In this document: positions 1-64,000 of the stretch, in pieces
Layout of the letters: each line of letters opens with the position of its first letter
Numbering within the stretch: the first letter of the stretch is position 1
Virus record (IMG/VR): IMGVR_UViG_3300035157_001069
Span: 2,062 to 66,061 of that record
DNA: 64,000 nt
From: a virus
Lineage: Duplodnaviria; Caudoviricetes
Direction: 5' to 3' (one strand)
The notes under the pieces: generated by a model
Databases searched by the model: none
Told to the model about the DNA's origin: nothing
The model's input: the letters and a program-made list of their open reading frames with translations, nothing else
Translations under genes and position numbers: made by a program

Positions 1-2
1 CT

Positions 3-749
3 ACCCCCGAATTCGAACCTTTTCGAGTTACGAAAATATCGGCAACGGAAACACCTCAACGTGTGATTTACTCTGCCTTATATAGCGAGACAAACGATCA
101 TTTTTTAGAAGATGTCGAGACCGATCAAAACTATTTTGACGACAGAACATCAGGTTCATTAGTCGTACAACATTACAGAAGTCTTAGCCAAAGAGACCCA
201 GGTTGGGGCGACTATAGTTGCTTGGATCATGCTTATTTAACCTTGCAAATCAAGGCAGATCATCTCACGCTGTCTCAATTAACGAAAGAAAATGATTTCA
301 GAATCAACCTGCAATCTTTAAGTAGTGCTGGTGACTCTATTCGTAAATCGAAAGATAAAAAAGAACCATTAGAAAGTATTTTCTATTCCAGAAGAGAAGG
401 TAACTACCCTGATCATCATGGTCATAGACAGCCTTGGAGCAGTGCTGATAGAGAAAATCATTTAGCTATATCTAATTCTGCTGCTATGGATTATGACCAT
501 CAACGAAGCAGAGGTATATCAGAAACAATGGCTCAGCAGTTTTTGACAGTCAACATCATGCAAAGGGCTACCATGACTGGTAGTCTACGTTCGTGGCTCA
601 ATCTACTTGATTACAACTCCAGACTTTGCCATCCTTATGAGATGAGAAACGTGATGGGGTTAATTCAAAAGCATGTCCACGACTGGTCTCCTGATATCTA
701 TCAGTGGTGGTCTAACACATTCCGTTGCAGGTTAGAAGTAGCACTATGA
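3..749 (+). CDS. Divergent ThyX-like (flavin-dependent thymidylate synthase fold) protein; true start lies upstream of the window
   Basis: The frame is open from position 3 (FRVTKISATETPQRVIYSAL, like the cyanobacterial ThyX N-terminus). It also has DHAYLTL, LQS and SLRSWLNLLD, but the RHR and SxRY motifs are missing. Confidence 0.6.
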   Translation, partial: TPEFEPFRVTKISATETPQRVIYSALYSETNDHFLEDVETDQNYFDDRTSGSLVVQHYRSLSQRDPGWGDYSCLDHAYLTLQIKADHLTLSQLTKENDFRINLQSLSSAGDSIRKSKDKKEPLESIFYSRREGNYPDHHGHRQPWSSADRENHLAISNSAAMDYDHQRSRGISETMAQQFLTVNIMQRATMTGSLRSWLNLLDYNSRLCHPYEMRNVMGLIQKHVHDWSPDIYQWWSNTFRCRLEVAL

Positions 750-979
750 AGCCAACAGATGAACAAGCGATGCAGTTGCTGATGGAGTCTCATTCTGCAT
801 TAGCAGATTTGGTAGACGTAATTGAAAACGATGAAACGTTGACTACTGTGGTCACCGCTATAAAATCAGCAGAGGAGCGTTTTGATTTGCTCTTAGTAGA
901 TTTTCAGAGGCATTTCCTGCATGGCGCGACCCAAACCAGTGGAACTTTTAACGAAGTTCTTCCCAGAATTAATAGATAA
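746..979 (+). CDS. Hypothetical protein
   Basis: ORF coupled to the upstream gene; ATG at 746 (MKPTDEQ). Confidence 0.55.
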   Translation: MKPTDEQAMQLLMESHSALADLVDVIENDETLTTVVTAIKSAEERFDLLLVDFQRHFLHGATQTSGTFNEVLPRINR

Positions 980-1367
980 AACAGTTTCTGCTTCTAACAA
1001 AGAAGCATCTAAGGAGTTAGACGTAAGAATTTGCGAAGCGATTATGTCTGATATGATCAGGCATTTTGATACTATTAGAGGTTATTTAGGAGACGGAGCA
1101 ATCATATTAAATCTCCTGTCGGAGCATGTTCAAGAAAGGCAGAACTACGTTAATAAATTCATGATGGAGCAAGATCTCAAAGATGCGGAAGAAAATAAAG
1201 ACACCACAGTTATTGAATTCTGCAAAGATGCCTTGAAGACTTTTGATACAACAGATTTTAAAAAAGAGATTTGCTTTATTTTGATAGATAAATCGGGAGG
1301 ATCAATTTTAAAATTACCTCGAGAAAATCCTGCTAAACGTATAGAAGAGATGATGAGTGAGCTTTAA
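921..1367 (+). CDS. Hypothetical protein
   Basis: 148-aa ORF in the same operon. Confidence 0.7.
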   Translation: MARPKPVELLTKFFPELIDKTVSASNKEASKELDVRICEAIMSDMIRHFDTIRGYLGDGAIILNLLSEHVQERQNYVNKFMMEQDLKDAEENKDTTVIEFCKDALKTFDTTDFKKEICFILIDKSGGSILKLPRENPAKRIEEMMSEL

Positions 1368-1984
1368 TGTCAGTAGCAAAATGTGATCTAGCCCCACCAA
1401 AGGACGTCACTCTTGGGGCGAAATCAGTGATGGGGGCTATTGACTTTGATCCTTATTCCACCAACCAAATTAATACCTTAGTCGAAGCTGCTCGATTTTA
1501 TGATAGAGACTTGTATACGCTAGAAGATATTGTCAGTAAAGAATGGGATGCTCCTTTGCAGAAACGTGCTTTCATAGGAGCACCAGCTGGCGCAGTATTG
1601 ACACGTCGATTGTTAAATAAAACACTTAAAGAATATAGAAAAGGCAATATCAATCAAGCTATTCTTTGGCTCGCCCACAATGAATCATTGATTAGGTCTC
1701 CTTGGATTTGGGATTTTCCTGTCTGCATACCTTTCAAGCGCTTAAGGCCTTGTTGGTACGACGATGAATTAGATGTTTACAGAACCGTTGCACCTGCCGA
1801 TTGGTCTGCAATTGTTTTCTTACCTCCTCCTTCCCCTCCTGCATTATTCCATTCAGCCGTTTCTAGATTCAATAATGTCTTTAATCCTGTTGGACGTATT
1901 GTATTTAACGAATACAGTGGTGATAGTGACTGGGAAAAATCCTACAAAGTCGCTAACAAGAAATCATATAACTATCATTCATGA
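1367..1984 (+). CDS. Phage DNA adenine methyltransferase-like protein with degenerate catalytic motif
   Basis: VMGAIDFDPYS..IN..V.A..FY resembles the IDLDPAS motif of phage Dam-like methyltransferases; the NPPY position reads GAPA. Confidence 0.55.
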   Translation: MSVAKCDLAPPKDVTLGAKSVMGAIDFDPYSTNQINTLVEAARFYDRDLYTLEDIVSKEWDAPLQKRAFIGAPAGAVLTRRLLNKTLKEYRKGNINQAILWLAHNESLIRSPWIWDFPVCIPFKRLRPCWYDDELDVYRTVAPADWSAIVFLPPPSPPALFHSAVSRFNNVFNPVGRIVFNEYSGDSDWEKSYKVANKKSYNYHS

Positions 1985-2421
1985 GTCAAATAGATAATCA
2001 GATCCTGGATAATCCTCCTGATTCTTTTATAGCTCCTGATGGTAATAAATATTTAACGATTAGATCCATTGTCTATGATTCTTGGATCACATGGCAAGAT
2101 GCACTGCCTTTCGATAAAGATTCTAGATCGAAACTCACTCAAGAAATTTACAATAATATTGTCGAATTAGCAGGTCGTATTCACAAGCTTCATCAATCAT
2201 TGCCAAATTACAAGCAAACGATTGACCCTCCTTTTGAATTTGTTTTATGGTGGGACCCCGAAGATATTGATCCTCTATGGAGCCATGGAAAATCTTGTCG
2301 ATTTATGATTGATAATTTTTCTGCTCAAGACGTACAGCACTACAACTCGGTTCGAAGAGGCAATAAGCTCATTGTCAAACCATTAACCAAAAGATTAGTA
2401 GAAGTTCGATGTGCTAACTAG
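1981..2421 (+). CDS. Hypothetical protein with weak similarity to the peptidase M15A fold
   Basis: NIVELAGRIHK..FVLWW..HGKSCRF echoes the M15A layout but lacks the Zn ligands. Confidence 0.4.
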   Translation: MSQIDNQILDNPPDSFIAPDGNKYLTIRSIVYDSWITWQDALPFDKDSRSKLTQEIYNNIVELAGRIHKLHQSLPNYKQTIDPPFEFVLWWDPEDIDPLWSHGKSCRFMIDNFSAQDVQHYNSVRRGNKLIVKPLTKRLVEVRCAN

Positions 2422-2702
2422 GTTCCTAGATCTTCATATATTTTTTTCTTTCCTTCCCATATTTCCCTGCCTGCGCTAAATGGTTTAACCTCTTGGTCAA
2501 ATATTTGACGCCTAGCTCCTTGCTCAGAAGCTCGTTGATTCATAACATTGATACCAGTACTTCCTGTGAGGCTCTTTCTTCCTCCCGTACTTCCACCATA
2601 TGATTGACTATCGTGATTCATTTTTCTAGCTTTCGCTAAGAATTTCTGAACCAAAGGTGAAAGTTTATTTCTGTACGCAGCTGCTGGATCTCCTTTTAAC
2701 AC
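2418..2702 (-). CDS. Hypothetical protein
   Basis: 94-aa ORF filling the gap between neighbours. Confidence 0.55.
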   Translation of the reverse strand: MLKGDPAAAYRNKLSPLVQKFLAKARKMNHDSQSYGGSTGGRKSLTGSTGINVMNQRASEQGARRQIFDQEVKPFSAGREIWEGKKKIYEDLGT

Positions 2703-2741
2703 TAGATGTAAAAGCTTGCTTCATTTACTATCCTAGGCACA

Positions 2742-3074
2742 ATGGATTTATATATGGAAAAGACTCGCTTTGATCTCATCCCTTGGCAAGCTGTTGGAGA
2801 CATCGCTGACGTTCTCGGTTACGGCGCTCGAAAGTATAGCTCTAATAATTGGTGTAGGGGAACTGAGTGGGGGCGTTACTTTGCCGCACTCTGCAGACAT
2901 CTCTTTGCCTGGTGGAGAGGAGAGAATAATGACCCCGAAACAGGCTACTCCCACCTCGCCCATGCCGGATGCTGCCTCCTCTTCCTCATGGAATACCAAA
3001 GAAATGGATGGGGAACCGACGACAGGTTTACTGGTCCCGATGAAGAAGTCTTCACAAAGGGAGATGGCAGGTGA
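2742..3074 (+). CDS. dATP/dGTP diphosphohydrolase domain protein (DUF5664)
   Basis: KTRFDLIP..VLGYGARKY..NNW..G..AALCRHL.AW..GE..DPETG.SHLAHA signature. Confidence 0.85.
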   Translation: MDLYMEKTRFDLIPWQAVGDIADVLGYGARKYSSNNWCRGTEWGRYFAALCRHLFAWWRGENNDPETGYSHLAHAGCCLLFLMEYQRNGWGTDDRFTGPDEEVFTKGDGR

Positions 3075-3153
3075 CAGTTAATACGTTTCTATTAGTCTTA
3101 TTAGTGATTGCTGCTTATATCAATTTATACATCCAACTCAAGAAGGTACGTCG

Positions 3154-4326
3154 ATGACTAAAGTTACAATCGTAGGTGCAGGTAATGCAGGATGTTTTAC
3201 TGCCCTTGAATACTCATGGCTAGCCAAGATTGACAAATGGGTAACACTAGGTAGGGGTGTAGATGAGATTGAATTAATATACGATCCAGATAGTGCCTCT
3301 GAAAAAGTAGGTCAAGCTACTTTTCCTCCCCAGCCTCAGTTACTTTGGAGCGCTTTAGAAAAAGAATTTAATTATTATTCCAATAAAATTAATGCCACCC
3401 CAAAGTTAGGTATCTTGTATCAAAATTGGGGTAAAACTAATAAGGACGTCTTTCATCCTTTTCCTGGTAATCATATTGCTGTGCATTTTTGCCCGTGGGA
3501 GATGCAGTCATTTGTCCTGAACTCTAACGCCTTCGAAGTTAAAAGACAAAAAGTAGATGATATATCCAATATTGATTCAGATTATATTGTTGACTGTAGA
3601 GGAAAACCATCTGACTTTGAAGACTATGATCAGTTAGTCAATCCTATTAATGCTGTTGTCTTAGGGAAGCCAAACGAACCTAATACAGATCCTTTTACAA
3701 AACATATTGCAACAGAAGATGGGTGGACTTTTGTTATTCCTACCGATAAAACTTCTCCCTCGTACAGCAGATCTGTTGGCTATTTATATAACAAAGATAT
3801 AACCTCGCGGGAAGATGCTGAAAAGAATTTCACCAAAAATTTTGACGTCACAGTAACTGACAATTTGACGTTTAATAGTTACGTAGCCAAGAATCCTGTT
3901 ATAGATAACCGTATTATTTTGAATGGTAATAGGTTGTTTTTCTTGGAACCTATGGAGTCGACTTCTATATCTACATACCAAACTTGGGCAAAACTATCGT
4001 ATCAGTTTGTTGGTAATAAAGGATGGGCTCCTCACCATGCAGTGATTGATATTAAAAGACATATTCAACAGGTACAGAATTTTATTTTATGGCACTATAA
4101 ATTTGGATCCCAATACGACACTCCGTTTTGGAAATACGCAGAAGGATTAACTTTGGCTGATCCAGAGTTTACAGATGCGTTGCACTTCGCAAAGAATCAA
4201 ACTTTAGAAACTATCAAGATTGCAGAGGCTGCTTATCCTAGCACTTATAAGTATGGTCCTTGGTCTATATCTAGCTTTAAGTATTGGTTGAAAGGAATGA
4301 ATGAAAAATTATATCAAAGGCATTAA
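3154..4326 (+). CDS. Tryptophan halogenase-like flavoprotein
   Basis: IVGAGNAG Rossmann motif, DCRG, GWTFVIP, GYLY and GN..FFLEPMESTSI. Confidence 0.85.
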   Translation: MTKVTIVGAGNAGCFTALEYSWLAKIDKWVTLGRGVDEIELIYDPDSASEKVGQATFPPQPQLLWSALEKEFNYYSNKINATPKLGILYQNWGKTNKDVFHPFPGNHIAVHFCPWEMQSFVLNSNAFEVKRQKVDDISNIDSDYIVDCRGKPSDFEDYDQLVNPINAVVLGKPNEPNTDPFTKHIATEDGWTFVIPTDKTSPSYSRSVGYLYNKDITSREDAEKNFTKNFDVTVTDNLTFNSYVAKNPVIDNRIILNGNRLFFLEPMESTSISTYQTWAKLSYQFVGNKGWAPHHAVIDIKRHIQQVQNFILWHYKFGSQYDTPFWKYAEGLTLADPEFTDALHFAKNQTLETIKIAEAAYPSTYKYGPWSISSFKYWLKGMNEKLYQRH

Positions 4327-4983
4327 ATCAAAATCTTTGTAATCAGAAATATCTATATTTTCACGTTCAAAATATTCCATATTATATACTTCGAAACCGA
4401 TACTAATTGATTCGTCGGCCATTTCATTTTTCTCGTATTGATGTTTCTTTAGGTAATGAACATTCTGTGCATCGGTTACTAACAGTAATCCTGTCTTATT
4501 CTCTATTTCTTCATTTAAGTCAGGGAATACAGTAACAGATTGTCCTGGCTCGACCCATAAAGATCCAGCGTAACTACCTTTATGTCTATGTAAATTTGTT
4601 TCTGTATTACATATATTTAACCAATACTTAATCCAATATCGACTTTTGTTCTTTTGATTATCTAAATCAGGATTAGGCTGTCGGGTAAGCACAGGTTCTT
4701 GTGTATCAGGATCTAAGATTGTTTCCCCTTGATCATCTTTAGTGGTTAGCATTGTTGTACGATAAATATACTTAAAACCAATTAACGGTCTTAATATAAA
4801 ATCTAACTCTCTATATAAATCATATAAAACAGTACTATGACTAGATTTCAGAAAAGGGTTCCCTGTTTGAATTTCTCGAAGTTCTTGTTTGATAATATCT
4901 AAATTTTTAGGAACATCTTCAATATGTTTCTGAACAAGATTACCCCATATTTGAGGTGCTTTTTTTCTTAAACGTAATTTCAT
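4309..4983 (-). CDS. Putative 2OG-Fe(II) oxygenase-like protein
   Basis: WLN..HRH..H..SIGF double-stranded beta-helix pattern. Confidence 0.5.
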   Translation of the reverse strand: MKLRLRKKAPQIWGNLVQKHIEDVPKNLDIIKQELREIQTGNPFLKSSHSTVLYDLYRELDFILRPLIGFKYIYRTTMLTTKDDQGETILDPDTQEPVLTRQPNPDLDNQKNKSRYWIKYWLNICNTETNLHRHKGSYAGSLWVEPGQSVTVFPDLNEEIENKTGLLLVTDAQNVHYLKKHQYEKNEMADESISIGFEVYNMEYFERENIDISDYKDFDLMPLI

Positions 4984-5636
4984 GTGACTGGTTGTAAATT
5001 AAAATTTAAAGTGACACGAATCTCATCCTCTGCAGATGAGCTTGCGTGGATTGTATAACCATCAAATAATACTAATTTACCTTTCTCAGACTTCTCGCGA
5101 TGAATTTCCTCTAAATGATCCATCGTTAACTTATTAGTCTGGAATAATAAATACAACTGATATCCATCTTCAATTTCTTTTTTAAACTCTTCTTTGCATT
5201 GATCTTTGATCTTAAAGAAAACAGTATCAGCCTCGCAATCATTAACAAAATATAATCCTGTTTTGTTGTATTCCCCGAAATCTATATGAGGACGATGAGG
5301 AATTTTACCTGCTCCTTGTCTATTGGGATACATCCAAAATTGTAATCTTCTTATATTAAAACTCTGGTCTCTATATTGATCTAAATGCTTTGTAATTGCA
5401 TTAAAATTCATCCTATCTAAAAGACCAGCTAAATTGCTAATTATCTTGGTTGGCATGCCATCTTTAATAATACAAGCATTAAAACCTGGTATCCTTGTAC
5501 TTATTTGATCTTTTTTATAACCAACAGGAAAGGTTACATCTGGTTGGTATGTCCAATAAATTTCGTCATTAAAAACAAACGCTTCGATTTTGTCAGCGTC
5601 TTCCTGTTCTAACCAATAAGTTTCATATCCATCCAT
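4980..5636 (-). CDS. 2OG-Fe(II) oxygenase
   Basis: PHID..LYFVND..LVLFDG..HAS..RVTLNFN. Confidence 0.8.
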   Translation of the reverse strand: MDGYETYWLEQEDADKIEAFVFNDEIYWTYQPDVTFPVGYKKDQISTRIPGFNACIIKDGMPTKIISNLAGLLDRMNFNAITKHLDQYRDQSFNIRRLQFWMYPNRQGAGKIPHRPHIDFGEYNKTGLYFVNDCEADTVFFKIKDQCKEEFKKEIEDGYQLYLLFQTNKLTMDHLEEIHREKSEKGKLVLFDGYTIHASSSAEDEIRVTLNFNLQPVT

Positions 5637-5641
5637 TGCCT

Positions 5642-6049
5642 TTAAATATTAAATTTCTTTAGCAATTCATTTAATTCTTTCATCTTCTCTTCATTTGCCT
5701 TAGCTGCAGCCATCGTTGCAGGATCAGGACCTGCATTTGGAGCTTGAGGAGGAGCCGACACTATAGGAGAGGAAGAAGGCATAGGAGAAGGTCTAGAAGC
5801 CTTTAATCCAATAGCATTCATTTCCTCTTGTACTGCTTGCATAACTAATGGAGGAACCTTGCTAATTGCTTGAGAAACTTCATCTCGCGGAATTAAAGTA
5901 GGTATTACTCGTTCTATCGCAGCAACTCTGTTGTCTATTTGAGCCGATACATCATCACCAGAGGGTTTTCCTTTTTTAACCTGAAAACCAACGATCTGAG
6001 ATAATGTAATACCAACTAATGCTCCTGAGACTGCTATTAATGCTTCCAT
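5642..6049 (-). CDS. Membrane-anchored hypothetical protein
   Basis: N-terminal hydrophobic helix and Pro-rich linker. Confidence 0.65.
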   Translation of the reverse strand: MEALIAVSGALVGITLSQIVGFQVKKGKPSGDDVSAQIDNRVAAIERVIPTLIPRDEVSQAISKVPPLVMQAVQEEMNAIGLKASRPSPMPSSSPIVSAPPQAPNAGPDPATMAAAKANEEKMKELNELLKKFNI

Positions 6050-6084
6050 TGAGTAAGACTTGAATCAGTCATAGTGTATACACA

Positions 6085-6432
6085 TTATTCCTCAGGTTCA
6101 AGGACAATGGCATCCATGTCTAATTCCATATGTACATTTTCCTGTATCTGTTCTAAATAATCCTCTGCATCTTCCCATGTAGGAGCATGTCCATGAAAAT
6201 CTTCGAATTCTTCTACAGCAGTTGCAGGCATAACCGCAATTCCCTCGTTGAATTGAAATGAAAAGCCTGCTTCTTTAGCGCTAGCAATGAAGGACTGCTT
6301 CTGCCGAAATCGAGCCTCCCAGCAATCGAGTAATGCCTGATGCAACTCGTCGCGACTTAGACTCTGAATCTCTAAAGCAATTCGATGAAGCATAAATTGT
6401 TGTTCTGCTGTCAATCCTCGACTTTTGGTCAT
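6085..6432 (-). CDS. nblA: NblA-like phycobilisome degradation adaptor with acidic C-terminal extension
   Basis: LTAEQQF..R....IQSLSRDEL..L.....  matches the NblA helix-loop-helix LSLEQQF..QVQ.MS.EQ pattern. Confidence 0.65.
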   Translation of the reverse strand: MTKSRGLTAEQQFMLHRIALEIQSLSRDELHQALLDCWEARFRQKQSFIASAKEAGFSFQFNEGIAVMPATAVEEFEDFHGHAPTWEDAEDYLEQIQENVHMELDMDAIVLEPEE

Positions 6433-6796
6433 TTAAAGTTCCTCCGATTTTGCTCCATAAATCCCATTCCTCAGGTATTTGAGGTCTGATCCAGATTTCA
6501 ATCCTGGTCGCTTTCTTAGCGCAAAAGAAATCTTGGTTCTTATACCATTCACGCCAATTAGATGATCCTTTGTTCGAATTACATCTAACACAAGCAGGTA
6601 CAAGGTTTGATCGCATACTACTGCCGCCTTGCGTTCTTGGCTTCACATGATCAATTGTGAGATGAACATGATGTTCACCACAGTAAGCACAACATCCCCA
6701 TTCGTCTTTAATCGACTGACGGAAACGTTTCCGCGCGGCTCGAGGTGATAGGTCTACAAGACCGAAAACGTAAGAGCCCCAGTGTTCTGGCGTCAA
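6281..6796 (-). CDS. HNH endonuclease
   Basis: CAYCG..LTIDHVKP..GG..NLVPACVRCN..K. Confidence 0.9.
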   Translation of the reverse strand: MTPEHWGSYVFGLVDLSPRAARKRFRQSIKDEWGCCAYCGEHHVHLTIDHVKPRTQGGSSMRSNLVPACVRCNSNKGSSNWREWYKNQDFFCAKKATRIEIWIRPQIPEEWDLWSKIGGTLNDQKSRIDSRTTIYASSNCFRDSESKSRRVASGITRLLGGSISAEAVLHC

Positions 6797-6896
6797 ATAA
6801 TGATTTCAGTTACATTAACTGTAAAATCAAACTATCAAATATTTTTGCTTTCACTACTTCAAACTCACTAAAATTAGAAGTGGCCCCTAAAAAACC

Positions 6897-7163
6897 ATGA
6901 AAAACCTACCAACTATTCTCGCTGCTGCAAGCTTGGTACTATCTGGGAGCCTTGTTGGTGGAACGATTGCAGGTTATTTTTACCTGAAATCACCAACGAC
7001 TCAAGAAAAAATTAAAAAGGCATTAATTGAACAAGTCGGACCTTTGGTCGAATCTCAAATCAAGGGTGCATTACCTGGTATCGGTGGCAGTCCTTCTGGT
7101 GGCTCTAGCAGTTTTTTATCTATTCCTAGTTCCACTGGGGGAGTTCTGCCAATTAATAAGTAA
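6897..7163 (+). CDS. Small membrane protein
   Basis: N-terminal transmembrane helix and Gly/Ser-rich tail. Confidence 0.7.
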   Translation: MKNLPTILAAASLVLSGSLVGGTIAGYFYLKSPTTQEKIKKALIEQVGPLVESQIKGALPGIGGSPSGGSSSFLSIPSSTGGVLPINK

Positions 7164-7168
7164 GATTA

Positions 7169-7969
7169 GTGGGTTCCATCCCTCGGATAGGAGTCAGGGA
7201 GATATACGTCCCAGACATACCGACATGGGCAATTGATTTACCTTTAAGTATTCCTCAAGCCCCGCCTGTCACTCTGCAAATAGGCTTTCCAACCGTAGAG
7301 ATGCCTGGCTGTGTTGAGGCTCGTGAGACGCAGGGCAATAATAAATTAATCGAAGACGATCCCCAAGGAACATTAACCCTATGTACAGGGCCAGGGATGC
7401 CTTCTTTTAATCCCCCAGAATTTGATCCAAGCAAAGAGCTAGTTGTCATTCCTATGGACAACACGCCGAATATCGGAGCAGTGAGTGGTCTCGGAGGAAA
7501 TACATCGGAGAAAAAGAATGAATCGACTACAGAGGGAGCGAATCAAAACTTTGATATTCCTGACCTCGATGTTAACGCTATTAAACCTATTAACATTGAT
7601 CTTCCCTGTCCTCGACCAGGAAGCCCCCCGCCGGGAGCATACGGTAAGTATGGTACGAAGATTGTAAAAGGCTACGAAAAGAACTCTGAAGGCGAATGTA
7701 TCACCTTGTATGAAGATATTGCCTTACTCAACGTTATTAACAACTACACGCCTCCTCCTCAGACAATTTTAAATACTACTTCGATAGCTGTAGGCGCAAC
7801 TCTAGGGGTGGCCCTAGTGGGCCAACCTCTTCAACAGTACTTAATGAAGATTGTGAAGCCTCTTGCGAAGAAAGTGACGAAGACTGTTCTAAAGAAGATT
7901 CTGAAGAAACCTGAGAAGATCCTGTCTGTTCGAGAGAGGATGACTGAGCAGCGGAAGAATCGAAAGTAA
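7169..7969 (+). CDS. Cyanophage-type membrane protein with Cys pairs, C-terminal transmembrane helix and basic tail
   Basis: PPVTLQIGFP.V.MPGCVEA..LTLC; hydrophobic segment followed by a Lys-rich end. Confidence 0.7.
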   Translation: MGSIPRIGVREIYVPDIPTWAIDLPLSIPQAPPVTLQIGFPTVEMPGCVEARETQGNNKLIEDDPQGTLTLCTGPGMPSFNPPEFDPSKELVVIPMDNTPNIGAVSGLGGNTSEKKNESTTEGANQNFDIPDLDVNAIKPINIDLPCPRPGSPPPGAYGKYGTKIVKGYEKNSEGECITLYEDIALLNVINNYTPPPQTILNTTSIAVGATLGVALVGQPLQQYLMKIVKPLAKKVTKTVLKKILKKPEKILSVRERMTEQRKNRK

Positions 7970-8789
7970 TAGGATCGATTGAATGACTGTGATTTAATAA
8001 CACGCCGGGAGGATTCGTTAAAAGAACATCCTCACAGATGACCTTGTATTTGCTGGTCGGATCCCATACTATGCCCTCCTTGGCTAGATTTCCGCAATGT
8101 TTAAGTCGTGAAATTTCGTAGTCTAAAACCCGTAAATTTAATGTCGCTTTTCTTAAGGCGATTTCAGTCGCAGCAGCATCCTTGCAAAGAGACATCATCT
8201 CCTTGTCCAATGGTCGACTCCATTGAGCCGTTACTCCCATATTCAAGGAGTAGTTATCCTTCTGCAAGGTCTGAACTGTTTTATACCACAAAATATCTCC
8301 AGGATTGTCTGGGGCTCCATCCCCATCAATATCTCGAACGTCGTATACCGGATCTTCGTAGGTTTCAAAGAAAGGTGTTTTAATATTGGCTGAACGACCT
8401 ATATAAGGAGATATAGTTAATGTTTCTGATTGACAAACGACACCATTAGTAAAACCTGACTGCATAAAATTTCCTGTCAACACTTGATATGCATTGACAT
8501 TTGCTTGACCGGAAGAATTGGCGACCGGATTAGAGGTAGCAGATATTCCTCCTACGTCACTTGCCTTGACGATAGGACAAAAAGGGAATAGCATTAAAAC
8601 GCTAAGAACCCTTGGTATCACTGAGAAAATACGGAAACCGATTCTATCGTTGTGTCCGTTTCTATGGTCCTCGTTATGGTCGTGCGATTCTGGAGTCCGG
8701 GTCCGGAGTAACTGGATTGAAATTGGAATGATCCCCCTGGATTTGTCAGAGTCCAATTTGGCTTGTTGTTCACGTCGAGACCTGTCCAT
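7776..8789 (-). CDS. Putative exported protein; true start probably near 8600-8630
   Basis: Signal-like segment before ASDVGGISATSNPVANSSG; conserved-looking Cys residues and DYEISRLKHCG. Confidence 0.65.
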   Translation of the reverse strand: MDRSRREQQAKLDSDKSRGIIPISIQLLRTRTPESHDHNEDHRNGHNDRIGFRIFSVIPRVLSVLMLFPFCPIVKASDVGGISATSNPVANSSGQANVNAYQVLTGNFMQSGFTNGVVCQSETLTISPYIGRSANIKTPFFETYEDPVYDVRDIDGDGAPDNPGDILWYKTVQTLQKDNYSLNMGVTAQWSRPLDKEMMSLCKDAAATEIALRKATLNLRVLDYEISRLKHCGNLAKEGIVWDPTSKYKVICEDVLLTNPPGVLLNHSHSIDPITFDSSAAQSSSLEQTGSSQVSSESSLEQSSSLSSQEASQSSLSTVEEVGPLGPPLELRLQLSK

Positions 8790-9106
8790 TTAGTCGTTAT
8801 TCCTGACGCAGCGGTTGTATTTGTATTGATTATGGCAGCTGGTTCAATAGATGCACCATCTAGATTGATCCCTGTACCGGACACAGTATATTGCCAGCCT
8901 GTAGCAAAATCTTCAGAGACTATCGACTCAGATATCACAGATCGCGATGTTGTCGTTTGGGTCAGCTGGCCGGACGAGAAATTCGGTACTACCGGAACCG
9001 CACCGACAGGTGTGACAAAGGCAACCGCCACAATTACGGCATACTTTAATTTCGATGTGACGCCAACAGTTAGGACAGCCAGTTTCTCGGATGCAAGAGT
9101 AGACAT
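8618..9106 (-). CDS. Putative exported beta-rich protein
   Basis: Hydrophobic signal, then VPVVPNF and a Thr/Ser-rich body. Confidence 0.7.
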   Translation of the reverse strand: MSTLASEKLAVLTVGVTSKLKYAVIVAVAFVTPVGAVPVVPNFSSGQLTQTTTSRSVISESIVSEDFATGWQYTVSGTGINLDGASIEPAAIINTNTTAASGITTKWTGLDVNNKPNWTLTNPGGSFQFQSSYSGPGLQNRTTITRTIETDTTIESVSVFSQ

Positions 9107-9113
9107 TTGACAT

Positions 9114-9644
9114 CTACTTCACTTCAAGAGTAGATATAAATTGTCCAATAGCAGTAGTACCGGCGCCACCGGCGGTTAGAGAAGTGACTGTTCCACCAGA
9201 TAAACTTGAGACTCCGCCAGCTAATGTACCTTTTGTTCCACCAGCAAATGTTGTAGTCGAGCCAAACGCCGGAATAGATTGCACCTGACCGGTCGTGGTT
9301 GACACGGTTGAACCAGCATTAATCGCAGGTATAGCGTCCCCTTGGAGCCAACTTTCTGAGAAGCTGAATTGATTTCCGGAAACATTTAAATCATACGTTC
9401 CGGCCTTCATCGTCGGTGCAGCAGTAGCTGATCCGGCTGTTAAGCCTCCGAAAACGTCGCTATTGCCGGTGCCAACTTTTATATTTGTACCAGACACGCT
9501 ATAAGTGCTTGGTACTCTGGTCGCAACTGAACTGGCTCCATCCACGGTTAATTGAACCGAAGAACTCAAACTATGCGTTATATTTGCCATCGCAGGCGCT
9601 GCAAGGGATGTAAGCAACAGCGCTGGTAAAACTACGCGCTTCAT
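9114..9644 (-). CDS. Putative exported beta-rich protein
   Basis: Sec signal MKR..AAPAMA, then ITHSLSSSVQLTVD; Gly/Thr-rich. Confidence 0.75.
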   Translation of the reverse strand: MKRVVLPALLLTSLAAPAMANITHSLSSSVQLTVDGASSVATRVPSTYSVSGTNIKVGTGNSDVFGGLTAGSATAAPTMKAGTYDLNVSGNQFSFSESWLQGDAIPAINAGSTVSTTTGQVQSIPAFGSTTTFAGGTKGTLAGGVSSLSGGTVTSLTAGGAGTTAIGQFISTLEVK

Positions 9645-9680
9645 GGAAATAAATAAAACGTCTCTTACTATAGTAGGTAA

Positions 9681-9866
9681 TTATTTTTTGCGATGTCCGT
9701 GAGCTATACCCAACTCGTGCATCTTTGCGTGTTCATCAATAGGATCTCTTAAATCTTTAGATCCACTTCCAAGAGTTAAATAAATTCCGTAGCTAATAGC
9801 ACCCAAAAGAATAGTTACCAAACTGCCAATCAATAGTATTAGCTGTGGATCTGTTGTTTTATCCAT
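9681..9866 (-). CDS. psbN: PsbN-like protein
   Basis: Transmembrane helix followed by YGIYLTLGSGSKDLRDPIDEH, compared with PsbN [21 protein letters not shown]. Confidence 0.75.
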   Translation of the reverse strand: MDKTTDPQLILLIGSLVTILLGAISYGIYLTLGSGSKDLRDPIDEHAKMHELGIAHGHRKK

Positions 9867-10466
9867 TTAGATTAAACCGAGGTATCGTTTAACAGATTCC
9901 AGCACGGCTGGATCTGCTAGGTTTCTTATTTCTATATCTGGACGCACTTCAGCTATTCTTAACGCTTGACCAGTGCCGCCACTATCAGGGTTTTGTCTCC
10001 TGTTTTGTCTATCCATTGGATCATATCGAGGATCCCATCCTGTTGCAGCATCAGGAGTATAGGCAACAACCATCCTCGAGGGAGTTTGCAAGTCAGAGCC
10101 TAGGACTTGCATTGCATTTCGTGCCATTAGATCATAAGTAAACGGCTTCAGACTAGCTGCGTATGCATGATATATAGGAACCATGCGACGAGCATCTGCG
10201 GCAGCGCGTAATGTTTGGTAGTTAATGAAATGAGGTTGGCTACCTGCTATCTGATTATTAAACTTGCGACTAGGTAAATAAATTTCAGCATTAGCCCGAG
10301 GATTACGGAGACCTGAGAGGAATGCAGAATCTGATCCTTCAGCACCTCCAGACCTGAGTATCCATCCTTCGCTTTCTAATTTATTAGCTAGCAGGCTCAT
10401 GATACGTAAAGTATCGGCAGGTACGTCTTTCCGAGCACCTATGCCAGCGTAATAACGTCTACTCAT
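9867..10466 (-). CDS. DprA/Smf-like (SLOG superfamily) protein
   Basis: YAGIGAR..LRSGGAEGSD.AF..ARN..QVLG..GGTGQA; likely start MSRRYY at 10466. Confidence 0.8.
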   Translation of the reverse strand: MSRRYYAGIGARKDVPADTLRIMSLLANKLESEGWILRSGGAEGSDSAFLSGLRNPRANAEIYLPSRKFNNQIAGSQPHFINYQTLRAAADARRMVPIYHAYAASLKPFTYDLMARNAMQVLGSDLQTPSRMVVAYTPDAATGWDPRYDPMDRQNRRQNPDSGGTGQALRIAEVRPDIEIRNLADPAVLESVKRYLGLI

Positions 10467-10675
10467 AAGTAAGCTTTCGATATATTCGTAGCAAACCCTA
10501 TTAACGTCACTCCGGCTGCTAATACTGCTGCAGCCCCGATCACCCACTTCTCTACAACCTTGAGGCGTTCACGTAACTCCTCTTGCTTCTCTTCCAATCT
10601 TTCGATTTTGAGAGCTTGCACTGTCAGGCGGGTCTCCTGAGAGGCATCTACATTCGAATGGTTCTCACAAGTCAT
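10463..10675 (-). CDS. Small coiled-coil protein with C-terminal transmembrane helix
   Basis: IERLEEKQEELRERL coiled coil followed by a hydrophobic helix. Confidence 0.65.
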   Translation of the reverse strand: MTCENHSNVDASQETRLTVQALKIERLEEKQEELRERLKVVEKWVIGAAAVLAAGVTLIGFATNISKAYL

Positions 10676-11124
10676 GACTTAACCTTTTTAGAAGAATCAA
10701 CAACGTCTGCACCTAATATCTTAATAGGAGTCTCTACACGAATTGTCTGGAAGCCACCGCCTTGATTTGACATTAAAGCCAACATTTCTTTTTTACTTAA
10801 TGGCTTGTCTTCTGAATTCACATCATATGTTCCATCACCTTTCTTTTTAGCACTCTTCTCCAGGCCAAAACTTGCGAGCGACGAAGCCAGGAGACTAGCC
10901 GGAAAAGTTATATCCTGCTTTTCCCCTGACGTCAACCCAGGGATCTTTGGCAAATAATTTAAGGTCACCAGGGCTCCGGACCAGAAAACCACCAAAAGCC
11001 TGACTGCGACTGAGATGTACTCGAATTGCTCCTCTTTGTCGTCTATCTTCTCCTTGATCTTCTGAAAGATACTCTTCTTCTTCTCTTCCTCTGTTGGAAT
11101 TTGCGTATCTGCCGTAGTAGCCAT
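10672..11124 (-). CDS. Membrane protein with two transmembrane segments
   Basis: VRLLVVFWSGALVTL and DITFPASLLASSLASFG. Confidence 0.7.
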   Translation of the reverse strand: MATTADTQIPTEEEKKKSIFQKIKEKIDDKEEQFEYISVAVRLLVVFWSGALVTLNYLPKIPGLTSGEKQDITFPASLLASSLASFGLEKSAKKKGDGTYDVNSEDKPLSKKEMLALMSNQGGGFQTIRVETPIKILGADVVDSSKKVKS

Positions 11125-11158
11125 TTCATTTGATTAATCTACATTAATAGTAGACGTT

Positions 11159-11335
11159 TCAAACTGGGTAATAAGCCGGTACCAATGTACCCCTATCATC
11201 ATCATCGTCATCATCTTCGTTATCATTTCTTAGGTCATAGCCTAATGCATATGTCACAATCGCGACAGCAATAAGAGGCATGAAAGGAAATAAAAAAGCT
11301 AATTGAATCGTTGACGGATCAGCTAGTTCGTTCAT
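11159..11335 (-). CDS. Small membrane protein with poly-Asp tail
   Basis: MNEL.. transmembrane helix then DDDDDDDRGTLVPAY; a type common in picocyanobacteria and their phages. Confidence 0.6.
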   Translation of the reverse strand: MNELADPSTIQLAFLFPFMPLIAVAIVTYALGYDLRNDNEDDDDDDDRGTLVPAYYPV

Positions 11336-11480
11336 GAGTATGGGAGAGTTTTTTATAGGCTTTAGCAGCCTTCTTGATGATTTTTTGTGCTTCCTCTCGG
11401 GAAACACATTGCTCTGCTTTAGTTGCTAATTTAATTAACTTACGCTGCTGTTTCTCTGTCTTGGTCTGAAGTTGAGGCAT
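11319..11480 (-). CDS. Small basic helical protein
   Basis: KAEQCVSREEAQKIIKKA. Confidence 0.55.
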   Translation of the reverse strand: MPQLQTKTEKQQRKLIKLATKAEQCVSREEAQKIIKKAAKAYKKLSHTHERTS

Positions 11481-12357
11481 AACGTGGTTTGTAAAGTTCA
11501 CTCAATCCGTATCCACCTGCTAATGCTGCTAGTATTCCTGCTCCGTATCTACCAGCCATTCGCATTCCCCCAAGACTTTTTCTTGTTGGGGTTTTCTTCA
11601 TTTTATCAACAATCGTTTCTTTTGATGTTTCCTTAGAAGTAACGTCTGTATTAGTAATACCTTTAGCTGCAAGATTGTCAGACCAATCCCCAACTAATGC
11701 ATCTAAAGTTCTGCCTGATTGAACAACAGGGATAAGTTTCTCCACGTTTGCACGAGTTTCAGGTCCAAATGGAGTCCTTCTTTCAACACTATCTGTTTTG
11801 CTCGGAGCTCTTCCTTGTAATTGAGCTATCTTCGCAGCGGCAGCTACTTTAGATTCTTCTTCTGATAAACCTTGAGCTCTAAACTCTGCTAAAGCTAAGT
11901 CAAAAGCATCACCAGAGTCCAGGAATTTATTCAGCGCACCTATTTGCCCGTCTTTGTATTCCTCTGGGAATCGAGCCGCGAACTCCTCTTCCGAAATAAC
12001 GGCTCCGGCTGCCACCCCATCTTGCGTTACTATATTTGCCATGCTCTTGACTAAATTAGCCTTAGCAATATCAGCCTGATGTAGCAGATTTTGTACTCCT
12101 TCTCCTGCTCCAGAAAGAATCTCTCCAGTTCTGTTAAGGATAGGTGGAACGACATCGCGAGCCACTTGATCTGCTCCTTGTACACCGCTAACTACTTTAC
12201 GAGCGAATTGATCCGAAGCTTGAACACCACTCCATACACTTTTCAAAGTAGCTTGAGCAGCTACGTCACCTGCTTGAGCTAATAGAATTAATTTCTCAAA
12301 ATTATTCTTCCCCTCCATTGAGTTGAGCTTTCCAATAATCTTATCTAGATCATTCAT
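11440..12357 (-). CDS. Hypothetical protein, possibly virion-associated
   Basis: 305-aa helical ORF with a C-terminal hydrophobic segment; contains RMAG. Confidence 0.65.
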   Translation of the reverse strand: MNDLDKIIGKLNSMEGKNNFEKLILLAQAGDVAAQATLKSVWSGVQASDQFARKVVSGVQGADQVARDVVPPILNRTGEILSGAGEGVQNLLHQADIAKANLVKSMANIVTQDGVAAGAVISEEEFAARFPEEYKDGQIGALNKFLDSGDAFDLALAEFRAQGLSEEESKVAAAAKIAQLQGRAPSKTDSVERRTPFGPETRANVEKLIPVVQSGRTLDALVGDWSDNLAAKGITNTDVTSKETSKETIVDKMKKTPTRKSLGGMRMAGRYGAGILAALAGGYGLSELYKPRYASTSDQDRETAA

Positions 12358-12359
12358 GA

Positions 12360-12818
12360 TTAAAAAGGAGGAAGTGAAGGACCGCCAAGCATATCCTTAA
12401 TTATCTTTATTTCATTCGCATTATCATTAGCTCTTATCTTATTGTAAATTTTGGCATTTCTGCTTGCTCCTCTATGACCTCCACCAATGTCAAAGCTAGG
12501 ATTACCCATAGCTATCTCGTTGTCTGGCAAACCAAGACTTCTTAGTAAATGCTGCATATCAGTACCGCCATCCACATGCCACCCTGACAGAGGATCAGTA
12601 TAAGGAGCTATACCATTGCTGTTGGCCAATTTAGGTGCAAGTGGTGCAGGGGCAGGCCAATCCTTGTCGTAAGGATCTTTCGACCTGTCATCACCTGGGC
12701 TTTGACCAGGCCTAGCAAAAGCTTGCATGCCATCTCCTTCGTATATAGGTTTAGGAGGATAGCTCATTTGCCAACCAATGATCTTTCTTATTCCTGGATT
12801 CTGTCCCGCAAAGAGCAT
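12360..12818 (-). CDS. Hypothetical protein
   Basis: 152-aa ORF beginning MLFAG. Confidence 0.65.
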   Translation of the reverse strand: MLFAGQNPGIRKIIGWQMSYPPKPIYEGDGMQAFARPGQSPGDDRSKDPYDKDWPAPAPLAPKLANSNGIAPYTDPLSGWHVDGGTDMQHLLRSLGLPDNEIAMGNPSFDIGGGHRGASRNAKIYNKIRANDNANEIKIIKDMLGGPSLPPF

Positions 12819-12865
12819 TGTCCTGACAAATGTTCAATATTCCTTATTCTAACTAGGATATATAT

Positions 12866-13054
12866 ATGAAATGTTTAAACTGTTCCGCCGAACTTATCCA
12901 AGGAGATACTTGTTCTTTGGATCAAGACTTATACGGCGATGATTACAAACCATGGAATGCGGTCACAATCCTAGGCTGTCCTGATTGCAAGGCTTTTGTG
13001 GAGTTCTTTTATCAGAAAAAAGAAAAGCCGCCTGCTGTTACACAGACGGCCTAA
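12866..13054 (+). CDS. Small Zn-ribbon protein
   Basis: CLNC and CPDC pairs. Confidence 0.6.
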   Translation: MKCLNCSAELIQGDTCSLDQDLYGDDYKPWNAVTILGCPDCKAFVEFFYQKKEKPPAVTQTA

Positions 13055-13071
13055 CTTTTAATCTTTAAAAA

Positions 13072-13443
13072 CTAGAAGCTGTATTTAATTCCTAGCTTTC
13101 CACCTGTAGCGAAATCTTCTTCTTCTTCACCTGTAAGGAAAGAAAACTCACCATAAACATCAGTAGCTTCTGCGATAGCAATGCTACCACCAGCCTTACC
13201 TGAAAAGCGTGTTTCAGTGTCTGCATCTTTAACAGCCACGAAAGCTGGTCCACCTTGTACGTAGTAAGAAACCTTACCAGTGTCGTTAGCACCTGCATAA
13301 CCGATGTGAACATCAGTTGTAGCGTTTGTATACTTTTTATCTGTCCAATTAGCATTTGTCTCTGCATTAATGTAAGGTCCAGCAAATGTTGCAGGAGCAG
13401 CAATTAAAGTTAATGCAGCTGCGCTATAAAGTGTCTTTAGCAC
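13072..13443 (-). CDS. Small outer-membrane beta-barrel protein
   Basis: Signal peptide, GPY.N.E.N, alternating beta strands and a C-terminal GIKYSF BAM-type motif. Confidence 0.8.
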   Translation of the reverse strand: MLKTLYSAAALTLIAAPATFAGPYINAETNANWTDKKYTNATTDVHIGYAGANDTGKVSYYVQGGPAFVAVKDADTETRFSGKAGGSIAIAEATDVYGEFSFLTGEEEEDFATGGKLGIKYSF

Positions 13444-13495
13444 GGAATTCTGTTTTTGGTTAACACTTCTAATTTTATATACAAAATGTAATATT

Positions 13496-13708
13496 TTACT
13501 CGGCTTGTGCCAGTTTGAATTCTTTTTCTAGTATTGGCTTTAATTCCCTTTTAGGAGGATAGTGTCGTAACAAGGTACGTGCTTCTCTTCTAACTTCTCT
13601 AGGAATACGTGGTTCCTGTTGAACGTTAGTTAATCGTAAAAGAAAATCACGAGTAGCAACCATCGAGTCTATCTTTTGCTGGTTAGTGCTAATCGGATGA
13701 CGAATCAT
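13496..13708 (-). CDS. BPSL0761-like small protein
   Basis: TRDFL..L..PRIPREVRREARTLLRHYP. Confidence 0.65.
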   Translation of the reverse strand: MIRHPISTNQQKIDSMVATRDFLLRLTNVQQEPRIPREVRREARTLLRHYPPKRELKPILEKEFKLAQAE

Positions 13709-13952
13709 GGGAGATAACAGGAGGTCTAGCTTTGATAGCCGCTTGAGCAGATGATCTAGTCTTCTCGTCATGCCATAGGCTACATATCCTGTCCATCTCT
13801 TCTTTACCTAGGTATAAACGATATTCGTCAGCTAGTCCAATAAAAGTATGTCTTTTTCCAAGAGGTGCGTTATCTCTATCGAACACTTGGTACAACCATT
13901 CCATCATGTCAGCACGATTCTGTTGTTCTCTTACTTCTCTTGGGTAGGTCAT
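13689..13952 (-). CDS. Hypothetical protein
   Basis: 87-aa ORF in the operon. Confidence 0.6.
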   Translation of the reverse strand: MTYPREVREQQNRADMMEWLYQVFDRDNAPLGKRHTFIGLADEYRLYLGKEEMDRICSLWHDEKTRSSAQAAIKARPPVISHDSSSD

Positions 13953-13976
13953 TTTAATTTGCAGACTGGAATAATT

Positions 13977-14654
13977 TTACTCAGCAAACCATGCGCTGTC
14001 GATCATAGAATCAGAGTCTTTTATGTTCCACCTACCTTTAGGAAGGATGTTAAAAGCAAGAGAATAACGTGTGACATCGGATGTATTCTTTTCCACTTTA
14101 TGTCGTAAATAGCTAGGAAATAAGCAGAGTCTGCCATGGGCTGGTGTAATTACATATGACCAACATTTATCTCTATCCATTTCATATACACTCTCAAGAT
14201 TATATGGTTTTAATGAGGTTAAAGGATCAACAAATACTAACCTTCCTGATTTTTCGTCATACTCGTCAAAATACAACACTCCACTGAAGAAGGCTCCACG
14301 ATGATTATGTTCCGTTGAAATGACGTTCGGAGGTGTGATAGTTATCCATGACGTGCTCATTAGAAAATCATTTTTGGTATATCCAAAATATCCTCGTAAA
14401 TAATCCCTGCAGATTGTTAAAATTTTTTCTTTGGTTTCTGGAAATTTATCTAATACACGGTAGTCAGGATTGTAATTCTCTATTTTTGCTTCGCTATTTT
14501 TTTGCTGCGCGGCCCAATACTCTCCTGGGTATACATGACTTGGGTCTTCCTTATGATCCTTAAGCTCAGTGAAAGGATCATCTAAGTCACACGTATATAA
14601 ATGGCTAACGAATAGTTGATGTACTTCTCGGTGCTCCTCTGTATATCTCGTCAT
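13977..14654 (-). CDS. 2OG-Fe(II) oxygenase (TIGR02466-like)
   Basis: SW..HNH..SGVLY..FPSYLRHKV..RYSLAFN. Confidence 0.88.
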   Translation of the reverse strand: MTRYTEEHREVHQLFVSHLYTCDLDDPFTELKDHKEDPSHVYPGEYWAAQQKNSEAKIENYNPDYRVLDKFPETKEKILTICRDYLRGYFGYTKNDFLMSTSWITITPPNVISTEHNHRGAFFSGVLYFDEYDEKSGRLVFVDPLTSLKPYNLESVYEMDRDKCWSYVITPAHGRLCLFPSYLRHKVEKNTSDVTRYSLAFNILPKGRWNIKDSDSMIDSAWFAE

Positions 14655-15262
14655 TTATCTACACCCCACAACAATCTTTGAACATCATTTTTATTTCTAG
14701 TATCCCATTTTGCAACAGAAGGATCTTCGATGCCAGCCCAAACGACCAAAGATCTCCTTGTACCAGATGTCACAGGTTTAACCTTGTGTGCCATAGTCGA
14801 AGGGAAGATAATCAAAGTCCCTTGTTTTGCTGTGGAATGGTTTTCCGTAGGGAAGAAACATAATTCACCTCCCTCGAAATCTTCAGGTGGTGATAATTCT
14901 ATGGTTCCTGAAATATCTCTAAAAGATGCGTAATCATGACCACTGTCAATATGCCAATCGTAGTAATCGCCCTCTTTATATTTTGTATATTGAATATTTT
15001 CTATATGCTTAATTTCTCTTCTAAAGACGTTATAAGCAACGTCAGAAAAAACTGCCGTTATTTTTTGAGTGATACTGAATAAAACGGGATTTGCCTGGAG
15101 TTGATTCAATTCCAAGAAACTATTTTCTGAACGACGTACATCAGAGACTTCCCCTTTGCCTTCTACCAAGGAGGTCTTGGCTTGTGAATCATAGAAGTCA
15201 ATATATTGCTGACACTCTTCAGCAGAAAGGACGTCATGTAATACGAAGAAATCACCTAACAT
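14651..15262 (-). CDS. 2OG-Fe(II) oxygenase (prolyl-4-hydroxylase-like)
   Basis: YDWHID..EGGEL..FPS..HKVKPVTSGTRRSLVVW. Confidence 0.9.
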   Translation of the reverse strand: MLGDFFVLHDVLSAEECQQYIDFYDSQAKTSLVEGKGEVSDVRRSENSFLELNQLQANPVLFSITQKITAVFSDVAYNVFRREIKHIENIQYTKYKEGDYYDWHIDSGHDYASFRDISGTIELSPPEDFEGGELCFFPTENHSTAKQGTLIIFPSTMAHKVKPVTSGTRRSLVVWAGIEDPSVAKWDTRNKNDVQRLLWGVDK

Positions 15263-15263
15263 G

Positions 15264-16028
15264 TTATCTATTCATCCCACTATCTTCGAACTTCAACTGG
15301 CATAATCGTCTAATTGCACTGCTAGTAGATAAGTTGAAACTATAAATGATCCGATCTTTATCGCTTGGATTTGGCTTAGTACGATGAGGCAACCATGAAG
15401 GGAATAATATTATTCCTCCAGTTTGTGATTCATAATCCATTGTTACTGCACCATGAGGAAAGATCTTTTCCCCTTGCCCCCATATATTCATAGTCTTACC
15501 CACCCAATAAGGATCTTTAAAACTAATATCACCTCCATCAGCTTGTAAGTAATACACTCCGCTAACTTCAAACATGGAATGTATATGCTCTGGTACATAA
15601 GCACCGTTAGGGTAAATAGTCACCCAACTATTAGCAAGGCTTAGGCCTTCTAGAAGATAGGGATCTATTGTTTCTGCTAATACTTCGTAAGATAATTGAG
15701 CAACATAGTCATTAAAAAATTTCCATTCTTTTTCATTGCATAAGTTCTGGCCAAAGAAACTGGTAACACCCATCGTACTTTGTTTCTTCTTGTCTCCAGT
15801 AATAGTCGCATCATTCCATCCTTCGGATACTAATCCACTTTCTGTTTGTCCTTCAATAGTTTTATACGCTAAATCAATACCCTTTTTTCTTATTTCATCA
15901 CCTTCTTCTCTTAAGTCCTTGGCACAAAAAATAGGCGTCGAGAAAATCTGACGCCTTAATGGAGTAACTTGTATCTCATCAAACCTTCTAGTAGACTTGA
16001 TAGCCTTTTCGTATTGCTCCTGAGACAT
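15264..16028 (-). CDS. 2OG-Fe(II) oxygenase (TIGR02466-like)
   Basis: SW..HIH..SGVYY..FPSWLPH..RIIYSFN. Confidence 0.88.
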   Translation of the reverse strand: MSQEQYEKAIKSTRRFDEIQVTPLRRQIFSTPIFCAKDLREEGDEIRKKGIDLAYKTIEGQTESGLVSEGWNDATITGDKKKQSTMGVTSFFGQNLCNEKEWKFFNDYVAQLSYEVLAETIDPYLLEGLSLANSWVTIYPNGAYVPEHIHSMFEVSGVYYLQADGGDISFKDPYWVGKTMNIWGQGEKIFPHGAVTMDYESQTGGIILFPSWLPHRTKPNPSDKDRIIYSFNLSTSSAIRRLCQLKFEDSGMNR

Positions 16029-16078
16029 CTTCTATACATACCTAACAGCATTGTATAGAAGATTCAGAAAGCGTCTAC

Positions 16079-16399
16079 TTAGCCAGGATTTGGAGCTAAG
16101 GCATCAGAAGCGTCTTGTTTAGATTGCTTCCAAGCCACTGCTTCAGTAGATGTTATATCAACGAAAGCGCCTTCAGGAAGTGCTGCAATCGCTGCATCTC
16201 TATCAGCCTGAGTTGCATTTAATGGTATTGCAGGCTTTGGAGGATTTGAAGCGGGGTTTTCCGAAAAACTCGATCCGTCGTAAACCCAATTAGGTTTTAC
16301 TGTATCGGGACATTCGACGACTGTTGACCCAGTGAGACCTGGGTCGGTATCAAAAACGTCCGCTACTATTGTGTCGTAAATTAAAGCAAATTTAGCCAT
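16079..16399 (-). CDS. Putative tail fibre-associated protein
   Basis: VECPD.V..NWVYDG..F motif, directly downstream of the Gly-rich fibre gene. Confidence 0.55.
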   Translation of the reverse strand: MAKFALIYDTIVADVFDTDPGLTGSTVVECPDTVKPNWVYDGSSFSENPASNPPKPAIPLNATQADRDAAIAALPEGAFVDITSTEAVAWKQSKQDASDALAPNPG

Positions 16400-16405
16400 A
16401 ATAAA

Positions 16406-18004
16406 TCACCATTCGATAAGAAGATAACCGGGGCCGCCAGGACCACTACCACCTGGGGCGCTATAGATCCAACCATGGCCGCCACCGCCGCCACCGCCGA
16501 TTCCACCAGCACCTCCAGCAGCGTGGTATCCACCACCGCCACCACCGCCAAGGGCTCCTCCATGTCCACCTTGACCTGACTGCCAGTAGTTTTGAGACGA
16601 TGCAGTACCAGATGGAATATATAAGGCTAAGTCAACAGGACTGAAGTCTGCCCAAGACTGCCAGTTGTAGTGGCCATTTCCACTGCTGGTTTGGGTGCAA
16701 CCACCACCACCACCACCACCGGATCCACCTTCTCCTCCTGCATGCCCTGTCTCACCAAAGTTATTGTCGTTCTTAGGAGCTCCTGCGCCTCCTCCTCCTA
16801 CACATCTACCGAGAATACCGTTAAATGACTTCGCACCGTAGGTAACGCCGCCGCCGCCACCACCACCGATTGAAACGGTATAAGTGCCGCCGCCTCCTCC
16901 GCCGCCGCCTCCGAAGGTGCTTTGGTTGGAGCCAACTCCATCACCATAACGAGCACCGTTAGACGCTTTCTTCCAATTATCAGATGTATAACCAGTGTAC
17001 ATACTGTTACCACCTTTACCAGCAGAATCATCACTGCTGTTAGGGCATTCCATGGAATAGCCTGCGACAGTATTTGTGGATCCTGCTATACCTGAACCTC
17101 CATAGGATTGGTGGCTACTCCAAGGACCATCTTGAATATAGTTGCGACCTGTGCCTGCGGATCCGCCACCACCTGCTGCCCAGTAATTGGAGTCTGAAGG
17201 GGAATTGAAGTTACTGGCATCGCCACCTCGACCTCCAATTCCTCCTCCTCCGCCTCCTCCGTGAGGATATCCTCCTCCTGCTCCGTCTCCTCCTCTTCCA
17301 CCTGTTCCTAGCCAACTACCTGCGGCTCCACCGCCTCCTGTTGGGTATCCTTCTGGTCCCCATCCGAAACCGTTAGGAGAACCGTATCCGCCTCTACCTC
17401 CAGAGGCTGTTAGGTTGGTTCCTGAGACTAAAGCAGAGCCACTCGCGGTTCCGCTACCACCGGAACCGGAGTTGGTTGTGTAATATCCTCCTGATCCTGC
17501 AGTTGCTTCGATATTGATGCCCGTTCCTGTAACGGTTGTAGGGCCGCCAGCGCCTCCCCAATTATTACTACCACCGTATGCTCCAAAACCACCACTACCG
17601 ACAGTGCAAGTTAGGGTTGCTCCTGCAGATACGGTATATTCACCAGAAGCGAAACCACCTCCACCTCCACCAGCATCTGCGTAGTAGCTGTTTCCGTAAT
17701 GGCCACCACCACCACCACCACCGACAGCTGTAATTCTTACCTTGGTTACGCCAGTTGGAACTGTCCAATTAAAGGACGTTCCCGCATTGGTATTTCCTCC
17801 GGGGGCTCTTCGTTGCTGAGCTCCAGTACCAGTTCCTCCGTCAGCATTACCAGGGTCTCTGGTCGTAGACGGAGTGTTTTGATCGGGGTAGCTATTGTTT
17901 TGACCTCCGTATCTTTCTCCGTACCAATCTTGCCAATTCTTAAATTCTCTAGGGTCAGAAGTAGACCCACTACTACCGATCAGAGTAGATAATAAAACAG
18001 ACAT
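16406..18004 (-). CDS. Glycine-rich tail fibre/receptor-binding protein
   Basis: WTVPTGVTKVRITAVGGGGGG and many polyglycine runs; ends GGPGYLLIEW. Confidence 0.75.
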   Translation of the reverse strand: MSVLLSTLIGSSGSTSDPREFKNWQDWYGERYGGQNNSYPDQNTPSTTRDPGNADGGTGTGAQQRRAPGGNTNAGTSFNWTVPTGVTKVRITAVGGGGGGGHYGNSYYADAGGGGGGFASGEYTVSAGATLTCTVGSGGFGAYGGSNNWGGAGGPTTVTGTGINIEATAGSGGYYTTNSGSGGSGTASGSALVSGTNLTASGGRGGYGSPNGFGWGPEGYPTGGGGAAGSWLGTGGRGGDGAGGGYPHGGGGGGGIGGRGGDASNFNSPSDSNYWAAGGGGSAGTGRNYIQDGPWSSHQSYGGSGIAGSTNTVAGYSMECPNSSDDSAGKGGNSMYTGYTSDNWKKASNGARYGDGVGSNQSTFGGGGGGGGGTYTVSIGGGGGGGVTYGAKSFNGILGRCVGGGGAGAPKNDNNFGETGHAGGEGGSGGGGGGGCTQTSSGNGHYNWQSWADFSPVDLALYIPSGTASSQNYWQSGQGGHGGALGGGGGGGYHAAGGAGGIGGGGGGGHGWIYSAPGGSGPGGPGYLLIEW

Positions 18005-18333
18005 TAGGCAATCCTCCAGCCTTGAGTTGAATCTTTGTATACGAGCGTCCAGCCCACATTCTTGACATCTGCTTCTAAATCATCTGCTGTACCACAGATA
18101 TTGCTGCCGTTACGAGCAATTGTGACATTGTTAGTTCCTAAACTACCTGCTCCATCAGCGAAGTCCACGAAGTCATCCTCTGCTGGGCTGGCAGGAAGAG
18201 TTACGGTGAAAGCTCCACCAGAACTGTCTAGAAGTAGTGCATCGCCTGAAGAGGCGGTATAGTTGGCAGTTTTGGATTCCCAGTCTCTTTTAGAAGATCC
18301 AACTGCCCCTGAGAAAGAAAGTTTACGTCCCAT
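18004..18333 (-). CDS. Tail fibre structural module protein
   Basis: TANYTA..D.SGGAFTVTLPASP..V.F.D..NVTIARNG motif. Confidence 0.7.
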   Translation of the reverse strand: MGRKLSFSGAVGSSKRDWESKTANYTASSGDALLLDSSGGAFTVTLPASPAEDDFVDFADGAGSLGTNNVTIARNGSNICGTADDLEADVKNVGWTLVYKDSTQGWRIA

Positions 18334-18351
18334 GAGTAGTTATCTAGCTAT

Positions 18352-18687
18352 TTAAGACTCTAGTCCGTAGGCGACAAAGGAAACGTTACCTCCGCCACTT
18401 CCGACCCACATACGACTACTCGCTTCCATCGTGATGCCTGTTCTTTCTATTGCAGTATTCCCGTCTAAGGAATAATCAAACTCAAGATAATACCCTGCAT
18501 TAATAGTACCTGAAGTAGCAGTATCACTACCTGGAGCTATGCAAATCTTGATTGTGTCAGGAGATGATGCCTGATTACAAGCAGAAAGAATTACAGTTGT
18601 CGTTGCAGACGCTGTAAATAAGGGAGTAGTTGAGTAGTCGGGGGTTCCTGCAGTAGGTTTATTTTGCCCCTTAATACCAGATGCCAT
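18352..18687 (-). CDS. Small virion structural protein
   Basis: Beta-rich, YLEFD..ERTGIT..VSFVAYG; resembles 20663-21010. Confidence 0.6.
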   Translation of the reverse strand: MASGIKGQNKPTAGTPDYSTTPLFTASATTTVILSACNQASSPDTIKICIAPGSDTATSGTINAGYYLEFDYSLDGNTAIERTGITMEASSRMWVGSGGGNVSFVAYGLES

Positions 18688-18915
18688 GCTTTACGCTCAA
18701 AATAACGGCTGGGTTAATACCCTGTCTTACCAAGTATAGAGGAGATGTAGATGCTTACGGTCCAATACCGAAGTCACCATTTCTTTCTACACGTATTCGT
18801 AGTTTAGCTCGTGCTCTTAAGCGACGCTTTGTAGACGTTTTATTGCGTTGATCTAATTGATTCGCGAGTTCTAATTTCTTTTCTTGTCTGACCTTACCTT
18901 TTTTGAATAAAGGCA

Positions 18916-20379
18916 TCAGTTCATCACACCGTAGAAGAATGATTGTTGAACAATCGTACTTGTTGTTGTCCACTGACCAGATATCAAGACAGCCCAATTA
19001 GCAACCTCTGATGCATCTGTAATCGCTGCACCATTAGATGTATGATCATTGATATTCATGTACAAATTCAAGTTTGGTGCTGTACCTGATGTGACTAAAT
19101 CGTTTTTAAAGTAAGCCGTCGCATCTGAATAACCACCTCTATAGAACTGTCCAGAGGAAATCCTGACCCAATAATTACTTCCTGTGTAATCAGTTAAGAA
19201 GCTACTGGTCGAAGTATGGCTTGCAAAACATCTATAGGTTTGCCCTAAATGTTGAATAGTATCATTCTTCTTGTAATCGGTTCCATTAGCCCAGTTACCC
19301 CTGTCGTATAAAGCTGCTGAAAATAATGTCCAGTTAGTAGCATTAGGAGGCTCTGAACCTGTATGAGCTACTTTGCATAAATAAACATCTGCGTTTAATT
19401 TTACCAGATCGTTTTTCTTGTAAGCAATTCCAACATCCCAGTCACCTTTCCATGCGAATGATTCAGTGAATAATTCCCAGTTCGTAGAATCAGGTGGTTC
19501 TACTCCTTGATGGTTGGTTTTAGCCTTGTATTGAATGCCATTAACGAAAACTAGATCGTTAATCTTATAATTAACAGCAGTATCCCATGCTCCTGTAGGC
19601 TTGAATCCTTCTACAAAAATATCAAAATAGGTACTATTAGGAGGTTCGTTTCCTGTACTTGCTTGCTTACATCTGTATTGAATACCATTTAAGGTTACGA
19701 TGTCATTTATTTTGTATGGTGTTGCCGCATCATATGCACCTGTCCAGTTAAAACCTGAACTAAACAAGTCCCAATAAGTTGCATTAGGAGGTTCTTGATT
19801 TGTATGATCCGCTTTACACTTATAAATAATTCCATTCAGTGTTGCTAAGTCATTAACGTGATAAGCAGTTGCTGAATTCCAGTTTCCTGTATCATTAAAA
19901 CCTTCTGCAAATACGTTCCAGTAAGTTCCATTAGGAGGATCTTGGTTCGTATGAGCAAGGATACATATATAGTTAACGCCGTTTTGAATGACTATATCGT
20001 TGCGTTTGTACGAAGTAGCAGAACTCCAGTTTCCTGTGTATTTAAAACCTTCTACGAAATCTTCCCAATAGCTAGCATTAGGCGGCTCGTTGTTAGTGGT
20101 TGTCGCAGTACATTTATAGAGGACACCACTAACGTTGACAATATCGCCAGCTACATACTGAGTAGCAGAATCCCATTCGCCTCTCAGTGTCAATCCTCTT
20201 GACATTAGAGACCAATGAGATGTGCTGTCTGGGTTGGTTCCAGCCCCTGCTATTTGGTTGATGTATGTATATGAGTTACCACCATAGGTGACAACATCAT
20301 TTAACTCGTAAGATGTGGAGTTGGCATAGTCACCACGAAATAAAAATCGTAGTTTACCGAGATCAATAACAGTGCTCAT
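18916..20379 (-). CDS. Tail protein with about ten 45-aa Trp/Tyr-rich (ChtBD3/CBM5-12-like) repeats
   Basis: IDLGKLRF.FRG N-terminus, then repeated GxWxxATxYxxNDxVxxNGxxYxCxxxHTxxEPPxxxxW. Confidence 0.8.
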   Translation of the reverse strand: MSTVIDLGKLRFLFRGDYANSTSYELNDVVTYGGNSYTYINQIAGAGTNPDSTSHWSLMSRGLTLRGEWDSATQYVAGDIVNVSGVLYKCTATTTNNEPPNASYWEDFVEGFKYTGNWSSATSYKRNDIVIQNGVNYICILAHTNQDPPNGTYWNVFAEGFNDTGNWNSATAYHVNDLATLNGIIYKCKADHTNQEPPNATYWDLFSSGFNWTGAYDAATPYKINDIVTLNGIQYRCKQASTGNEPPNSTYFDIFVEGFKPTGAWDTAVNYKINDLVFVNGIQYKAKTNHQGVEPPDSTNWELFTESFAWKGDWDVGIAYKKNDLVKLNADVYLCKVAHTGSEPPNATNWTLFSAALYDRGNWANGTDYKKNDTIQHLGQTYRCFASHTSTSSFLTDYTGSNYWVRISSGQFYRGGYSDATAYFKNDLVTSGTAPNLNLYMNINDHTSNGAAITDASEVANWAVLISGQWTTTSTIVQQSFFYGVMN

Positions 20380-20663
20380 ACGATTTCTACCTGTAGATGT
20401 CCTGGATAATTGTTAGAGAAAGACCACTCAAAATTGAGTAATTTGTCTGACCATACAATTTCTGTATAGTCTTCATCATTCATTATATTATTAATACTAT
20501 CAGTCATTTTGACGAAGCTACCATCGTCATGTCTTATGACATCTAAAGCTCCCGTGAGTCTGTTGTATTTAAACCCATAGGCTACTTTTCCTGTAGGTTC
20601 TTGGAATTCTTTAGTCGCAGGAGTTTCAATCTCCTTGACTAACTTGATCGGGTTAGCTGACAT
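20376..20663 (-). CDS. Hypothetical virion protein
   Basis: Coupled ORF within the tail module. Confidence 0.6.
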   Translation of the reverse strand: MSANPIKLVKEIETPATKEFQEPTGKVAYGFKYNRLTGALDVIRHDDGSFVKMTDSINNIMNDEDYTEIVWSDKLLNFEWSFSNNYPGHLQVEIV

Positions 20664-21010
20664 TAAACATCCTCATAAACAGATACAACAATAGAAAAGG
20701 CATCTCCATCTGCAGTTATTCTACGTGCATCAGCTTTGACGATATCGCCAGCTGCTAACACCATCTTGTCTGCTCCTTCGATGTTCGTAACTGCTCCTGG
20801 CTGTAGATGAACATCTTTAGCAATCCATAAGTCTGCTCCTCCTTTGTCTACCCATATTTGAACAGGAAGATTGAAGCCTGTCTTATTGGTTGCCGCGATC
20901 CCTGTTATTACACTTTGCTTAGTAGCAGGGACTGTATAAACAGAAACTGGTGAAGGGCTAGCTGGATTGCTTCCTACTGAGCCGTTCGCAGCTTGAACAA
21001 ATGACGCCAT
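20663..21010 (-). CDS. Small virion structural protein
   Basis: VYTVPA..VITGI..N..KMVL.AGD pattern. Confidence 0.65.
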   Translation of the reverse strand: MASFVQAANGSVGSNPASPSPVSVYTVPATKQSVITGIAATNKTGFNLPVQIWVDKGGADLWIAKDVHLQPGAVTNIEGADKMVLAAGDIVKADARRITADGDAFSIVVSVYEDV

Positions 21011-21645
21011 TAACTAAATGCCAAAATATCCGAAATTGAGCCTCCCCCTCCACTTCCACCTCCTGCGCTAACAATCAGCCAAGTGTTAAGAGAGCCTGCT
21101 ATATACATACTAAAGGCCCCGCTGACGGAGTTATACCACCAATCACCTTCTACCATTCCTGAAGTCGGGGCAGTTCCTGAGCTAAAGGTCTTATGTCCTA
21201 CCTCATCCCATGCGCTGCCAGTGTATATTTTTAGTCTTTCATTAGTCGTATCCCACCAAAACTCTCCCGCTAAAGGACTACTAGGGGTTGTCCCTGAGAC
21301 ATAAGTCTGAGACTCTGCTAATTCCCATTGACTAGTGGAAGTTATGTATACTTTTAACTGATTAGTTGTTGTGTCAAACCAAAGCAATCCATTAGTAGGG
21401 TTGCTAGGAGCCGATGCAGCAACGACAGCTGCGGAAAGGTCTTCTGTAGGCTCTGTCCATGCTGAGCCTGTATAAACTTTTAGGATATTTCCATTAGTGT
21501 CTAACCAAATATCCCCAGTAGCAGGGTTGGAAGGAGCAGTGGCTGAGACTGTCTGCCTTGAATACGGTACACCGCTAATACGGTCGGAATCTGCAAGCTC
21601 TTGGGGATACCCAGAGATGTAGACAATGGGTTTACGATCTGCCAT
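21010..21645 (-). CDS. Tail fibre protein with SxxAPSNPxxGDxWxDT repeats
   Basis: Four repeats, each with W.D/N..LK.Y..W. Confidence 0.75.
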   Translation of the reverse strand: MADRKPIVYISGYPQELADSDRISGVPYSRQTVSATAPSNPATGDIWLDTNGNILKVYTGSAWTEPTEDLSAAVVAASAPSNPTNGLLWFDTTTNQLKVYITSTSQWELAESQTYVSGTTPSSPLAGEFWWDTTNERLKIYTGSAWDEVGHKTFSSGTAPTSGMVEGDWWYNSVSGAFSMYIAGSLNTWLIVSAGGGSGGGGSISDILAFS

Positions 21646-22169
21646 TAACTTAGAAGGACTGGGACATCAATATTTAAAGCCAGAGTAGTCGTATCTAACG
21701 CTTCTCCGACTAATACAACATATTCACTGGCTGCGGATGGAGGAGTATTACTTATAGTTCCTAGCCCACTGAGGAAGTATCTATCCCCGGGGGTGAAAGT
21801 AGATCCTGTACTAGCAAGATCTATCTTTCCAGCAAAAACTAACTTTGCTAATTGATCAATGGCTACATCTTCCTTGATTAATCCTGCGACAGTTGCTACA
21901 TCCCTAGTGGAGGTATGTATAGCTTTGATTAATTTGCCGTTTGGGTCTATGAATACGGCGTCACCTTTGCTCAGTGCTTCACCCGCTGTTAATTCTATTT
22001 CAACTGCAGAGCCACCTCCCATGCCTGCTATTGCTGTTTGCAATGCAAGTAATGCTTGGATGATTCCTCCAGTGTTATGGTTGTAACTTGTCACAGTTCC
22101 TCCGGCTGCTGTAATGCAAGCATTGATTGCGGCAATAATTCCGCCAGTATTTTCAGGGTATTGAGCCAT
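21645..22169 (-). CDS. Virion protein with capsid cement/DUF2190-like C-terminal domain
   Basis: AGEALSKGDAVFI..G..YFLS..G..P..VGEA. Confidence 0.55.
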   Translation of the reverse strand: MAQYPENTGGIIAAINACITAAGGTVTSYNHNTGGIIQALLALQTAIAGMGGGSAVEIELTAGEALSKGDAVFIDPNGKLIKAIHTSTRDVATVAGLIKEDVAIDQLAKLVFAGKIDLASTGSTFTPGDRYFLSGLGTISNTPPSAASEYVVLVGEALDTTTLALNIDVPVLLS

Positions 22170-22178
22170 AGTTTAATT

Positions 22179-23588
22179 CTACTTAACAATGACAGGGGCA
22201 TCGGGGGCATCAGCAGCGACAGATTCCACCATCGGATAGTCGAAGCCATCTTGATTTACTGTAGTTTCAAATTGACCGGTACTACTGTTAAAGATTTGCA
22301 GTTGCTGAGATCCTCTTTTTAACCACCAATCATTTTGTCTGCACCAACTAATTTCTGGTTCAATTGGATCATTCCAAAGAATAGGAAGGTTGGATCTGAT
22401 ATTATCTCGTGGATTACCTCCAGGAAATATTTCAATGCCAACAACTTCCGCTAACGATAATAGGTAGCGGTCGTAATTGATTCGATGACGAGCATTGTAA
22501 TCGCTGTAAACTTGACTACCAAAATCACGTTCTATATGCACACCGAAAGATCTTAAATCATCCTCATTAACTGGGTAATCACTAGGTTCGTACCATGGTA
22601 TCCCTGCTACCCATCTCAATGCATGCATGTGTTTGCATTCTCTTCTCTGATCAATTCTTTGAGGTAACGTCCTCCACTGACGGTAATATCCTGTTCCTTG
22701 TTTTTCCCATTCTGCTATAACACTTCTGCTGGCGTTAGGAAGAGGGAAAGCATCCATCCCCGCAGAATCTTTCGGGAACTCTAAGTTTGCTAAGGCTCCT
22801 CCTAAATGATCAGGACAACAGCAAAACATTTTGTGAGAAGAACACAAGTGTTTGCCACTACTTGTATCCCATACATTCGGGTTGTTGGGATCGTACTTTA
22901 ATTCTTTCCAATAAATAGTATTATTTTTCCTAACTCTTCCATAAGCTTTAGATAGGTCGAATACCAATGTCATTGCTCCAACATTGGCAGAGATTAAAGT
23001 TAACGCAACGCTTCCCTCCGGTTCTTCTATCACATGATCAGGATAATCAGGACCACTTGCGGTATCTTCGAATTGATCTCCAATAAATACATTGAAGATA
23101 CCTACCTGAGCCGGTGTTAGGACGCCTGTAACATCGTAAGTTAATGTATGATCTTCCGGGTTAGGACTACTAGTATTCGTTGTGATTGCAGAAGAGCTAA
23201 GAGGTAAAGGCAAAATGATACTACCCCTTGTTCTAAGTCCGGCATACCATGTTCGCTCTGGACTGCTTTTGCTAGGGAACATGACGACAATATCCTTAGA
23301 TATCCCGCTGACGGCTCCAGTAGAAAATCGAGTATTGCTATATAAATATTTATCGTCCCATGAACGACCTAAGCCATAATAATAAGCTTGGCCTAGCTGC
23401 CATCTTTTGTAATCAGTGGTTCTATTGTAATTTTCTAAAACAGTAGGAAACGTAATTGTTCCGTATTGTCCTGCTCCTGATTCTTTGCGTGGGTATAAAC
23501 CTTTGGCTCTTGGTTTTAAACCTCTAGTAATCGGCTGAAGACCGAAGCCCTTGTCAAGAGACCCTAGCCCACAGCAGCTTTTTCCCAT
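22179..23588 (-). CDS. Hypothetical protein with SWIM-like Zn finger
   Basis: CCCPD...CKHMHAL. Confidence 0.6.
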   Translation of the reverse strand: MGKSCCGLGSLDKGFGLQPITRGLKPRAKGLYPRKESGAGQYGTITFPTVLENYNRTTDYKRWQLGQAYYYGLGRSWDDKYLYSNTRFSTGAVSGISKDIVVMFPSKSSPERTWYAGLRTRGSIILPLPLSSSAITTNTSSPNPEDHTLTYDVTGVLTPAQVGIFNVFIGDQFEDTASGPDYPDHVIEEPEGSVALTLISANVGAMTLVFDLSKAYGRVRKNNTIYWKELKYDPNNPNVWDTSSGKHLCSSHKMFCCCPDHLGGALANLEFPKDSAGMDAFPLPNASRSVIAEWEKQGTGYYRQWRTLPQRIDQRRECKHMHALRWVAGIPWYEPSDYPVNEDDLRSFGVHIERDFGSQVYSDYNARHRINYDRYLLSLAEVVGIEIFPGGNPRDNIRSNLPILWNDPIEPEISWCRQNDWWLKRGSQQLQIFNSSTGQFETTVNQDGFDYPMVESVAADAPDAPVIVK

Positions 23589-23590
23589 CC

Positions 23591-25423
23591 TTAGAAATAA
23601 CTACCTGCTGCAAAATAGGTTGCATCTTTACCTGCTCCTACTCTCATACCTTTCTTTGCGTAAGGACGATCATCTTTAACTTTTGGTCCACTAGTGATTT
23701 GACCTGGGGTATTCACATCAGAGCCGAAAGTTCCTTGACCACTCTTCAAATTACCGTAACCAGAGCTAGCCTGATTGCCTCCTACAGTAGAACCTCTTCT
23801 TAATTTGCCTGCTTCTGCTGATCTTTGGCTTTCCCTGTAATTATCAATAATTCTACGTAGGCCTAAGTAATCTTTATCATTTGCCCTGTTCTTATCATCC
23901 GCTTCAGCACTATTGATAGCGGCTTTATCTGCTGCTGTCTCTGCGTATAAGTTTCCTTTAGCAAAACCAGTCCGAGCGTAACCTCCTCCTAATCCTCCTC
24001 CCATATACTCTCCTGTGGCTTCTCCTGTATCTGAATTATTTTGATCAGCATCTAAAGGATCGCCCATGTAAGTGCCGATCTCTGTGTCATCATCTGCTAG
24101 GGAAGTGTCATAGACACAACGAGTACCTGAAGCATCAGGAACTTTGCCTCCAGTACAAACTAAATTATTGGGGTTACTAGGATCGTCATTGACACAATTA
24201 CCACTAGCATCCTTCTTTTGACCTGCAGGACATGTATCGTCTGGAGGATCGTCTACACATGTTCCGTTGACTAAGCTTTGGCCAGCGCTACAGGTGGGAT
24301 CTGGATCCTTGCAACCTCCAGAACCATCGGGAACTTGTGGTGCGGTACAAGTAGTTGTATTGTCAACACAAGTATTAGATGCTGAATCGTATGTTTGATC
24401 TGCAGAGCAAGTAGGTTTAGCTACGCATTGACCATTAATCAAGACCTCTCCAGTACCACAGGTTATTTGAGTTGTGCCACATGTGTCTGTTGAATGATCA
24501 TATGTTTTACCTTGCTGATGGCAAGCGTATTCTGGAGATAATTTAATATTGTTAATAACATCCTCACGAGATTGACCATTATTTAAATCATTTCTCCAGT
24601 AAGTTCTACCTTCATCTCCAAGAGGACGACCTAATAATTCTTTATAAGTTTCATTTAAAAAGTATTCATCACCTCTTTTAATGTTGTCAATAACATCTTG
24701 ACGAGATTGCCCACTCTTAAGTTGTTCTTTCCAATAGTCTCGACCTTCATCTCCTAGATCCCTGTCTAGAAGGGTGTCATACTGAGTATCTAGGAAGGCT
24801 TCTGCTTGCGTATCAAATTCGTTGGATTGTCGAATATTGGAAGCGACTTGCTCTTTAGTTTGTCCTGTTGCTAAATCTTTTAGCCAATGTTTTTTACCGG
24901 CCTCATCCAATACTGTTCCGTCACCATCATCATCGGTTCTATCTAATTCATTTCTATAAATATCTTCTAAAAACTGTTTGTTGTCGTCTAGATTAGCAGC
25001 TTCTGTGCTGGCTTCTATGGACTTGCTAATATTTTCCAATGCAGCAGATTTATCTGTAGCCGCGTTATATTCTGCAACCCAATAACCCATACCAGAATCA
25101 TCTGCATCTCTTTCTAATTTGTCGTTATAAATCTGATTAATCTGTTGCTCAACAGTGTCATTCGATGAATCATTATCATTACTTGTGAAGTCTGCTGCTT
25201 GAGGAACAGTAGCTGGTGCTGCTACTCCTGCCGCTACATTGCTAGTTGCTCTATTTTGTGCCTCTTCAGACGCATCAAATGATTTCTCTACATTCTCCCT
25301 TGAAATAGCGCCACTATTTAACTGAGCAGTCCAATACGCTTTACCTGCAGCGTCAGGTTCTCTACCAAATTTGGATTTATATAACGCATCAACATAAGCT
25401 GATGTATTGGACGCAGAAGCCAT
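23591..25423 (-). CDS. DUF4214-like repeat protein with Cys-rich repeats
   Basis: Five Y..L.R..D..G..YW..L..G.SR..V...I..S.E repeats, then CxxGQ..NGxCV repeats. Confidence 0.75.
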   Translation of the reverse strand: MASASNTSAYVDALYKSKFGREPDAAGKAYWTAQLNSGAISRENVEKSFDASEEAQNRATSNVAAGVAAPATVPQAADFTSNDNDSSNDTVEQQINQIYNDKLERDADDSGMGYWVAEYNAATDKSAALENISKSIEASTEAANLDDNKQFLEDIYRNELDRTDDDGDGTVLDEAGKKHWLKDLATGQTKEQVASNIRQSNEFDTQAEAFLDTQYDTLLDRDLGDEGRDYWKEQLKSGQSRQDVIDNIKRGDEYFLNETYKELLGRPLGDEGRTYWRNDLNNGQSREDVINNIKLSPEYACHQQGKTYDHSTDTCGTTQITCGTGEVLINGQCVAKPTCSADQTYDSASNTCVDNTTTCTAPQVPDGSGGCKDPDPTCSAGQSLVNGTCVDDPPDDTCPAGQKKDASGNCVNDDPSNPNNLVCTGGKVPDASGTRCVYDTSLADDDTEIGTYMGDPLDADQNNSDTGEATGEYMGGGLGGGYARTGFAKGNLYAETAADKAAINSAEADDKNRANDKDYLGLRRIIDNYRESQRSAEAGKLRRGSTVGGNQASSGYGNLKSGQGTFGSDVNTPGQITSGPKVKDDRPYAKKGMRVGAGKDATYFAAGSYF

Positions 25424-25945
25424 TTAGAAGAATCCTCCTTGAGCTAAAACATGAACTACGGTTGTTGCACTAGGAGCAGTTAGAACTACGTCAACCCCTA
25501 CATACACTAATGCTCCTGAGGGAACATAAAGACCTGTATTCTTTTTATCAGTTTCGCTAGCACCTGTAGTTCCTCCAAGATTGGGGACAGGGACACTTAA
25601 AGGTGGCAAGGCAATGTTTGTTCTGTCACCCATGTTTGTCGACGCAATTGCTCCTATAGCTACTGCAACAGTATTTGCTGCTGAGATAGTAGAAGTAGTC
25701 GTAGCCGTACTTAGGAAAACAACAACATTAGAAGCAGTTGTACTGGCTTCGTTTGCAACGATAGATAAGCTATCTATTACTCCTCCGTCATTAGCTGAAC
25801 AATCAACCAATAAGATGCATCCTCCTCCTGAAGGAGTATTTAAATTGGTCGCTGATGTTAAACAGGTCGCTCCCCCTACCGTTGCAAACGAATGCATTGG
25901 TCTGTCGACCAAGAGGGGCATTTTGTTGGTGCTACTAGTTGCCAT
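25424..25945 (-). CDS. Virion structural protein
   Basis: Thr/Ser-rich beta protein, MATSSTNKMPLLVDRP..AQGGFF. Confidence 0.65.
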   Translation of the reverse strand: MATSSTNKMPLLVDRPMHSFATVGGATCLTSATNLNTPSGGGCILLVDCSANDGGVIDSLSIVANEASTTASNVVVFLSTATTTSTISAANTVAVAIGAIASTNMGDRTNIALPPLSVPVPNLGGTTGASETDKKNTGLYVPSGALVYVGVDVVLTAPSATTVVHVLAQGGFF

Positions 25946-25972
25946 TTGTGTTGATCTTTATTCCAAGTTTAA

Positions 25973-26413
25973 TTACATTCCAGGGCCAGCTGGAGCAGTG
26001 ACGTTCCTTTGGGGACCGGAACCCATAAGTCCAACCCCTGTACTCATCCCTTTAGCTTTTGTTTTACCTTTACTGTTTCCTCCAAATTTAGAAATAGCAA
26101 GTGTAGGTTCTACAGGAACAGGAGGTGCGTCGAAATAAGCTCCTTTCTGAGTCGGCTTCGTCCATACGGGAACTTCAGAAGGAAGCATCCGTGTGGCATC
26201 ACCATAAGGATTGGAATTTTCTACTCCTTCCTTTAACGATTTTTTCTCGTCAACGGCATTAGGCATGCCGATGAAGGACTTCACATTGTCAGGATTGTTA
26301 GGAACTCCTATCCCATCAGCCGCTAAGCTTGTTTGAGCGAATTGATGTGCTTTAGCATCAACCACCCAATCCCTGAAATCGTTTGCTCCTTTGTCTTGTG
26401 ATTGCTTATTCAT
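25973..26413 (-). CDS. Hypothetical protein
   Basis: 146-aa ORF in the late operon. Confidence 0.6.
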   Translation of the reverse strand: MNKQSQDKGANDFRDWVVDAKAHQFAQTSLAADGIGVPNNPDNVKSFIGMPNAVDEKKSLKEGVENSNPYGDATRMLPSEVPVWTKPTQKGAYFDAPPVPVEPTLAISKFGGNSKGKTKAKGMSTGVGLMGSGPQRNVTAPAGPGM

Positions 26414-26415
26414 TG

Positions 26416-27192
26416 TTAAACCTTTTCGATGAAACTTTTCAATAAACTGTCAGCCATTGTTCCACTGTTCAATGCTGTTGCTGGGACTGCTTTTGATGGC
26501 TGCTCGAAACTAACATCATTATTAACTAGCGTAGATAGCTGATCAACAGGCTTATCAACGTTACCAGGATTGTCGGGTTGAGCAGATCTTGTTCCCTCGT
26601 TGTTAGAAATAGCACTACTTGGTTGCATACGTTGTTGACCATTACCGGTACCTGTTTTGATGGCCTGTGGTGCAAAACCGGCTTGTAAAGGTTTTAATAT
26701 GGACGCCCTGTTGATGTTTGGGTTATTGAGATTCACCGAATTCGCAGCAACATTAGTAGTAGGTAAAACTCCTGCACCACTGATGTTTCCTTTGAATTGA
26801 TCTGCTGCTTGATTACCTACCCCAGGAACTTGCAATAAAGCCTGTGTCTCTTGAGCATTAACCTTACCTTTTATCACGTTCTGCGGTGAGAAAGTACCTT
26901 TCTTCTCTGGTAATGAGAAGTTAGTATTCGCTTCTCCAGCTAAAGCAGGGCTAATGTCTTTCAGTAAAACTGTATTAGGACTTCCTTTCACTAATCCAGG
27001 ATTAGAAGAAGGAGAAAACTGACCACTTGTATTTACGCCTCCATTAGCGTTTTGAAGCATTTGGTTCTTTTGCTCCTTGAGATTAGCCTCTCTGTTTAAA
27101 ACAATAGGCTCGTTAGGACCTATTCCTGCTCCGAAGTGATTCAGGGGAAAACCTGTATTCGATTGTGGGTTTGCTTTTCTTGCCATGATCAT
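26416..27192 (-). CDS. Hypothetical low-complexity protein
   Basis: Asn/Gln/Pro-rich 258-aa ORF. Confidence 0.6.
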   Translation of the reverse strand: MIMARKANPQSNTGFPLNHFGAGIGPNEPIVLNREANLKEQKNQMLQNANGGVNTSGQFSPSSNPGLVKGSPNTVLLKDISPALAGEANTNFSLPEKKGTFSPQNVIKGKVNAQETQALLQVPGVGNQAADQFKGNISGAGVLPTTNVAANSVNLNNPNINRASILKPLQAGFAPQAIKTGTGNGQQRMQPSSAISNNEGTRSAQPDNPGNVDKPVDQLSTLVNNDVSFEQPSKAVPATALNSGTMADSLLKSFIEKV

Positions 27193-27674
27193 CTCCAGTT
27201 CATAGAACCAATAGCTTGAGTTACTCTTGTTCCTACTGCAGTGTCAGCAGGACCCTTTACAGCCATGATAAACTCTCCGCCACTACTGGAGAAAGCATAA
27301 CGTCTGACTTCTTCTCTTCTGTAATTGGCAACATATAAAGTCTCTGCTAGTCGATCAACTTCTCTTAAGTAAATCTCTCGGTAATCCTTGTCAGCCTTGA
27401 TCGGATCAGATTGAAAGATGGCACGATCTGTGTCACCTGTAATCCTTTCAATCCTGCTTGGTTGAGGTTGTGATTCAACACGAAAAACCTGAGACAGCTT
27501 ATAAGCTTTATCACATCTGTTGAGATGCTCTACAACCCGTTGAAAGAAGTAGCTATCAGGAATACGAGCCATCGCCTCTTCGAGACGAGCTATATCTCCT
27601 GCAGGTAAATTTGCACCATTGTTGTAGCCAAGGTGAAATCTACATCGACTTTTGTCGTAATCGTTTAATTCCAA
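27189..27674 (-). CDS. Possible head-tail adaptor/completion protein
   Basis: DKSRCRFHLGY N-terminus; helical; located downstream of the capsid genes. Confidence 0.45.
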   Translation of the reverse strand: MELNDYDKSRCRFHLGYNNGANLPAGDIARLEEAMARIPDSYFFQRVVEHLNRCDKAYKLSQVFRVESQPQPSRIERITGDTDRAIFQSDPIKADKDYREIYLREVDRLAETLYVANYRREEVRRYAFSSSGGEFIMAVKGPADTAVGTRVTQAIGSMNWR

Positions 27675-27705
27675 TGACTACCTGATTAACCTATTCATTA
27701 TTCTA

Positions 27706-28221
27706 CTAATAAGCTTCTTGTTTTATTTGTTCTAAAACTTGGTACAATTCTGGACCGCCGTCAACAGGAATATCTGCGCTCCAATCAATCATATCTCCAA
27801 GCAGTAAAGCAACACGATCATTTACTTGCCCAGTCTCAACCAAGTGTTTGACATAACCACCTGAAATATCTCCTCCAACCAATAACCGTTGAAGTTGAGT
27901 TAGAACTGCTCTGTCCTCTGGAGTTTCATTCATGAACGGCATACCATTTCTTCTGTGGTATTCATCCAAGTACGCAAGATCTTTAGCTTTTTGTTCAGCG
28001 GCTGCTTGCTGGATTTGAGTATTTGCTAAAGCATTAGCTACTCTCTCTTTTGCTTCTGGAGAAAGTTTGGAGTCGTTGTCGTCCAAAATATTGGCAGCAA
28101 CTAATCCAGTAGTTCCTCCACCCGCCGCTGCAAGTCCAGACCATAAAGCAGCATCATTTAAGCCTGTCTTGTCCAGGACTAGACCTCTTGCTTCTCCTGC
28201 TTTCCTCTTGCCAAACAACAT
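27706..28221 (-). CDS. Hypothetical protein
   Basis: 171-aa ORF with RKAG near the N-terminus. Confidence 0.6.
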   Translation of the reverse strand: MLFGKRKAGEARGLVLDKTGLNDAALWSGLAAAGGGTTGLVAANILDDNDSKLSPEAKERVANALANTQIQQAAAEQKAKDLAYLDEYHRRNGMPFMNETPEDRAVLTQLQRLLVGGDISGGYVKHLVETGQVNDRVALLLGDMIDWSADIPVDGGPELYQVLEQIKQEAY

Positions 28222-28250
28222 CTTCGATTAGTAGAAACCCTTGTCTTAGT

Positions 28251-28685
28251 TTAAGGGCCAACGTAAATCAAATCAGCTTTAAAGACAGCATCCCAATCTA
28301 CGCGACCAATCTTTCTTAATTGATCTAATTTTTGAAATTTTTCTCCAGGAAGAGACATCTTTAATTCAATAATCTTTTTAGCTGTTGCATAACCTATTCC
28401 TTTGACAGTTTTTGCAATACTTTCCGCTGATGCAGCGTTTAAATTTAAACGAGTATCAATCGGTATAGTTGTCTCAGGAATAGCATCCTCGTCTTTAGGT
28501 GTCTCTGCAGACTGAGGTTGAGGCTTCTTGTCGGTTCTACCAACTCCTACTTGATATTCAACTAAGTCATCAAGAGCTATATACTGTACAACTCCTGTAG
28601 AATTTTTGACCATTGCCCAATCCTTATCGTGATGTCCGATAAACTCGACTATTTGGCCATTTTTAGTGTTTTGAAATAATCCCAT
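28251..28685 (-). CDS. Helix-hairpin-helix (ComEA-like) DNA-binding domain protein
   Basis: LNLNAASAESI..VKGIGYATAKKII..F..LDQL. Confidence 0.8.
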   Translation of the reverse strand: MGLFQNTKNGQIVEFIGHHDKDWAMVKNSTGVVQYIALDDLVEYQVGVGRTDKKPQPQSAETPKDEDAIPETTIPIDTRLNLNAASAESIAKTVKGIGYATAKKIIELKMSLPGEKFQKLDQLRKIGRVDWDAVFKADLIYVGP

Positions 28686-28716
28686 AAAAAAAGGGCATCC
28701 ATTTTTCAGATGCCCT
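28686..28716 (-). terminator. Intrinsic terminator after the capsid operon
   Basis: AGGGCATC/GATGCCCT stem with an A-run on the + strand (U-tract on the - strand). Confidence 0.7.
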
Positions 28717-28739
28717 CATCATAGTGACAAACCAGCGTT

Positions 28740-29375
28740 TTAGGTTTCTGTTACGAAAGGAACGTAGGTGTCATCAAGACTAGCAACATCATCTTGTACG
28801 AAGTAAGAAACTTCAACAATGATTGGTGTGCCACCAGCTTCAGAAGAAGTCAAAGCACTTCCAGCGCCGTTTCCAGCTGCATTACGGACATATACTTTGA
28901 GAGTTTCTGCGCCAGCTAAGGTCTTAGCTTCTACTACACCTGTTGAGGCGGAGTTAGGAGCAATAGTACCATCGGCAACTGCAATAGTTGCTGTTGAAAC
29001 TACTGATGTGCTGATTGTGTCAGCAGCAGAACCAGCAGCATCCTTCACAGCGATTGTGTCTGTGTTTGTTCCTACTAAACCAGAAGCGGGAGAACCAGCA
29101 TCTTTATTCTTACGTAGGTCAGGAACTCTAAGTCCAACGCTATATACGTTGGCTCCTGCTGGAAGTACTAATCCAGTGATATCCTTGCGAACTTTATCGT
29201 CAGCACGGAGATCAGGACTAGGGATAGTTACGTCAAACTCAGTTCCGCCTGTGGCATCAACTAGTGCATAACCTATTACTTGGTAGTACTGACGACCAGG
29301 TACAGCAACTACAGGTTGACCCTGGAAGCTACTGAGAACATTGGTCCAGTTACCGGGATAAATCTTTTTAGCCAT
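28740..29375 (-). CDS. Putative capsid decoration/minor capsid protein
   Basis: Directly follows MCP; Ala/Thr-rich beta composition. Confidence 0.6.
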   Translation of the reverse strand: MAKKIYPGNWTNVLSSFQGQPVVAVPGRQYYQVIGYALVDATGGTEFDVTIPSPDLRADDKVRKDITGLVLPAGANVYSVGLRVPDLRKNKDAGSPASGLVGTNTDTIAVKDAAGSAADTISTSVVSTATIAVADGTIAPNSASTGVVEAKTLAGAETLKVYVRNAAGNGAGSALTSSEAGGTPIIVEVSYFVQDDVASLDDTYVPFVTET

Positions 29376-29392
29376 TGTTATTAGTTACCTCC

Positions 29393-30541
29393 TCAATATA
29401 CGAATGAGTAAGCAACAGTTATGAAGTCCTTATTAAGGATTTCAAAACCAGCAAACAAGGACCAAATCATAATGATGAAGCGTGAAAAGTCATCATTATT
29501 ATTTAATAAAATTTGGGCATTGTTGCCACCAATACCAACACCAACTGCCTGAGGTCCGAAGAACAACATTGGGGCAGCTGTTGTCACTGTATTGACAATC
29601 GCAGGAGTTGCATCAGCAATACTTACTTGGAAAGATTTCTCAGGCAAGTTGGTTGATTCGAACCATCTTACGCCCTCGAACAAAAATCCGGTTGGCATTA
29701 CCGGTTGACCTGCAACGAAACCGGCTTGACCATATGCTGGACCCATTCCTTGGAAGAAGTTAGCATTTGGAGCCTGCTCTGGAGACATAGGATTCACCAT
29801 TCCGTTTCCGGCATAGCGAGCTATTTCTCTGAACGCATCGTTTTGTCTCAAGTGCATCATTGCTGTTGGATCAGCGATGCATCTGTAGTACCCATCAGAG
29901 AATGTTGGGACGTTGCGCTTACGCATGTCCTTAACAACCTGAAGTAGGTCTGTTTTTACGTCGAACTTAGCTGATACTCCAGCACCGTATGTAAGGAAAG
30001 GAGCACCACCGGCTTTAGCTTGACCACCTGGGAAGTAGTAACCACCCTGACCGTCAGAAGCTACACCGTTTGCTTCAGCCTTGAATAGCTCGTCCGCGAA
30101 AACCCTGTCACGCCAACGCCTGTAGTCATCCAAAAGAGTTAAACTACCTATACTCTGATGAAAAACGTTAAGGTTGCCGGTATCTAGTAGCAATCTCTGC
30201 GCTGTTAGCAACGTTTCACGCGCAACCTTGAAGGTTGAAGGAGAAGTTGCGTCTGTAGGATCTGCAGGACCTGTATACTCTTTTAGAGATACAAGAACCT
30301 TATCCTTAACGATATTTCTGCTAGACGCTGTACCTAGTGTCTGATCCGCTGTACGCTCTCTAGAATCCTTGTTACCAGGATTTCCCCAGAAACGATACCT
30401 ATCTAGCTGAACCGTTTGGCCCGGCTGTTTAGCGAAATCGTGTACCACTACAGGCTCTACAGCCATCTCGATGATATAACCGGGATGGGGCCTATAAAGC
30501 TCCGCGCCTAACAGTTTTGGGAAATCATTATCAATCCACAT
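29393..30541 (-). CDS. Major capsid protein (N4-gp56-like, HK97 fold)
   Basis: PGQTVQL.RY, V.LKEY, V..MRKRNVP, G.LFEGVRWFEST, FFGPQAVG and DDFSR..W motifs. Confidence 0.85.
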   Translation of the reverse strand: MWIDNDFPKLLGAELYRPHPGYIIEMAVEPVVVHDFAKQPGQTVQLDRYRFWGNPGNKDSRERTADQTLGTASSRNIVKDKVLVSLKEYTGPADPTDATSPSTFKVARETLLTAQRLLLDTGNLNVFHQSIGSLTLLDDYRRWRDRVFADELFKAEANGVASDGQGGYYFPGGQAKAGGAPFLTYGAGVSAKFDVKTDLLQVVKDMRKRNVPTFSDGYYRCIADPTAMMHLRQNDAFREIARYAGNGMVNPMSPEQAPNANFFQGMGPAYGQAGFVAGQPVMPTGFLFEGVRWFESTNLPEKSFQVSIADATPAIVNTVTTAAPMLFFGPQAVGVGIGGNNAQILLNNNDDFSRFIIMIWSLFAGFEILNKDFITVAYSFVY

Positions 30542-30579
30542 TTGGGATCTCTAACTCCGAAAACTTATAGAACAAAAAA

Positions 30580-30595
30580 CACGACATATGACGTG
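30580..30595. promoter_or_regulatory. Near-perfect 16-bp palindrome between the divergent MCP and LAGLIDADG genes
   Basis: CACGACATATGACGTG matches its reverse complement at 14 of 16 positions. Confidence 0.35.
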
Positions 30596-30634
30596 CTAAC
30601 CACTACTATAGATGTAATTCATAGGGAAAAACAT

Positions 30635-31363
30635 TTGGATGCCGCAGACGTTCGTGGGCTGCTCGGACTTTTACTGGGAGATGGCAGTCTTGTCCCATAT
30701 CGCACTCCTAGCGGTGGTTATATTCAATTAACTTTGACAGCAGGAGCTTCTGAGTCTGCTTTTTTGGAAGAAAAAGTAGAAGAATTCAAGCAATTTGTCT
30801 CAACAAAAGCTAAGATTGTTCCCTACAGGACAACTCCAAGAGCTAACGGTAAGACAACTCCGATTCTTCGCTTCAGAGTATCTACCAATAAATTGAGGCC
30901 TGTTTACAACCTCTTATACCCAGTCGGAGAACGTCAAATCACTCCGACAACATTAGATCTTCTAGGAGCACAAGCTGCTGCATGGCTTTGGGCTGAAGGT
31001 GCTCGTATCAGCAAGGACGGATCAGCAATTCTTACTAGGGCTGGCTCTACTTATGAGGAAGCGTATGGATTAGGCAGTTGGCTCTCCCTTCTTACGGGAG
31101 CAATTCCAGAAATTAATACGAATTTTGTGAAGCCAAGGTTGTCTTTCAACGCAGAACAAACAATCAAAATCCAATCGAAACTTTATAACTACGCACCGAA
31201 AACCCGTCGCCATTTATTCACAGGAGAAGATTGGGATGTCAACTCGATTCGTAGCGCACGTACTGAGTTATTGCTTGGGGACAGGGAAGCTCCGCCTGAA
31301 GGGCAGGAAACAAAGGCCATGGCTGGAAATTTCTCGGCTGGAGACAGAGAGACAATATTTTAA
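30635..31363 (+). CDS. LAGLIDADG-like endonuclease (two-motif)
   Basis: LLGLLLGDGS and AAAWLWAEG motifs; likely TTG start at 30635 after AGGGAAAA. Confidence 0.75.
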   Translation: MDAADVRGLLGLLLGDGSLVPYRTPSGGYIQLTLTAGASESAFLEEKVEEFKQFVSTKAKIVPYRTTPRANGKTTPILRFRVSTNKLRPVYNLLYPVGERQITPTTLDLLGAQAAAWLWAEGARISKDGSAILTRAGSTYEEAYGLGSWLSLLTGAIPEINTNFVKPRLSFNAEQTIKIQSKLYNYAPKTRRHLFTGEDWDVNSIRSARTELLLGDREAPPEGQETKAMAGNFSAGDRETIF

Positions 31364-31847
31364 GTCTCAATTAAAAACATTAAAACTACTGCATGATGGT
31401 CCTCTCGATATCTACACGGATAGGCTTCCCACTAATGGCTTCTACGACAAGGAGCGATTCAGAGTACATGGTGAAGAGTTGTATACCGCTTACACCCTCT
31501 TATGCCCAAGAGATCGTCAGGTAATAACTCCCAAAACACTCGATATAGCTCATCACCTTGGAGCAGCTTGCTTGTGGATTGATCAAGGAAGAATGATAGG
31601 GAAAAGAGGATCAATTCGAGGACGTTACTCTGACGAAGAGTATGAATGCCTTGCCGATTGGTTTCAAAGGCTAGGTATAGACGCTGTCGTTCACAGAAAT
31701 CAGAACCAAGTAGTGCAACTCAGCTTCAAGCATGCAACCTTACCAAAACTCTACGATTTAATTCAGCCACATATTCCAGCATCTGTGAATCATCTCACTA
31801 AGATAAAAGAGCTCCGAAGAAGAACTACGTCAGGAGTCCTTACATAG
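31236..31847 (+). CDS. Degenerate LAGLIDADG-like protein
   Basis: VLSYCLGTG and AACLWIDQG motifs, ITPKTLD, LYDLIQPHIP; acidic catalytic residues are replaced. Confidence 0.65.
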   Translation: MSTRFVAHVLSYCLGTGKLRLKGRKQRPWLEISRLETERQYFKSQLKTLKLLHDGPLDIYTDRLPTNGFYDKERFRVHGEELYTAYTLLCPRDRQVITPKTLDIAHHLGAACLWIDQGRMIGKRGSIRGRYSDEEYECLADWFQRLGIDAVVHRNQNQVVQLSFKHATLPKLYDLIQPHIPASVNHLTKIKELRRRTTSGVLT

Positions 31848-31929
31848 CAGGGGATTAATTTTTGTAGTTTCTTAATCCTTTAAAGATTTCAGGTGCGAAT
31901 CCATGGTCGTGCCTGAACGCCTGCTTTTT
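31846..31929 (+). ncRNA. Predicted three-way-junction structured RNA ending in a U-tract
   Basis: Closing stem 31846-51/31920-25, stem 31852-58/31872-78 and stem 31888-98/31907-17 with two G-U pairs. Confidence 0.45.
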
Positions 31930-31985
31930 CTATTCAGTTAAACTGAGTCAGAGGTCGCATTTCCATCCTTATAAATGCCAAGCCA

Positions 31986-32783
31986 ATGACCACCTCCTTA
32001 ACAGGGCAGGTTAATAAAATCAAGAATTCGTATGGAGGTAGTGAAAAAGCCTCTCCATCTTTTCTTCGTCCTGAACATGTAAAATTTAATTCTCCGTCCA
32101 AGGCAAAAGATTACGGTCAAGTCGTCAACTTAGCAACAACAATTACTGGCTCTGTTGGAACAGAGGTCGGCGCTAATACGTTATATTTTAAATTCACTAC
32201 TTCGAGCCCGTCTGATATTAAGATCAATAAAAATACATTAAACAAATACGAAAGCCAATACATTTCGATAGGACTATTAAACAGCAAAAGAGATTCCGTC
32301 CAAGTAACCCCAGGTGGTTTCGCTTATCAAAACGAAATCATCAATACGGACATACAAGAAAATCTGCTACAACTTCCTCAAGATACTTATTATTTAACAG
32401 TCTCGGGATCTCAATGGCAAGCTCTGCCTTTTAGTGTCTCTCTGCAAATAATTAGATACATCCTCCTTGCAGGAGAAGCCAAAGGAATTCTTAATCTTTC
32501 CGGTCGAATTGCTCTGGTCAAGTTGTATGGACTGGCCTCAGGAAGTCTGACTGCTTCTACGACTCTGACTCCGAAAGAGAAGTTAAAGAATCTAGAAGGT
32601 AATGCAGTCGGAATGTCTGAAGCTTATGGTGAACTAGCCATCATGAGAGGAACCATCGTTATGACTAATCAGAACTATGGCCGACTTAAGATGTATTGGA
32701 GGGTTACAGGAGCCGCAACAGGAACTAGTTCCAATACGGCTACACTAACTTCTACACCTCCTTATGGTGGCGGCTACCCATAG
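31986..32783 (+). CDS. Putative virion protein (beta-sandwich followed by a Gly/Thr-rich region)
   Basis: GSVG..LYFKF..YYLTVS pattern. Confidence 0.6.
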   Translation: MTTSLTGQVNKIKNSYGGSEKASPSFLRPEHVKFNSPSKAKDYGQVVNLATTITGSVGTEVGANTLYFKFTTSSPSDIKINKNTLNKYESQYISIGLLNSKRDSVQVTPGGFAYQNEIINTDIQENLLQLPQDTYYLTVSGSQWQALPFSVSLQIIRYILLAGEAKGILNLSGRIALVKLYGLASGSLTASTTLTPKEKLKNLEGNAVGMSEAYGELAIMRGTIVMTNQNYGRLKMYWRVTGAATGTSSNTATLTSTPPYGGGYP

Positions 32784-32836
32784 GTAGACGATAAGCTAAA
32801 GGAAGCACTAAATTCAGGAAGCAAGCCGAAGCACGC

Positions 32837-33259
32837 ATGGCATTTTCTCAGTATCTAGCAACGAAAATCTTGAGTTGGGTTAAGAACTCTACGTTCCCCA
32901 ATGCTTTAAGTAACGTCTACGTCTCTGTTCATACAGCAGACCCTGGAACTGCTGGAACCAATAACGACGTTACCGCTTCTATTAAAGGTTCACCTACGCG
33001 AACTGCAATAGCTAGTACTACCTTTAGCTCCGTGTCTCCTTCTAGTGGTGGCGGTTACGAGATAACTAATTCCATCGTGTCTCAAATTACAACCAGTGCT
33101 CAAAATACTACTGGAACTACCGTGACACATTTTGGGATTTGGGATGCTGCTACAACAGGTAATTTCCTAGCTTCTGGAACTTTGACAACTCCTGTCGATG
33201 TACAACAAGGTGATACTGTTCAATTCAATAGCGGAGCTATGGCTATCAAGGTCGTTTAA
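32837..33259 (+). CDS. Phage tail-associated structural protein
   Basis: YVSVHTADPG..THFGIWDAATTGNFL..GD...F..G family motif. Confidence 0.75.
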   Translation: MAFSQYLATKILSWVKNSTFPNALSNVYVSVHTADPGTAGTNNDVTASIKGSPTRTAIASTTFSSVSPSSGGGYEITNSIVSQITTSAQNTTGTTVTHFGIWDAATTGNFLASGTLTTPVDVQQGDTVQFNSGAMAIKVV

Positions 33260-34349
33260 TAGATTTAAAACCACCTGAATATTCAGTATCCAAAGTAATA
33301 AATTCATTAGAAGGGTCTATTTTGCATAGGCCCTTCCATCTTTTGTGAAGAAAAGAATATAAATGCTCAATAGAATCGTCTAAAGGATATATATCGAGCA
33401 CTGTCCCTGAACTTTCAGATCGATAGCCTCCTGAGATACCTAAAGGACCGTTCCAAGCCTCTCTCAGGGCGTTGAATTGTCGAATTGTATACAACAGAGC
33501 CTTTTCTTCTTCACTGCCTTCCTGAGGCGCGTTATGTGCGTTGTATTGGAGAACTTCTCCTACTGATAAATCCGTTCCCACTGAGCAATGCATATTCAAC
33601 CAATCAATCCTCTTATTCTCATCAAAAGACTCGCATCGGGTTTTATTTAAGAGCCAATCAGCGCAATGCATCACCCATTCTTCTGATTCTCCTCGAATTT
33701 TGATAGCATTATGGATATTTTTTGGTATTTCCCGTACACATGTAACGAAAATTTCATCCCCCTCTTGATATTGCCTTTTACCGTGATCCGATAGCTCATA
33801 TATTGGAATTGCAGCTTTTTTCAGATAAGTATCTCTCGCAGCGAAGAAACTTACAAGACTTAATCCTTCTTCGTACCATAATTGAGCCTCTAACGTTCGT
33901 CGTTTGTACAAAGCATTAGACTTTTTGCCGTGATAACTCGTATAACCCTGTAAAACAGAACCAAAAGAATTATATAACTCTGGATAAGAGACACCATTGG
34001 CCAATATGTAATGTAATTCTGCATATTCTGGGTTGTTATAGAAATCAATCCCAACATTCCAAGCAAAACTAATTAATGCACCTTGTCTTGATGGTCCAAA
34101 ATCTTGCCAATTTGGAATATAACTCAATTGAGGCACTATTTCTTTGACTAATACTTCACGTAAATACTCACGACAGATATTTGCGTCACATATATCACCC
34201 ATCATCACTGAATGACCGTGAGGATATTTAATTAACCCAGTACATATTGTCGGTATTCCTAAAGGATCTAAATATGCATTTGTTTCACACCCTTCAACTT
34301 TGATAATTAAATCAATCGCTTTCTTTAGTGCTGTTTGACTCGTCTCCAT
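33246..34349 (-). CDS. Endolysin: GH24 lysozyme fused to a degenerate peptidase M15-like domain
   Basis: EG..AYLD..IPTI.TG catalytic triad, ALISFAWNVG and RR..EA; C-terminal LREAWNGPL.ISGGYR. Confidence 0.8.
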   Translation of the reverse strand: METSQTALKKAIDLIIKVEGCETNAYLDPLGIPTICTGLIKYPHGHSVMMGDICDANICREYLREVLVKEIVPQLSYIPNWQDFGPSRQGALISFAWNVGIDFYNNPEYAELHYILANGVSYPELYNSFGSVLQGYTSYHGKKSNALYKRRTLEAQLWYEEGLSLVSFFAARDTYLKKAAIPIYELSDHGKRQYQEGDEIFVTCVREIPKNIHNAIKIRGESEEWVMHCADWLLNKTRCESFDENKRIDWLNMHCSVGTDLSVGEVLQYNAHNAPQEGSEEEKALLYTIRQFNALREAWNGPLGISGGYRSESSGTVLDIYPLDDSIEHLYSFLHKRWKGLCKIDPSNEFITLDTEYSGGFKSIKRP

Positions 34350-34545
34350 AAATCAAAGCAAAGCGAAGCGTAGGCTTGACCATTGGTTCCAAGCCTTGAG
34401 CCATTCTGATAGCTGTTGCGTCTGCTGTCTCCTCGCTCAATCCTTTAGATTTCAATATTTGATAAGCCTCGAAATATTTATCGAGCTTATTAGAGGACGA
34501 AGACTGTATTTCGTCAAAGATATCTTCATCGCCTGCTAATCTCAT
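34312..34545 (-). CDS. Hypothetical protein
   Basis: 77 aa, begins MRLAG. Confidence 0.6.
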   Translation of the reverse strand: MRLAGDEDIFDEIQSSSSNKLDKYFEAYQILKSKGLSEETADATAIRMAQGLEPMVKPTLRFALIYGDESNSTKESD

Positions 34546-34581
34546 ATTGGTTTAACAGACAGCAATTTCAATATAACTGTT

Positions 34582-34920
34582 TTACCCTATTAACTCACTG
34601 ATAATCTCTGGATTCTGTTCAGCAAACTGAGCTAATTCAACCTTTTCCCTGATACCTTCTGGGCCTGCATTGGCCTGCATTGTGTTGATTGAATTTAATG
34701 CAAAGGCATCCGCAGCGTTTAGGGCGGTCTGAGTTTCTCTTCGTGCTAATTCTGCCTCCTGTTTAGCTTGATTAATGGCTCCAACGACAGCAGAAGACCC
34801 ATTGGCTACTTCTCTGTTGTTTTGTTTGGCGAGATCGTGTTGTATTTGCGAAGTAGAAGGCTGATTTGGCCTGTTACTCATCTCGTATGCGATTTTATTA
34901 GGTGTTTTTGGTAACAACAT
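34582..34920 (-). CDS. Hypothetical protein
   Basis: 112-aa helical ORF. Confidence 0.6.
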   Translation of the reverse strand: MLLPKTPNKIAYEMSNRPNQPSTSQIQHDLAKQNNREVANGSSAVVGAINQAKQEAELARRETQTALNAADAFALNSINTMQANAGPEGIREKVELAQFAEQNPEIISELIG

Positions 34921-34928
34921 TGGGGAGA

Positions 34929-34946
34929 GCCCCGCAAAAGCGGGGC
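34929..34946 (-). terminator. GC-rich hairpin just after psbA
   Basis: GCCCCGC-AAAA-GCGGGGC; U-tract is weak. Confidence 0.55.
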
Positions 34947-34959
34947 AATAACTCCTCGG

Positions 34960-36045
34960 TTACCCAACTGCAGGAGCAGTAAGGGCTACTACATCAGAGC
35001 TAGAAGAAGCTAGGTCTAATGGGAAGTTATGAGCATTACGCTCATGCATTACTTCCATGCCGAGATTTGCGCGGTTCAAGACGTCGCCCCATGTGGGTAC
35101 GACCTTACCACTTGAGTCTACAACCGATTGATTGAAGTTGAACCCATTTAGGTTAAAGGCCATGGTGCATATACCCATTGAGGTAAGCCATACGCAGATA
35201 ACAGGCCAAGAAGCGAGAAAGAAGTGAAGACTACGAGAGTTGTTAAAGGATGCGTATTGGAAGATGAGTCGACCGAAGTAGCCATGGGCTGCAACGATGT
35301 TGTATGTTTCTTCTTCTTGTCCAAACTTGTAGCCATAATTCTGTGAGTCAAGTCCTGTGGTTTCACGAATAAGTGAAGATGTAACCAGTGAGCCGTGCAT
35401 AGCACTAAACAAAGCACCGCCAAACATACCCGCCACACCTGCCATGTGGAATGGATGCATGAGGATATTATGTTCCGCCTGGAAGACAAACATAAAGTTG
35501 AACGTGCCTGAAATGCCGAGAGGCATACCGTCACTGAATGATCCCTGTCCGAAAGGATAGACGAGGAATACAGCAAACGCGGCAGATACTGGTGCAGAGT
35601 AGGCAACACAGATCCAAGGTCTCATTCCTAGTCGATAACTAAGTTCCCATTGGCGTCCCATGTAAGCTGAGATACCGATGAGAAAGTGGAATACAACAAG
35701 TTGATATGGTCCTCCGTTATACAACCACTCGTCGATGGTTGCAGCTTCCCAGATTGGGTAGAAGTGAAGACCGATTGCATTGGAGCTCGGGACAACGGCT
35801 CCTGAGATGATGTTGTTTCCATACATGAATGAACCAGCTACTGGTTCACGGATCCCGTCGATATCAACGGGAGGAGCAGCTATGAAAGCGATGATGAAAC
35901 AAGTTGCTGCAGTAAGTAGACAAGGAATCATTAAGACTCCGAACCAACCAACGTAAATACGATTGCTAGTAGACGTTGTCCACTCACAGAACTCGTCCCA
36001 CCCCTTCAACAAGCCGCCACTTCTTCTTAAAGAAGAGCTAGTCAT
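34960..36045 (-). CDS. psbA: Photosystem II D1 protein, Prochlorococcus type
   Basis: Full-length D1 ([22 protein letters not shown]) with Prochlorococcus-like LLKGW, FMFVFQ and PTWGDV. Confidence 0.99.
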
Positions 36046-36071
36046 TAAAAGTAATAGTACGATTGAACTTG

Positions 36072-36134
36072 TAAGATGAGAGACTTACCCCCATGGTCTC
36101 GGTTTGGGGTAGTTAATGAGTCTTAACGACTCAG
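36072..36134 (-). ncRNA. PhotoRC-II-like structured psbA leader
   Basis: The minus strand reads GAGTCgttaaGACTC..ACCCCaaaccGAGACcatgGGGGTaaGTCTC, a hairpin plus pseudoknot typical of cyanophage psbA 5' UTRs. An extended -10 (TGcTAACAT) lies at 36140-36148. Confidence 0.75.
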
Positions 36135-36190
36135 ATCTAATGTTAGCAATCCGTGATATTACCTGTCTTTATACGACTTATAAGAGCTTC

Positions 36191-36859
36191 TTAAGCAGTT
36201 GGAGTCCAACCGTACACCGCCTCTCTCATTCTTCTACCAAAATCAGAGTCTGTAGTAATACCCTTAAGATCACCAGTGTTCGTATCGTAATCTTTTCCTC
36301 TGTTCAGACCTCGATTAGGATCACCTGCGATCAATGAACTGAACTTAGTTCCTCCATGCACAGCGGATTTATTGCTCAAACTTCCAGGCCTGTTATTCGT
36401 ACCTCCGTAAGTAGAGCTAGACCCGTCTGCTCTTGTTCCTACTCCATGAGTGTTATAAGTATTTTTTCTGCTGTGATTGCTATAACCAAAACCCTCTGCG
36501 CCAGTTTTAATACCTTTGCCTTGCGTATCATTAAATCTCGCATTCACTCGTGCTAAAGCTTGACTGACCTTAAAACCTAATCCGGGACCCTTTGCTTCCT
36601 TATTGGCTTTTCTTTGAGCAGCGATCTTTGCTCCCGCAGAACCCATTTTATTACCGCCTCCCCACTTCTTCCAATTACCTAATCCATGATCGTAATCCTT
36701 GAAAGTTTCTTTAAAGTCTGCGAAATCTTTTGGAGTAGCCACTCGACTCCAATAAAGAGCTTTTGCTATCGTCTTTGCAATGTCTTTATCGCTTTTACTT
36801 CCCGCTTCCTGAATGTGGTTAGCAAATCTTCTCTTGTATTCCTCGATTGAGTCTGCCAT
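36191..36859 (-). CDS. Hypothetical basic Gly-rich protein
   Basis: ORF between scaffold and psbA; likely start MADS. Confidence 0.6.
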   Translation of the reverse strand: MADSIEEYKRRFANHIQEAGSKSDKDIAKTIAKALYWSRVATPKDFADFKETFKDYDHGLGNWKKWGGGNKMGSAGAKIAAQRKANKEAKGPGLGFKVSQALARVNARFNDTQGKGIKTGAEGFGYSNHSRKNTYNTHGVGTRADGSSSTYGGTNNRPGSLSNKSAVHGGTKFSSLIAGDPNRGLNRGKDYDTNTGDLKGITTDSDFGRRMREAVYGWTPTA

Positions 36860-36881
36860 TTTTATTTTTATTTTAAACATT

Positions 36882-36911
36882 AAAAAACCACCGCCGTTAC
36901 AGCAGTGGTTT
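36882..36911 (-). terminator. Intrinsic terminator after the scaffold gene
   Basis: AAAAAACCACCGC..GCAGTGGTTT hairpin. Confidence 0.65.
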
Positions 36912-36924
36912 ATTTAATTCAGTC

Positions 36925-37995
36925 TCAAGCTTCAGAAACTAGAACCTTGCTACGTAATGCATCAGGTGTGGCTTGGCTAAGTAATTGCCATGCTGCCTGA
37001 GGATTCTTGTCGCTAAGGGCTGAGAAGTTTTCCCAGAAGTTATCTCCAGTTGATGCTTGAACGCCTGGAGTAGGCATTTCAATCTGAGGACGTTGGAATT
37101 GCTGAGTAGGTGTTTGACCTGTAGGAGCTTGTGCTTCAGGAGTTTGAGGAGCAGGAGCTTGAGGAGCAGGAGCTTGTGGAGCTACTACACCATTCCTAGC
37201 GTCTTGTGCAGCTATTTCAGCAGCTAAACGATCTTGAGGTAGCTCAACAGGGTGAGGACCGTTAGGACCGAAGAACTCGTTAACATACTCAGACAACATG
37301 TCTGGGTTGGTCAACATTGTGTGATATGCAGCGTTATCTGAAGCTGCAGCATCTATTACTTTCTTTGCTCCACCAATAGTTGTGGTTAGCTTTTCAATTT
37401 TGCCTAATGCTTCCTGAGCAACAGAAGTTTGCTTAAGTAAAGCATCTTCTACGGTACAAGCGTATCTATTTAATAAGGCTGGTGCTTCTGACCCAAAGTG
37501 GTTTAAGACTTCAAGACTTTCGTCGCTTATCTTGCTTAGATACTCGTCTCCGCTTGGCGCTGCTTCTTGCTGTATCGAGGGCTGCGCCTGTACCTGTGGT
37601 GTCTGGAATGACGCCGGCGTTGCTTGGGGCTGATAAGTCTGCATCCCCGATACTGAAGGCGCGGCTTGGTAGGCTGCTGCTTGAGCCAAGTTCGCTGGTT
37701 GTGTCGGAGCCTGAGGGGTCGGAGTTGAGTAAGCTGCCTGGGGCTGGGAGACCTGTGTTCCGTTCAAACTGGCGCTGAGACTCTGGAACGCCTCCTGCCA
37801 TGGATTCGCCTCCTGAACCTGTGGAGCCGCCTGTGGAGCCGCCGGCTGTGCCGAGGGAACCGAAGGAGTCTGGTACGAAGGTTGGGCGTTCTGGGCCTGG
37901 GTTGCTTGGTAACCCGCGTTCGGTACGGGCGCGCTCGATGGAATTGAGCTCTGCTGGGTCGCCGGAGCCTGTGTCGTCTGAATACTGTCCTGCAT
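36925..37995 (-). CDS. Putative capsid scaffolding protein
   Basis: Follows the portal; Gln/Pro/Ala-rich disordered ends around a central coiled coil. Confidence 0.65.
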   Translation of the reverse strand: MQDSIQTTQAPATQQSSIPSSAPVPNAGYQATQAQNAQPSYQTPSVPSAQPAAPQAAPQVQEANPWQEAFQSLSASLNGTQVSQPQAAYSTPTPQAPTQPANLAQAAAYQAAPSVSGMQTYQPQATPASFQTPQVQAQPSIQQEAAPSGDEYLSKISDESLEVLNHFGSEAPALLNRYACTVEDALLKQTSVAQEALGKIEKLTTTIGGAKKVIDAAASDNAAYHTMLTNPDMLSEYVNEFFGPNGPHPVELPQDRLAAEIAAQDARNGVVAPQAPAPQAPAPQTPEAQAPTGQTPTQQFQRPQIEMPTPGVQASTGDNFWENFSALSDKNPQAAWQLLSQATPDALRSKVLVSEA

Positions 37996-39730
37996 AAGTT
38001 AATTCTCGTTTTAAAAATTCGAATGCCCTATAGACATAGGGTGTCAAATCAAGTCTAGGATCTGCCAAAAGTGGGAGATCGGGAGCCTGCGGATGAGGCG
38101 TTTGACGCATATCATTAATGAGCGCCAAGAATGTTCTAATACTTCCTTGCGTGGCTTGAGCCATTCTGAATGGATAGCCACTTAGCATTGAACTTCGCTC
38201 TTCGTCAGTTTTGTCTGGGAAGAGGTATCGAAGGGCTTCGACGCTATCAACGCCAAGCTCTTGTAGGTTGCGAACAACAATACTTGAATTCAGTATATCC
38301 TCTGTGCCATCTTCGAACACCGGACCTGTCCATCTCCACTCAACTTTCCTATTGCCATCAGGTATTAAACCCACTACGGCAGGTGGTAAATTTTGATCTC
38401 CAACAGCTACTCGAATAGCAACATCGAGTTCCTGTTCATACGCTTGTAGTTGTTGTCCATAAATACCTACCGCTTCATTGTAAAGATCTGGATTTTCAAA
38501 GTCTTCAGCGATAGGAACTGGAGGCTTGACCATTTGCATTGCGAAAGCAAATGAATCTCTAAATATTTTCTCCTCGTGGTAAATGATTAAACCCAGTAAT
38601 TTACATAGGCCATATGTCAATAAGCCTCTGCATCTCCTTGCAGCGGTTGTGGCTGCTCGACCGTATAAAGATTTAATCTCGTATGCTGTGGCTCCAGAGC
38701 TTATACCTAATTCGTCAACCCCTCCCATCGCTGTTCGAAGTTCTTCCCTATATTGACGAGCATATAAATTTTGATCGCCAGAAACCGCATCAGGGGTTAA
38801 GTAAACAGCCCGATCAGATGGTTCAACGTTTGCGATAATACGCGGAACCTTCATGGCTCCACCACCACCTCCTCCAGGTTCACTAACCCGTGTCGACGGT
38901 CTGTTAGAAGAGTAGAAACCTGCTTGCGAGCTAATAGTAGGCCTTAAGCTCTCGTCCCCACCACTTTCCATCAAGTCATGTTTAGGGCGACTCGAAACCA
39001 AAGTCGGATTACCAAAGAACGTAATATTCGTCCGAATGTTTTTCACTAAATCGTCATGGAGAACGATTTGATCGCTAAGCCAATCAAAATCTCCTGTTGA
39101 ATCCATGCCTGTAGAACGCATCGTGTTAAATGCTTCTACAGCGGGGATAAAACCTAAACTATTGATCAGAGTTCTCGTCTTCGTAGGAGCGAAATTGAAA
39201 TTAGCGGATGTTCCAGCATCGAAAGAAGGTTTTTCATTCGTAATAGATTCTTTGATCTCATCACGACGTACCTGCAATTTGACCCATCTCTGACTACCTG
39301 AATTAGTGCCAGGTAAAGAAAGAGCACCTAATCCACTCTTTACAGAGAAGGAATAAATTAGTTCTATCTCTTCCAGATCAGAAGAAGCGTCATAGTACGC
39401 ACGGTAATTATCCTTGCTGAACCACATCAGACGGTAAGTGTCCTGTACTGGTCTGAAATAGAACAGACCCTTACCGTCAATCAAGAAGTCATCGACAATA
39501 CCTTCTAAACGACTATCTATTTCATTTTCTTCAATTAATTGTTGTAGGAATCGACGTCGATATCCAAAAGTATCCTGTGTAGGGAAAAACTCAATTCCTT
39601 GACGAAGCATGAATAGCTTCATCTGAGCGAGATGGCTGTTAACAACCATCGTGTCGGTTCCGCTAGCTCCTTCTCTCTTCCTTGCGGCTTCGAGAATCTG
39701 ACGAAAACGTTCGGTATTTGGTGTACTCAT
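37511..39730 (-). CDS. Portal protein
   Basis: Follows TerL; LGFIPAVE, G.GDFD.L..QI..HD, FFGNP, V.WRW..P.F and EAL.YLFP motifs. Confidence 0.8.
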   Translation of the reverse strand: MSTPNTERFRQILEAARKREGASGTDTMVVNSHLAQMKLFMLRQGIEFFPTQDTFGYRRRFLQQLIEENEIDSRLEGIVDDFLIDGKGLFYFRPVQDTYRLMWFSKDNYRAYYDASSDLEEIELIYSFSVKSGLGALSLPGTNSGSQRWVKLQVRRDEIKESITNEKPSFDAGTSANFNFAPTKTRTLINSLGFIPAVEAFNTMRSTGMDSTGDFDWLSDQIVLHDDLVKNIRTNITFFGNPTLVSSRPKHDLMESGGDESLRPTISSQAGFYSSNRPSTRVSEPGGGGGGAMKVPRIIANVEPSDRAVYLTPDAVSGDQNLYARQYREELRTAMGGVDELGISSGATAYEIKSLYGRAATTAARRCRGLLTYGLCKLLGLIIYHEEKIFRDSFAFAMQMVKPPVPIAEDFENPDLYNEAVGIYGQQLQAYEQELDVAIRVAVGDQNLPPAVVGLIPDGNRKVEWRWTGPVFEDGTEDILNSSIVVRNLQELGVDSVEALRYLFPDKTDEERSSMLSGYPFRMAQATQGSIRTFLALINDMRQTPHPQAPDLPLLADPRLDLTPYVYRAFEFLKRELTYAGQYSDDTGSGDPAELNSIERARTERGLPSNPGPERPTFVPDSFGSLGTAGGSTGGSTGSGGESMAGGVPESQRQFERNTGLPAPGSLLNSDPSGSDTTSELGSSSSLPSRAFSIGDADLSAPSNAGVIPDTTGTGAALDTARSSAKRRRVSKQDKRRKS

Positions 39731-39739
39731 TTTATAATT

Positions 39740-41272
39740 TTATCTCCATTCTATTTGAGCACCGCCGCGCTTCATGAGACCTTGCACCACGATGTTCAAG
39801 GAATCAGCGCAATCATCATGAGGAGCGTGTCCAAAATTGATTACCTCGTCAGTCATACAACTAAAATCTCGGAACTTATTGAAAATGACCTTTTTACGTT
39901 GAAAAAGACCCATAATCCCACGCAGTCGAGCAAGCTTGTCGCCTCTAAAACCTTTGACAGGACTAACACTTAAATTATAAAGCTGCCATTCATTGAATAA
40001 TATTCTTTTTAAATCACCTTCAAAACTTTTTTGATAAGCCACTACTTCAGGCCAAATCACCACAGGAGAATCTGTTTTGAAAAACTGCTTATCCTCATTC
40101 ATCGACAACAAGTTCCAATCAGCTAGTAACTCACATAAAGCTTCTATCTTCTCTATGTTTCCCATCGACCGCATCCTGCGGTAATCAATAATGTAAACAG
40201 TATCTTCAACCCTGCCAGCCAAGGTAAAGACAGTCCAATCGTTCCTCTCCGACATGCCAGCAGATAAGTCTATTCCGACACCGATAATGTCGTAATCGTC
40301 GGGGACTTCGCCTCTTACAAACATCTCAGGTGAAATGCCTAATTCTGATGTTTTGACAGGTTGATTTAAGTATTGATAAGAAAACGCAACACGATCCTCT
40401 GACTGTAATTTCAACAGATATTTAGCAGACCACATCGAAGGCCAATAAGACCTTGGAGTACCGTTATCGTCGTAACTCAATGCACCTTGTGTTATAACTT
40501 TCCATCCACGTTTCTCACAAAAAGTTGTAGTAAATAGGTCGTCAAAATGGAAACGAGTGCCTAGAGCGATGGCACGAGCCCCTTGGAACATGGTGGGGAC
40601 AATAACATTATTCCAGTTGGCTTCCATCTCCCGTCGAATGTCCGGGTTAGCAATCGCTGCAGCACTCTTGATTGCGTCGTCAACAATGATTAAAGAGCTA
40701 CGTTTAGAAGTAATTGTTCCTTTAAGTCCAGCGCAAGCAACAGTAAAAGCATCTTCCCCTCTTATATCTATCTCTGCGAAATCAAAATCAATAGACCACA
40801 GTTCATCGCTCGTGCGGGTTTTCGATAAACGAACTGTCGGAAAAATTTCTTGATATTCCTTGTTCATTATGAGATTTTTTATCGCCGCGCTCTTGTTTCT
40901 AGAAACGTCAACGTTGTATGAAACGTATAAAGTTCTCAGTAATTTTTTAGCTTGTGCATGACGGCCAATAAGCCAAGCAACTAACAAGCCTATTACCGTC
41001 GATTTGGCACTACCTCGAGGACTTAACAGGCATGTGTTAGGTCCTGCAATATCTAATAAATGCTCGTTGCTTTCACCTGTTAAAAACTGCTTGTGCCATA
41101 CCTTCATATGATCAGCAGCAGGCTTGCCCATCATGCTGCAGAAGTAGGCAAAATTGTTCCTAGCCTTTAAAACATGTGGGGGAGTGACCTCCACTTTAGG
41201 CTCAGTCTTAACAGCTTTGGCCGCTAGTTGAGCGCTACGTCTCCTCGCGAGAGATACTGAAGCATTTGACAT
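39740..41272 (-). CDS. terL: Terminase large subunit
   Basis: PRGSAKST Walker A, IIVDD Walker B, GTRFHFDD, GIDLS and HDDCADS nuclease motifs. Confidence 0.95.
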   Translation of the reverse strand: MSNASVSLARRRSAQLAAKAVKTEPKVEVTPPHVLKARNNFAYFCSMMGKPAADHMKVWHKQFLTGESNEHLLDIAGPNTCLLSPRGSAKSTVIGLLVAWLIGRHAQAKKLLRTLYVSYNVDVSRNKSAAIKNLIMNKEYQEIFPTVRLSKTRTSDELWSIDFDFAEIDIRGEDAFTVACAGLKGTITSKRSSLIIVDDAIKSAAAIANPDIRREMEANWNNVIVPTMFQGARAIALGTRFHFDDLFTTTFCEKRGWKVITQGALSYDDNGTPRSYWPSMWSAKYLLKLQSEDRVAFSYQYLNQPVKTSELGISPEMFVRGEVPDDYDIIGVGIDLSAGMSERNDWTVFTLAGRVEDTVYIIDYRRMRSMGNIEKIEALCELLADWNLLSMNEDKQFFKTDSPVVIWPEVVAYQKSFEGDLKRILFNEWQLYNLSVSPVKGFRGDKLARLRGIMGLFQRKKVIFNKFRDFSCMTDEVINFGHAPHDDCADSLNIVVQGLMKRGGAQIEWR

Positions 41273-41304
41273 ACTTCAAGTGTAGGCTTTATTCACTATT
41301 TCTT

Positions 41305-41538
41305 CTACGGTAATACGATAGTTTCCTTCTGTCTCCAACCCTTTCTTTCGACCCAAGCATTAAACTCAGCCTTGGCTTCAGGGGTCAAATAGCCGAAGAA
41401 TCTATTCAATGCATGTTTTAGGGCATAATTTTTATCTTCATATTTATCCAACTCTAGACCTCCATGAAGAGCACAACATGCATCAAGCAAATCATAGATA
41501 GGTACTTGGATCCGAGCGTTTTCTTGTTCCCTATTCAT
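41305..41538 (-). CDS. Hypothetical protein
   Basis: 77-aa ORF. Confidence 0.6.
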   Translation of the reverse strand: MNREQENARIQVPIYDLLDACCALHGGLELDKYEDKNYALKHALNRFFGYLTPEAKAEFNAWVERKGWRQKETIVLP

Positions 41539-41575
41539 AAATAGTGAATAAAAATAAAAGAGTTATATTTGTTCA

Positions 41576-42184
41576 CTATAGGAGTAATCCTGGGTTATAG
41601 ATTAAATTACCAACCAATGCTATTCTTTCTCCACTATTGTCCTCTCCCTTGACCTCGTGCTGTTCGTGACTAGAAAATAAAGTGAGGTTACCTTCCTTAG
41701 CAGGGATGGTTTTATCCTCTATTTCTAGGGGAGCAGACTCCTCTGAAGTACGAGAATAATAGCTAAAGCTCAATGCAAATGGAAAATGGTTATGAGATAT
41801 AACTCCTTGAGCTCCGTCGTACATAATCCCCCAACAAGCGGTCAATTCAAACGCTCTGGGATGCCATCCGCTATTCTGGGCTACCTGCGCAATAAGTTCA
41901 GGGGAAACCGCTTCTAAGAAAGAACCCGGCATGTGACTGTTGCTCGCAATATTGCAAGCGACTCGTGGGGTAATCCATAAAACTATATCGAGAATTTTTC
42001 TTACATATTCATTGTCATCTGCATGCAGATCCATTCGCGTGATAGATGCTGCCGAAGAAACCTCTCCACTTTCTGGTACTACTTTGTTGTCAATATTTGA
42101 TTTTATATAATCACTTAACGACGGATTGAATTCTTCTAGGTTAATACCAAAATCTTGAACATTGACTGTTTCAATTAAGCTCAT
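41576..42184 (-). CDS. 2OG-Fe(II) oxygenase-like protein
   Basis: WG..Y..HNHFP..SFSYY..LF.S..HEV..RIALVGN. Confidence 0.8.
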   Translation of the reverse strand: MSLIETVNVQDFGINLEEFNPSLSDYIKSNIDNKVVPESGEVSSAASITRMDLHADDNEYVRKILDIVLWITPRVACNIASNSHMPGSFLEAVSPELIAQVAQNSGWHPRAFELTACWGIMYDGAQGVISHNHFPFALSFSYYSRTSEESAPLEIEDKTIPAKEGNLTLFSSHEQHEVKGEDNSGERIALVGNLIYNPGLLL

Positions 42185-42465
42185 AATGCATGGCGCACTT
42201 TTTCAACAACTTGATCAATTACATTAACATCTAAGCCAAGGAAAGGTGGGATAATTCCTAGTATTCTTAACAACCCATCCAAGAATAAAGCTAGACATGT
42301 GAAGCCTAGAATCATGCTGATAATTGTTGCGTTTCTATTATGCTGTTTCATTGATGCTTCGTCTATAGCCTTCGCCTTGGCTACAGCGTCAGCCAGCATA
42401 ATGTCTACTTCTTCTTTTGTGTAACACAAGTGAGGTACAATCTCCCGAATTTTATCTTCGGTCAT
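42181..42465 (-). CDS. Conserved cyanophage-type membrane protein
   Basis: CYTKEEVD..HNRNATIISMILGF..DGLLRILGIIPPF. Confidence 0.75.
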   Translation of the reverse strand: MTEDKIREIVPHLCYTKEEVDIMLADAVAKAKAIDEASMKQHNRNATIISMILGFTCLALFLDGLLRILGIIPPFLGLDVNVIDQVVEKVRHAL

Positions 42466-42487
42466 GGAACATGATTTTTTTCTTAGG

Positions 42488-43000
42488 TTACTTCTCTTCT
42501 ACCAAAGCAGCCCATACAGATTCGTAAGCAAGTTCTAATGCGTTGATAACATCATCATTGCCTTTAAATATAGATTTTAGTTCTCGCATTACTTTATCCG
42601 CACCTGCGAGGACTAATCCTCTCCTGTCTGTTACTTTTGACATCTTCTCAACTTCTACGACATGTCCTCTGAGTTCTTTTGATAGATGCGCAATCCTAGT
42701 CGCAGCCGCATCAGGTTTAACTATATCGTTCATTACCTGTTGCCTCAAAAAGTCTATATCACCCTCTAACTTGACAATTTCTCCTAGCATTAACTCCCTG
42801 CTATTCAGCTTGGGATACTTGGTTAAGATCCATTTTTCTAATGCTGAGAATCCACCATCGTAACCTAGAACACCCGCATAGAGCCAAATTTCGTATACCG
42901 AATAAGTCTTGTCTACATACGTCAGAAAACATTCACGACGATCTTGATCTAAAGCATTTAAAAAATTCTGTACTAAATCAATCTGGGTTGTTGAACTCAT
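42488..43000 (-). CDS. Hypothetical protein; candidate terminase small subunit
   Basis: Helical 170-aa protein upstream of TerL. Confidence 0.4.
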   Translation of the reverse strand: MSSTTQIDLVQNFLNALDQDRRECFLTYVDKTYSVYEIWLYAGVLGYDGGFSALEKWILTKYPKLNSRELMLGEIVKLEGDIDFLRQQVMNDIVKPDAAATRIAHLSKELRGHVVEVEKMSKVTDRRGLVLAGADKVMRELKSIFKGNDDVINALELAYESVWAALVEEK

Positions 43001-43704
43001 CCAAAGAAGCTTGCTCCTGACCTAGTAATAGCACCTCTGGCGTCTGCGCGCATGTTCCTCTCTTCCATGTACTTTTCTTTCTGGGTTTGACGCAGTTCAT
43101 CCCCTCGTGTTCTTTCTAGCAATCTATCTTGAGCACCTTGTACCTTTGTCTGCAATCTATTTTGGATTCCCTTAGCCATATAACCTAGGCGATCTTCTTG
43201 TCCTTGAACACGAGTTGTTCTCCTGTCTTGATCTCCTGAGACCTTCTTACCTAGACGGTTTTCTTCTCCTGCTACACGTAAATTTTTGCGATACTGATCT
43301 CCCTCTGCTCCAGTCTGCAATCTATTAATCCATCCTTCATGTCCCATCAATTCTTTCGTAATTCCACCTTCAGCGGCCATCAGCTTGGCTATGTTGCCAG
43401 TCCTTAGGTTTTCTAGAATACTTGCGTGATAGGAACTGCTAGCCCTCTGAGCGTCGTCGTAATCTAAGGCTAGACCCATGTTCGCTAAGGTCTTACCTGT
43501 GCTCAAGATAGCTCCAGAAGCTGCTGCTCCAATTGACTTGTTATTTGGATTTGCCTTCGCCCAATCATATATCTGCTGCATTCCGATATCGTATCTACCA
43601 CTGCCTAAGCCAGTCGGATTCCATGGTAGAGTCGAACCAAATCCCGTACTCCCTGCGCCTGAGTTAAGTAGTGAGCTCGCTAAACTTGCGAAAACTGATG
43701 ACAT
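42997..43704 (-). CDS. Candidate DNA pilot/ejection protein with 11-aa repeats
   Basis: Eight xxGxQ/ExRxxxx hendecad repeats and a Gly/Ser/Ala-rich N-terminus. Confidence 0.55.
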   Translation of the reverse strand: MSSVFASLASSLLNSGAGSTGFGSTLPWNPTGLGSGRYDIGMQQIYDWAKANPNNKSIGAAASGAILSTGKTLANMGLALDYDDAQRASSSYHASILENLRTGNIAKLMAAEGGITKELMGHEGWINRLQTGAEGDQYRKNLRVAGEENRLGKKVSGDQDRRTTRVQGQEDRLGYMAKGIQNRLQTKVQGAQDRLLERTRGDELRQTQKEKYMEERNMRADARGAITRSGASFFG

Positions 43705-43728
43705 GATAATACCCCCTATAAAGTTAGT

Positions 43729-44322
43729 TTACCTGTTTGCAATAGTATTGATCATTGATTGTCTGCTAGCTTCCCTCTTGCGAAGGATATCTTTGTAGTA
43801 ATCAGTTGTTTCAGTCGTATGTGTCTTTTCAGGGTGAGAAGAAGTCTCCGCGCTTAATGATTCCCTGAACAACTGCTTCTCCCCGTCGACAGTTCGTGCT
43901 GCCTCTGCCGCTGCCGCTTCGTTCTTAGCTTGAACATCAGGAGCTACTCCTCTATACCTCATTGCCACAGCTGCATCTGAAGGAGCCCCAGGTTCGTTAT
44001 CTCTTCGGTAGATAGCAGCACGTTCTCTTGCAGACCTAGTGTCTCCTTTACCCGAAGGGATATCTTTTTTTATATCCTCGTAAATATCTTTGCGGACAGT
44101 TCCATAGCGTTCCAAGGGTCCACTGACCTCGTTGTACATTTGTTTTTGATCCTCTGTGTATTCTTCATCAGTAGGTTCGGCCCCTGCAGGGTAATCCATT
44201 ACTACATTTCTGTAGCCTTGATCTTCTCCTTCCACGTCGGTAGGTTCTGGAATATCTATAGAGTAGCTGCTTGGCTTGGAAGTTGGATCTTTATAGATCT
44301 CGTCAAAAGCTCTTTTATTCAT
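43729..44322 (-). CDS. Hypothetical protein
   Basis: 197-aa ORF. Confidence 0.65.
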   Translation of the reverse strand: MNKRAFDEIYKDPTSKPSSYSIDIPEPTDVEGEDQGYRNVVMDYPAGAEPTDEEYTEDQKQMYNEVSGPLERYGTVRKDIYEDIKKDIPSGKGDTRSARERAAIYRRDNEPGAPSDAAVAMRYRGVAPDVQAKNEAAAAEAARTVDGEKQLFRESLSAETSSHPEKTHTTETTDYYKDILRKREASRQSMINTIANR

Positions 44323-44324
44323 AA

Positions 44325-44813
44325 TTACTGCATTAAGAGGCCAGCACCAAGAAGCAATCTAGTTACCATGTTCTTAGTATCTCTTCCTCTTTGATAATCT
44401 AAAGTCGGATTAACTTTATTTTGTAAGTCCGATATATTCTTCGCGTTATATTCACTTGCTCTTTGCTGGAAAATATCAGTTATTCCCTTATTGAAATTAG
44501 GATTAGACATAGGTATTCCACTGTCTACATATTTACCCTGTTCTGCATCCCAATGATATCCTGTAGGTTTTTGCATCGTTACCTCTTCATCATTTATCTT
44601 TTGGACTTCAACAGGGCCAATAACAGTCCTATTAATGGTATCTGCACCCGAAGTTAATGATTTCTCGAGTAAATCCCGCAGCTGTTGCATATTTTCATTC
44701 TTATTCTGCATATTTTGAGCCCAGGTGTTTAACGCCGCAGCATTAAGATTCCTGTTGTTTATCGCATTTGTTATATCTTCTACCGTGTTGTAAACTACTA
44801 CCTTGTCTGACAT
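44325..44813 (-). CDS. Hypothetical protein
   Basis: 162 aa with a hydrophobic C-terminus. Confidence 0.65.
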   Translation of the reverse strand: MSDKVVVYNTVEDITNAINNRNLNAAALNTWAQNMQNKNENMQQLRDLLEKSLTSGADTINRTVIGPVEVQKINDEEVTMQKPTGYHWDAEQGKYVDSGIPMSNPNFNKGITDIFQQRASEYNAKNISDLQNKVNPTLDYQRGRDTKNMVTRLLLGAGLLMQ

Positions 44814-44859
44814 TGGTTTAAAGAGCTATTCCTTTACTAATAATAGTGGTTCCACTCAC

Positions 44860-45459
44860 CTAAAAAGGATAAGCGTAGCCCGCCCACTTACTGTCCTTGA
44901 GATTAAGATCGGCTTCTTTCTGAGCAGAGCCATCAAGGTATGACATGAATATGTTTGGATTCACTTTATGGTTCACATCCGCTATGTTTACATTCGTAGT
45001 CGATTCATTTACATTCTTGAAGGTCTCGTTAATGATATTAAGCATATCCGCGTTGCTCTGATTGCCAAGGTTCGAGTTGTCGATTCCCGTGCCTTGAACT
45101 GCCTCTTTGCTCACGTCGTTTCTACTGCCTAGGACTGAGCTCAATAAAGATGATACGTCTCCATCGTCTATACCACCCATTAAATTACCTATTAAAGCCA
45201 TTTTTTGCTGTTGCTTCGCTCTCTTATTGATCAGCTTCCTCTCTTCTATTGCCTGATCTTTAGCTATCTCCTGCCTCCTGATGCCACCTACTTCTCTTAG
45301 AGAAGTATCAGCAAGATTCATTCCCTCCTTAAATGCTACCTTTGGTATTTCCAGTTGCTGCTTCAATATCTCCGTATCCTTGATTTGGCTAAAAGCCTGT
45401 AATGCAGGATATTGAATACCTCCTAAGGAGGCTGCGGTGTTTGTGAAAGAAAATCCCAT
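44860..45459 (-). CDS. Hypothetical protein
   Basis: Likely start MGFSF at 45459. Confidence 0.6.
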   Translation of the reverse strand: MGFSFTNTAASLGGIQYPALQAFSQIKDTEILKQQLEIPKVAFKEGMNLADTSLREVGGIRRQEIAKDQAIEERKLINKRAKQQQKMALIGNLMGGIDDGDVSSLLSSVLGSRNDVSKEAVQGTGIDNSNLGNQSNADMLNIINETFKNVNESTTNVNIADVNHKVNPNIFMSYLDGSAQKEADLNLKDSKWAGYAYPF

Positions 45460-45460
45460 A

Positions 45461-46339
45461 TTAGATATTGGATGCAACTAAAGCGCTTGAGTTAGCAAAG
45501 TTACTTGCTAATCCAGCCATTTGAGCCATTTCTTGCTGTGCCATTAACTGATCAATTCTTTGTCTAAGCTCTGCGTTTTGAATGTTGTCTAATTGTCTTT
45601 GTTGATTAGCTATCTTCACTCTTCTGTCTTGCTCTAAGTCTGGATTGAAACCATAAGCAATACCTCTACCAGCTTGCTTACCCATTCCACCACCAAGCAT
45701 AGAACCAAGAGTTGCTCCTGCAAATGTTCCAATACCAGGTAAAACTAAGCTACCTAAGAATCCCCCTAGAGCAGTGCCTCCAATAGTGCCGCCAATTTTT
45801 CCGCCTGCTTCAAGACTATTTACCCAGCGAGGATCTGCAGTGTCTCCTAGTTCTGACATGCCATCAGCAATAGCCAAGATTGTACCTAGTCCTGCTAAAC
45901 CTTGAATACGTGGAACTGCATTTTTCCCGAATAGAACGTTAGCTGGTCCCGGCTTCCATCCTCTTACTTTTACTGGACCAAAACCTACAGCATCATCTGC
46001 TCTGGATAAAGCTAAAGCATCACCAAAAGTCTGTGGTCTGATCTGTCTCCAATTAGCTCTTCTTACTGCATCACCATATACCGCTTTGTCTAAACCTTGC
46101 CTAAACCCATCACCCATAGCTCTTCTGTTTATTCCACCAAATACTCCACCTCTTCTAACACCCTCTGATATTCCTAGCCCACCGCCTAGTTCTATTAAGT
46201 AATTTCTTAACTGTTTTTGAGCTTGTGGATTACCTCTGGCTTGACTCAGTAGCTTCTTGACTTCTACGTTACCTCCGGCGTCTTCCTGCAATAATCTAAG
46301 AAGTGCTAAATAGTCCTGATTCAAGTTCGCAGTTGCCAT
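45461..46339 (-). CDS. Candidate internal virion/ejection protein with glycine-zipper segment
   Basis: GGTIGGTALGGFLGSLVLPGIGTFAGATLG followed by a Gln-rich coil. Confidence 0.55.
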   Translation of the reverse strand: MATANLNQDYLALLRLLQEDAGGNVEVKKLLSQARGNPQAQKQLRNYLIELGGGLGISEGVRRGGVFGGINRRAMGDGFRQGLDKAVYGDAVRRANWRQIRPQTFGDALALSRADDAVGFGPVKVRGWKPGPANVLFGKNAVPRIQGLAGLGTILAIADGMSELGDTADPRWVNSLEAGGKIGGTIGGTALGGFLGSLVLPGIGTFAGATLGSMLGGGMGKQAGRGIAYGFNPDLEQDRRVKIANQQRQLDNIQNAELRQRIDQLMAQQEMAQMAGLASNFANSSALVASNI

Positions 46340-46386
46340 CGAAGCTTAGTCACAATATTCCTATGATCGTATTCTAATAACTATTT

Positions 46387-47205
46387 CTAGGTGGCGACTG
46401 AATCCTGCATATACGACAACTTTTGGGGCTCAACCCAATTCACGTATTTAGACATATTTTCGGTATCCATATTTAATTTCTTACATTTATAAAACTGAGG
46501 AGCATTTGGCCTATTGTCTACACATTCAATAGACGTATGGACATAATCAGCATTATGACGCTTATCAGGTCTTTCCCTCCACTTACCATTCACCTTCTCG
46601 TATCTCTTCTCGTCGAAAGGAACATCGTAATCTTCTATGTATTGCCACACGTCATCATGAGTCCAATCACGTAATGGATACAAAAATGTCGGTCCTTCAG
46701 GCAATGTTCTTGCTTCTACTCTCGTACCAGCGTCCCCTCCAAGTATTGGATCTGAATCACAACGTTTATGTCCAATCCATATTGCATCAAATATTGGTAC
46801 TTCTAGTTTTTCTTGTGTTGGTCTATTCAAAATATCTAAAGCCGTCACAAAAGGCAAATCATCAACAGGCTCTGTGATACCTGTTGGACAAGTTAAAACA
46901 GTCTTATTTATTCTGTAATAATTTTGCACTTCAAATTCATCCCCACTACGTTGCATGGCTGTAGCGAAAGGATGCCATGTATGAACAAATAAATCCCATT
47001 CTCGAATAATCCGATCATGAAACTCGTATTTAAAAGGCTGCCATAATTCCCTGAAGAATATGACAGGTACACGAATGCCATGTCGTCTTAACAAATGCAG
47101 TAAAACCATGCTGTCTTTCCCTCCAGACCATGCAACCATGGTTGAAAGAAAGTGGTTTACTGATGTATCAATAATCTGATCTGTGCGTTCTAGCTTAGTA
47201 AGCAA
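46387..47205 (-). CDS. PAPS reductase family (PP-loop) protein
   Basis: VAWSGGKDS, G.KRCDS and YPLRDWT.DDVWQYI. Confidence 0.85.
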   Translation of the reverse strand: MLTKLERTDQIIDTSVNHFLSTMVAWSGGKDSMVLLHLLRRHGIRVPVIFFRELWQPFKYEFHDRIIREWDLFVHTWHPFATAMQRSGDEFEVQNYYRINKTVLTCPTGITEPVDDLPFVTALDILNRPTQEKLEVPIFDAIWIGHKRCDSDPILGGDAGTRVEARTLPEGPTFLYPLRDWTHDDVWQYIEDYDVPFDEKRYEKVNGKWRERPDKRHNADYVHTSIECVDNRPNAPQFYKCKKLNMDTENMSKYVNWVEPQKLSYMQDSVAT

Positions 47206-47237
47206 ATGCGTATCCCCAATACGCTCCTAAATATACC

Positions 47238-47654
47238 TTAAATTAACGCAGCGCCAACCGTGATCACACCACTAAGTATTGCAGAATTTCTGCTAGCTTT
47301 GGCTTGAGATCTTGCTGCTCTTTCTTGAGCTTTTCTCATCTCTTCAGCAGCTTCGTCTTCTGCTTTTTGGGCAAGCATCTGACCAGCCATTTGTGTGGCT
47401 TCTGCTTGTCCTGGGACTCCAAATGAATCCGACTGATCTAGAACATTATCAAAACTCCGCTTAGCATTAGAACTTTGAAATAGTCGGTCTGCTGCTTGAC
47501 TACCATATGCTTTGGCTTGATCAAGTGTATTGTTAAATTTCTGAGCCCCTGATGTTTGGTCTGCAAAGTAACTATCTAATTTGCTGTCATCATCCGTCTC
47601 AGAAAATGCATCTCTAATCGCTTGAGTAAGAAGGTCTAGATCTTGGGCTGACAT
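47238..47654 (-). CDS. Hypothetical virion-type protein
   Basis: Ala/Gln coil with a hydrophobic C-terminus. Confidence 0.6.
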   Translation of the reverse strand: MSAQDLDLLTQAIRDAFSETDDDSKLDSYFADQTSGAQKFNNTLDQAKAYGSQAADRLFQSSNAKRSFDNVLDQSDSFGVPGQAEATQMAGQMLAQKAEDEAAEEMRKAQERAARSQAKASRNSAILSGVITVGAALI

Positions 47655-47656
47655 GG

Positions 47657-48169
47657 TTATCGGAAAACGGATTTACCCCTATTGAATATATTCATTATAT
47701 TGTCCGAACTAAATACTCCTTGACTAGTGTTAGGGGTATAAATTTCAACAGGCATATCTGTATTCCACTCAGTTGTCCTACCCCCGTAAATAGAATCATT
47801 ATTAAACGGATCATTGATTAATTTTCCGGAAGAATAATTAATGTTTGAACTTGGGTTGTTATAGATAGAATCTGGATCTCCCGCCTCTGATTCATACCAT
47901 CCTTGTCTAATAGACGAATCACTTGGTCCTGATAATTTGCTGACCAATGTAGGGGCAAACTGCGCTCCTATTTTGCCCACAGCACCTATTAAAGCATTAC
48001 CCCATATTTGATTCGCACCGACATCTCCTATGTATTCAGTTGATTGCGCGTCTCTCCATCCTTTATGTTTATATCCTGCTGCTCTTAATGCAGCGGAAGC
48101 CATAGATGTTCCTGACGACCCATACCCAGAGCTTCCTAAATCTTCGTACATCCCTCCCATTAAGCTCAT
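47657..48169 (-). CDS. Hypothetical protein
   Basis: 170-aa ORF. Confidence 0.6.
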   Translation of the reverse strand: MSLMGGMYEDLGSSGYGSSGTSMASAALRAAGYKHKGWRDAQSTEYIGDVGANQIWGNALIGAVGKIGAQFAPTLVSKLSGPSDSSIRQGWYESEAGDPDSIYNNPSSNINYSSGKLINDPFNNDSIYGGRTTEWNTDMPVEIYTPNTSQGVFSSDNIMNIFNRGKSVFR

Positions 48170-49521
48170 TAATCGTCCGACCCCATAGCTCTTCTTAATA
48201 ATTCTAATCCCTGTCCCGTAACTGCGGTTAACGCTCCTGCTCCTAGTCCATAAGCCCCAACATTTCCAGCAATGACAGCTTGGTTCACTCTGTCAATCTT
48301 TTCTAAATCAGCCTTAGTAAGGTTGATCTGAGACTCTATTGACGCAAGATCTTCTACTGAAGCTTTACCTGCTTTCATCTTGCCGCGTGTTTTACTTAAC
48401 TCTTTATTTAGATCTTCAATCGTGTTTCTCATGGAAGCTGTTTTCTTCAGTCCATCTACTGCATTTAACCTAGCTCTTGCCCCTCTGCGTAATCCGTAAC
48501 TAGCTCCAGCTACACCAGCGATAGCGGGGAGTATACCTGTAGCTAAAGGAACAGATTTACCCATGAAATTCACTTCTGGTCCATGAATACCACGAACATT
48601 CGCTTTCAAGGCTCCTAGCAAATTAATCTTTCCATCGTCTAAAGGATTGAAATCACTCTTCTGATCAAACAAATATGCTTTATATCTTTGGTACTCGTCC
48701 TTAGAAACGTCAGGTCTTTCTTTTACGAATTCGTTATAAGGTAATAAACGTCCAGTACGTCCCAAGAAGTACCTACTAACAGCTTCTGCAACTGGAGAAT
48801 CGGACTTTCTAGGGTCAGATTCGCTCGGTAAAACAGCTTTGTAGCCTTTTGGTCGGCCAATATTACCAATTGAAGCAGAAAGAAGGGCAATGGTCGGCAT
48901 TGTTGCTGCTAATCGAAGGTTTCGACCACGCATCAAGCCGTATGGACCTTCTGGAATGACCCCTGCAAACTCTTTTCTGGTTCTTAACTCGTCTGTAGCA
49001 CTATGTAATCCCTGTAATTGAGATAATTGCATCAATGCTTGGGGTGCATTTAAAAACCACCAAATATTTCTAGCTCCATCACTCATTACATCACCAGCCA
49101 CTGCTCCAACTCCTTGAGCAGCACGTTTTTTCAGGGGTGCATTACTAGGTAGTACTTCTAAAGTCTTCTGAGCCAACTCAGGATCTGACGCTCTGGCCAT
49201 TCTCAAAGCCTCTTTCCGAGCCTGAGAGTAACCGCCTAAAGGTAAAGACTGAATATTTTTAGATGCTTCTCTCATCCACGCAGGACCTTTTTGAGCTCTA
49301 CGTAAGAAATCCTGTAAATATTGATTTTTAATATCTGAAACTTGACCAGGAGCAATCTGTCTTAACCAATCAACTAAATTTGATCTATTAAGCATGTCCT
49401 CAACAGGACTGGCCTGATAAGGAAGAGCTTGCTGCCTAGATTGCCAAGCATTAAACTCGCTGGGCTGCGACGTGAATGCTTGTAAAGCTTCTTTAGTTAT
49501 ATCTTTCTGGAATAAAGCCAT
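48169..49521 (-). CDS. Hypothetical protein; candidate internal virion protein
   Basis: 450 aa with Gly/Ala hydrophobic segments and a coiled coil. Confidence 0.65.
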   Translation of the reverse strand: MALFQKDITKEALQAFTSQPSEFNAWQSRQQALPYQASPVEDMLNRSNLVDWLRQIAPGQVSDIKNQYLQDFLRRAQKGPAWMREASKNIQSLPLGGYSQARKEALRMARASDPELAQKTLEVLPSNAPLKKRAAQGVGAVAGDVMSDGARNIWWFLNAPQALMQLSQLQGLHSATDELRTRKEFAGVIPEGPYGLMRGRNLRLAATMPTIALLSASIGNIGRPKGYKAVLPSESDPRKSDSPVAEAVSRYFLGRTGRLLPYNEFVKERPDVSKDEYQRYKAYLFDQKSDFNPLDDGKINLLGALKANVRGIHGPEVNFMGKSVPLATGILPAIAGVAGASYGLRRGARARLNAVDGLKKTASMRNTIEDLNKELSKTRGKMKAGKASVEDLASIESQINLTKADLEKIDRVNQAVIAGNVGAYGLGAGALTAVTGQGLELLRRAMGSDD

Positions 49522-50031
49522 CTAGACCAATCCCTGAGTTCTTGGCTGCAAGATAGTGAGCAACTCTAACAGTGCTTCGTCTTGCGTCTTAGGTTGTAAT
49601 CCTTGTAATGCTTGGGATTGTTCAGCTGCTTTTCTATACACTGCGCTTTCTTGAGGTCGTAAACCCATCGGACCAGCTGCCAGGTTACCTAGGCCGAATG
49701 CCATGTCTGTACCAGTGATTACACGTTGAGCATTCCGAGGATTCTGCATTTTTAAACCCCTGACGAGCAAGTTACCAGAACCAACACCTGCAACTGATAA
49801 GCCAGAGCCTATTAATGCATCTTCAAGAAAAACAGCTAAACGATCTCGAGTAGACGTTCCTGGAGGCAGGACAACACCAGCATTCATTGCCGCGTAGCCA
49901 AGTTCAGGTCCAAATCTATATGCAAGGTTGGCTAGCTGTTCTCCTCTTCCTAAAGAGGCTGGTCCAGCAAGCATTTCTCCTCCACTCTTTAACCATTTGC
50001 CTAGTTGACCGGCAAGACGTATTTTACTCAT
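49522..50031 (-). CDS. Hypothetical protein
   Basis: Begins MSKIRLAG. Confidence 0.65.
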   Translation of the reverse strand: MSKIRLAGQLGKWLKSGGEMLAGPASLGRGEQLANLAYRFGPELGYAAMNAGVVLPPGTSTRDRLAVFLEDALIGSGLSVAGVGSGNLLVRGLKMQNPRNAQRVITGTDMAFGLGNLAAGPMGLRPQESAVYRKAAEQSQALQGLQPKTQDEALLELLTILQPRTQGLV

Positions 50032-50342
50032 TGAACTGCTCCGGGAGGTGGTCCCATTAAGGCTTGAGGCGGTATTGGTCCACCCTCAGGGAAACCTCTA
50101 GCTAATTGATCCATAAATGCATAAGTTCTTTGCTGCATTTCAGGATCCTCTCTCAGCCTTACAGCGAAAGGACTATTGATTCCTAAGTTTCTTAAGTCGT
50201 ATCTTTCACCTGCAAATTTCTGAACAGCACCATTATCTGTTCCAAATAATACTGGTGTTTCTTCTGTGTCTCTTTTGTTTTGAGCAGCCTGCCCTAATTG
50301 CTTGGCTACCTCTCCTGGGTTTTTATAAAAATCTGCAGACAC
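50028..50342 (-). CDS. Hypothetical protein
   Basis: 104-aa ORF. Confidence 0.6.
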   Translation of the reverse strand: MSADFYKNPGEVAKQLGQAAQNKRDTEETPVLFGTDNGAVQKFAGERYDLRNLGINSPFAVRLREDPEMQQRTYAFMDQLARGFPEGGPIPPQALMGPPPGAVQ

Positions 50343-50377
50343 ACGAATACCGCACCTTATATCTACTATCTTAACGT

Positions 50378-51109
50378 CTACTTAGATGTAATGTTTTTAC
50401 TATATCGTTTCATCTCTTCTGCAGAGAATGGAACTTCATAGCTGAAAGGTTTATTAGTACCTAAAGCTTGTGCTCCTCTATATAACAATGCAGCGGGCCA
50501 TCCGCCTTCGTTCAAATCATATACATTCATAAAAGTATCAGTTGAGTCGGGAGTAACAGTCCAAAGATCCTTTAAGACGTAACCACCGTCACCTGTTGGT
50601 TCAAAGCTATCTATGTCACCTACTTGGTAAGTCAGGCGTGGGTCTGACTCATAATCCCCAAGTGGCCTAGCCTGAGTGTAAGTGTTAAGTCTGGTCGAAT
50701 CAGGTTTGACAGTTGATGGGTGTAGTGTAAATTTTTCCATCCGTTCGTTTACACCCATATCACTGGTCCAATATGTTTCTTTATTCGCATATTTATTCTC
50801 TCCAGTTTTAGAATCCATCACATGTCCATCACCTCGCCACGCCCACAATTCATTATGTCTATCTAAGTAATTATCGTTGTTATGTGCTTCTACAACTTTT
50901 TGCTTTAACTCTGATGGCAATTCTCTTATAACATCTCCTTCAACACCACCTGTCAGGTACTGGATAAATCTTTTAGCATGAGGAGCTTCGTTATTGAAGT
51001 AGTCATTATCCAACAATCGATCCCTCACAGCCATTGTTTCAGGGCTAGTGATTTTATTAGCTAGCCACTCTTTAGCTCTGAGTCGTGCTTGATCAAAAGG
51101 ATTAGGCAT
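50378..51109 (-). CDS. Hypothetical protein
   Basis: 243-aa ORF. Confidence 0.65.
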   Translation of the reverse strand: MPNPFDQARLRAKEWLANKITSPETMAVRDRLLDNDYFNNEAPHAKRFIQYLTGGVEGDVIRELPSELKQKVVEAHNNDNYLDRHNELWAWRGDGHVMDSKTGENKYANKETYWTSDMGVNERMEKFTLHPSTVKPDSTRLNTYTQARPLGDYESDPRLTYQVGDIDSFEPTGDGGYVLKDLWTVTPDSTDTFMNVYDLNEGGWPAALLYRGAQALGTNKPFSYEVPFSAEEMKRYSKNITSK

Positions 51110-51191
51110 TACTTCTTCGCTTTATATGCAATGACTAGTTTCCGTGCTTTTTCATGAGCGCAATTATTGCACCCGCAAGAACCACCACAAC

Positions 51192-51407
51192 TCATTCTTG
51201 TACCTCAAATACTTGTGTAACCGACTGCTTCAATACATATTTATGTAGAAGCCATGTATTCATATTAAACACTAATGTAGAGAGAATAATTACGCCTACA
51301 GGTGTGATAGGCGTGTCTTCCAATAAGGCTCCTAGTAAAGCGAAACCTTGCTTCGTATGCAATTCCATTTCGTCAGGTGTAATTTGAACTCGCACCTTTT
51401 TTCTCAT
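51192..51407 (-). CDS. Hypothetical protein
   Basis: Coupled to the upstream gene (TAATG). Confidence 0.45.
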   Translation of the reverse strand: MRKKVRVQITPDEMELHTKQGFALLGALLEDTPITPVGVIILSTLVFNMNTWLLHKYVLKQSVTQVFEVQE

Positions 51408-53602
51408 TAGCGCCTGAAGCGATTTGTATTAATAGGAGAATTAGTTAAGTTATAACCTGTGCTTGCTATACCTGGTTGAGGAGTGTTAGATGCAGCAGCT
51501 TTTATACTATTAGCTTCTGTTCTTAGTCTCTGCATTTCCTCGCCAAATTCTGAAACCAAACGTGCTCTTTCTTGTTCTTGCAACAATAAGCTACGATCTC
51601 CTGGGTCTATATTTCTTCCTCCAGTAAGAGCATTGATCACTTCGTTCAAAGGTCTGTCCAAATCACGAGGTAATTTTCCAGTGCTTGATCCTAAAAGCTT
51701 TGATTGTAAAGGTAATAATGTTTTGTCTCTCATAGTATTAGCATCATTTGCTATAGGAATCATTCCGTACTGTGATGCAAATAATTCGTTAATAGCATCG
51801 TAATAAGCCGGAGTAAATCGATTATTTCTACCGACACGATAAGTTACATAGTCAACCCCATCGGCTCCTGTAGTTGGAGACGCTGGCCAATATCTACCAT
51901 CAGGACCTAGTTCCTGTAAAGGATATAAAGCAATTCTTTTGCCATCAGGCGTTTTGGTCACGTAAGGAGTGTTTTGACTTAGGCCATAAGCTTTAAGAGC
52001 ATTATTTATTTCAGCAGCACTATATTGGCTGCCGTAACCACGCAAAGCATTTATATCTGTGACTGCCGGATCACCTACTGCAAAAGTAACTAAAGGTGTT
52101 CTATTTTCTTGTTCTAATGTATTTAGAGCTTGAGCGATTGTCATAGATCTATCTATTTTTTTCTGAGTCGTTAGTCCTTTCTGATTCCTTACGGTATCTG
52201 CAATCATACCCCTTTCATCTCTTCCTAACGCTTCTCTGCGTCTCATGTCATTAGATAAATTACTGGTATCTAAGCGACCTACATCACCCTCGTTTTCTAT
52301 TAATAAACCTAACCTTGCAGCAATAGCAGAATTTACGGGTTCTGTAGGATCAATCATTCTGACCGTTACTTGAGTAGGATCAATTTTGCGATTACGTCCT
52401 TCAAAGTAAACAGGAGCATTGTATTTGGTTGTTGGCTTCCCTGTTCTTTTGTCTTTATATGTATTCTTATTAGCACTAGCCATTAAAACGGGAACGGCAT
52501 AAGCTTCAGTTCGTTGTCTCTTTGGCAATCCAACTTTTGCCTGCCGAGACTTGCCAACAACCGTTTCTCCACCGGGAGATGCTACTCGACCTTGGTCATC
52601 TACTAAGGCAACAGCATCAGGCGCTACTTCTTGGAACTGTTTATCTGGATCCATCTGCTCACGCCTGAGGAAGTTAGCTAAATTGCTTAAATCTTTGCTC
52701 TTTTGTTCTGAAGCAGGTACGTTTTGTCCTTGAATATTCGCAGATTCACTCCCTGTATCCAAAGATCCTGTTTTTAAAGCGATTCTTAACGCATTTGTAG
52801 CAGGATCGGGTCCTAATTCGCCTGATTGTCGCTGTGCATTGGCGCTGGCAGACGAAATCCGATTGCTACTACGCGATTCCACCGCTAATTCGTAAGCTTG
52901 AGCAGTGTCTAGGTTCAATCCACCCGCCAAACGCACTGTTTCAGCAGCTAATTCAGGCCCTATTTCTCCAACTCGCTTGTTTAAATCAAATGCAACACGC
53001 TGCATTGCCTCTGTAGGTTGCATTGAACGTGGCAACATTCCATTATCCCCTTGCACAGTAGTCCTAGGAGCCCCTTGTTGAACTACATACAGACCTGTAT
53101 CAGGTGCATTTAATATGGTTTTTGGATTTTCTTGGATAACAAGGTTACTAACTGTCTTTCCAGAGTCATCATCACCGATATAATCAACTTTTGTGCCAAA
53201 ACCTTTGATTGGTAATTGAGTTGCACCAACTTTTTTGGGGACGACTTCAGTCGATTCATCATATTTATTTTGCAATCTTGTATCTTTAGCAGATAAAGAA
53301 GCAAGGGCATTGCGTCTCGCGTCGACTTTATATCCTCGCTTGTCTGCGCGTGTTTGAGGTCTATTAGTTGTAGCTGCTTTCCACTGCTGAGAAGTTATTT
53401 TCTTCTCCGAAGTATCACCATCCGCTAAATCAGCAAAGACTTCTTGTTCTAACTGCTTATCTCGCTCCTTCTGTGTAAGAAAATCATTAAGCTCCTCCTT
53501 AGTTGAGAACCAACGCATAGGCTTTGGCGTGCCTCTCCTGTTGTCATTAGTGTCATCGTTCCACAGACGAAACTGCCCAACGCCACCTAAGCCTGAAGCC
53601 AT
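51407..53602 (-). CDS. Large hypothetical protein, possibly internal virion
   Basis: 731-aa ORF. Confidence 0.7.
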   Translation of the reverse strand: MASGLGGVGQFRLWNDDTNDNRRGTPKPMRWFSTKEELNDFLTQKERDKQLEQEVFADLADGDTSEKKITSQQWKAATTNRPQTRADKRGYKVDARRNALASLSAKDTRLQNKYDESTEVVPKKVGATQLPIKGFGTKVDYIGDDDSGKTVSNLVIQENPKTILNAPDTGLYVVQQGAPRTTVQGDNGMLPRSMQPTEAMQRVAFDLNKRVGEIGPELAAETVRLAGGLNLDTAQAYELAVESRSSNRISSASANAQRQSGELGPDPATNALRIALKTGSLDTGSESANIQGQNVPASEQKSKDLSNLANFLRREQMDPDKQFQEVAPDAVALVDDQGRVASPGGETVVGKSRQAKVGLPKRQRTEAYAVPVLMASANKNTYKDKRTGKPTTKYNAPVYFEGRNRKIDPTQVTVRMIDPTEPVNSAIAARLGLLIENEGDVGRLDTSNLSNDMRRREALGRDERGMIADTVRNQKGLTTQKKIDRSMTIAQALNTLEQENRTPLVTFAVGDPAVTDINALRGYGSQYSAAEINNALKAYGLSQNTPYVTKTPDGKRIALYPLQELGPDGRYWPASPTTGADGVDYVTYRVGRNNRFTPAYYDAINELFASQYGMIPIANDANTMRDKTLLPLQSKLLGSSTGKLPRDLDRPLNEVINALTGGRNIDPGDRSLLLQEQERARLVSEFGEEMQRLRTEANSIKAAASNTPQPGIASTGYNLTNSPINTNRFRR

Positions 53603-53635
53603 TACTACTTTTCCGAGACTATATCTATAACAATT

Positions 53636-54061
53636 CTATCTGTTTGCTACGTACATCTTATTTTGCTCTTCAAGCCCTTGCAGTGCAACGCTAACCGCAT
53701 CTTCAGGACTTAGTCGAATAGGCATGTTATTGGCAGAAGGCTTATTTGTTTGGAATCCAACTGTGACTTGACCTGTACCAGGTATGCCAGGTATATCTGC
53801 CTGTGCATCTACAAACCATGGTTTATCTTCGGGACTATAAGAAAAGGATCCTCTTCTATCGATTCTTAATCCGGGAGCTATTTGACCTTTAAGCAGTAAA
53901 TCGCGCACTCTGTTGACATCTTCATCTTTAGTATCAACCGCCCCAGCCAAGCGAAGAGTGTAGTCTTTCATCGCCAATTCTGGGTCAGTAAAGCTCATAT
54001 CCATCAAATTTGGATCGACCTGCATCGCCCCTTGTTGGAAATGCTCTTTAAATAAATCCAC
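53636..54061 (-). CDS. Hypothetical protein
   Basis: 141-aa ORF; first gene of the minus-strand block. Confidence 0.6.
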   Translation of the reverse strand: MDLFKEHFQQGAMQVDPNLMDMSFTDPELAMKDYTLRLAGAVDTKDEDVNRVRDLLLKGQIAPGLRIDRRGSFSYSPEDKPWFVDAQADIPGIPGTGQVTVGFQTNKPSANNMPIRLSPEDAVSVALQGLEEQNKMYVANR

Positions 54062-54737
54062 AATTTATATCTATGGGAATATACCTAGTTTAGACGCCTC
54101 GCCCCGCGTGGAATAGGGTGTAAAATTTTTTAAGAAATTTTTAGGGCGCATTTGTCCTGATGAATCATTTATTCCCTATATAGACGCCTCGTGGAAAAAA
54201 TCTGATTTTTGTTGCGCCGCGCCCTATACATTAAACACCCACCCGCAGCCGCGATACCTTTCAAACAAAAAAAAGATACGGCACAAAGCATACGCAATGC
54301 ATTCAAATGTTAATGAAGCACTGACGTATGTTAGTTAATTGTTAACAACCGCATTCTTTTTTGCGCGCTCATGCATACATATGCGCAGTCAATTGTCACT
54401 TATGAAATTTCTATGGAAGCTTTCCTATGTTTCGCTTTAGCAATGCACTTGTTCCTCCTTAGCTTCTGTGGATGCAACAGTTATCCAGTGCGTATGCGCA
54501 TGCATAGCGCGTTTTTCCCGAGGCTCTCGCTTGCTCTGCGCGGTGTGCCAAACCAATTGACATATACTGTTCCCTCCCCACGCTCACGCTTCGCGCTCGC
54601 TCCGTAACTGTGCAAAAGCTTCCTATATTTCCCCACTATGTATTATTAATACCCTATGACTACGCTTAGTAGTTAATCCATCCCTTATAGCTACTTTAGT
54701 CTCAAACGTCTACCTTTGATGTTAATCGTATGTTAGT
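54062..54737. other. Non-coding strand-switch region; candidate genome end, pac site or origin
   Basis: Direct repeat TAGACGCCTCG at 54091 and 54181, A/T tracts, TGCGCA/ATGCAT palindromes and CGCTCGC runs. Confidence 0.5.
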
Positions 54738-54757
54738 TGTCCTCAAACAACAGTGCA
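54738..54757 (+). promoter_or_regulatory. Early-region 20-bp motif, copy 1
   Basis: TGTCCT-CAAACAAC-AGTGCA; ATG 4 nt downstream. Confidence 0.75.
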
Positions 54758-54761
54758 ACTT

Positions 54762-55001
54762 ATGACTACGCTTGTTTCTCCTGCAATTACCAAGACATCA
54801 TACATTCACTTCTTCGATGGTACGTTGTATGAATTCCATGTTAATTGCGCTTGTCGTCAAGCAAGGATAACTAAGTGGACCAAATCAAGAGGCAGGAAAG
54901 GCAGCCAATGCACATCAGTCAGCCTGCAGTCAGCCAAGGCTATCTATGCCAAGCTCAAAAAGCAGGCGCAGTTGGTAGGTTACTTTCCTATCTCTTCTTA
55001 G
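54762..55001 (+). CDS. Small early protein
   Basis: ATG directly after motif copy 1. Confidence 0.6.
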   Translation: MTTLVSPAITKTSYIHFFDGTLYEFHVNCACRQARITKWTKSRGRKGSQCTSVSLQSAKAIYAKLKKQAQLVGYFPISS

Positions 55002-55006
55002 TCACC

Positions 55007-55048
55007 AAGCCCTTCGGGGCTTTTTTACTGTCCTCAACTAACAGTGCA
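55007..55048 (+). promoter_or_regulatory. Terminator hairpin plus motif copy 2
   Basis: AAGCCC-TTCG-GGGCTT, T-run, then TGTCCT-CAACTAAC-AGTGCA (55029-55048). Confidence 0.8.
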
Positions 55049-55049
55049 A

Positions 55050-55232
55050 ATGAAGTACTACCTCGACATAGGCGGTTTACCAATGGCAACTTCTACTTCT
55101 TTGGGTTACTTAAGAAGTATGAAGAAGAGGCTTGAAAAGTTTATTGGGCAGCCTGGGCTCATCAAGAAGATGAATGGTCAGCCTGTCGCAGAAGTCGCTT
55201 ACATCCCTTTGGATGATGACTGTCCTTTCTAG
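55050..55232 (+). CDS. Small early protein
   Basis: ATG 1 nt after the motif. Confidence 0.6.
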   Translation: MKYYLDIGGLPMATSTSLGYLRSMKKRLEKFIGQPGLIKKMNGQPVAEVAYIPLDDDCPF

Positions 55233-55237
55233 GATTT

Positions 55238-55279
55238 AACCCCTTCGGGGGTTTTTTACTGTACCTATCTAACAGTGCA
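55238..55279 (+). promoter_or_regulatory. Terminator hairpin plus motif copy 3
   Basis: AACCCC-TTCG-GGGGTT, T-run, then TGTACC-TATCTAAC-AGTGCA (55260-55279). Confidence 0.8.
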
Positions 55280-55280
55280 A

Positions 55281-55436
55281 ATGAATTCTATCTTCGATGG
55301 TCTAGTCTGGTTTGCTATGAATCATACTCGCAAGTATCTGCTTGCTTGTGTGATACTTGGCACGCTAATCAGATGGTTCTGGGTCGGCCAATCAGTCAGC
55401 CGATTCTGGAATCCACTAGCCCCAGTATTCATGTAA
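55281..55436 (+). CDS. 51-aa hydrophobic early protein, absent from the ORF track
   Basis: MNSIFDGLVWFAMNHTRKYLLACVILGTLIRWFWVGQSVSRFWNPLAPVFM; fills the space between motif 3 and the next hairpin. Confidence 0.6.
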   Translation: MNSIFDGLVWFAMNHTRKYLLACVILGTLIRWFWVGQSVSRFWNPLAPVFM

Positions 55437-55441
55437 AGCCC

Positions 55442-55500
55442 AATACCCCTGCTCAGTTTTATGGGTAGGGGTTATTTACTTGCCCTCATATAACAGTGCA
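55442..55500 (+). promoter_or_regulatory. Hairpin plus motif copy 4
   Basis: CCCCTGCTCA/TGGGTAGGGG stem with G-U pairs, then TGCCCT-CATATAAC-AGTGCA (55481-55500). Confidence 0.8.
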
Positions 55501-55503
55501 ATT

Positions 55504-55671
55504 ATGAGTTTGTATCATGTTTTAATTGACAAATCTCCTGTCTACTCCACAAGGGATTTCTATGCAGCCTGGGTGGAATACGGTACTTTAGAATCCATCT
55601 TCAGAGACGAAGAGCATCGCATTGACTTCGTTTCCATAGAGGGGTCAAAAGCCTATATCAGGAAGCACTAA
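55504..55671 (+). CDS. Small early protein
   Basis: ATG 3 nt after the motif. Confidence 0.6.
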   Translation: MSLYHVLIDKSPVYSTRDFYAAWVEYGTLESIFRDEEHRIDFVSIEGSKAYIRKH

Positions 55672-55700
55672 TAATACATCAGTACTACCCCGTCTATCCC

Positions 55701-55771
55701 AATCCCCCTATCCTCGGTCGGCCTATTACGGGTCGGGCGGGGATTTTTATTTGCACTCATATAACAGTGCA
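55701..55771 (+). promoter_or_regulatory. Hairpin plus motif copy 5
   Basis: AATCCCC..GGGGATT stem, T-run, then TGCACT-CATATAAC-AGTGCA (55752-55771), which has perfect dyad arms. Confidence 0.8.
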
Positions 55772-55795
55772 TTGTTGTTTATTTCTACCCTCAAC

Positions 55796-56248
55796 ATGGC
55801 TTCAACAAAATCAGCAGCTGCAACTGCAACCAAGGTGACCACAAAGGCTCCTCAAAAGGAACTACCTTTGACCACCAAAGTTGTAGCTAAGCCAACCGAA
55901 GAGAAGAAGGAAGTTTTCTTCAATCTTCAAGGCCGCATCTGGACTCCAGAGCTACTTGAGAACATCAAGGTTGGCAAAAACCAAGCTGGTAACAAGAAGA
56001 TCAGTTTCTCTGCTTCACTATCTCGTTATGACGATAGAGCAGGGAAATACATCAGCGGTAAGCTTATCAATTTCATAGCTACTGACAACGGCTATGGCAA
56101 TCTAGCTACCGCGATATTAGATGCCCATGGTAAGAACGAGAGATTGATTGAGATGAAAGCTCAATTCAATGCTTGGGAGTACCAAGGCAGCTACTACGAG
56201 AACTATCAAATTGTAGAGTTCTCTGTTATTGAAAGACCTCAACAGTAA
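55796..56248 (+). CDS. Possible OB-fold single-stranded DNA-binding protein
   Basis: FNLQGRI..ISFSASL..FIA..LA..I.M.AQF strand pattern resembling SSB. Confidence 0.45.
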   Translation: MASTKSAAATATKVTTKAPQKELPLTTKVVAKPTEEKKEVFFNLQGRIWTPELLENIKVGKNQAGNKKISFSASLSRYDDRAGKYISGKLINFIATDNGYGNLATAILDAHGKNERLIEMKAQFNAWEYQGSYYENYQIVEFSVIERPQQ

Positions 56249-56256
56249 CAATCCCT

Positions 56257-56317
56257 ATACCCCATCTAGCAATCCAATGCTGGGTGGGGTATTTTAATGT
56301 CCTTATACAACGATGCA
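56257..56317 (+). promoter_or_regulatory. Hairpin plus motif copy 6 (variant)
   Basis: ATACCCCATCTAGCA/TGCTGGGTGGGGTAT stem, then TGTCCT-TATACAAC-GATGCA (56298-56317). Confidence 0.7.
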
Positions 56318-56321
56318 TCTC

Positions 56322-56660
56322 ATGCTATCTAAGTACGACCAAGAACCTCCTCGCCATCAAGATACATCTATATATATAGGTGGATTGACAGCCGAAGAAT
56401 CCCTTGAATTATTGAATATTATGCATCTTTCTTCTTCTCGCAAGTTAGATAGATTGCATCACGCTCTTTGTAAAGGTATTGAGCTTCATGTTTTCGGTGT
56501 CGAGAACAAGCTCTCCAAACAAGATCAACAATTGAAGGGATACGCTGAAGCTGCAGCAAGGAACGAGGCGATAGCCGACGAAAAGGCCGAAAAACTTAAG
56601 GATTTCGCCAGAGGCGCAACTGAATACTCAACTCTCAATGAGGACACCGAAAATGAGTGA
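56322..56660 (+). CDS. Hypothetical protein
   Basis: ORF directly after motif 6. Confidence 0.6.
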   Translation: MLSKYDQEPPRHQDTSIYIGGLTAEESLELLNIMHLSSSRKLDRLHHALCKGIELHVFGVENKLSKQDQQLKGYAEAAARNEAIADEKAEKLKDFARGATEYSTLNEDTENE

Positions 56661-56829
56661 CCGACGTGGATTCGAAGGTCTTCCTAAGAAGATCAACCCT
56701 GATAAGACTGAATGGATAGGCACTCACCTAACTACCAGTCTTTACGAGAAAGAAGAGATTCCAGATCTCAAAGGATACGCAGCCGATCAACTCCTGTTCG
56801 ACGATACCCTTGACGAGTCTCACATATGA
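56653..56829 (+). CDS. Hypothetical protein
   Basis: Coupled small ORF (MSDRR). Confidence 0.5.
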   Translation: MSDRRGFEGLPKKINPDKTEWIGTHLTTSLYEKEEIPDLKGYAADQLLFDDTLDESHI

Positions 56830-57209
56830 CTAAGACACCTGCAACTGATAGCTATATTTCCTGCCGTGCTTATATCGGAAGGAAGGCTATCGAAGTTCAG
56901 CCGGTTCCACCATGCGAAGTCCATAGCGAGTATGAAATGCAAACTCATTATCGGATTGTTGATGTTGTTATCGACAAGCAAGGTAATGCTGCATTTGAAT
57001 TACATCGCATCGACCACGAATGCGTTAACACTGTTCCAGAATTCTGTGAATCTGAACATCTTCTCGCATCAATAGCATGGACTAAGCCCGCGCTATGTCT
57101 AGAGTGGCCGTCACGTTTCTCAGTTCCTGTGGAGGATGCTTTAGCTCCTCCTTTGGAAGAGAGTAACGAGAAGTATTGGACAAGCCCTTATTGGCGAATA
57201 TTCAGATAA
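56826..57209 (+). CDS. Hypothetical protein
   Basis: 127 aa; ATGA coupling with the previous gene. Confidence 0.6.
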   Translation: MTKTPATDSYISCRAYIGRKAIEVQPVPPCEVHSEYEMQTHYRIVDVVIDKQGNAAFELHRIDHECVNTVPEFCESEHLLASIAWTKPALCLEWPSRFSVPVEDALAPPLEESNEKYWTSPYWRIFR

Positions 57210-57214
57210 CAATT

Positions 57215-57261
57215 ACCCCGCCGTTAGGTGGGGTTTTTTATTGGCCGTAACCAACAGTTTC
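57215..57261 (+). promoter_or_regulatory. Terminator hairpin plus motif copy 7 (variant)
   Basis: ACCCCGCC/GGTGGGGT stem, T-run, then TGGCCG-TAACCAAC-AGTTTC (57242-57261). Confidence 0.6.
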
Positions 57262-57277
57262 AACCGGCCTACACATT

Positions 57278-57694
57278 ATGGATCCCGATACCATCCCATT
57301 CGATTGGGACAAAGAGAAAGAACTCCCAGCAGAAGTTTACGACTATGACTACACAGATGAATCCAACCTCTCTATCTTATATACAGACATTACAGATTTG
57401 ATTTTGACAGTCATTTCTAAGTTTGCATACCTGATTGGATTCGTTAAGAACACCTTGGCTGCCACGTTCGATGGCATCCTCCCGTTCGTTATAGGCATAT
57501 CTGTCAAGATTCTGTACAAACTTCACAAAAAAGATTTTCTACTCAACACAGCCAAGAAACTAGATTCGATCAACCCAAGGAGAACCATTATTTGGTACGA
57601 CAAAAACGGGCGTGGTCACGGTTTAGATGGACGTGTTGTTAAAGGTTCTTCTAAGAGAACCCAGTCCCCCACTAAAGTTCAGCCTGCTCCATGA
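57278..57694 (+). CDS. Hypothetical membrane protein
   Basis: Acidic N-terminus, hydrophobic middle, basic end. Confidence 0.6.
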   Translation: MDPDTIPFDWDKEKELPAEVYDYDYTDESNLSILYTDITDLILTVISKFAYLIGFVKNTLAATFDGILPFVIGISVKILYKLHKKDFLLNTAKKLDSINPRRTIIWYDKNGRGHGLDGRVVKGSSKRTQSPTKVQPAP

Positions 57695-58302
57695 AAGAGT
57701 TAACCTACGACAATCTCAAGGATAACGACGACCCTGATATTACTCCTGGTTTGCATGAACCATTAGTGATTGATGATGCTATTGACCAAATGGCATTCGT
57801 AGAGATTAAACGATGGATTATAGAAGGTGACTTCCCATGGTTCTTACAGAAAGGTGTTGTCGGTGAGACGGAGTATGCCGATGAAGGGCAACCGACAGAG
57901 GAGGTACTTTGCGATCAATACGACAACCTCCAATTTCAACATTCGTTCTATTCAGATAAGAGCTTTCATACAGAAGCCTGCAACCCTATGTGGGTTCCAA
58001 TCTTAGCTCGTCTGCGATCTAAAGCTTTAGTTAGAATTAAAGCCAACTTAACGTTGAGAACCGAGTCAGTCGTCAAGCATGGTTGGCATCGAGATGCTTC
58101 ACCTCCTGAACATTACCCAGGGTTGAGGACAGCGGTCTACTATCTCAATACCTGTGATGGCTTTACTGAATTGAAAGAGACTGGTCAGAAAATCTACAGC
58201 AAAGAGAATCGCTTGGCTGTTTTTCCTAACCATATGTTCCATACTGGAACCACCACTACTAATGATTTTGGAAGATATGTCGTCAATTTCAACACCTATT
58301 GA
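57691..58302 (+). CDS. 2OG-Fe(II) oxygenase
   Basis: RIKANL..WHRD..YYLNTCDG.T..HTGT..RYVVNFN. Confidence 0.85.
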   Translation: MKELTYDNLKDNDDPDITPGLHEPLVIDDAIDQMAFVEIKRWIIEGDFPWFLQKGVVGETEYADEGQPTEEVLCDQYDNLQFQHSFYSDKSFHTEACNPMWVPILARLRSKALVRIKANLTLRTESVVKHGWHRDASPPEHYPGLRTAVYYLNTCDGFTELKETGQKIYSKENRLAVFPNHMFHTGTTTTNDFGRYVVNFNTY

Positions 58303-58873
58303 AAACCTGCCACCAGGAGTTGTAGTTAAAGACAACTTATTGCCTCTTCGGTATTACCAAGAACTTGAGTCTTACATGACAGGCGTCAGTATCGACTGGC
58401 ATCAAGGAGCAGTTAATGACACACTAGATCCCGCTATGCCTCCAGAAGATAGGCAGTATTTCACTGAATACTATTCTCAAGATCCGAGGAGGAATTGGCA
58501 GTTTGCTAAATCCATATACAGCACTGCGCCTGTGTATATAGCTGACACTTTTCCTCTCTTCGGTCCCTTACTTGAAGCTCTTGATGTCAAGTCATTGATA
58601 AGAATCAAGCTCAATCTAAAGACTGGATCTGAGAAAGTTTTTGACTACCCTTGGCATAACGATCAAAATCCAATAGAACGTTTCGGAGATCATTGCAAAA
58701 CAACGGTGCTACATATAGGTAGTAACGATGGTTTTACAATCTTCGAGCAAGGTGGGGCTAGAGTTCCCACCGTGGCTAATAGAGCCGTCATCTTCCCTAA
58801 TAAGTTGAAACACGCAGGTACTACCTGTACTGATCAACCTATTAGGGCTGTCGTCAATATTAACTATTACTAA
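58277..58873 (+). CDS. 2OG-Fe(II) oxygenase, paralogue of the preceding gene
   Basis: RIKLNL..WHND..NDGFT..HAGT..RAVVNINY. Confidence 0.85.
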   Translation: MSSISTPIENLPPGVVVKDNLLPLRYYQELESYMTGVSIDWHQGAVNDTLDPAMPPEDRQYFTEYYSQDPRRNWQFAKSIYSTAPVYIADTFPLFGPLLEALDVKSLIRIKLNLKTGSEKVFDYPWHNDQNPIERFGDHCKTTVLHIGSNDGFTIFEQGGARVPTVANRAVIFPNKLKHAGTTCTDQPIRAVVNINYY

Positions 58874-58946
58874 TGACTTCTTTTATCATTCTTGTCTGCG
58901 TAATTATTCTTTTGTATATCCTGCTCAAGAATATACATCAAAACTA

Positions 58947-59177
58947 TTAAGCTCCGTAAGCAGGCTCTGGCTGATAGCTACCATTCAATGCATATTCTGG
59001 CTGGCTATACTCCGGAGCCATCTCATTCTGGAAATCTTTAAGCAAAGAACGGGGGATTAATTTGTCTCTGCGAAAACCTCTTTTTAATGAGCTTAAATCC
59101 CCTATGTTCATCTCATCCTCGAAATCCATTTGATCGTCGAGGTTGAATAAATCTCCTGCAAATCTTAATCCTTCCAT
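58947..59177 (-). CDS. Hypothetical protein
   Basis: Likely start MEGLRFAG. Confidence 0.55.
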   Translation of the reverse strand: MEGLRFAGDLFNLDDQMDFEDEMNIGDLSSLKRGFRRDKLIPRSLLKDFQNEMAPEYSQPEYALNGSYQPEPAYGA

Positions 59178-59316
59178 GAACCTAATTCTCTCTCTTGGCA
59201 AATGCGAACCGTTTCCTCAAATGCAATGTATTTAGAACCGTGAGTTTGACCATGAGCTTCCATGGAGAACAGTACCTTTCTAGCTATGTCACATTCCGTA
59301 GGAGTGGGTTGTTTAA

Positions 59317-59922
59317 TCATGAAGTTAGTTGATTAGCACGTTCGATTACTTGCTCTTCACTAGAAGTCAAGTAAGACATCAGATCCACTAAAGCTGCACC
59401 TGAAGCGGTGATACCACTACCAGCTGCGACAGCACCACCTATCCTTAGACTTCTATTGTTAGCAATAGCTTGGTTCATAGCTCTTAAATTCTCTGGTATA
59501 TTCAACCACTGTGGATTATCTTTCGCTACCGCTTTCAAGATTGAAGCTACTTCCTCTGGTCTAGCTGTACTGATGTACTTGAAAATATCTTCTTGAGCAC
59601 CTTTCAATACTCCCTTCCCTCTACGAATACTTGCACCTTCATAAGCGTCAGACAGAAGGTAATCTCTTACCTGCTGCTCTACCGCTTGGTTAGGAACAAA
59701 TCCTTTGGTGGTGATATTAAAATCACTATCTCTTTCCTTCGCTCCTAAAGCACCTAAAACTGCTTCTAAATTCACTCCTTCAGCTTTTCTACCTTGGCGA
59801 GTAGCCCTAGCTTGATGCTGTCGAGCAATCTCTGTATCAGCATCACTCAAGGCTTTATCTAAAGCTTTAGCTGCGTCTTCAAAACTACGTACGTTCTTAA
59901 CCCTTCCGTAAAGTTGCTCAAA
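59317..59922 (-). CDS. Hypothetical protein
   Basis: About 200-aa helical ORF; likely start MFEQ. Confidence 0.6.
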   Translation of the reverse strand, partial: FEQLYGRVKNVRSFEDAAKALDKALSDADTEIARQHQARATRQGRKAEGVNLEAVLGALGAKERDSDFNITTKGFVPNQAVEQQVRDYLLSDAYEGASIRRGKGVLKGAQEDIFKYISTARPEEVASILKAVAKDNPQWLNIPENLRAMNQAIANNRSLRIGGAVAAGSGITASGAALVDLMSYLTSSEEQVIERANQLTS

Positions 59923-59956
59923 CATCAGAACTTTAATCAATTACTTCTTATAGTTT

Positions 59957-60006
59957 AAGACTTCTTAATTAAGAGGTCTTTTTTAGTGGCCTCATCCAAC
60001 AGTGCA
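59957..60006 (+). promoter_or_regulatory. Hairpin plus motif copy 8
   Basis: AAGACTTCTT/AAGAGGTCTT stem, T-run, then TGGCCT-CATCCAAC-AGTGCA (59987-60006). Confidence 0.8.
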
Positions 60007-60052
60007 ATGTGTGTTGTTGGTGGGGTTGTTGTTTACCTCACAACTTTGACTT

Positions 60053-60436
60053 ATGGTCAATTTTTTCTCAAAAAGCAAGCCTCTGCATCAAGAGTTCTTT
60101 GGTGGCTTCCTCACCTATTCCAGGTGGAGAGAAGATACTGGAACTTGCAACCAATGGAGTAGCAAGCTCTTCGGTGATCTAGATAAAACATTCAGAACCT
60201 ACTGGGCTAACCCAGAAGCAATTCTGAACAATCTAGAACTCACCGAATTGTTAGCTGCTCCAACAGCAGGGGCTGAGTTTACTTATGTAAACAAAGATCA
60301 GGAGAAAGTTTATGGCCGAGTGATCGACGGATGGACTATCCCAGGTGAAGATGTGAATTTCAAGATTGAACAAATCAAGAAACAAGCAGATGCACTCAAG
60401 TCAGCACCAACTGTTGTAGAAGCGTCAGCCGCTTAA
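60053..60436 (+). CDS. Hypothetical protein
   Basis: 127-aa ORF followed by a TTCG hairpin at about 60445-60460. Confidence 0.65.
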   Translation: MVNFFSKSKPLHQEFFGGFLTYSRWREDTGTCNQWSSKLFGDLDKTFRTYWANPEAILNNLELTELLAAPTAGAEFTYVNKDQEKVYGRVIDGWTIPGEDVNFKIEQIKKQADALKSAPTVVEASAA

Positions 60437-60513
60437 CCAAAGTCGGGGGCTTCGGCTCCCGCACTTCACAACTCCTGATTATTCGGCATCATATTCATAC
60501 AATCAGATACACA

Positions 60514-60714
60514 ATGACCCATTATGTTTCTCAACCATCTACGATTACTAGCTCTCGTGATGGGTTGTCTGAACTTCTTGACGCCATCAAGGAAGCGCAG
60601 AATTCCTTCTCGCAAACACCAACAGGAGAACATAGGAAAGTTGAACAGCTTATCCAACTCATCGATAGCCGAATCGAAAGAGGAGCGCTATCAAATCAGC
60701 CCCTTTCGTGGTAA
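60514..60714 (+). CDS. Hypothetical protein
   Basis: 66-aa helical ORF that fits the gene spacing. Confidence 0.5.
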   Translation: MTHYVSQPSTITSSRDGLSELLDAIKEAQNSFSQTPTGEHRKVEQLIQLIDSRIERGALSNQPLSW

Positions 60715-60734
60715 TTTTCGCCACCTTTTAATAC

Positions 60735-61409
60735 ATGACCTCAAAACAAACCTCAGATGGGTCGAAGAATTCGACTCAGAAATTGACGCAGGAAACCACT
60801 GCCTCGCCTTCTACTCGGGAGATCTCTTCGATGGAAGTATTGGCGAACCAGCCCCGCCAAGATGTCTTATCAACGCTAGCTGTTCAGATACGCGGGTCGA
60901 TTCTTGCTATTGAAGAGTCGGTCGATCTGATCAATAGTGAAGATCCACTAGAACGTCAGCATGCAATGGAGGAGATGGAAATGTTCCTCCAAGGAGTTGC
61001 AAGTGATAGAGAAGAACTCTTTAAACGAGCAGACGAATTACTTACTTTCCGAGCAGCCCTTCGTGAGCGTGCTCGCTACAGGAAGAGTGAATCCGACCGT
61101 ATTAGAACCATGGTCAAAAGTGATACCGACAAGGCTGATCGAATAGAAGCCACGGTCATTCGCATGCTTAGGCTTGCTTTAGAAGACCAAGGTGCTACTA
61201 AGTTCGATCTACCTATGCACGAAATCAGATCAAGGATGACCACCCAAGTTGTCATTGATGATTACGAATGTGCAATGGAAACCCTTCCTGAAGACTGCAG
61301 GAAAGTTGAAATCAAACCTGACAAAGCAGGTATCAAGAAAGCTCTGCAAGATGGCAGAGTCATTCCAGGATGTCGGTTACATACCGATAGATCTTGGCGT
61401 TCCAATTAG
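60735..61409 (+). CDS. Siphovirus Gp157-family protein
   Basis: Coiled coil then VVID..LPED..K..KPDKAGIKKALQDG..IPGCRL. Confidence 0.8.
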   Translation: MTSKQTSDGSKNSTQKLTQETTASPSTREISSMEVLANQPRQDVLSTLAVQIRGSILAIEESVDLINSEDPLERQHAMEEMEMFLQGVASDREELFKRADELLTFRAALRERARYRKSESDRIRTMVKSDTDKADRIEATVIRMLRLALEDQGATKFDLPMHEIRSRMTTQVVIDDYECAMETLPEDCRKVEIKPDKAGIKKALQDGRVIPGCRLHTDRSWRSN

Positions 61410-61420
61410 CCCTCAAAACA

Positions 61421-62077
61421 ATGTCTAAGTATCTACCTATTCATCAATTCACCACCAATCCCATGCCTAGTAGGCATAAGGACGAACGGGGTGAGTCTTT
61501 GTACTACGCACGCTTTAACTTCTTGCCACGAGGGAAAGATAGTCAAGCTTGTGTGTCATTTAAGCAAAGTAACGCCGACCTTATTAAGAAGGGAGGCTTA
61601 TTCAGTACAAACAACACACAAATTGCTGGGCAAAGGTATGTCACCAAAATCAAATGGAATGATGAATGGAAAACAGAAGAGCTTGTATTTGAAAACCAGT
61701 CATCCTGCAGCGACAACCAGATGGAAGAAAATTATTCGGAGTCTCCAGAAGATTTCCGTGAACAAGGAGGATACAACGATGATGATGCTATTACTGCCGG
61801 GCCGCCGCCGGTAAAGATCAAGCCTTCGTCCCAGTCAGGCTGGAGAGATCGTACTACCAACATCGCCATGGATGCAGAAAGTCGATTAGCTTCTCAAAGC
61901 CCTGAGTTTAAGTACATCGTCGACCAAGTGATAGATGCAATGATCTATGCTTCCCACCGACTTGGTGTTAAACCTGCCTTTAGCCCTGGCGAAATACAGC
62001 GTGCTGTGGTTTCATGTGCAATAAATGGTAAGCACTCGCTATGGCAGGGTCAAAATGAAATCTCACAGAGTCTTTGA
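61421..62077 (+). CDS. Hypothetical protein
   Basis: Likely start MSKYLP; follows the Gp157 gene. Confidence 0.6.
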   Translation: MSKYLPIHQFTTNPMPSRHKDERGESLYYARFNFLPRGKDSQACVSFKQSNADLIKKGGLFSTNNTQIAGQRYVTKIKWNDEWKTEELVFENQSSCSDNQMEENYSESPEDFREQGGYNDDDAITAGPPPVKIKPSSQSGWRDRTTNIAMDAESRLASQSPEFKYIVDQVIDAMIYASHRLGVKPAFSPGEIQRAVVSCAINGKHSLWQGQNEISQSL

Positions 62078-62215
62078 ACTTTCGTTTCTATTTCGCAAGA
62101 GATGGCCATTCATCAGGATACGTACTAAAACTTTAGTTGAGTATGTTGATACGTGGCCTCCTAAGCCTCCTTACCCAGCTACTCTCGATTCTTATCGAGC
62201 TATGGAGCAAGACTA

Positions 62216-62419
62216 ATGTCCTCTCATCTTCACACCCTCTTGTCGATGGGAGTACAAGTCGGACTCAAGAAAGGAGCAGATCAGTGGGCGTGGCATCCGA
62301 AAGGAGATCATGTCATGTCCTACCGATTCACTAAAGGAGTAGGAGGGGATGGGGTTAAAATCTCCACTCCTGCTGCACATACAGAAATTCATCTTATTAA
62401 TTCTCTTCTTCACCCATGA
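62216..62419 (+). CDS. Hypothetical protein
   Basis: Coupled small ORF. Confidence 0.45.
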   Translation: MSSHLHTLLSMGVQVGLKKGADQWAWHPKGDHVMSYRFTKGVGGDGVKISTPAAHTEIHLINSLLHP

Positions 62420-62649
62420 AAACCAACAGAGCTTTTAAGCACGCTAAAAACACCTTGGTCTACAAGTCACGTTTAGATGACCGAGGTGTATATAAAGTCG
62501 AATATTACGATAAGCAGCTTGATCAATATTGGTTAAGAAAAGTATCTACGGGATGCAAGCATACAGTAACTGTTGCGAAGCATGACGACCTCAGACTATA
62601 TACCAGACGTGACTGTGAGAGAGCCGATCAATTGAAGAAAGCATCATAG
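62416..62649 (+). CDS. Hypothetical protein
   Basis: ATGA-coupled 77-aa ORF. Confidence 0.55.
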   Translation: MKTNRAFKHAKNTLVYKSRLDDRGVYKVEYYDKQLDQYWLRKVSTGCKHTVTVAKHDDLRLYTRRDCERADQLKKAS

Positions 62650-62732
62650 CTCGATTACAGGAAACCGAATTTATTACCATAAGATGCATCTCTTAGACTA
62701 TTGTGGATTCCTATCACTTCTCGTAATTCTTT

Positions 62733-62957
62733 ATGGAGTTGCAAGGAAAAGCAGACACAAGCAAGGAGGAAAGCGTTATGGGTTCTATGCTCACCGGCAG
62801 TCTCATTCCTAGAGATGCTAAGCAGTTAGATCATGTCGATGAATACTTTGATTGCATTACTGCCTGCCCTACCCATGCAGACACTGAATGTGTTACCGAG
62901 TGCGTCGATCAGCTTCGAAATACTAGTGATCCACAACTAGACGTTCCTTCGTTTTAA
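62733..62957 (+). CDS. Small Cys-rich protein of picocyanobacterial type
   Basis: DEYFDCITAC....ECVTECVDQLR. Confidence 0.65.
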   Translation: MELQGKADTSKEESVMGSMLTGSLIPRDAKQLDHVDEYFDCITACPTHADTECVTECVDQLRNTSDPQLDVPSF

Positions 62958-62960
62958 ATA

Positions 62961-63143
62961 ATGACATACAAACAGACATGGGAGGTTCATTTTCAACCTC
63001 CTAATGAAATCTTGCCGTGCATTTTTATAGCACCAAAATGTACCTCTTCAGAGGCTTTAACCCTCTTTCAGCAGAGCATACCTCCTGATCAGAGAGGTCG
63101 ATCCTCCCAATGGAGACTTGAGCCAGAAGATGATTACAGCTAA
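62961..63143 (+). CDS. Hypothetical protein
   Basis: 60-aa ORF. Confidence 0.45.
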   Translation: MTYKQTWEVHFQPPNEILPCIFIAPKCTSSEALTLFQQSIPPDQRGRSSQWRLEPEDDYS

Positions 63144-63166
63144 GCTGGAAAAGCTTTCGTAGGACT

Positions 63167-63436
63167 ATGACTTTAAAAGTTATTTATGGTGTCAAACAAG
63201 GGTATGACTCCGAAGAAATAGATGCATTTGAAAATCCAGATGATCTTCTCAGTTGGTTAAACTCTCAGGTATCGATGGAAGCTAATCCAGCACATATCGA
63301 CAAAGTTCAGTTTCCTATAACTATTGCTAAATGGTTGTATGACGACGAAAACGACGAGCTCAAAGGTAATCCAGTGGATCATCAATTACCTAGTGATCCA
63401 AAAGGATTGGATTTTACTGTCAATGTTGAAGAGTAG
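63167..63436 (+). CDS. Hypothetical acidic protein
   Basis: 89-aa ORF with AGGA ribosome-binding site. Confidence 0.6.
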   Translation: MTLKVIYGVKQGYDSEEIDAFENPDDLLSWLNSQVSMEANPAHIDKVQFPITIAKWLYDDENDELKGNPVDHQLPSDPKGLDFTVNVEE

Positions 63437-63935
63437 CTCTAATCATCCACGCAGCTTTACAAGTCTCTCCTAGTAACTCACCTAAGTAATTAGCAACATC
63501 GTAATGCTCTGCGGCTTGAGCAGCAGGCTCAACCATCTTGATAGTTTTCTCAAAGGTTCCTAAGTTGTCATGATATGTAGTCAGCATTCCTGCTGGCTCA
63601 TAGCAGTCACAATGTTTAAAACAAGGACCTAAAGCATCCTTAAGTCCGACAGAGCACATAGGCATGTAATAGTTCAAAATCCGAACGTATTCACCTAGTT
63701 GATCGAATTGAACAGTATGTGCTTCATACTGAGCCTTAAGAAAATTATGTACAGCTAAAAAATTAGGAGCACAGTAATTGAAATGAATTAAATGAGATTG
63801 AGTCTGCAACTCTTTAGCAAAGGATGCAAGCAATAGCAGCTTTTGACCTACGGCAGCATTACTATCTGTTGGCTTATCTTCAGTAGTTACAACAATCTGT
63901 AAATCAGGATCATGCCCTTGATCTTGTACTTCCAT
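63420..63935 (-). CDS. Dps/ferritin-like protein
   Basis: H..HFN...NF..VH.FL..QYE....D.LGEYVR and K.AWMIRA. Confidence 0.8.
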   Translation of the reverse strand: MEVQDQGHDPDLQIVVTTEDKPTDSNAAVGQKLLLLASFAKELQTQSHLIHFNYCAPNFLAVHNFLKAQYEAHTVQFDQLGEYVRILNYYMPMCSVGLKDALGPCFKHCDCYEPAGMLTTYHDNLGTFEKTIKMVEPAAQAAEHYDVANYLGELLGETCKAAWMIRATLQH

Positions 63936-63937
63936 TT

Positions 63938-63997
63938 AAGAAACCTTGACTGATCTTAGTTTAGGTTTCTTTTTTAATGCGCTCATACAACAGTGCA
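63938..63997 (+). promoter_or_regulatory. Hairpin plus motif copy 9
   Basis: AAGAAACCT/AGGTTTCTT stem, T-run, then TGCGCT-CATACAAC-AGTGCA (63978-63997). Confidence 0.8.
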
Positions 63998-64000
63998 TTG

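Follow-up and report, generated by a model that had tools for sequence, protein, structure and literature searches.

Terminator and motif units between the early genes of an uncultured cyanophage as candidate composite terminator-promoter cassettes

The closest described systems are the PeSL cassettes of T4-type phages, in which a terminator stem-loop is combined with an early promoter (Arbiol et al. 2010, PMC2839356; Comeau et al. 2014, PMC4122927). PeSLs are small composites arranged in one orientation within hyperplastic regions, where they lie mostly before ORFans and coincide with the junctions of indels and replacements among close relatives. Their promoters follow the sigma-70 consensus, having -35 and -10 boxes and AT-rich sequence further upstream, and the start codon is preceded by a Shine-Dalgarno sequence. 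Excised mini-circles between neighbouring units are a further PeSL trait.

The window considered here is a 64-kb stretch of a 66-kb (66,061-bp) incomplete contig with an estimated completeness of 78% (CheckV). Judged by its genes, the source is an uncultured marine cyanophage that carries psbA and is related to Synechococcus phage S-EIV1. The psbA gene occupies 34960-36045 of the window, the capsid protein, portal-like protein and terminase share 70%, 48% and 51% identity with those of S-EIV1, and 9 of the contig's 108 ORFs have S-EIV1 matches. Homologous structural proteins and cyanobacterial photosynthesis genes, the two hallmarks of the S-EIV1-like lineage, are thus both present. Below, G000 denotes this contig, while G001-G005, G009 and G028:C30 are related phage records.

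The early region of this phage shares with PeSLs small composite units in one orientation, a hyperplastic setting mostly before ORFans, and close-relative indels or replacements with junctions in the units. A stem-loop terminator is joined to a promoter, here a predicted one, in a short intergenic unit. Unlike PeSLs, the cyanophage unit has no host sigma-70 consensus -35 and -10; it has instead a private 20-bp signal adjoining the start codon, mostly without a Shine-Dalgarno sequence, and it belongs to an S-EIV1-like lineage with a picocyanobacterial host rather than to T4-type phages. S-EIV1 itself carries a repeat, TGTCCyrAGCATGACrTTAAACTGCT, six times before replication-region genes, but that repeat is 6 nt longer than the motif described below and has no preceding terminator.

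A repeated hairpin, T-run and motif

Within the window the motif takes the form TGnnCT-N5-AACAGTGCA and is confined to 54738-63997. A strict search of both strands (TGNNCTNNNNNAACAGTGCA, at most one mismatch) finds seven copies, exclusively on the + strand, starting at 54738, 55029, 55260, 55481, 55752, 59987 and 63978; 100 shuffles give a mean of 0.05 and a maximum of 2, and none attains seven. With two degenerate copies at 56298 (two mismatches) and 57242 (three mismatches), which are considered real, the array comprises the nine same-orientation copies that an earlier sequence-only reading had proposed. A scan of the 66,061-bp contig allowing three substitutions yields no further good copy, and it also lists about 30 scattered chance matches on both strands, so that degenerate copies 6 and 7 are distinguishable by context only. 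Since copy 9 ends 3 nt before the end of the incomplete contig, the array runs past the window. The features are as follows.

54062-54737, no strand: non-coding control region, flanked by the leftward genes and the first unit
54738-54757, + strand: motif copy 1 (TGTCCTCAAACAACAGTGCA), first unit, without an upstream terminator; ATG at 54762
54762-55671, + strand: four one-gene cassettes (ORFs 54762-55001, 55050-55232, 55281-55436 and 55504-55671)
55007-55048, + strand: unit 2, with hairpin 55007-55022, T-run and copy 2 at 55029-55048; ATG at 55050
55238-55279, + strand: unit 3, with hairpin 55238-55253, T-run and copy 3 at 55260-55279; ATG at 55281
55445-55500, + strand: unit 4, with hairpin 55445-55472, T-rich tail and copy 4 at 55481-55500; ATG at 55504; site of a cassette indel junction in relatives
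55710-55771, + strand: unit 5, with hairpin at about 55710-55744, T-run and copy 5 at 55752-55771 (perfect dyad); a 24-nt leader, then ATG at 55796
55796-58873, + strand: longer early units, comprising a 150-aa ORF (55796-56248), a three-ORF unit (56313-57209) and a unit at 57278-58873 whose last two genes are 2OG-Fe(II) oxygenase-like
56257-56317, + strand: unit 6, with hairpin 56257-56292, T-run and degenerate copy 6 at 56298-56317 (AACGATGCA); ATG at 56313 overlaps the last five motif bases (56313-56317)
57215-57261, + strand: unit 7, with hairpin 57215-57234, T-run and degenerate copy 7 at 57242-57261 (AACAGTTTC); ATG at 57278
59957-60006, + strand: unit 8, with hairpin 59957-59980, T-run and copy 8 at 59987-60006; ATG adjoins at 60007
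60007-63436, + strand: early operon behind copy 8, including a Gp157/Gam-like gene at 60735-61409
63938-63997, + strand: unit 9, with hairpin at about 63938-63971, T-run and copy 9 at 63978-63997; the contig ends 3 nt further on

The first units are single-gene modules, as had been claimed: the copies are spaced by 291, 231, 221 and 271 bp, and the corresponding ORFs encode 79, 60, 51 and 55 aa, with no Pfam family above cut-off for any of these four. A hairpin and T-run stand 1-3 nt 5' of the motif in all eight of copies 2-9 and are absent from copy 1. The terminator scan places them immediately 5' of copies 2, 3, 4, 6, 7 and 8, and the hairpins preceding copies 5 and 9 fold at -22.1 and -14.4 kcal/mol, respectively (RNAfold). 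Over 53600-64000, 20 terminator sites are found as opposed to 7.7 +/- 3.0 in shuffles. The sequence-only reading had proposed that the hairpins fold as + strand RNA, and across six phage records the + strand RNA does give a more stable fold than the reverse complement for 45 of 47 units, by a mean of -6.0 kcal/mol (Wilcoxon p = 3e-9). An intrinsic (Rho-independent) terminator consists of a G+C-rich stem-loop followed by a U-run on the transcribed strand, which is the arrangement found here; by their predicted folding, the hairpins thus qualify as canonical intrinsic terminators specific to one strand.

The hairpin, T-run and motif recur as a unit in five other related phage records. Three of the five near-complete relatives hold 9-12 same-strand motif copies in the same layout, at least three copies are present in 2 of 22 further records, and the first copies of relatives' arrays that lack a terminator still carry the motif. 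The consensus unit across the family is a hairpin, a T-run and TGynC-N5-CAnCAGTGCAWT, followed by an ATG either 0-6 or about 16-58 nt on. Family-wide, the positions kept are T1, G2, C5, C11, A12, C14, A15, G16, T17, G18, C19, A20, W21 and T22, so that the left arm persists only at T1, G2 and C5; in a logo of 54 sites, T1, G2, A12, C14, G16, T17 and C19 reach about 2 bits. The AAC triplet, described earlier as invariant, is so inside this genome but not across relatives, where its middle base is A in 33 and G in 15 of the 54 sites.

Start-codon geometry and the predicted promoter

Each unit is probably a composite terminator-promoter cassette, analogous to a PeSL, with a non-sigma-70 promoter that yields near-leaderless mRNAs. 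An intrinsic terminator, formed in + strand RNA by the G+C-rich hairpin and U-run, would close the transcript of the preceding gene. The motif of 20-22 bp, 1-3 nt further on, would then serve the next gene or small operon as both core promoter and start site, with transcription most likely beginning at or beside the conserved C19-A20. Such a start would leave about half of the early mRNAs leaderless or with leaders of 1-7 nt, and the others would have a leader of about 16-58 nt; several of the long-leader copies have a pyrimidine-rich leader sequence in common.

The position of the start codons carries much of this argument. Among 55 motif copies from six non-redundant records, counting only an ATG that opens an ORF of at least 30 aa, the ATG lies 0-6 nt past the motif end in 24 (null 3.2%, p = 1.6e-21), at 16 nt in one and at 17-58 nt in 25, with none in the other five. 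For copy 6, an ATG-distance scan that began 3 nt before the motif end lists a later in-frame ATG at 56322. The 24 close start codons suggest that the mRNA 5' end falls in the motif or at its end. This geometry suits neither an activator site at -40 nor a sigma-70 promoter whose -10 box lies 7 nt before the start. Reasoning from the bases themselves, whichever register the start codons permit, the would-be -11 and -7 positions are not A and T. A promoter scan of 53600-64000 gave 12 sigma-70-like sites where 20.4 +/- 4.9 are expected, none of them 5' of an early gene, and none on the + strand of 54062-54737. Shine-Dalgarno sequences are mostly missing before these early genes, and a pyrimidine-rich leader is common to the long-leader copies of G028:C30, G001, G002 and G009 but not to window copies 5 and 8. 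Where start codons lie 0-1 nt past the motif, the promoter reading requires efficient leaderless translation in a cyanobacterium. The sole RNA run consists of contigs only; these represent both strands, extend over the non-coding region as well, and may include DNA.

A terminator fused to a non-sigma-70 promoter had been the favoured proposal of the sequence-only reading, and the terminators, the ATG geometry, the conserved unit and the lack of -10 and -35 boxes make it the best-supported one; no T7-like polymerase or sigma factor to read the promoter was found in the motif-bearing genomes searched. T7-type single-subunit RNA polymerases recognise promoters of about 20 bp that are contiguous, phage-specific and conserved up to the start site. 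The cyanophage motif resembles them in these respects, in its better conserved downstream half and in its small lineage-specific differences. However, the polymerase family (PF00940) has no match in any of eight records (G000-G005, G009 and S-EIV1), in agreement with the earlier impression of the window, although the positive control, phage P-SSP7, was found at E = 2.7e-69. Moreover, the first early genes already use the motif, so a polymerase synthesised only once infection is under way would come too late to begin the programme. A phage-encoded sigma factor fares no better: sigma-70 region 2 has no match in G000, G001, G002 or G003, and region 4 gives nothing over cut-off in G001-G003, the records searched, where a single match has E <= 1, a stretch of G001 that scores 14 bits and is broken by two stop codons. 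A sigma-70-family gene is present only in G004 and G005, which are motif-less. Three motif-bearing genomes are 91-100% complete, and the motif-bearing genomes may encode a highly divergent, gp55-like sigma protein.

With no recognisable phage polymerase or sigma factor, and with the motif already at the first early unit, the host cyanobacterial RNA polymerase is the most likely reader. It would be directed by a host factor or by a protein delivered with the virion. To our knowledge, there is no precedent that can be named for a host polymerase reading a 20-bp signal without a -10 box.

Turning to the alternatives, T1, G2 and C5 of the left arm exactly mirror A20, C19 and G16, which hints at a dimeric DNA-binding protein instead of or beside a polymerase. 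The motif could then be an operator overlapping the start site and bound by a dimeric regulator (repressor or activator) from the phage or the host, with polymerase contacts weak or elsewhere; this is unlikely, and it is also compatible with the promoter reading. The dyad is perfect, or becomes so with G-T pairs, in most G003 copies and in copy 5, whose TGCACT/AGTGCA arms had been recognised from the start, and one G028:C30 cassette that this contig lacks codes for a protein whose helix-turn-helix matches stay below threshold. Across the family, however, the dyad is lost. Among the 9 G001 copies listed with the exact core CAGTGCA, 5 have A at position 3; position 4 is mostly C where the dyad would need A or G, and the strongest conservation, CAnCAGTGCAWT, is asymmetric. 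The half-site centres are about 15 bp apart, which would place them on opposite helix faces. Since the sequence upstream is the variable hairpin, such an operator would have no visible separate promoter.

It is quite improbable that the motif acts in RNA, either as a site of processing or as an element that starts translation independently of Shine-Dalgarno sequences, on one or a few long early transcripts that pass through leaky terminators. The motif does always lie between a 3' hairpin, a good protector of 3' ends, and a start codon, and both the scarcity of Shine-Dalgarno sequences and the shared pyrimidine-rich leaders would suit such an element. Nevertheless, up to 14 canonical terminators in series would allow little read-through, and in no genome does a recognisable promoter lie upstream of the first copy. 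For an RNase or ribosome signal, a fixed and mostly single-stranded sequence of about 24 bits would be unusual, and the arms show no covariation of the hairpin type. Within the region, no match to an Rfam family attains E = 0.1.

Gene turnover between the units

Early-region genes are, by protein comparison, almost all unshared while the unit stays conserved. Of 27 early-region ORFs of this contig, BLASTP finds a match for only 6 in G001, 4 in G002, 2 in G003 and 2 in G009; the capsid protein, in contrast, has 84-93% identity. The near-identical G028:C30 aligns with 35483-64000 of the window in four collinear blocks at 88-97% identity and has two additional one-gene cassettes between copies 3 and 4, with one junction in a terminator 5' arm and one in a motif. 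Its counterpart of copy 9 is followed by a 22-nt leader and a 227-aa ORF. The motifs of the two phages differ at 4 of 180 positions where the flanking alignments differ by roughly 3-8%, so purifying selection on the motif is weakly shown.

DNA contigs from two public runs, whose shorter joint sides measure 255 and 240 letters, contain inserts of 177 nt flanked by duplicated 55010-55049 and of 373 nt flanked by duplicated 55468-55500. These duplications correspond to the terminator tail plus motif of copies 2 and 4. The breakpoints of gene gain and loss in G028:C30 and in both runs therefore lie in the units. The public runs are available as contigs only, and no circular cassette junction is listed among them. 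Units of 40-60 bp repeated in one orientation would allow recombination to gain, drop and swap one-gene cassettes, and such unit-to-unit exchange would render the early region hyperplastic. The varied breakpoints, the unconserved dyad and the lack of an integrase over cut-off in the motif-bearing records searched fit recombination between short repeats.

The second proposal of the sequence-only reading, exchangeable gene cassettes, is borne out by these indels as far as the units bound one-gene cassettes, but not in its tyrosine-recombinase or integron mechanism. Motifs that serve as recombinase core sites, with the units as mobile cassettes in the integron sense, are highly improbable: the same-orientation repeats around single promoterless-looking genes, the imperfect dyad with its asymmetric spacer and the presence or absence of entire cassettes between near-identical genomes do recall integron attC sites, but the dyad is not conserved, the breakpoints do not share one crossover position (they fall in a terminator arm and in a motif), the tight coupling to terminators and adjoining start codons is explained by transcription and not by recombination, and PF00589 has no match in G000, as the earlier view of the window had it, nor in G002 or G003, is sub-threshold in G001 (19.1 bits) and G009, and exceeds the cut-off only in motif-less G005.

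G005, from a sister clade, presents the same arrangement: a hairpin and T-run come first, then a TGTnCTC-like box, with the ATG about 20 nt beyond it. Unlike the units described above, its downstream half resembles an ordinary -10 box (TATAnT, GATACT, CATAAT), and its clade encodes a sigma-70-family protein.

An S-EIV1-like marine cyanophage

The source contig, of which the window takes in bases 2062-66061, is linear, 66,061 bp in length and 78% complete by CheckV. Its homology to Synechococcus phage S-EIV1, its psbA gene and its occurrence in marine metagenomes identify it, on sequence grounds, as an uncultured marine S-EIV1-like cyanophage. S-EIV1 was the sole cultured relative in a search of the phage collection, with 70% identity in the capsid protein, 51% in terminase and 48% in the portal-like protein, and it provided matches for 9 of 108 ORFs. 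Relatives of the capsid protein are encoded on at least 593 IMG/VR contigs, and parts of the early region were found in seawater or marine metagenome runs from 10 studies; the source itself may account for two of the rows. S-EIV1-like phages are a widespread cyanophage lineage; in passages of Nishimura et al. 2017 (PMC5332604), the group makes up ~3% of marine cyanophage reads. Besides the window contig, 7 of 15 other related records searched have psbA. Of 16 records searched, 9 have hli-like matches (E <= 0.001), and the window contig is not among them.

Principal coding features of the window contig
On the - strand: terminase, portal-like, HK97-type capsid and tail-fibre-like proteins
34960-36045, - strand: psbA (photosystem II D1; PF00124, E = 1.7e-88)
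~54.7 kb onward, + strand: block of small genes

A repeated terminator-motif unit

The sequence-only reading had listed nine same-strand copies of a dyad motif between 54738 and 63997, and these are real. Allowing at most one mismatch, TGNNCTNNNNNAACAGTGCA has seven matches in that interval, all on the + strand, where 0.05 are expected by chance; the remaining two, at 56298 with 2 mismatches and at 57242 with 3, are degenerate but recognisable by context. Terminator search and folding likewise bore out the hairpin and T-run said to precede each of copies 2-9: a G+C-rich hairpin with its T-run ends 1-3 nt upstream of every one. G-U pairs occur in the hairpins. Folding favours the + strand RNA over its complement in 45 of 47 units drawn from six phages, in line with what had been proposed from the window. 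Between 53600 and 64000, terminator-like sites are enriched (20 observed, 7.7 +/- 3.0 expected). Sigma-70-like promoter sites in the same interval are not (12 observed, 20.4 +/- 4.9 expected), and none stands before an early gene. An Rfam search of this interval returned nothing below E = 0.3, and no tRNA was found.

Upstream of copy 1, a non-coding control region of 676 bp with G+C-rich islands (54062-54737) takes the place of the terminator. Immediately 5' of this copy is a direct repeat, ATGTTARTnG, spaced 11 bp apart; a GTTAGT pair of similar kind lies ahead of the first copy in G001, a complete relative. Within the control region, 54187-54277 (~92 bp) shares 83% identity with the corresponding stretch of another motif-bearing record, G009.

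An exact-motif scan of IMG/VR was rejected as a route to relatives, as its 34 single matches were at chance level; the capsid protein was used instead, and the motif was sought in the whole records of related contigs. Three of five near-complete relatives (G001-G003) have the motif, in 9-12 copies on one strand within an early region of 5-14 kb, and two (G004 and G005) lack it. Two of 22 further records have at least three same-strand copies; three others among the 22, at >=85% completeness, are without the motif, and most of the remainder are fragments. The layout is constant in all motif-bearing records, running from hairpin through T-run and motif to start codon. Since the first copy in each genome is a motif without a terminator, the signal does not include the T-run. 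The logo from 54 sites in six non-redundant records is T1 G2 y n C5 followed, after five positions under weak constraint, by C11 A12 n C14 A15 G16 T17 G18 C19 A20 W T. The AAC described as invariant holds within the window genome but not across relatives, where AGC appears throughout one genome and AAC, ACC and ATC are mixed in another.

Several records have related or additional signals. In a sister clade represented by G004 and G005, the CAGTGCA motif is missing and a sigma-70-family protein (regions 2 and 4) is encoded. Early units of G005 at 32.3-41.3 kb (L168-L171) retain the hairpin, T-run and a TGTnCTC box; ordinary -10-like hexamers come next, ~7-9 nt ahead of the ATG. S-EIV1 (L035, L036) has its own 26-nt repeat, TGTCCyrAGCATGACrTTAAACTGCT, in six copies before replication-region genes. 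Compared with the window motif, it has the TGTCC start and AAC..TGC end in common, exceeds it by 6 nt and is not preceded by a terminator. In G002, whose G+C content is higher, a second repeated word, TTAGGCCTCG, has ~11-12 occurrences (L151-L155).

Features of records without the window motif
G005, 13481-14422, - strand: sigma-70-family gene between the capsid and portal genes
G004, 46194-46859: sigma-70-family gene
S-EIV1: 26-nt repeats before the genes ending at 25869, 29121, 30466, 33554, 38756 and 42957

Start codons and the reading of the motif

The favoured reading is a composite terminator-promoter unit, and the position of start codons bears on it. In 24 of 55 copies, the ATG of an ORF of at least 30 aa begins 0-6 nt past the motif (null 3.2%, p = 1.6e-21). 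Another 26 have an ATG 16-58 nt downstream, and five have no such ATG, one of them at a contig end. The start codons are real, since short ORFs fill the space between the motif and the next hairpin. With start codons only 0-6 nt past the motif, the mRNA must begin within the motif or at its end. This motif-ATG geometry rules out an activator site placed well upstream of the start point, and likewise a sigma-70 -10 hexamer in the normal register, since the would-be -11 and -7 positions are not A and T. A pyrimidine-purine step, such as C19-A20, is the usual start point for bacterial polymerases, and A20 would be the likely transcription start.

Long-leader copies in G001, G002, G009 and a near-identical contig from a GTDB genome (G028:C30) have a common pyrimidine-rich leader spanning the motif to the ATG, which fits a transcript beginning at the motif; in long-leader copies 5 and 8 of the window (55772-55795 and 60007-60052) it is not clearly present. 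In the relatives it is common to copies with an ATG ~20-45 nt downstream, as with TTGGGGTTGTTTCACTTCGCT in G009 and GCTGCTTGACTCCG before the ATG in G002. One such leader lies at 29625-29646 of the reverse complement of G028:C30, beyond the window end. The leader may serve translation by a route that does not need Shine-Dalgarno pairing. One metatranscriptome run, represented by contigs only, matched 6% of sampled words; it covers both strands and the non-coding region and may contain DNA. A contig from it breaks off at 55259, where the T-run ahead of copy 3 ends, and adapter sequence comes next; this gives no more than a weak indication of a 3' end.

Because the motif already serves the first early gene, whatever protein recognises it must be present at injection. 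The candidates would be the host polymerase acting together with a host factor, and a protein entering with the DNA. The sequence-only reading had favoured a terminator fused to a non-sigma-70 promoter and had assigned recognition to a phage RNA polymerase or activator. The terminator and the non-sigma-70 signal stand, but a phage RNA polymerase was not found. The earlier statement that the window has no such gene extends to its relatives, as a profile search with PF00940 gave no T7-like polymerase in the window contig, five relatives, G009 or S-EIV1, and the positive control worked (P-SSP7 polymerase, E = 2.7e-69). The units resemble T7-type promoters in form, but no T7-type polymerase was detected in these phages. 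Sigma-70 region 2 had no match in the motif-bearing genomes searched. For region 4, sought in G001-G005, nothing in G001-G003 passed the cut-off; a single 14-bit match in G001 (E <= 1) has two internal stops. The large ORFs of G001 encode tail-fibre, baseplate or unknown proteins, none of them a polymerase, and its conserved replication-region genes encode a VapE-type primase-helicase, a dCMP deaminase and ThyX. Further Pfam screens of the window ORFs gave no transcription protein.

We infer promoter function, start position and reader alike for this motif. A compact early-gene signal that fits no known promoter class, in phages for which these searches revealed neither a phage-encoded polymerase nor a phage-encoded sigma factor, suggests that an unknown specificity factor is involved. 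It is conceivable, though we consider it rather unlikely, that the signal is read by a transcription component outside current profiles, either a virion-delivered protein (a sigma-like factor for the cyanobacterial polymerase or a new kind of polymerase) or one acting on a hitherto undescribed promoter class of marine picocyanobacteria copied by the phage. If so, all early expression in an abundant lineage of marine cyanophages would depend on leaderless mRNAs, from a promoter type outside the sigma-70, sigma-54 and T7 schemes. The units also offer a clean system for leaderless translation in picocyanobacteria. The literature searched on how cyanophages start early transcription, including leaderless mRNAs, contained no account of the S-EIV1 lineage; the 2015 S-EIV1 paper lay outside that coverage.

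A 731-aa ORF adjoining the control region (51407-53602, - strand) was examined in case it were an unrecognised polymerase. It belongs to no Pfam or PHROG family, is unmatched in the phage collection and finds only a single 96%-identical cluster among 5.8 billion proteins; with no relative found in IMG/VR and none in G001-G003, it is not a shared reader. Compared by eye with consensus sequences, sigma-54-like -24/-12 elements, NtcA sites (GTA-N8-TAC), LexA boxes and Pho boxes misfit in spacing or position. Base replacement (a Z-genome) was weighed as the cause of odd promoters and rejected. The N-terminal domain of a MazZ-like dATP/dGTP diphosphohydrolase is encoded at 2742-3074 (+ strand; PF18909, E = 5.6e-32), but PurZ-type adenylosuccinate synthetase (PF00709) matched 0 of 11 related records; DNA base modification is possible but not indicated. 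A PAPS-reductase/PP-loop protein is encoded at 46387-47205 (- strand). An archaeal host, suggested by a T-rich stretch ~26 nt before leaderless ATGs and by the near-identical contig in an archaeal-labelled MAG, was rejected because of psbA in the window, bacterial-type hairpin terminators and first copies without a T-run. The MAG contig itself covers part of psbA and looks mis-binned.

Gain and loss of cassettes

Early-region genes are almost all private. Of 27 early-region ORFs, 6, 4, 2 and 2 have BLASTP matches in four motif-bearing relatives, at capsid identities of 84-93%. A Gp157-like protein matched only one distant IMG/VR locus. Closer comparisons place cassette differences at the units. 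Between window copies 3 and 4, G028:C30 has two extra one-gene cassettes, each consisting of motif, gene and terminator; one junction falls in a 5' arm common to two terminators and the other inside two near-identical motif copies. A DNA contig from a public run has a 177-nt insert between duplicated copies of 55010-55049, and one from a second public run has a 373-nt insert between duplicated copies of 55468-55500; in both, the duplicated stretch is terminator tail plus motif. Among these contigs, cassettes are gained and lost at the units.

The alternative to a promoter, that the motifs are tyrosine-recombinase or integron-type sites bounding exchangeable cassettes, is supported for the exchange but not for a site-specific recombinase. 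Breakpoint positions differ between variants, and the recombinase profile PF00589 had no match in the window contig, G002 or G003 and sub-threshold matches only in G001 and G009. Since breakpoints differ and no recombinase in the motif-bearing records searched passes the cut-off, recombination between short repeats is the simpler explanation. Tyrosine-recombinase-like matches lie at 41311-42624 (- strand) in G001, at 19.1 bits and below the cut-off, and at ~69011-69403 (- strand) in G005, above it; some members of the lineage may carry an integrase.

For the composite terminator-promoter unit, the closest described system is the PeSL cassette of T4-type phages. As described in two reports (PMC2839356, PMC4122927), PeSLs are stem-loop terminators joined to strong early promoters, and the cassettes cluster before ORFans in hyperplastic regions and mediate modular shuffling. 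Against those descriptions, the window units are alike in architecture, location and evolutionary behaviour, but they are without the sigma-70 consensus that defines PeSLs and come from a different phage lineage and host. Together with population data, the units illustrate how short regulatory repeats would drive the turnover of host-takeover genes in phages other than the T4 group. G028:C30 (34 kb; L173, L174) is 88-97% identical to window 35483-64000 across four collinear blocks, with the indels described above between them, and reaches 4.4 kb past the window end, a stretch that holds a 227-aa ORF, additional ORFs and another terminator-motif unit.
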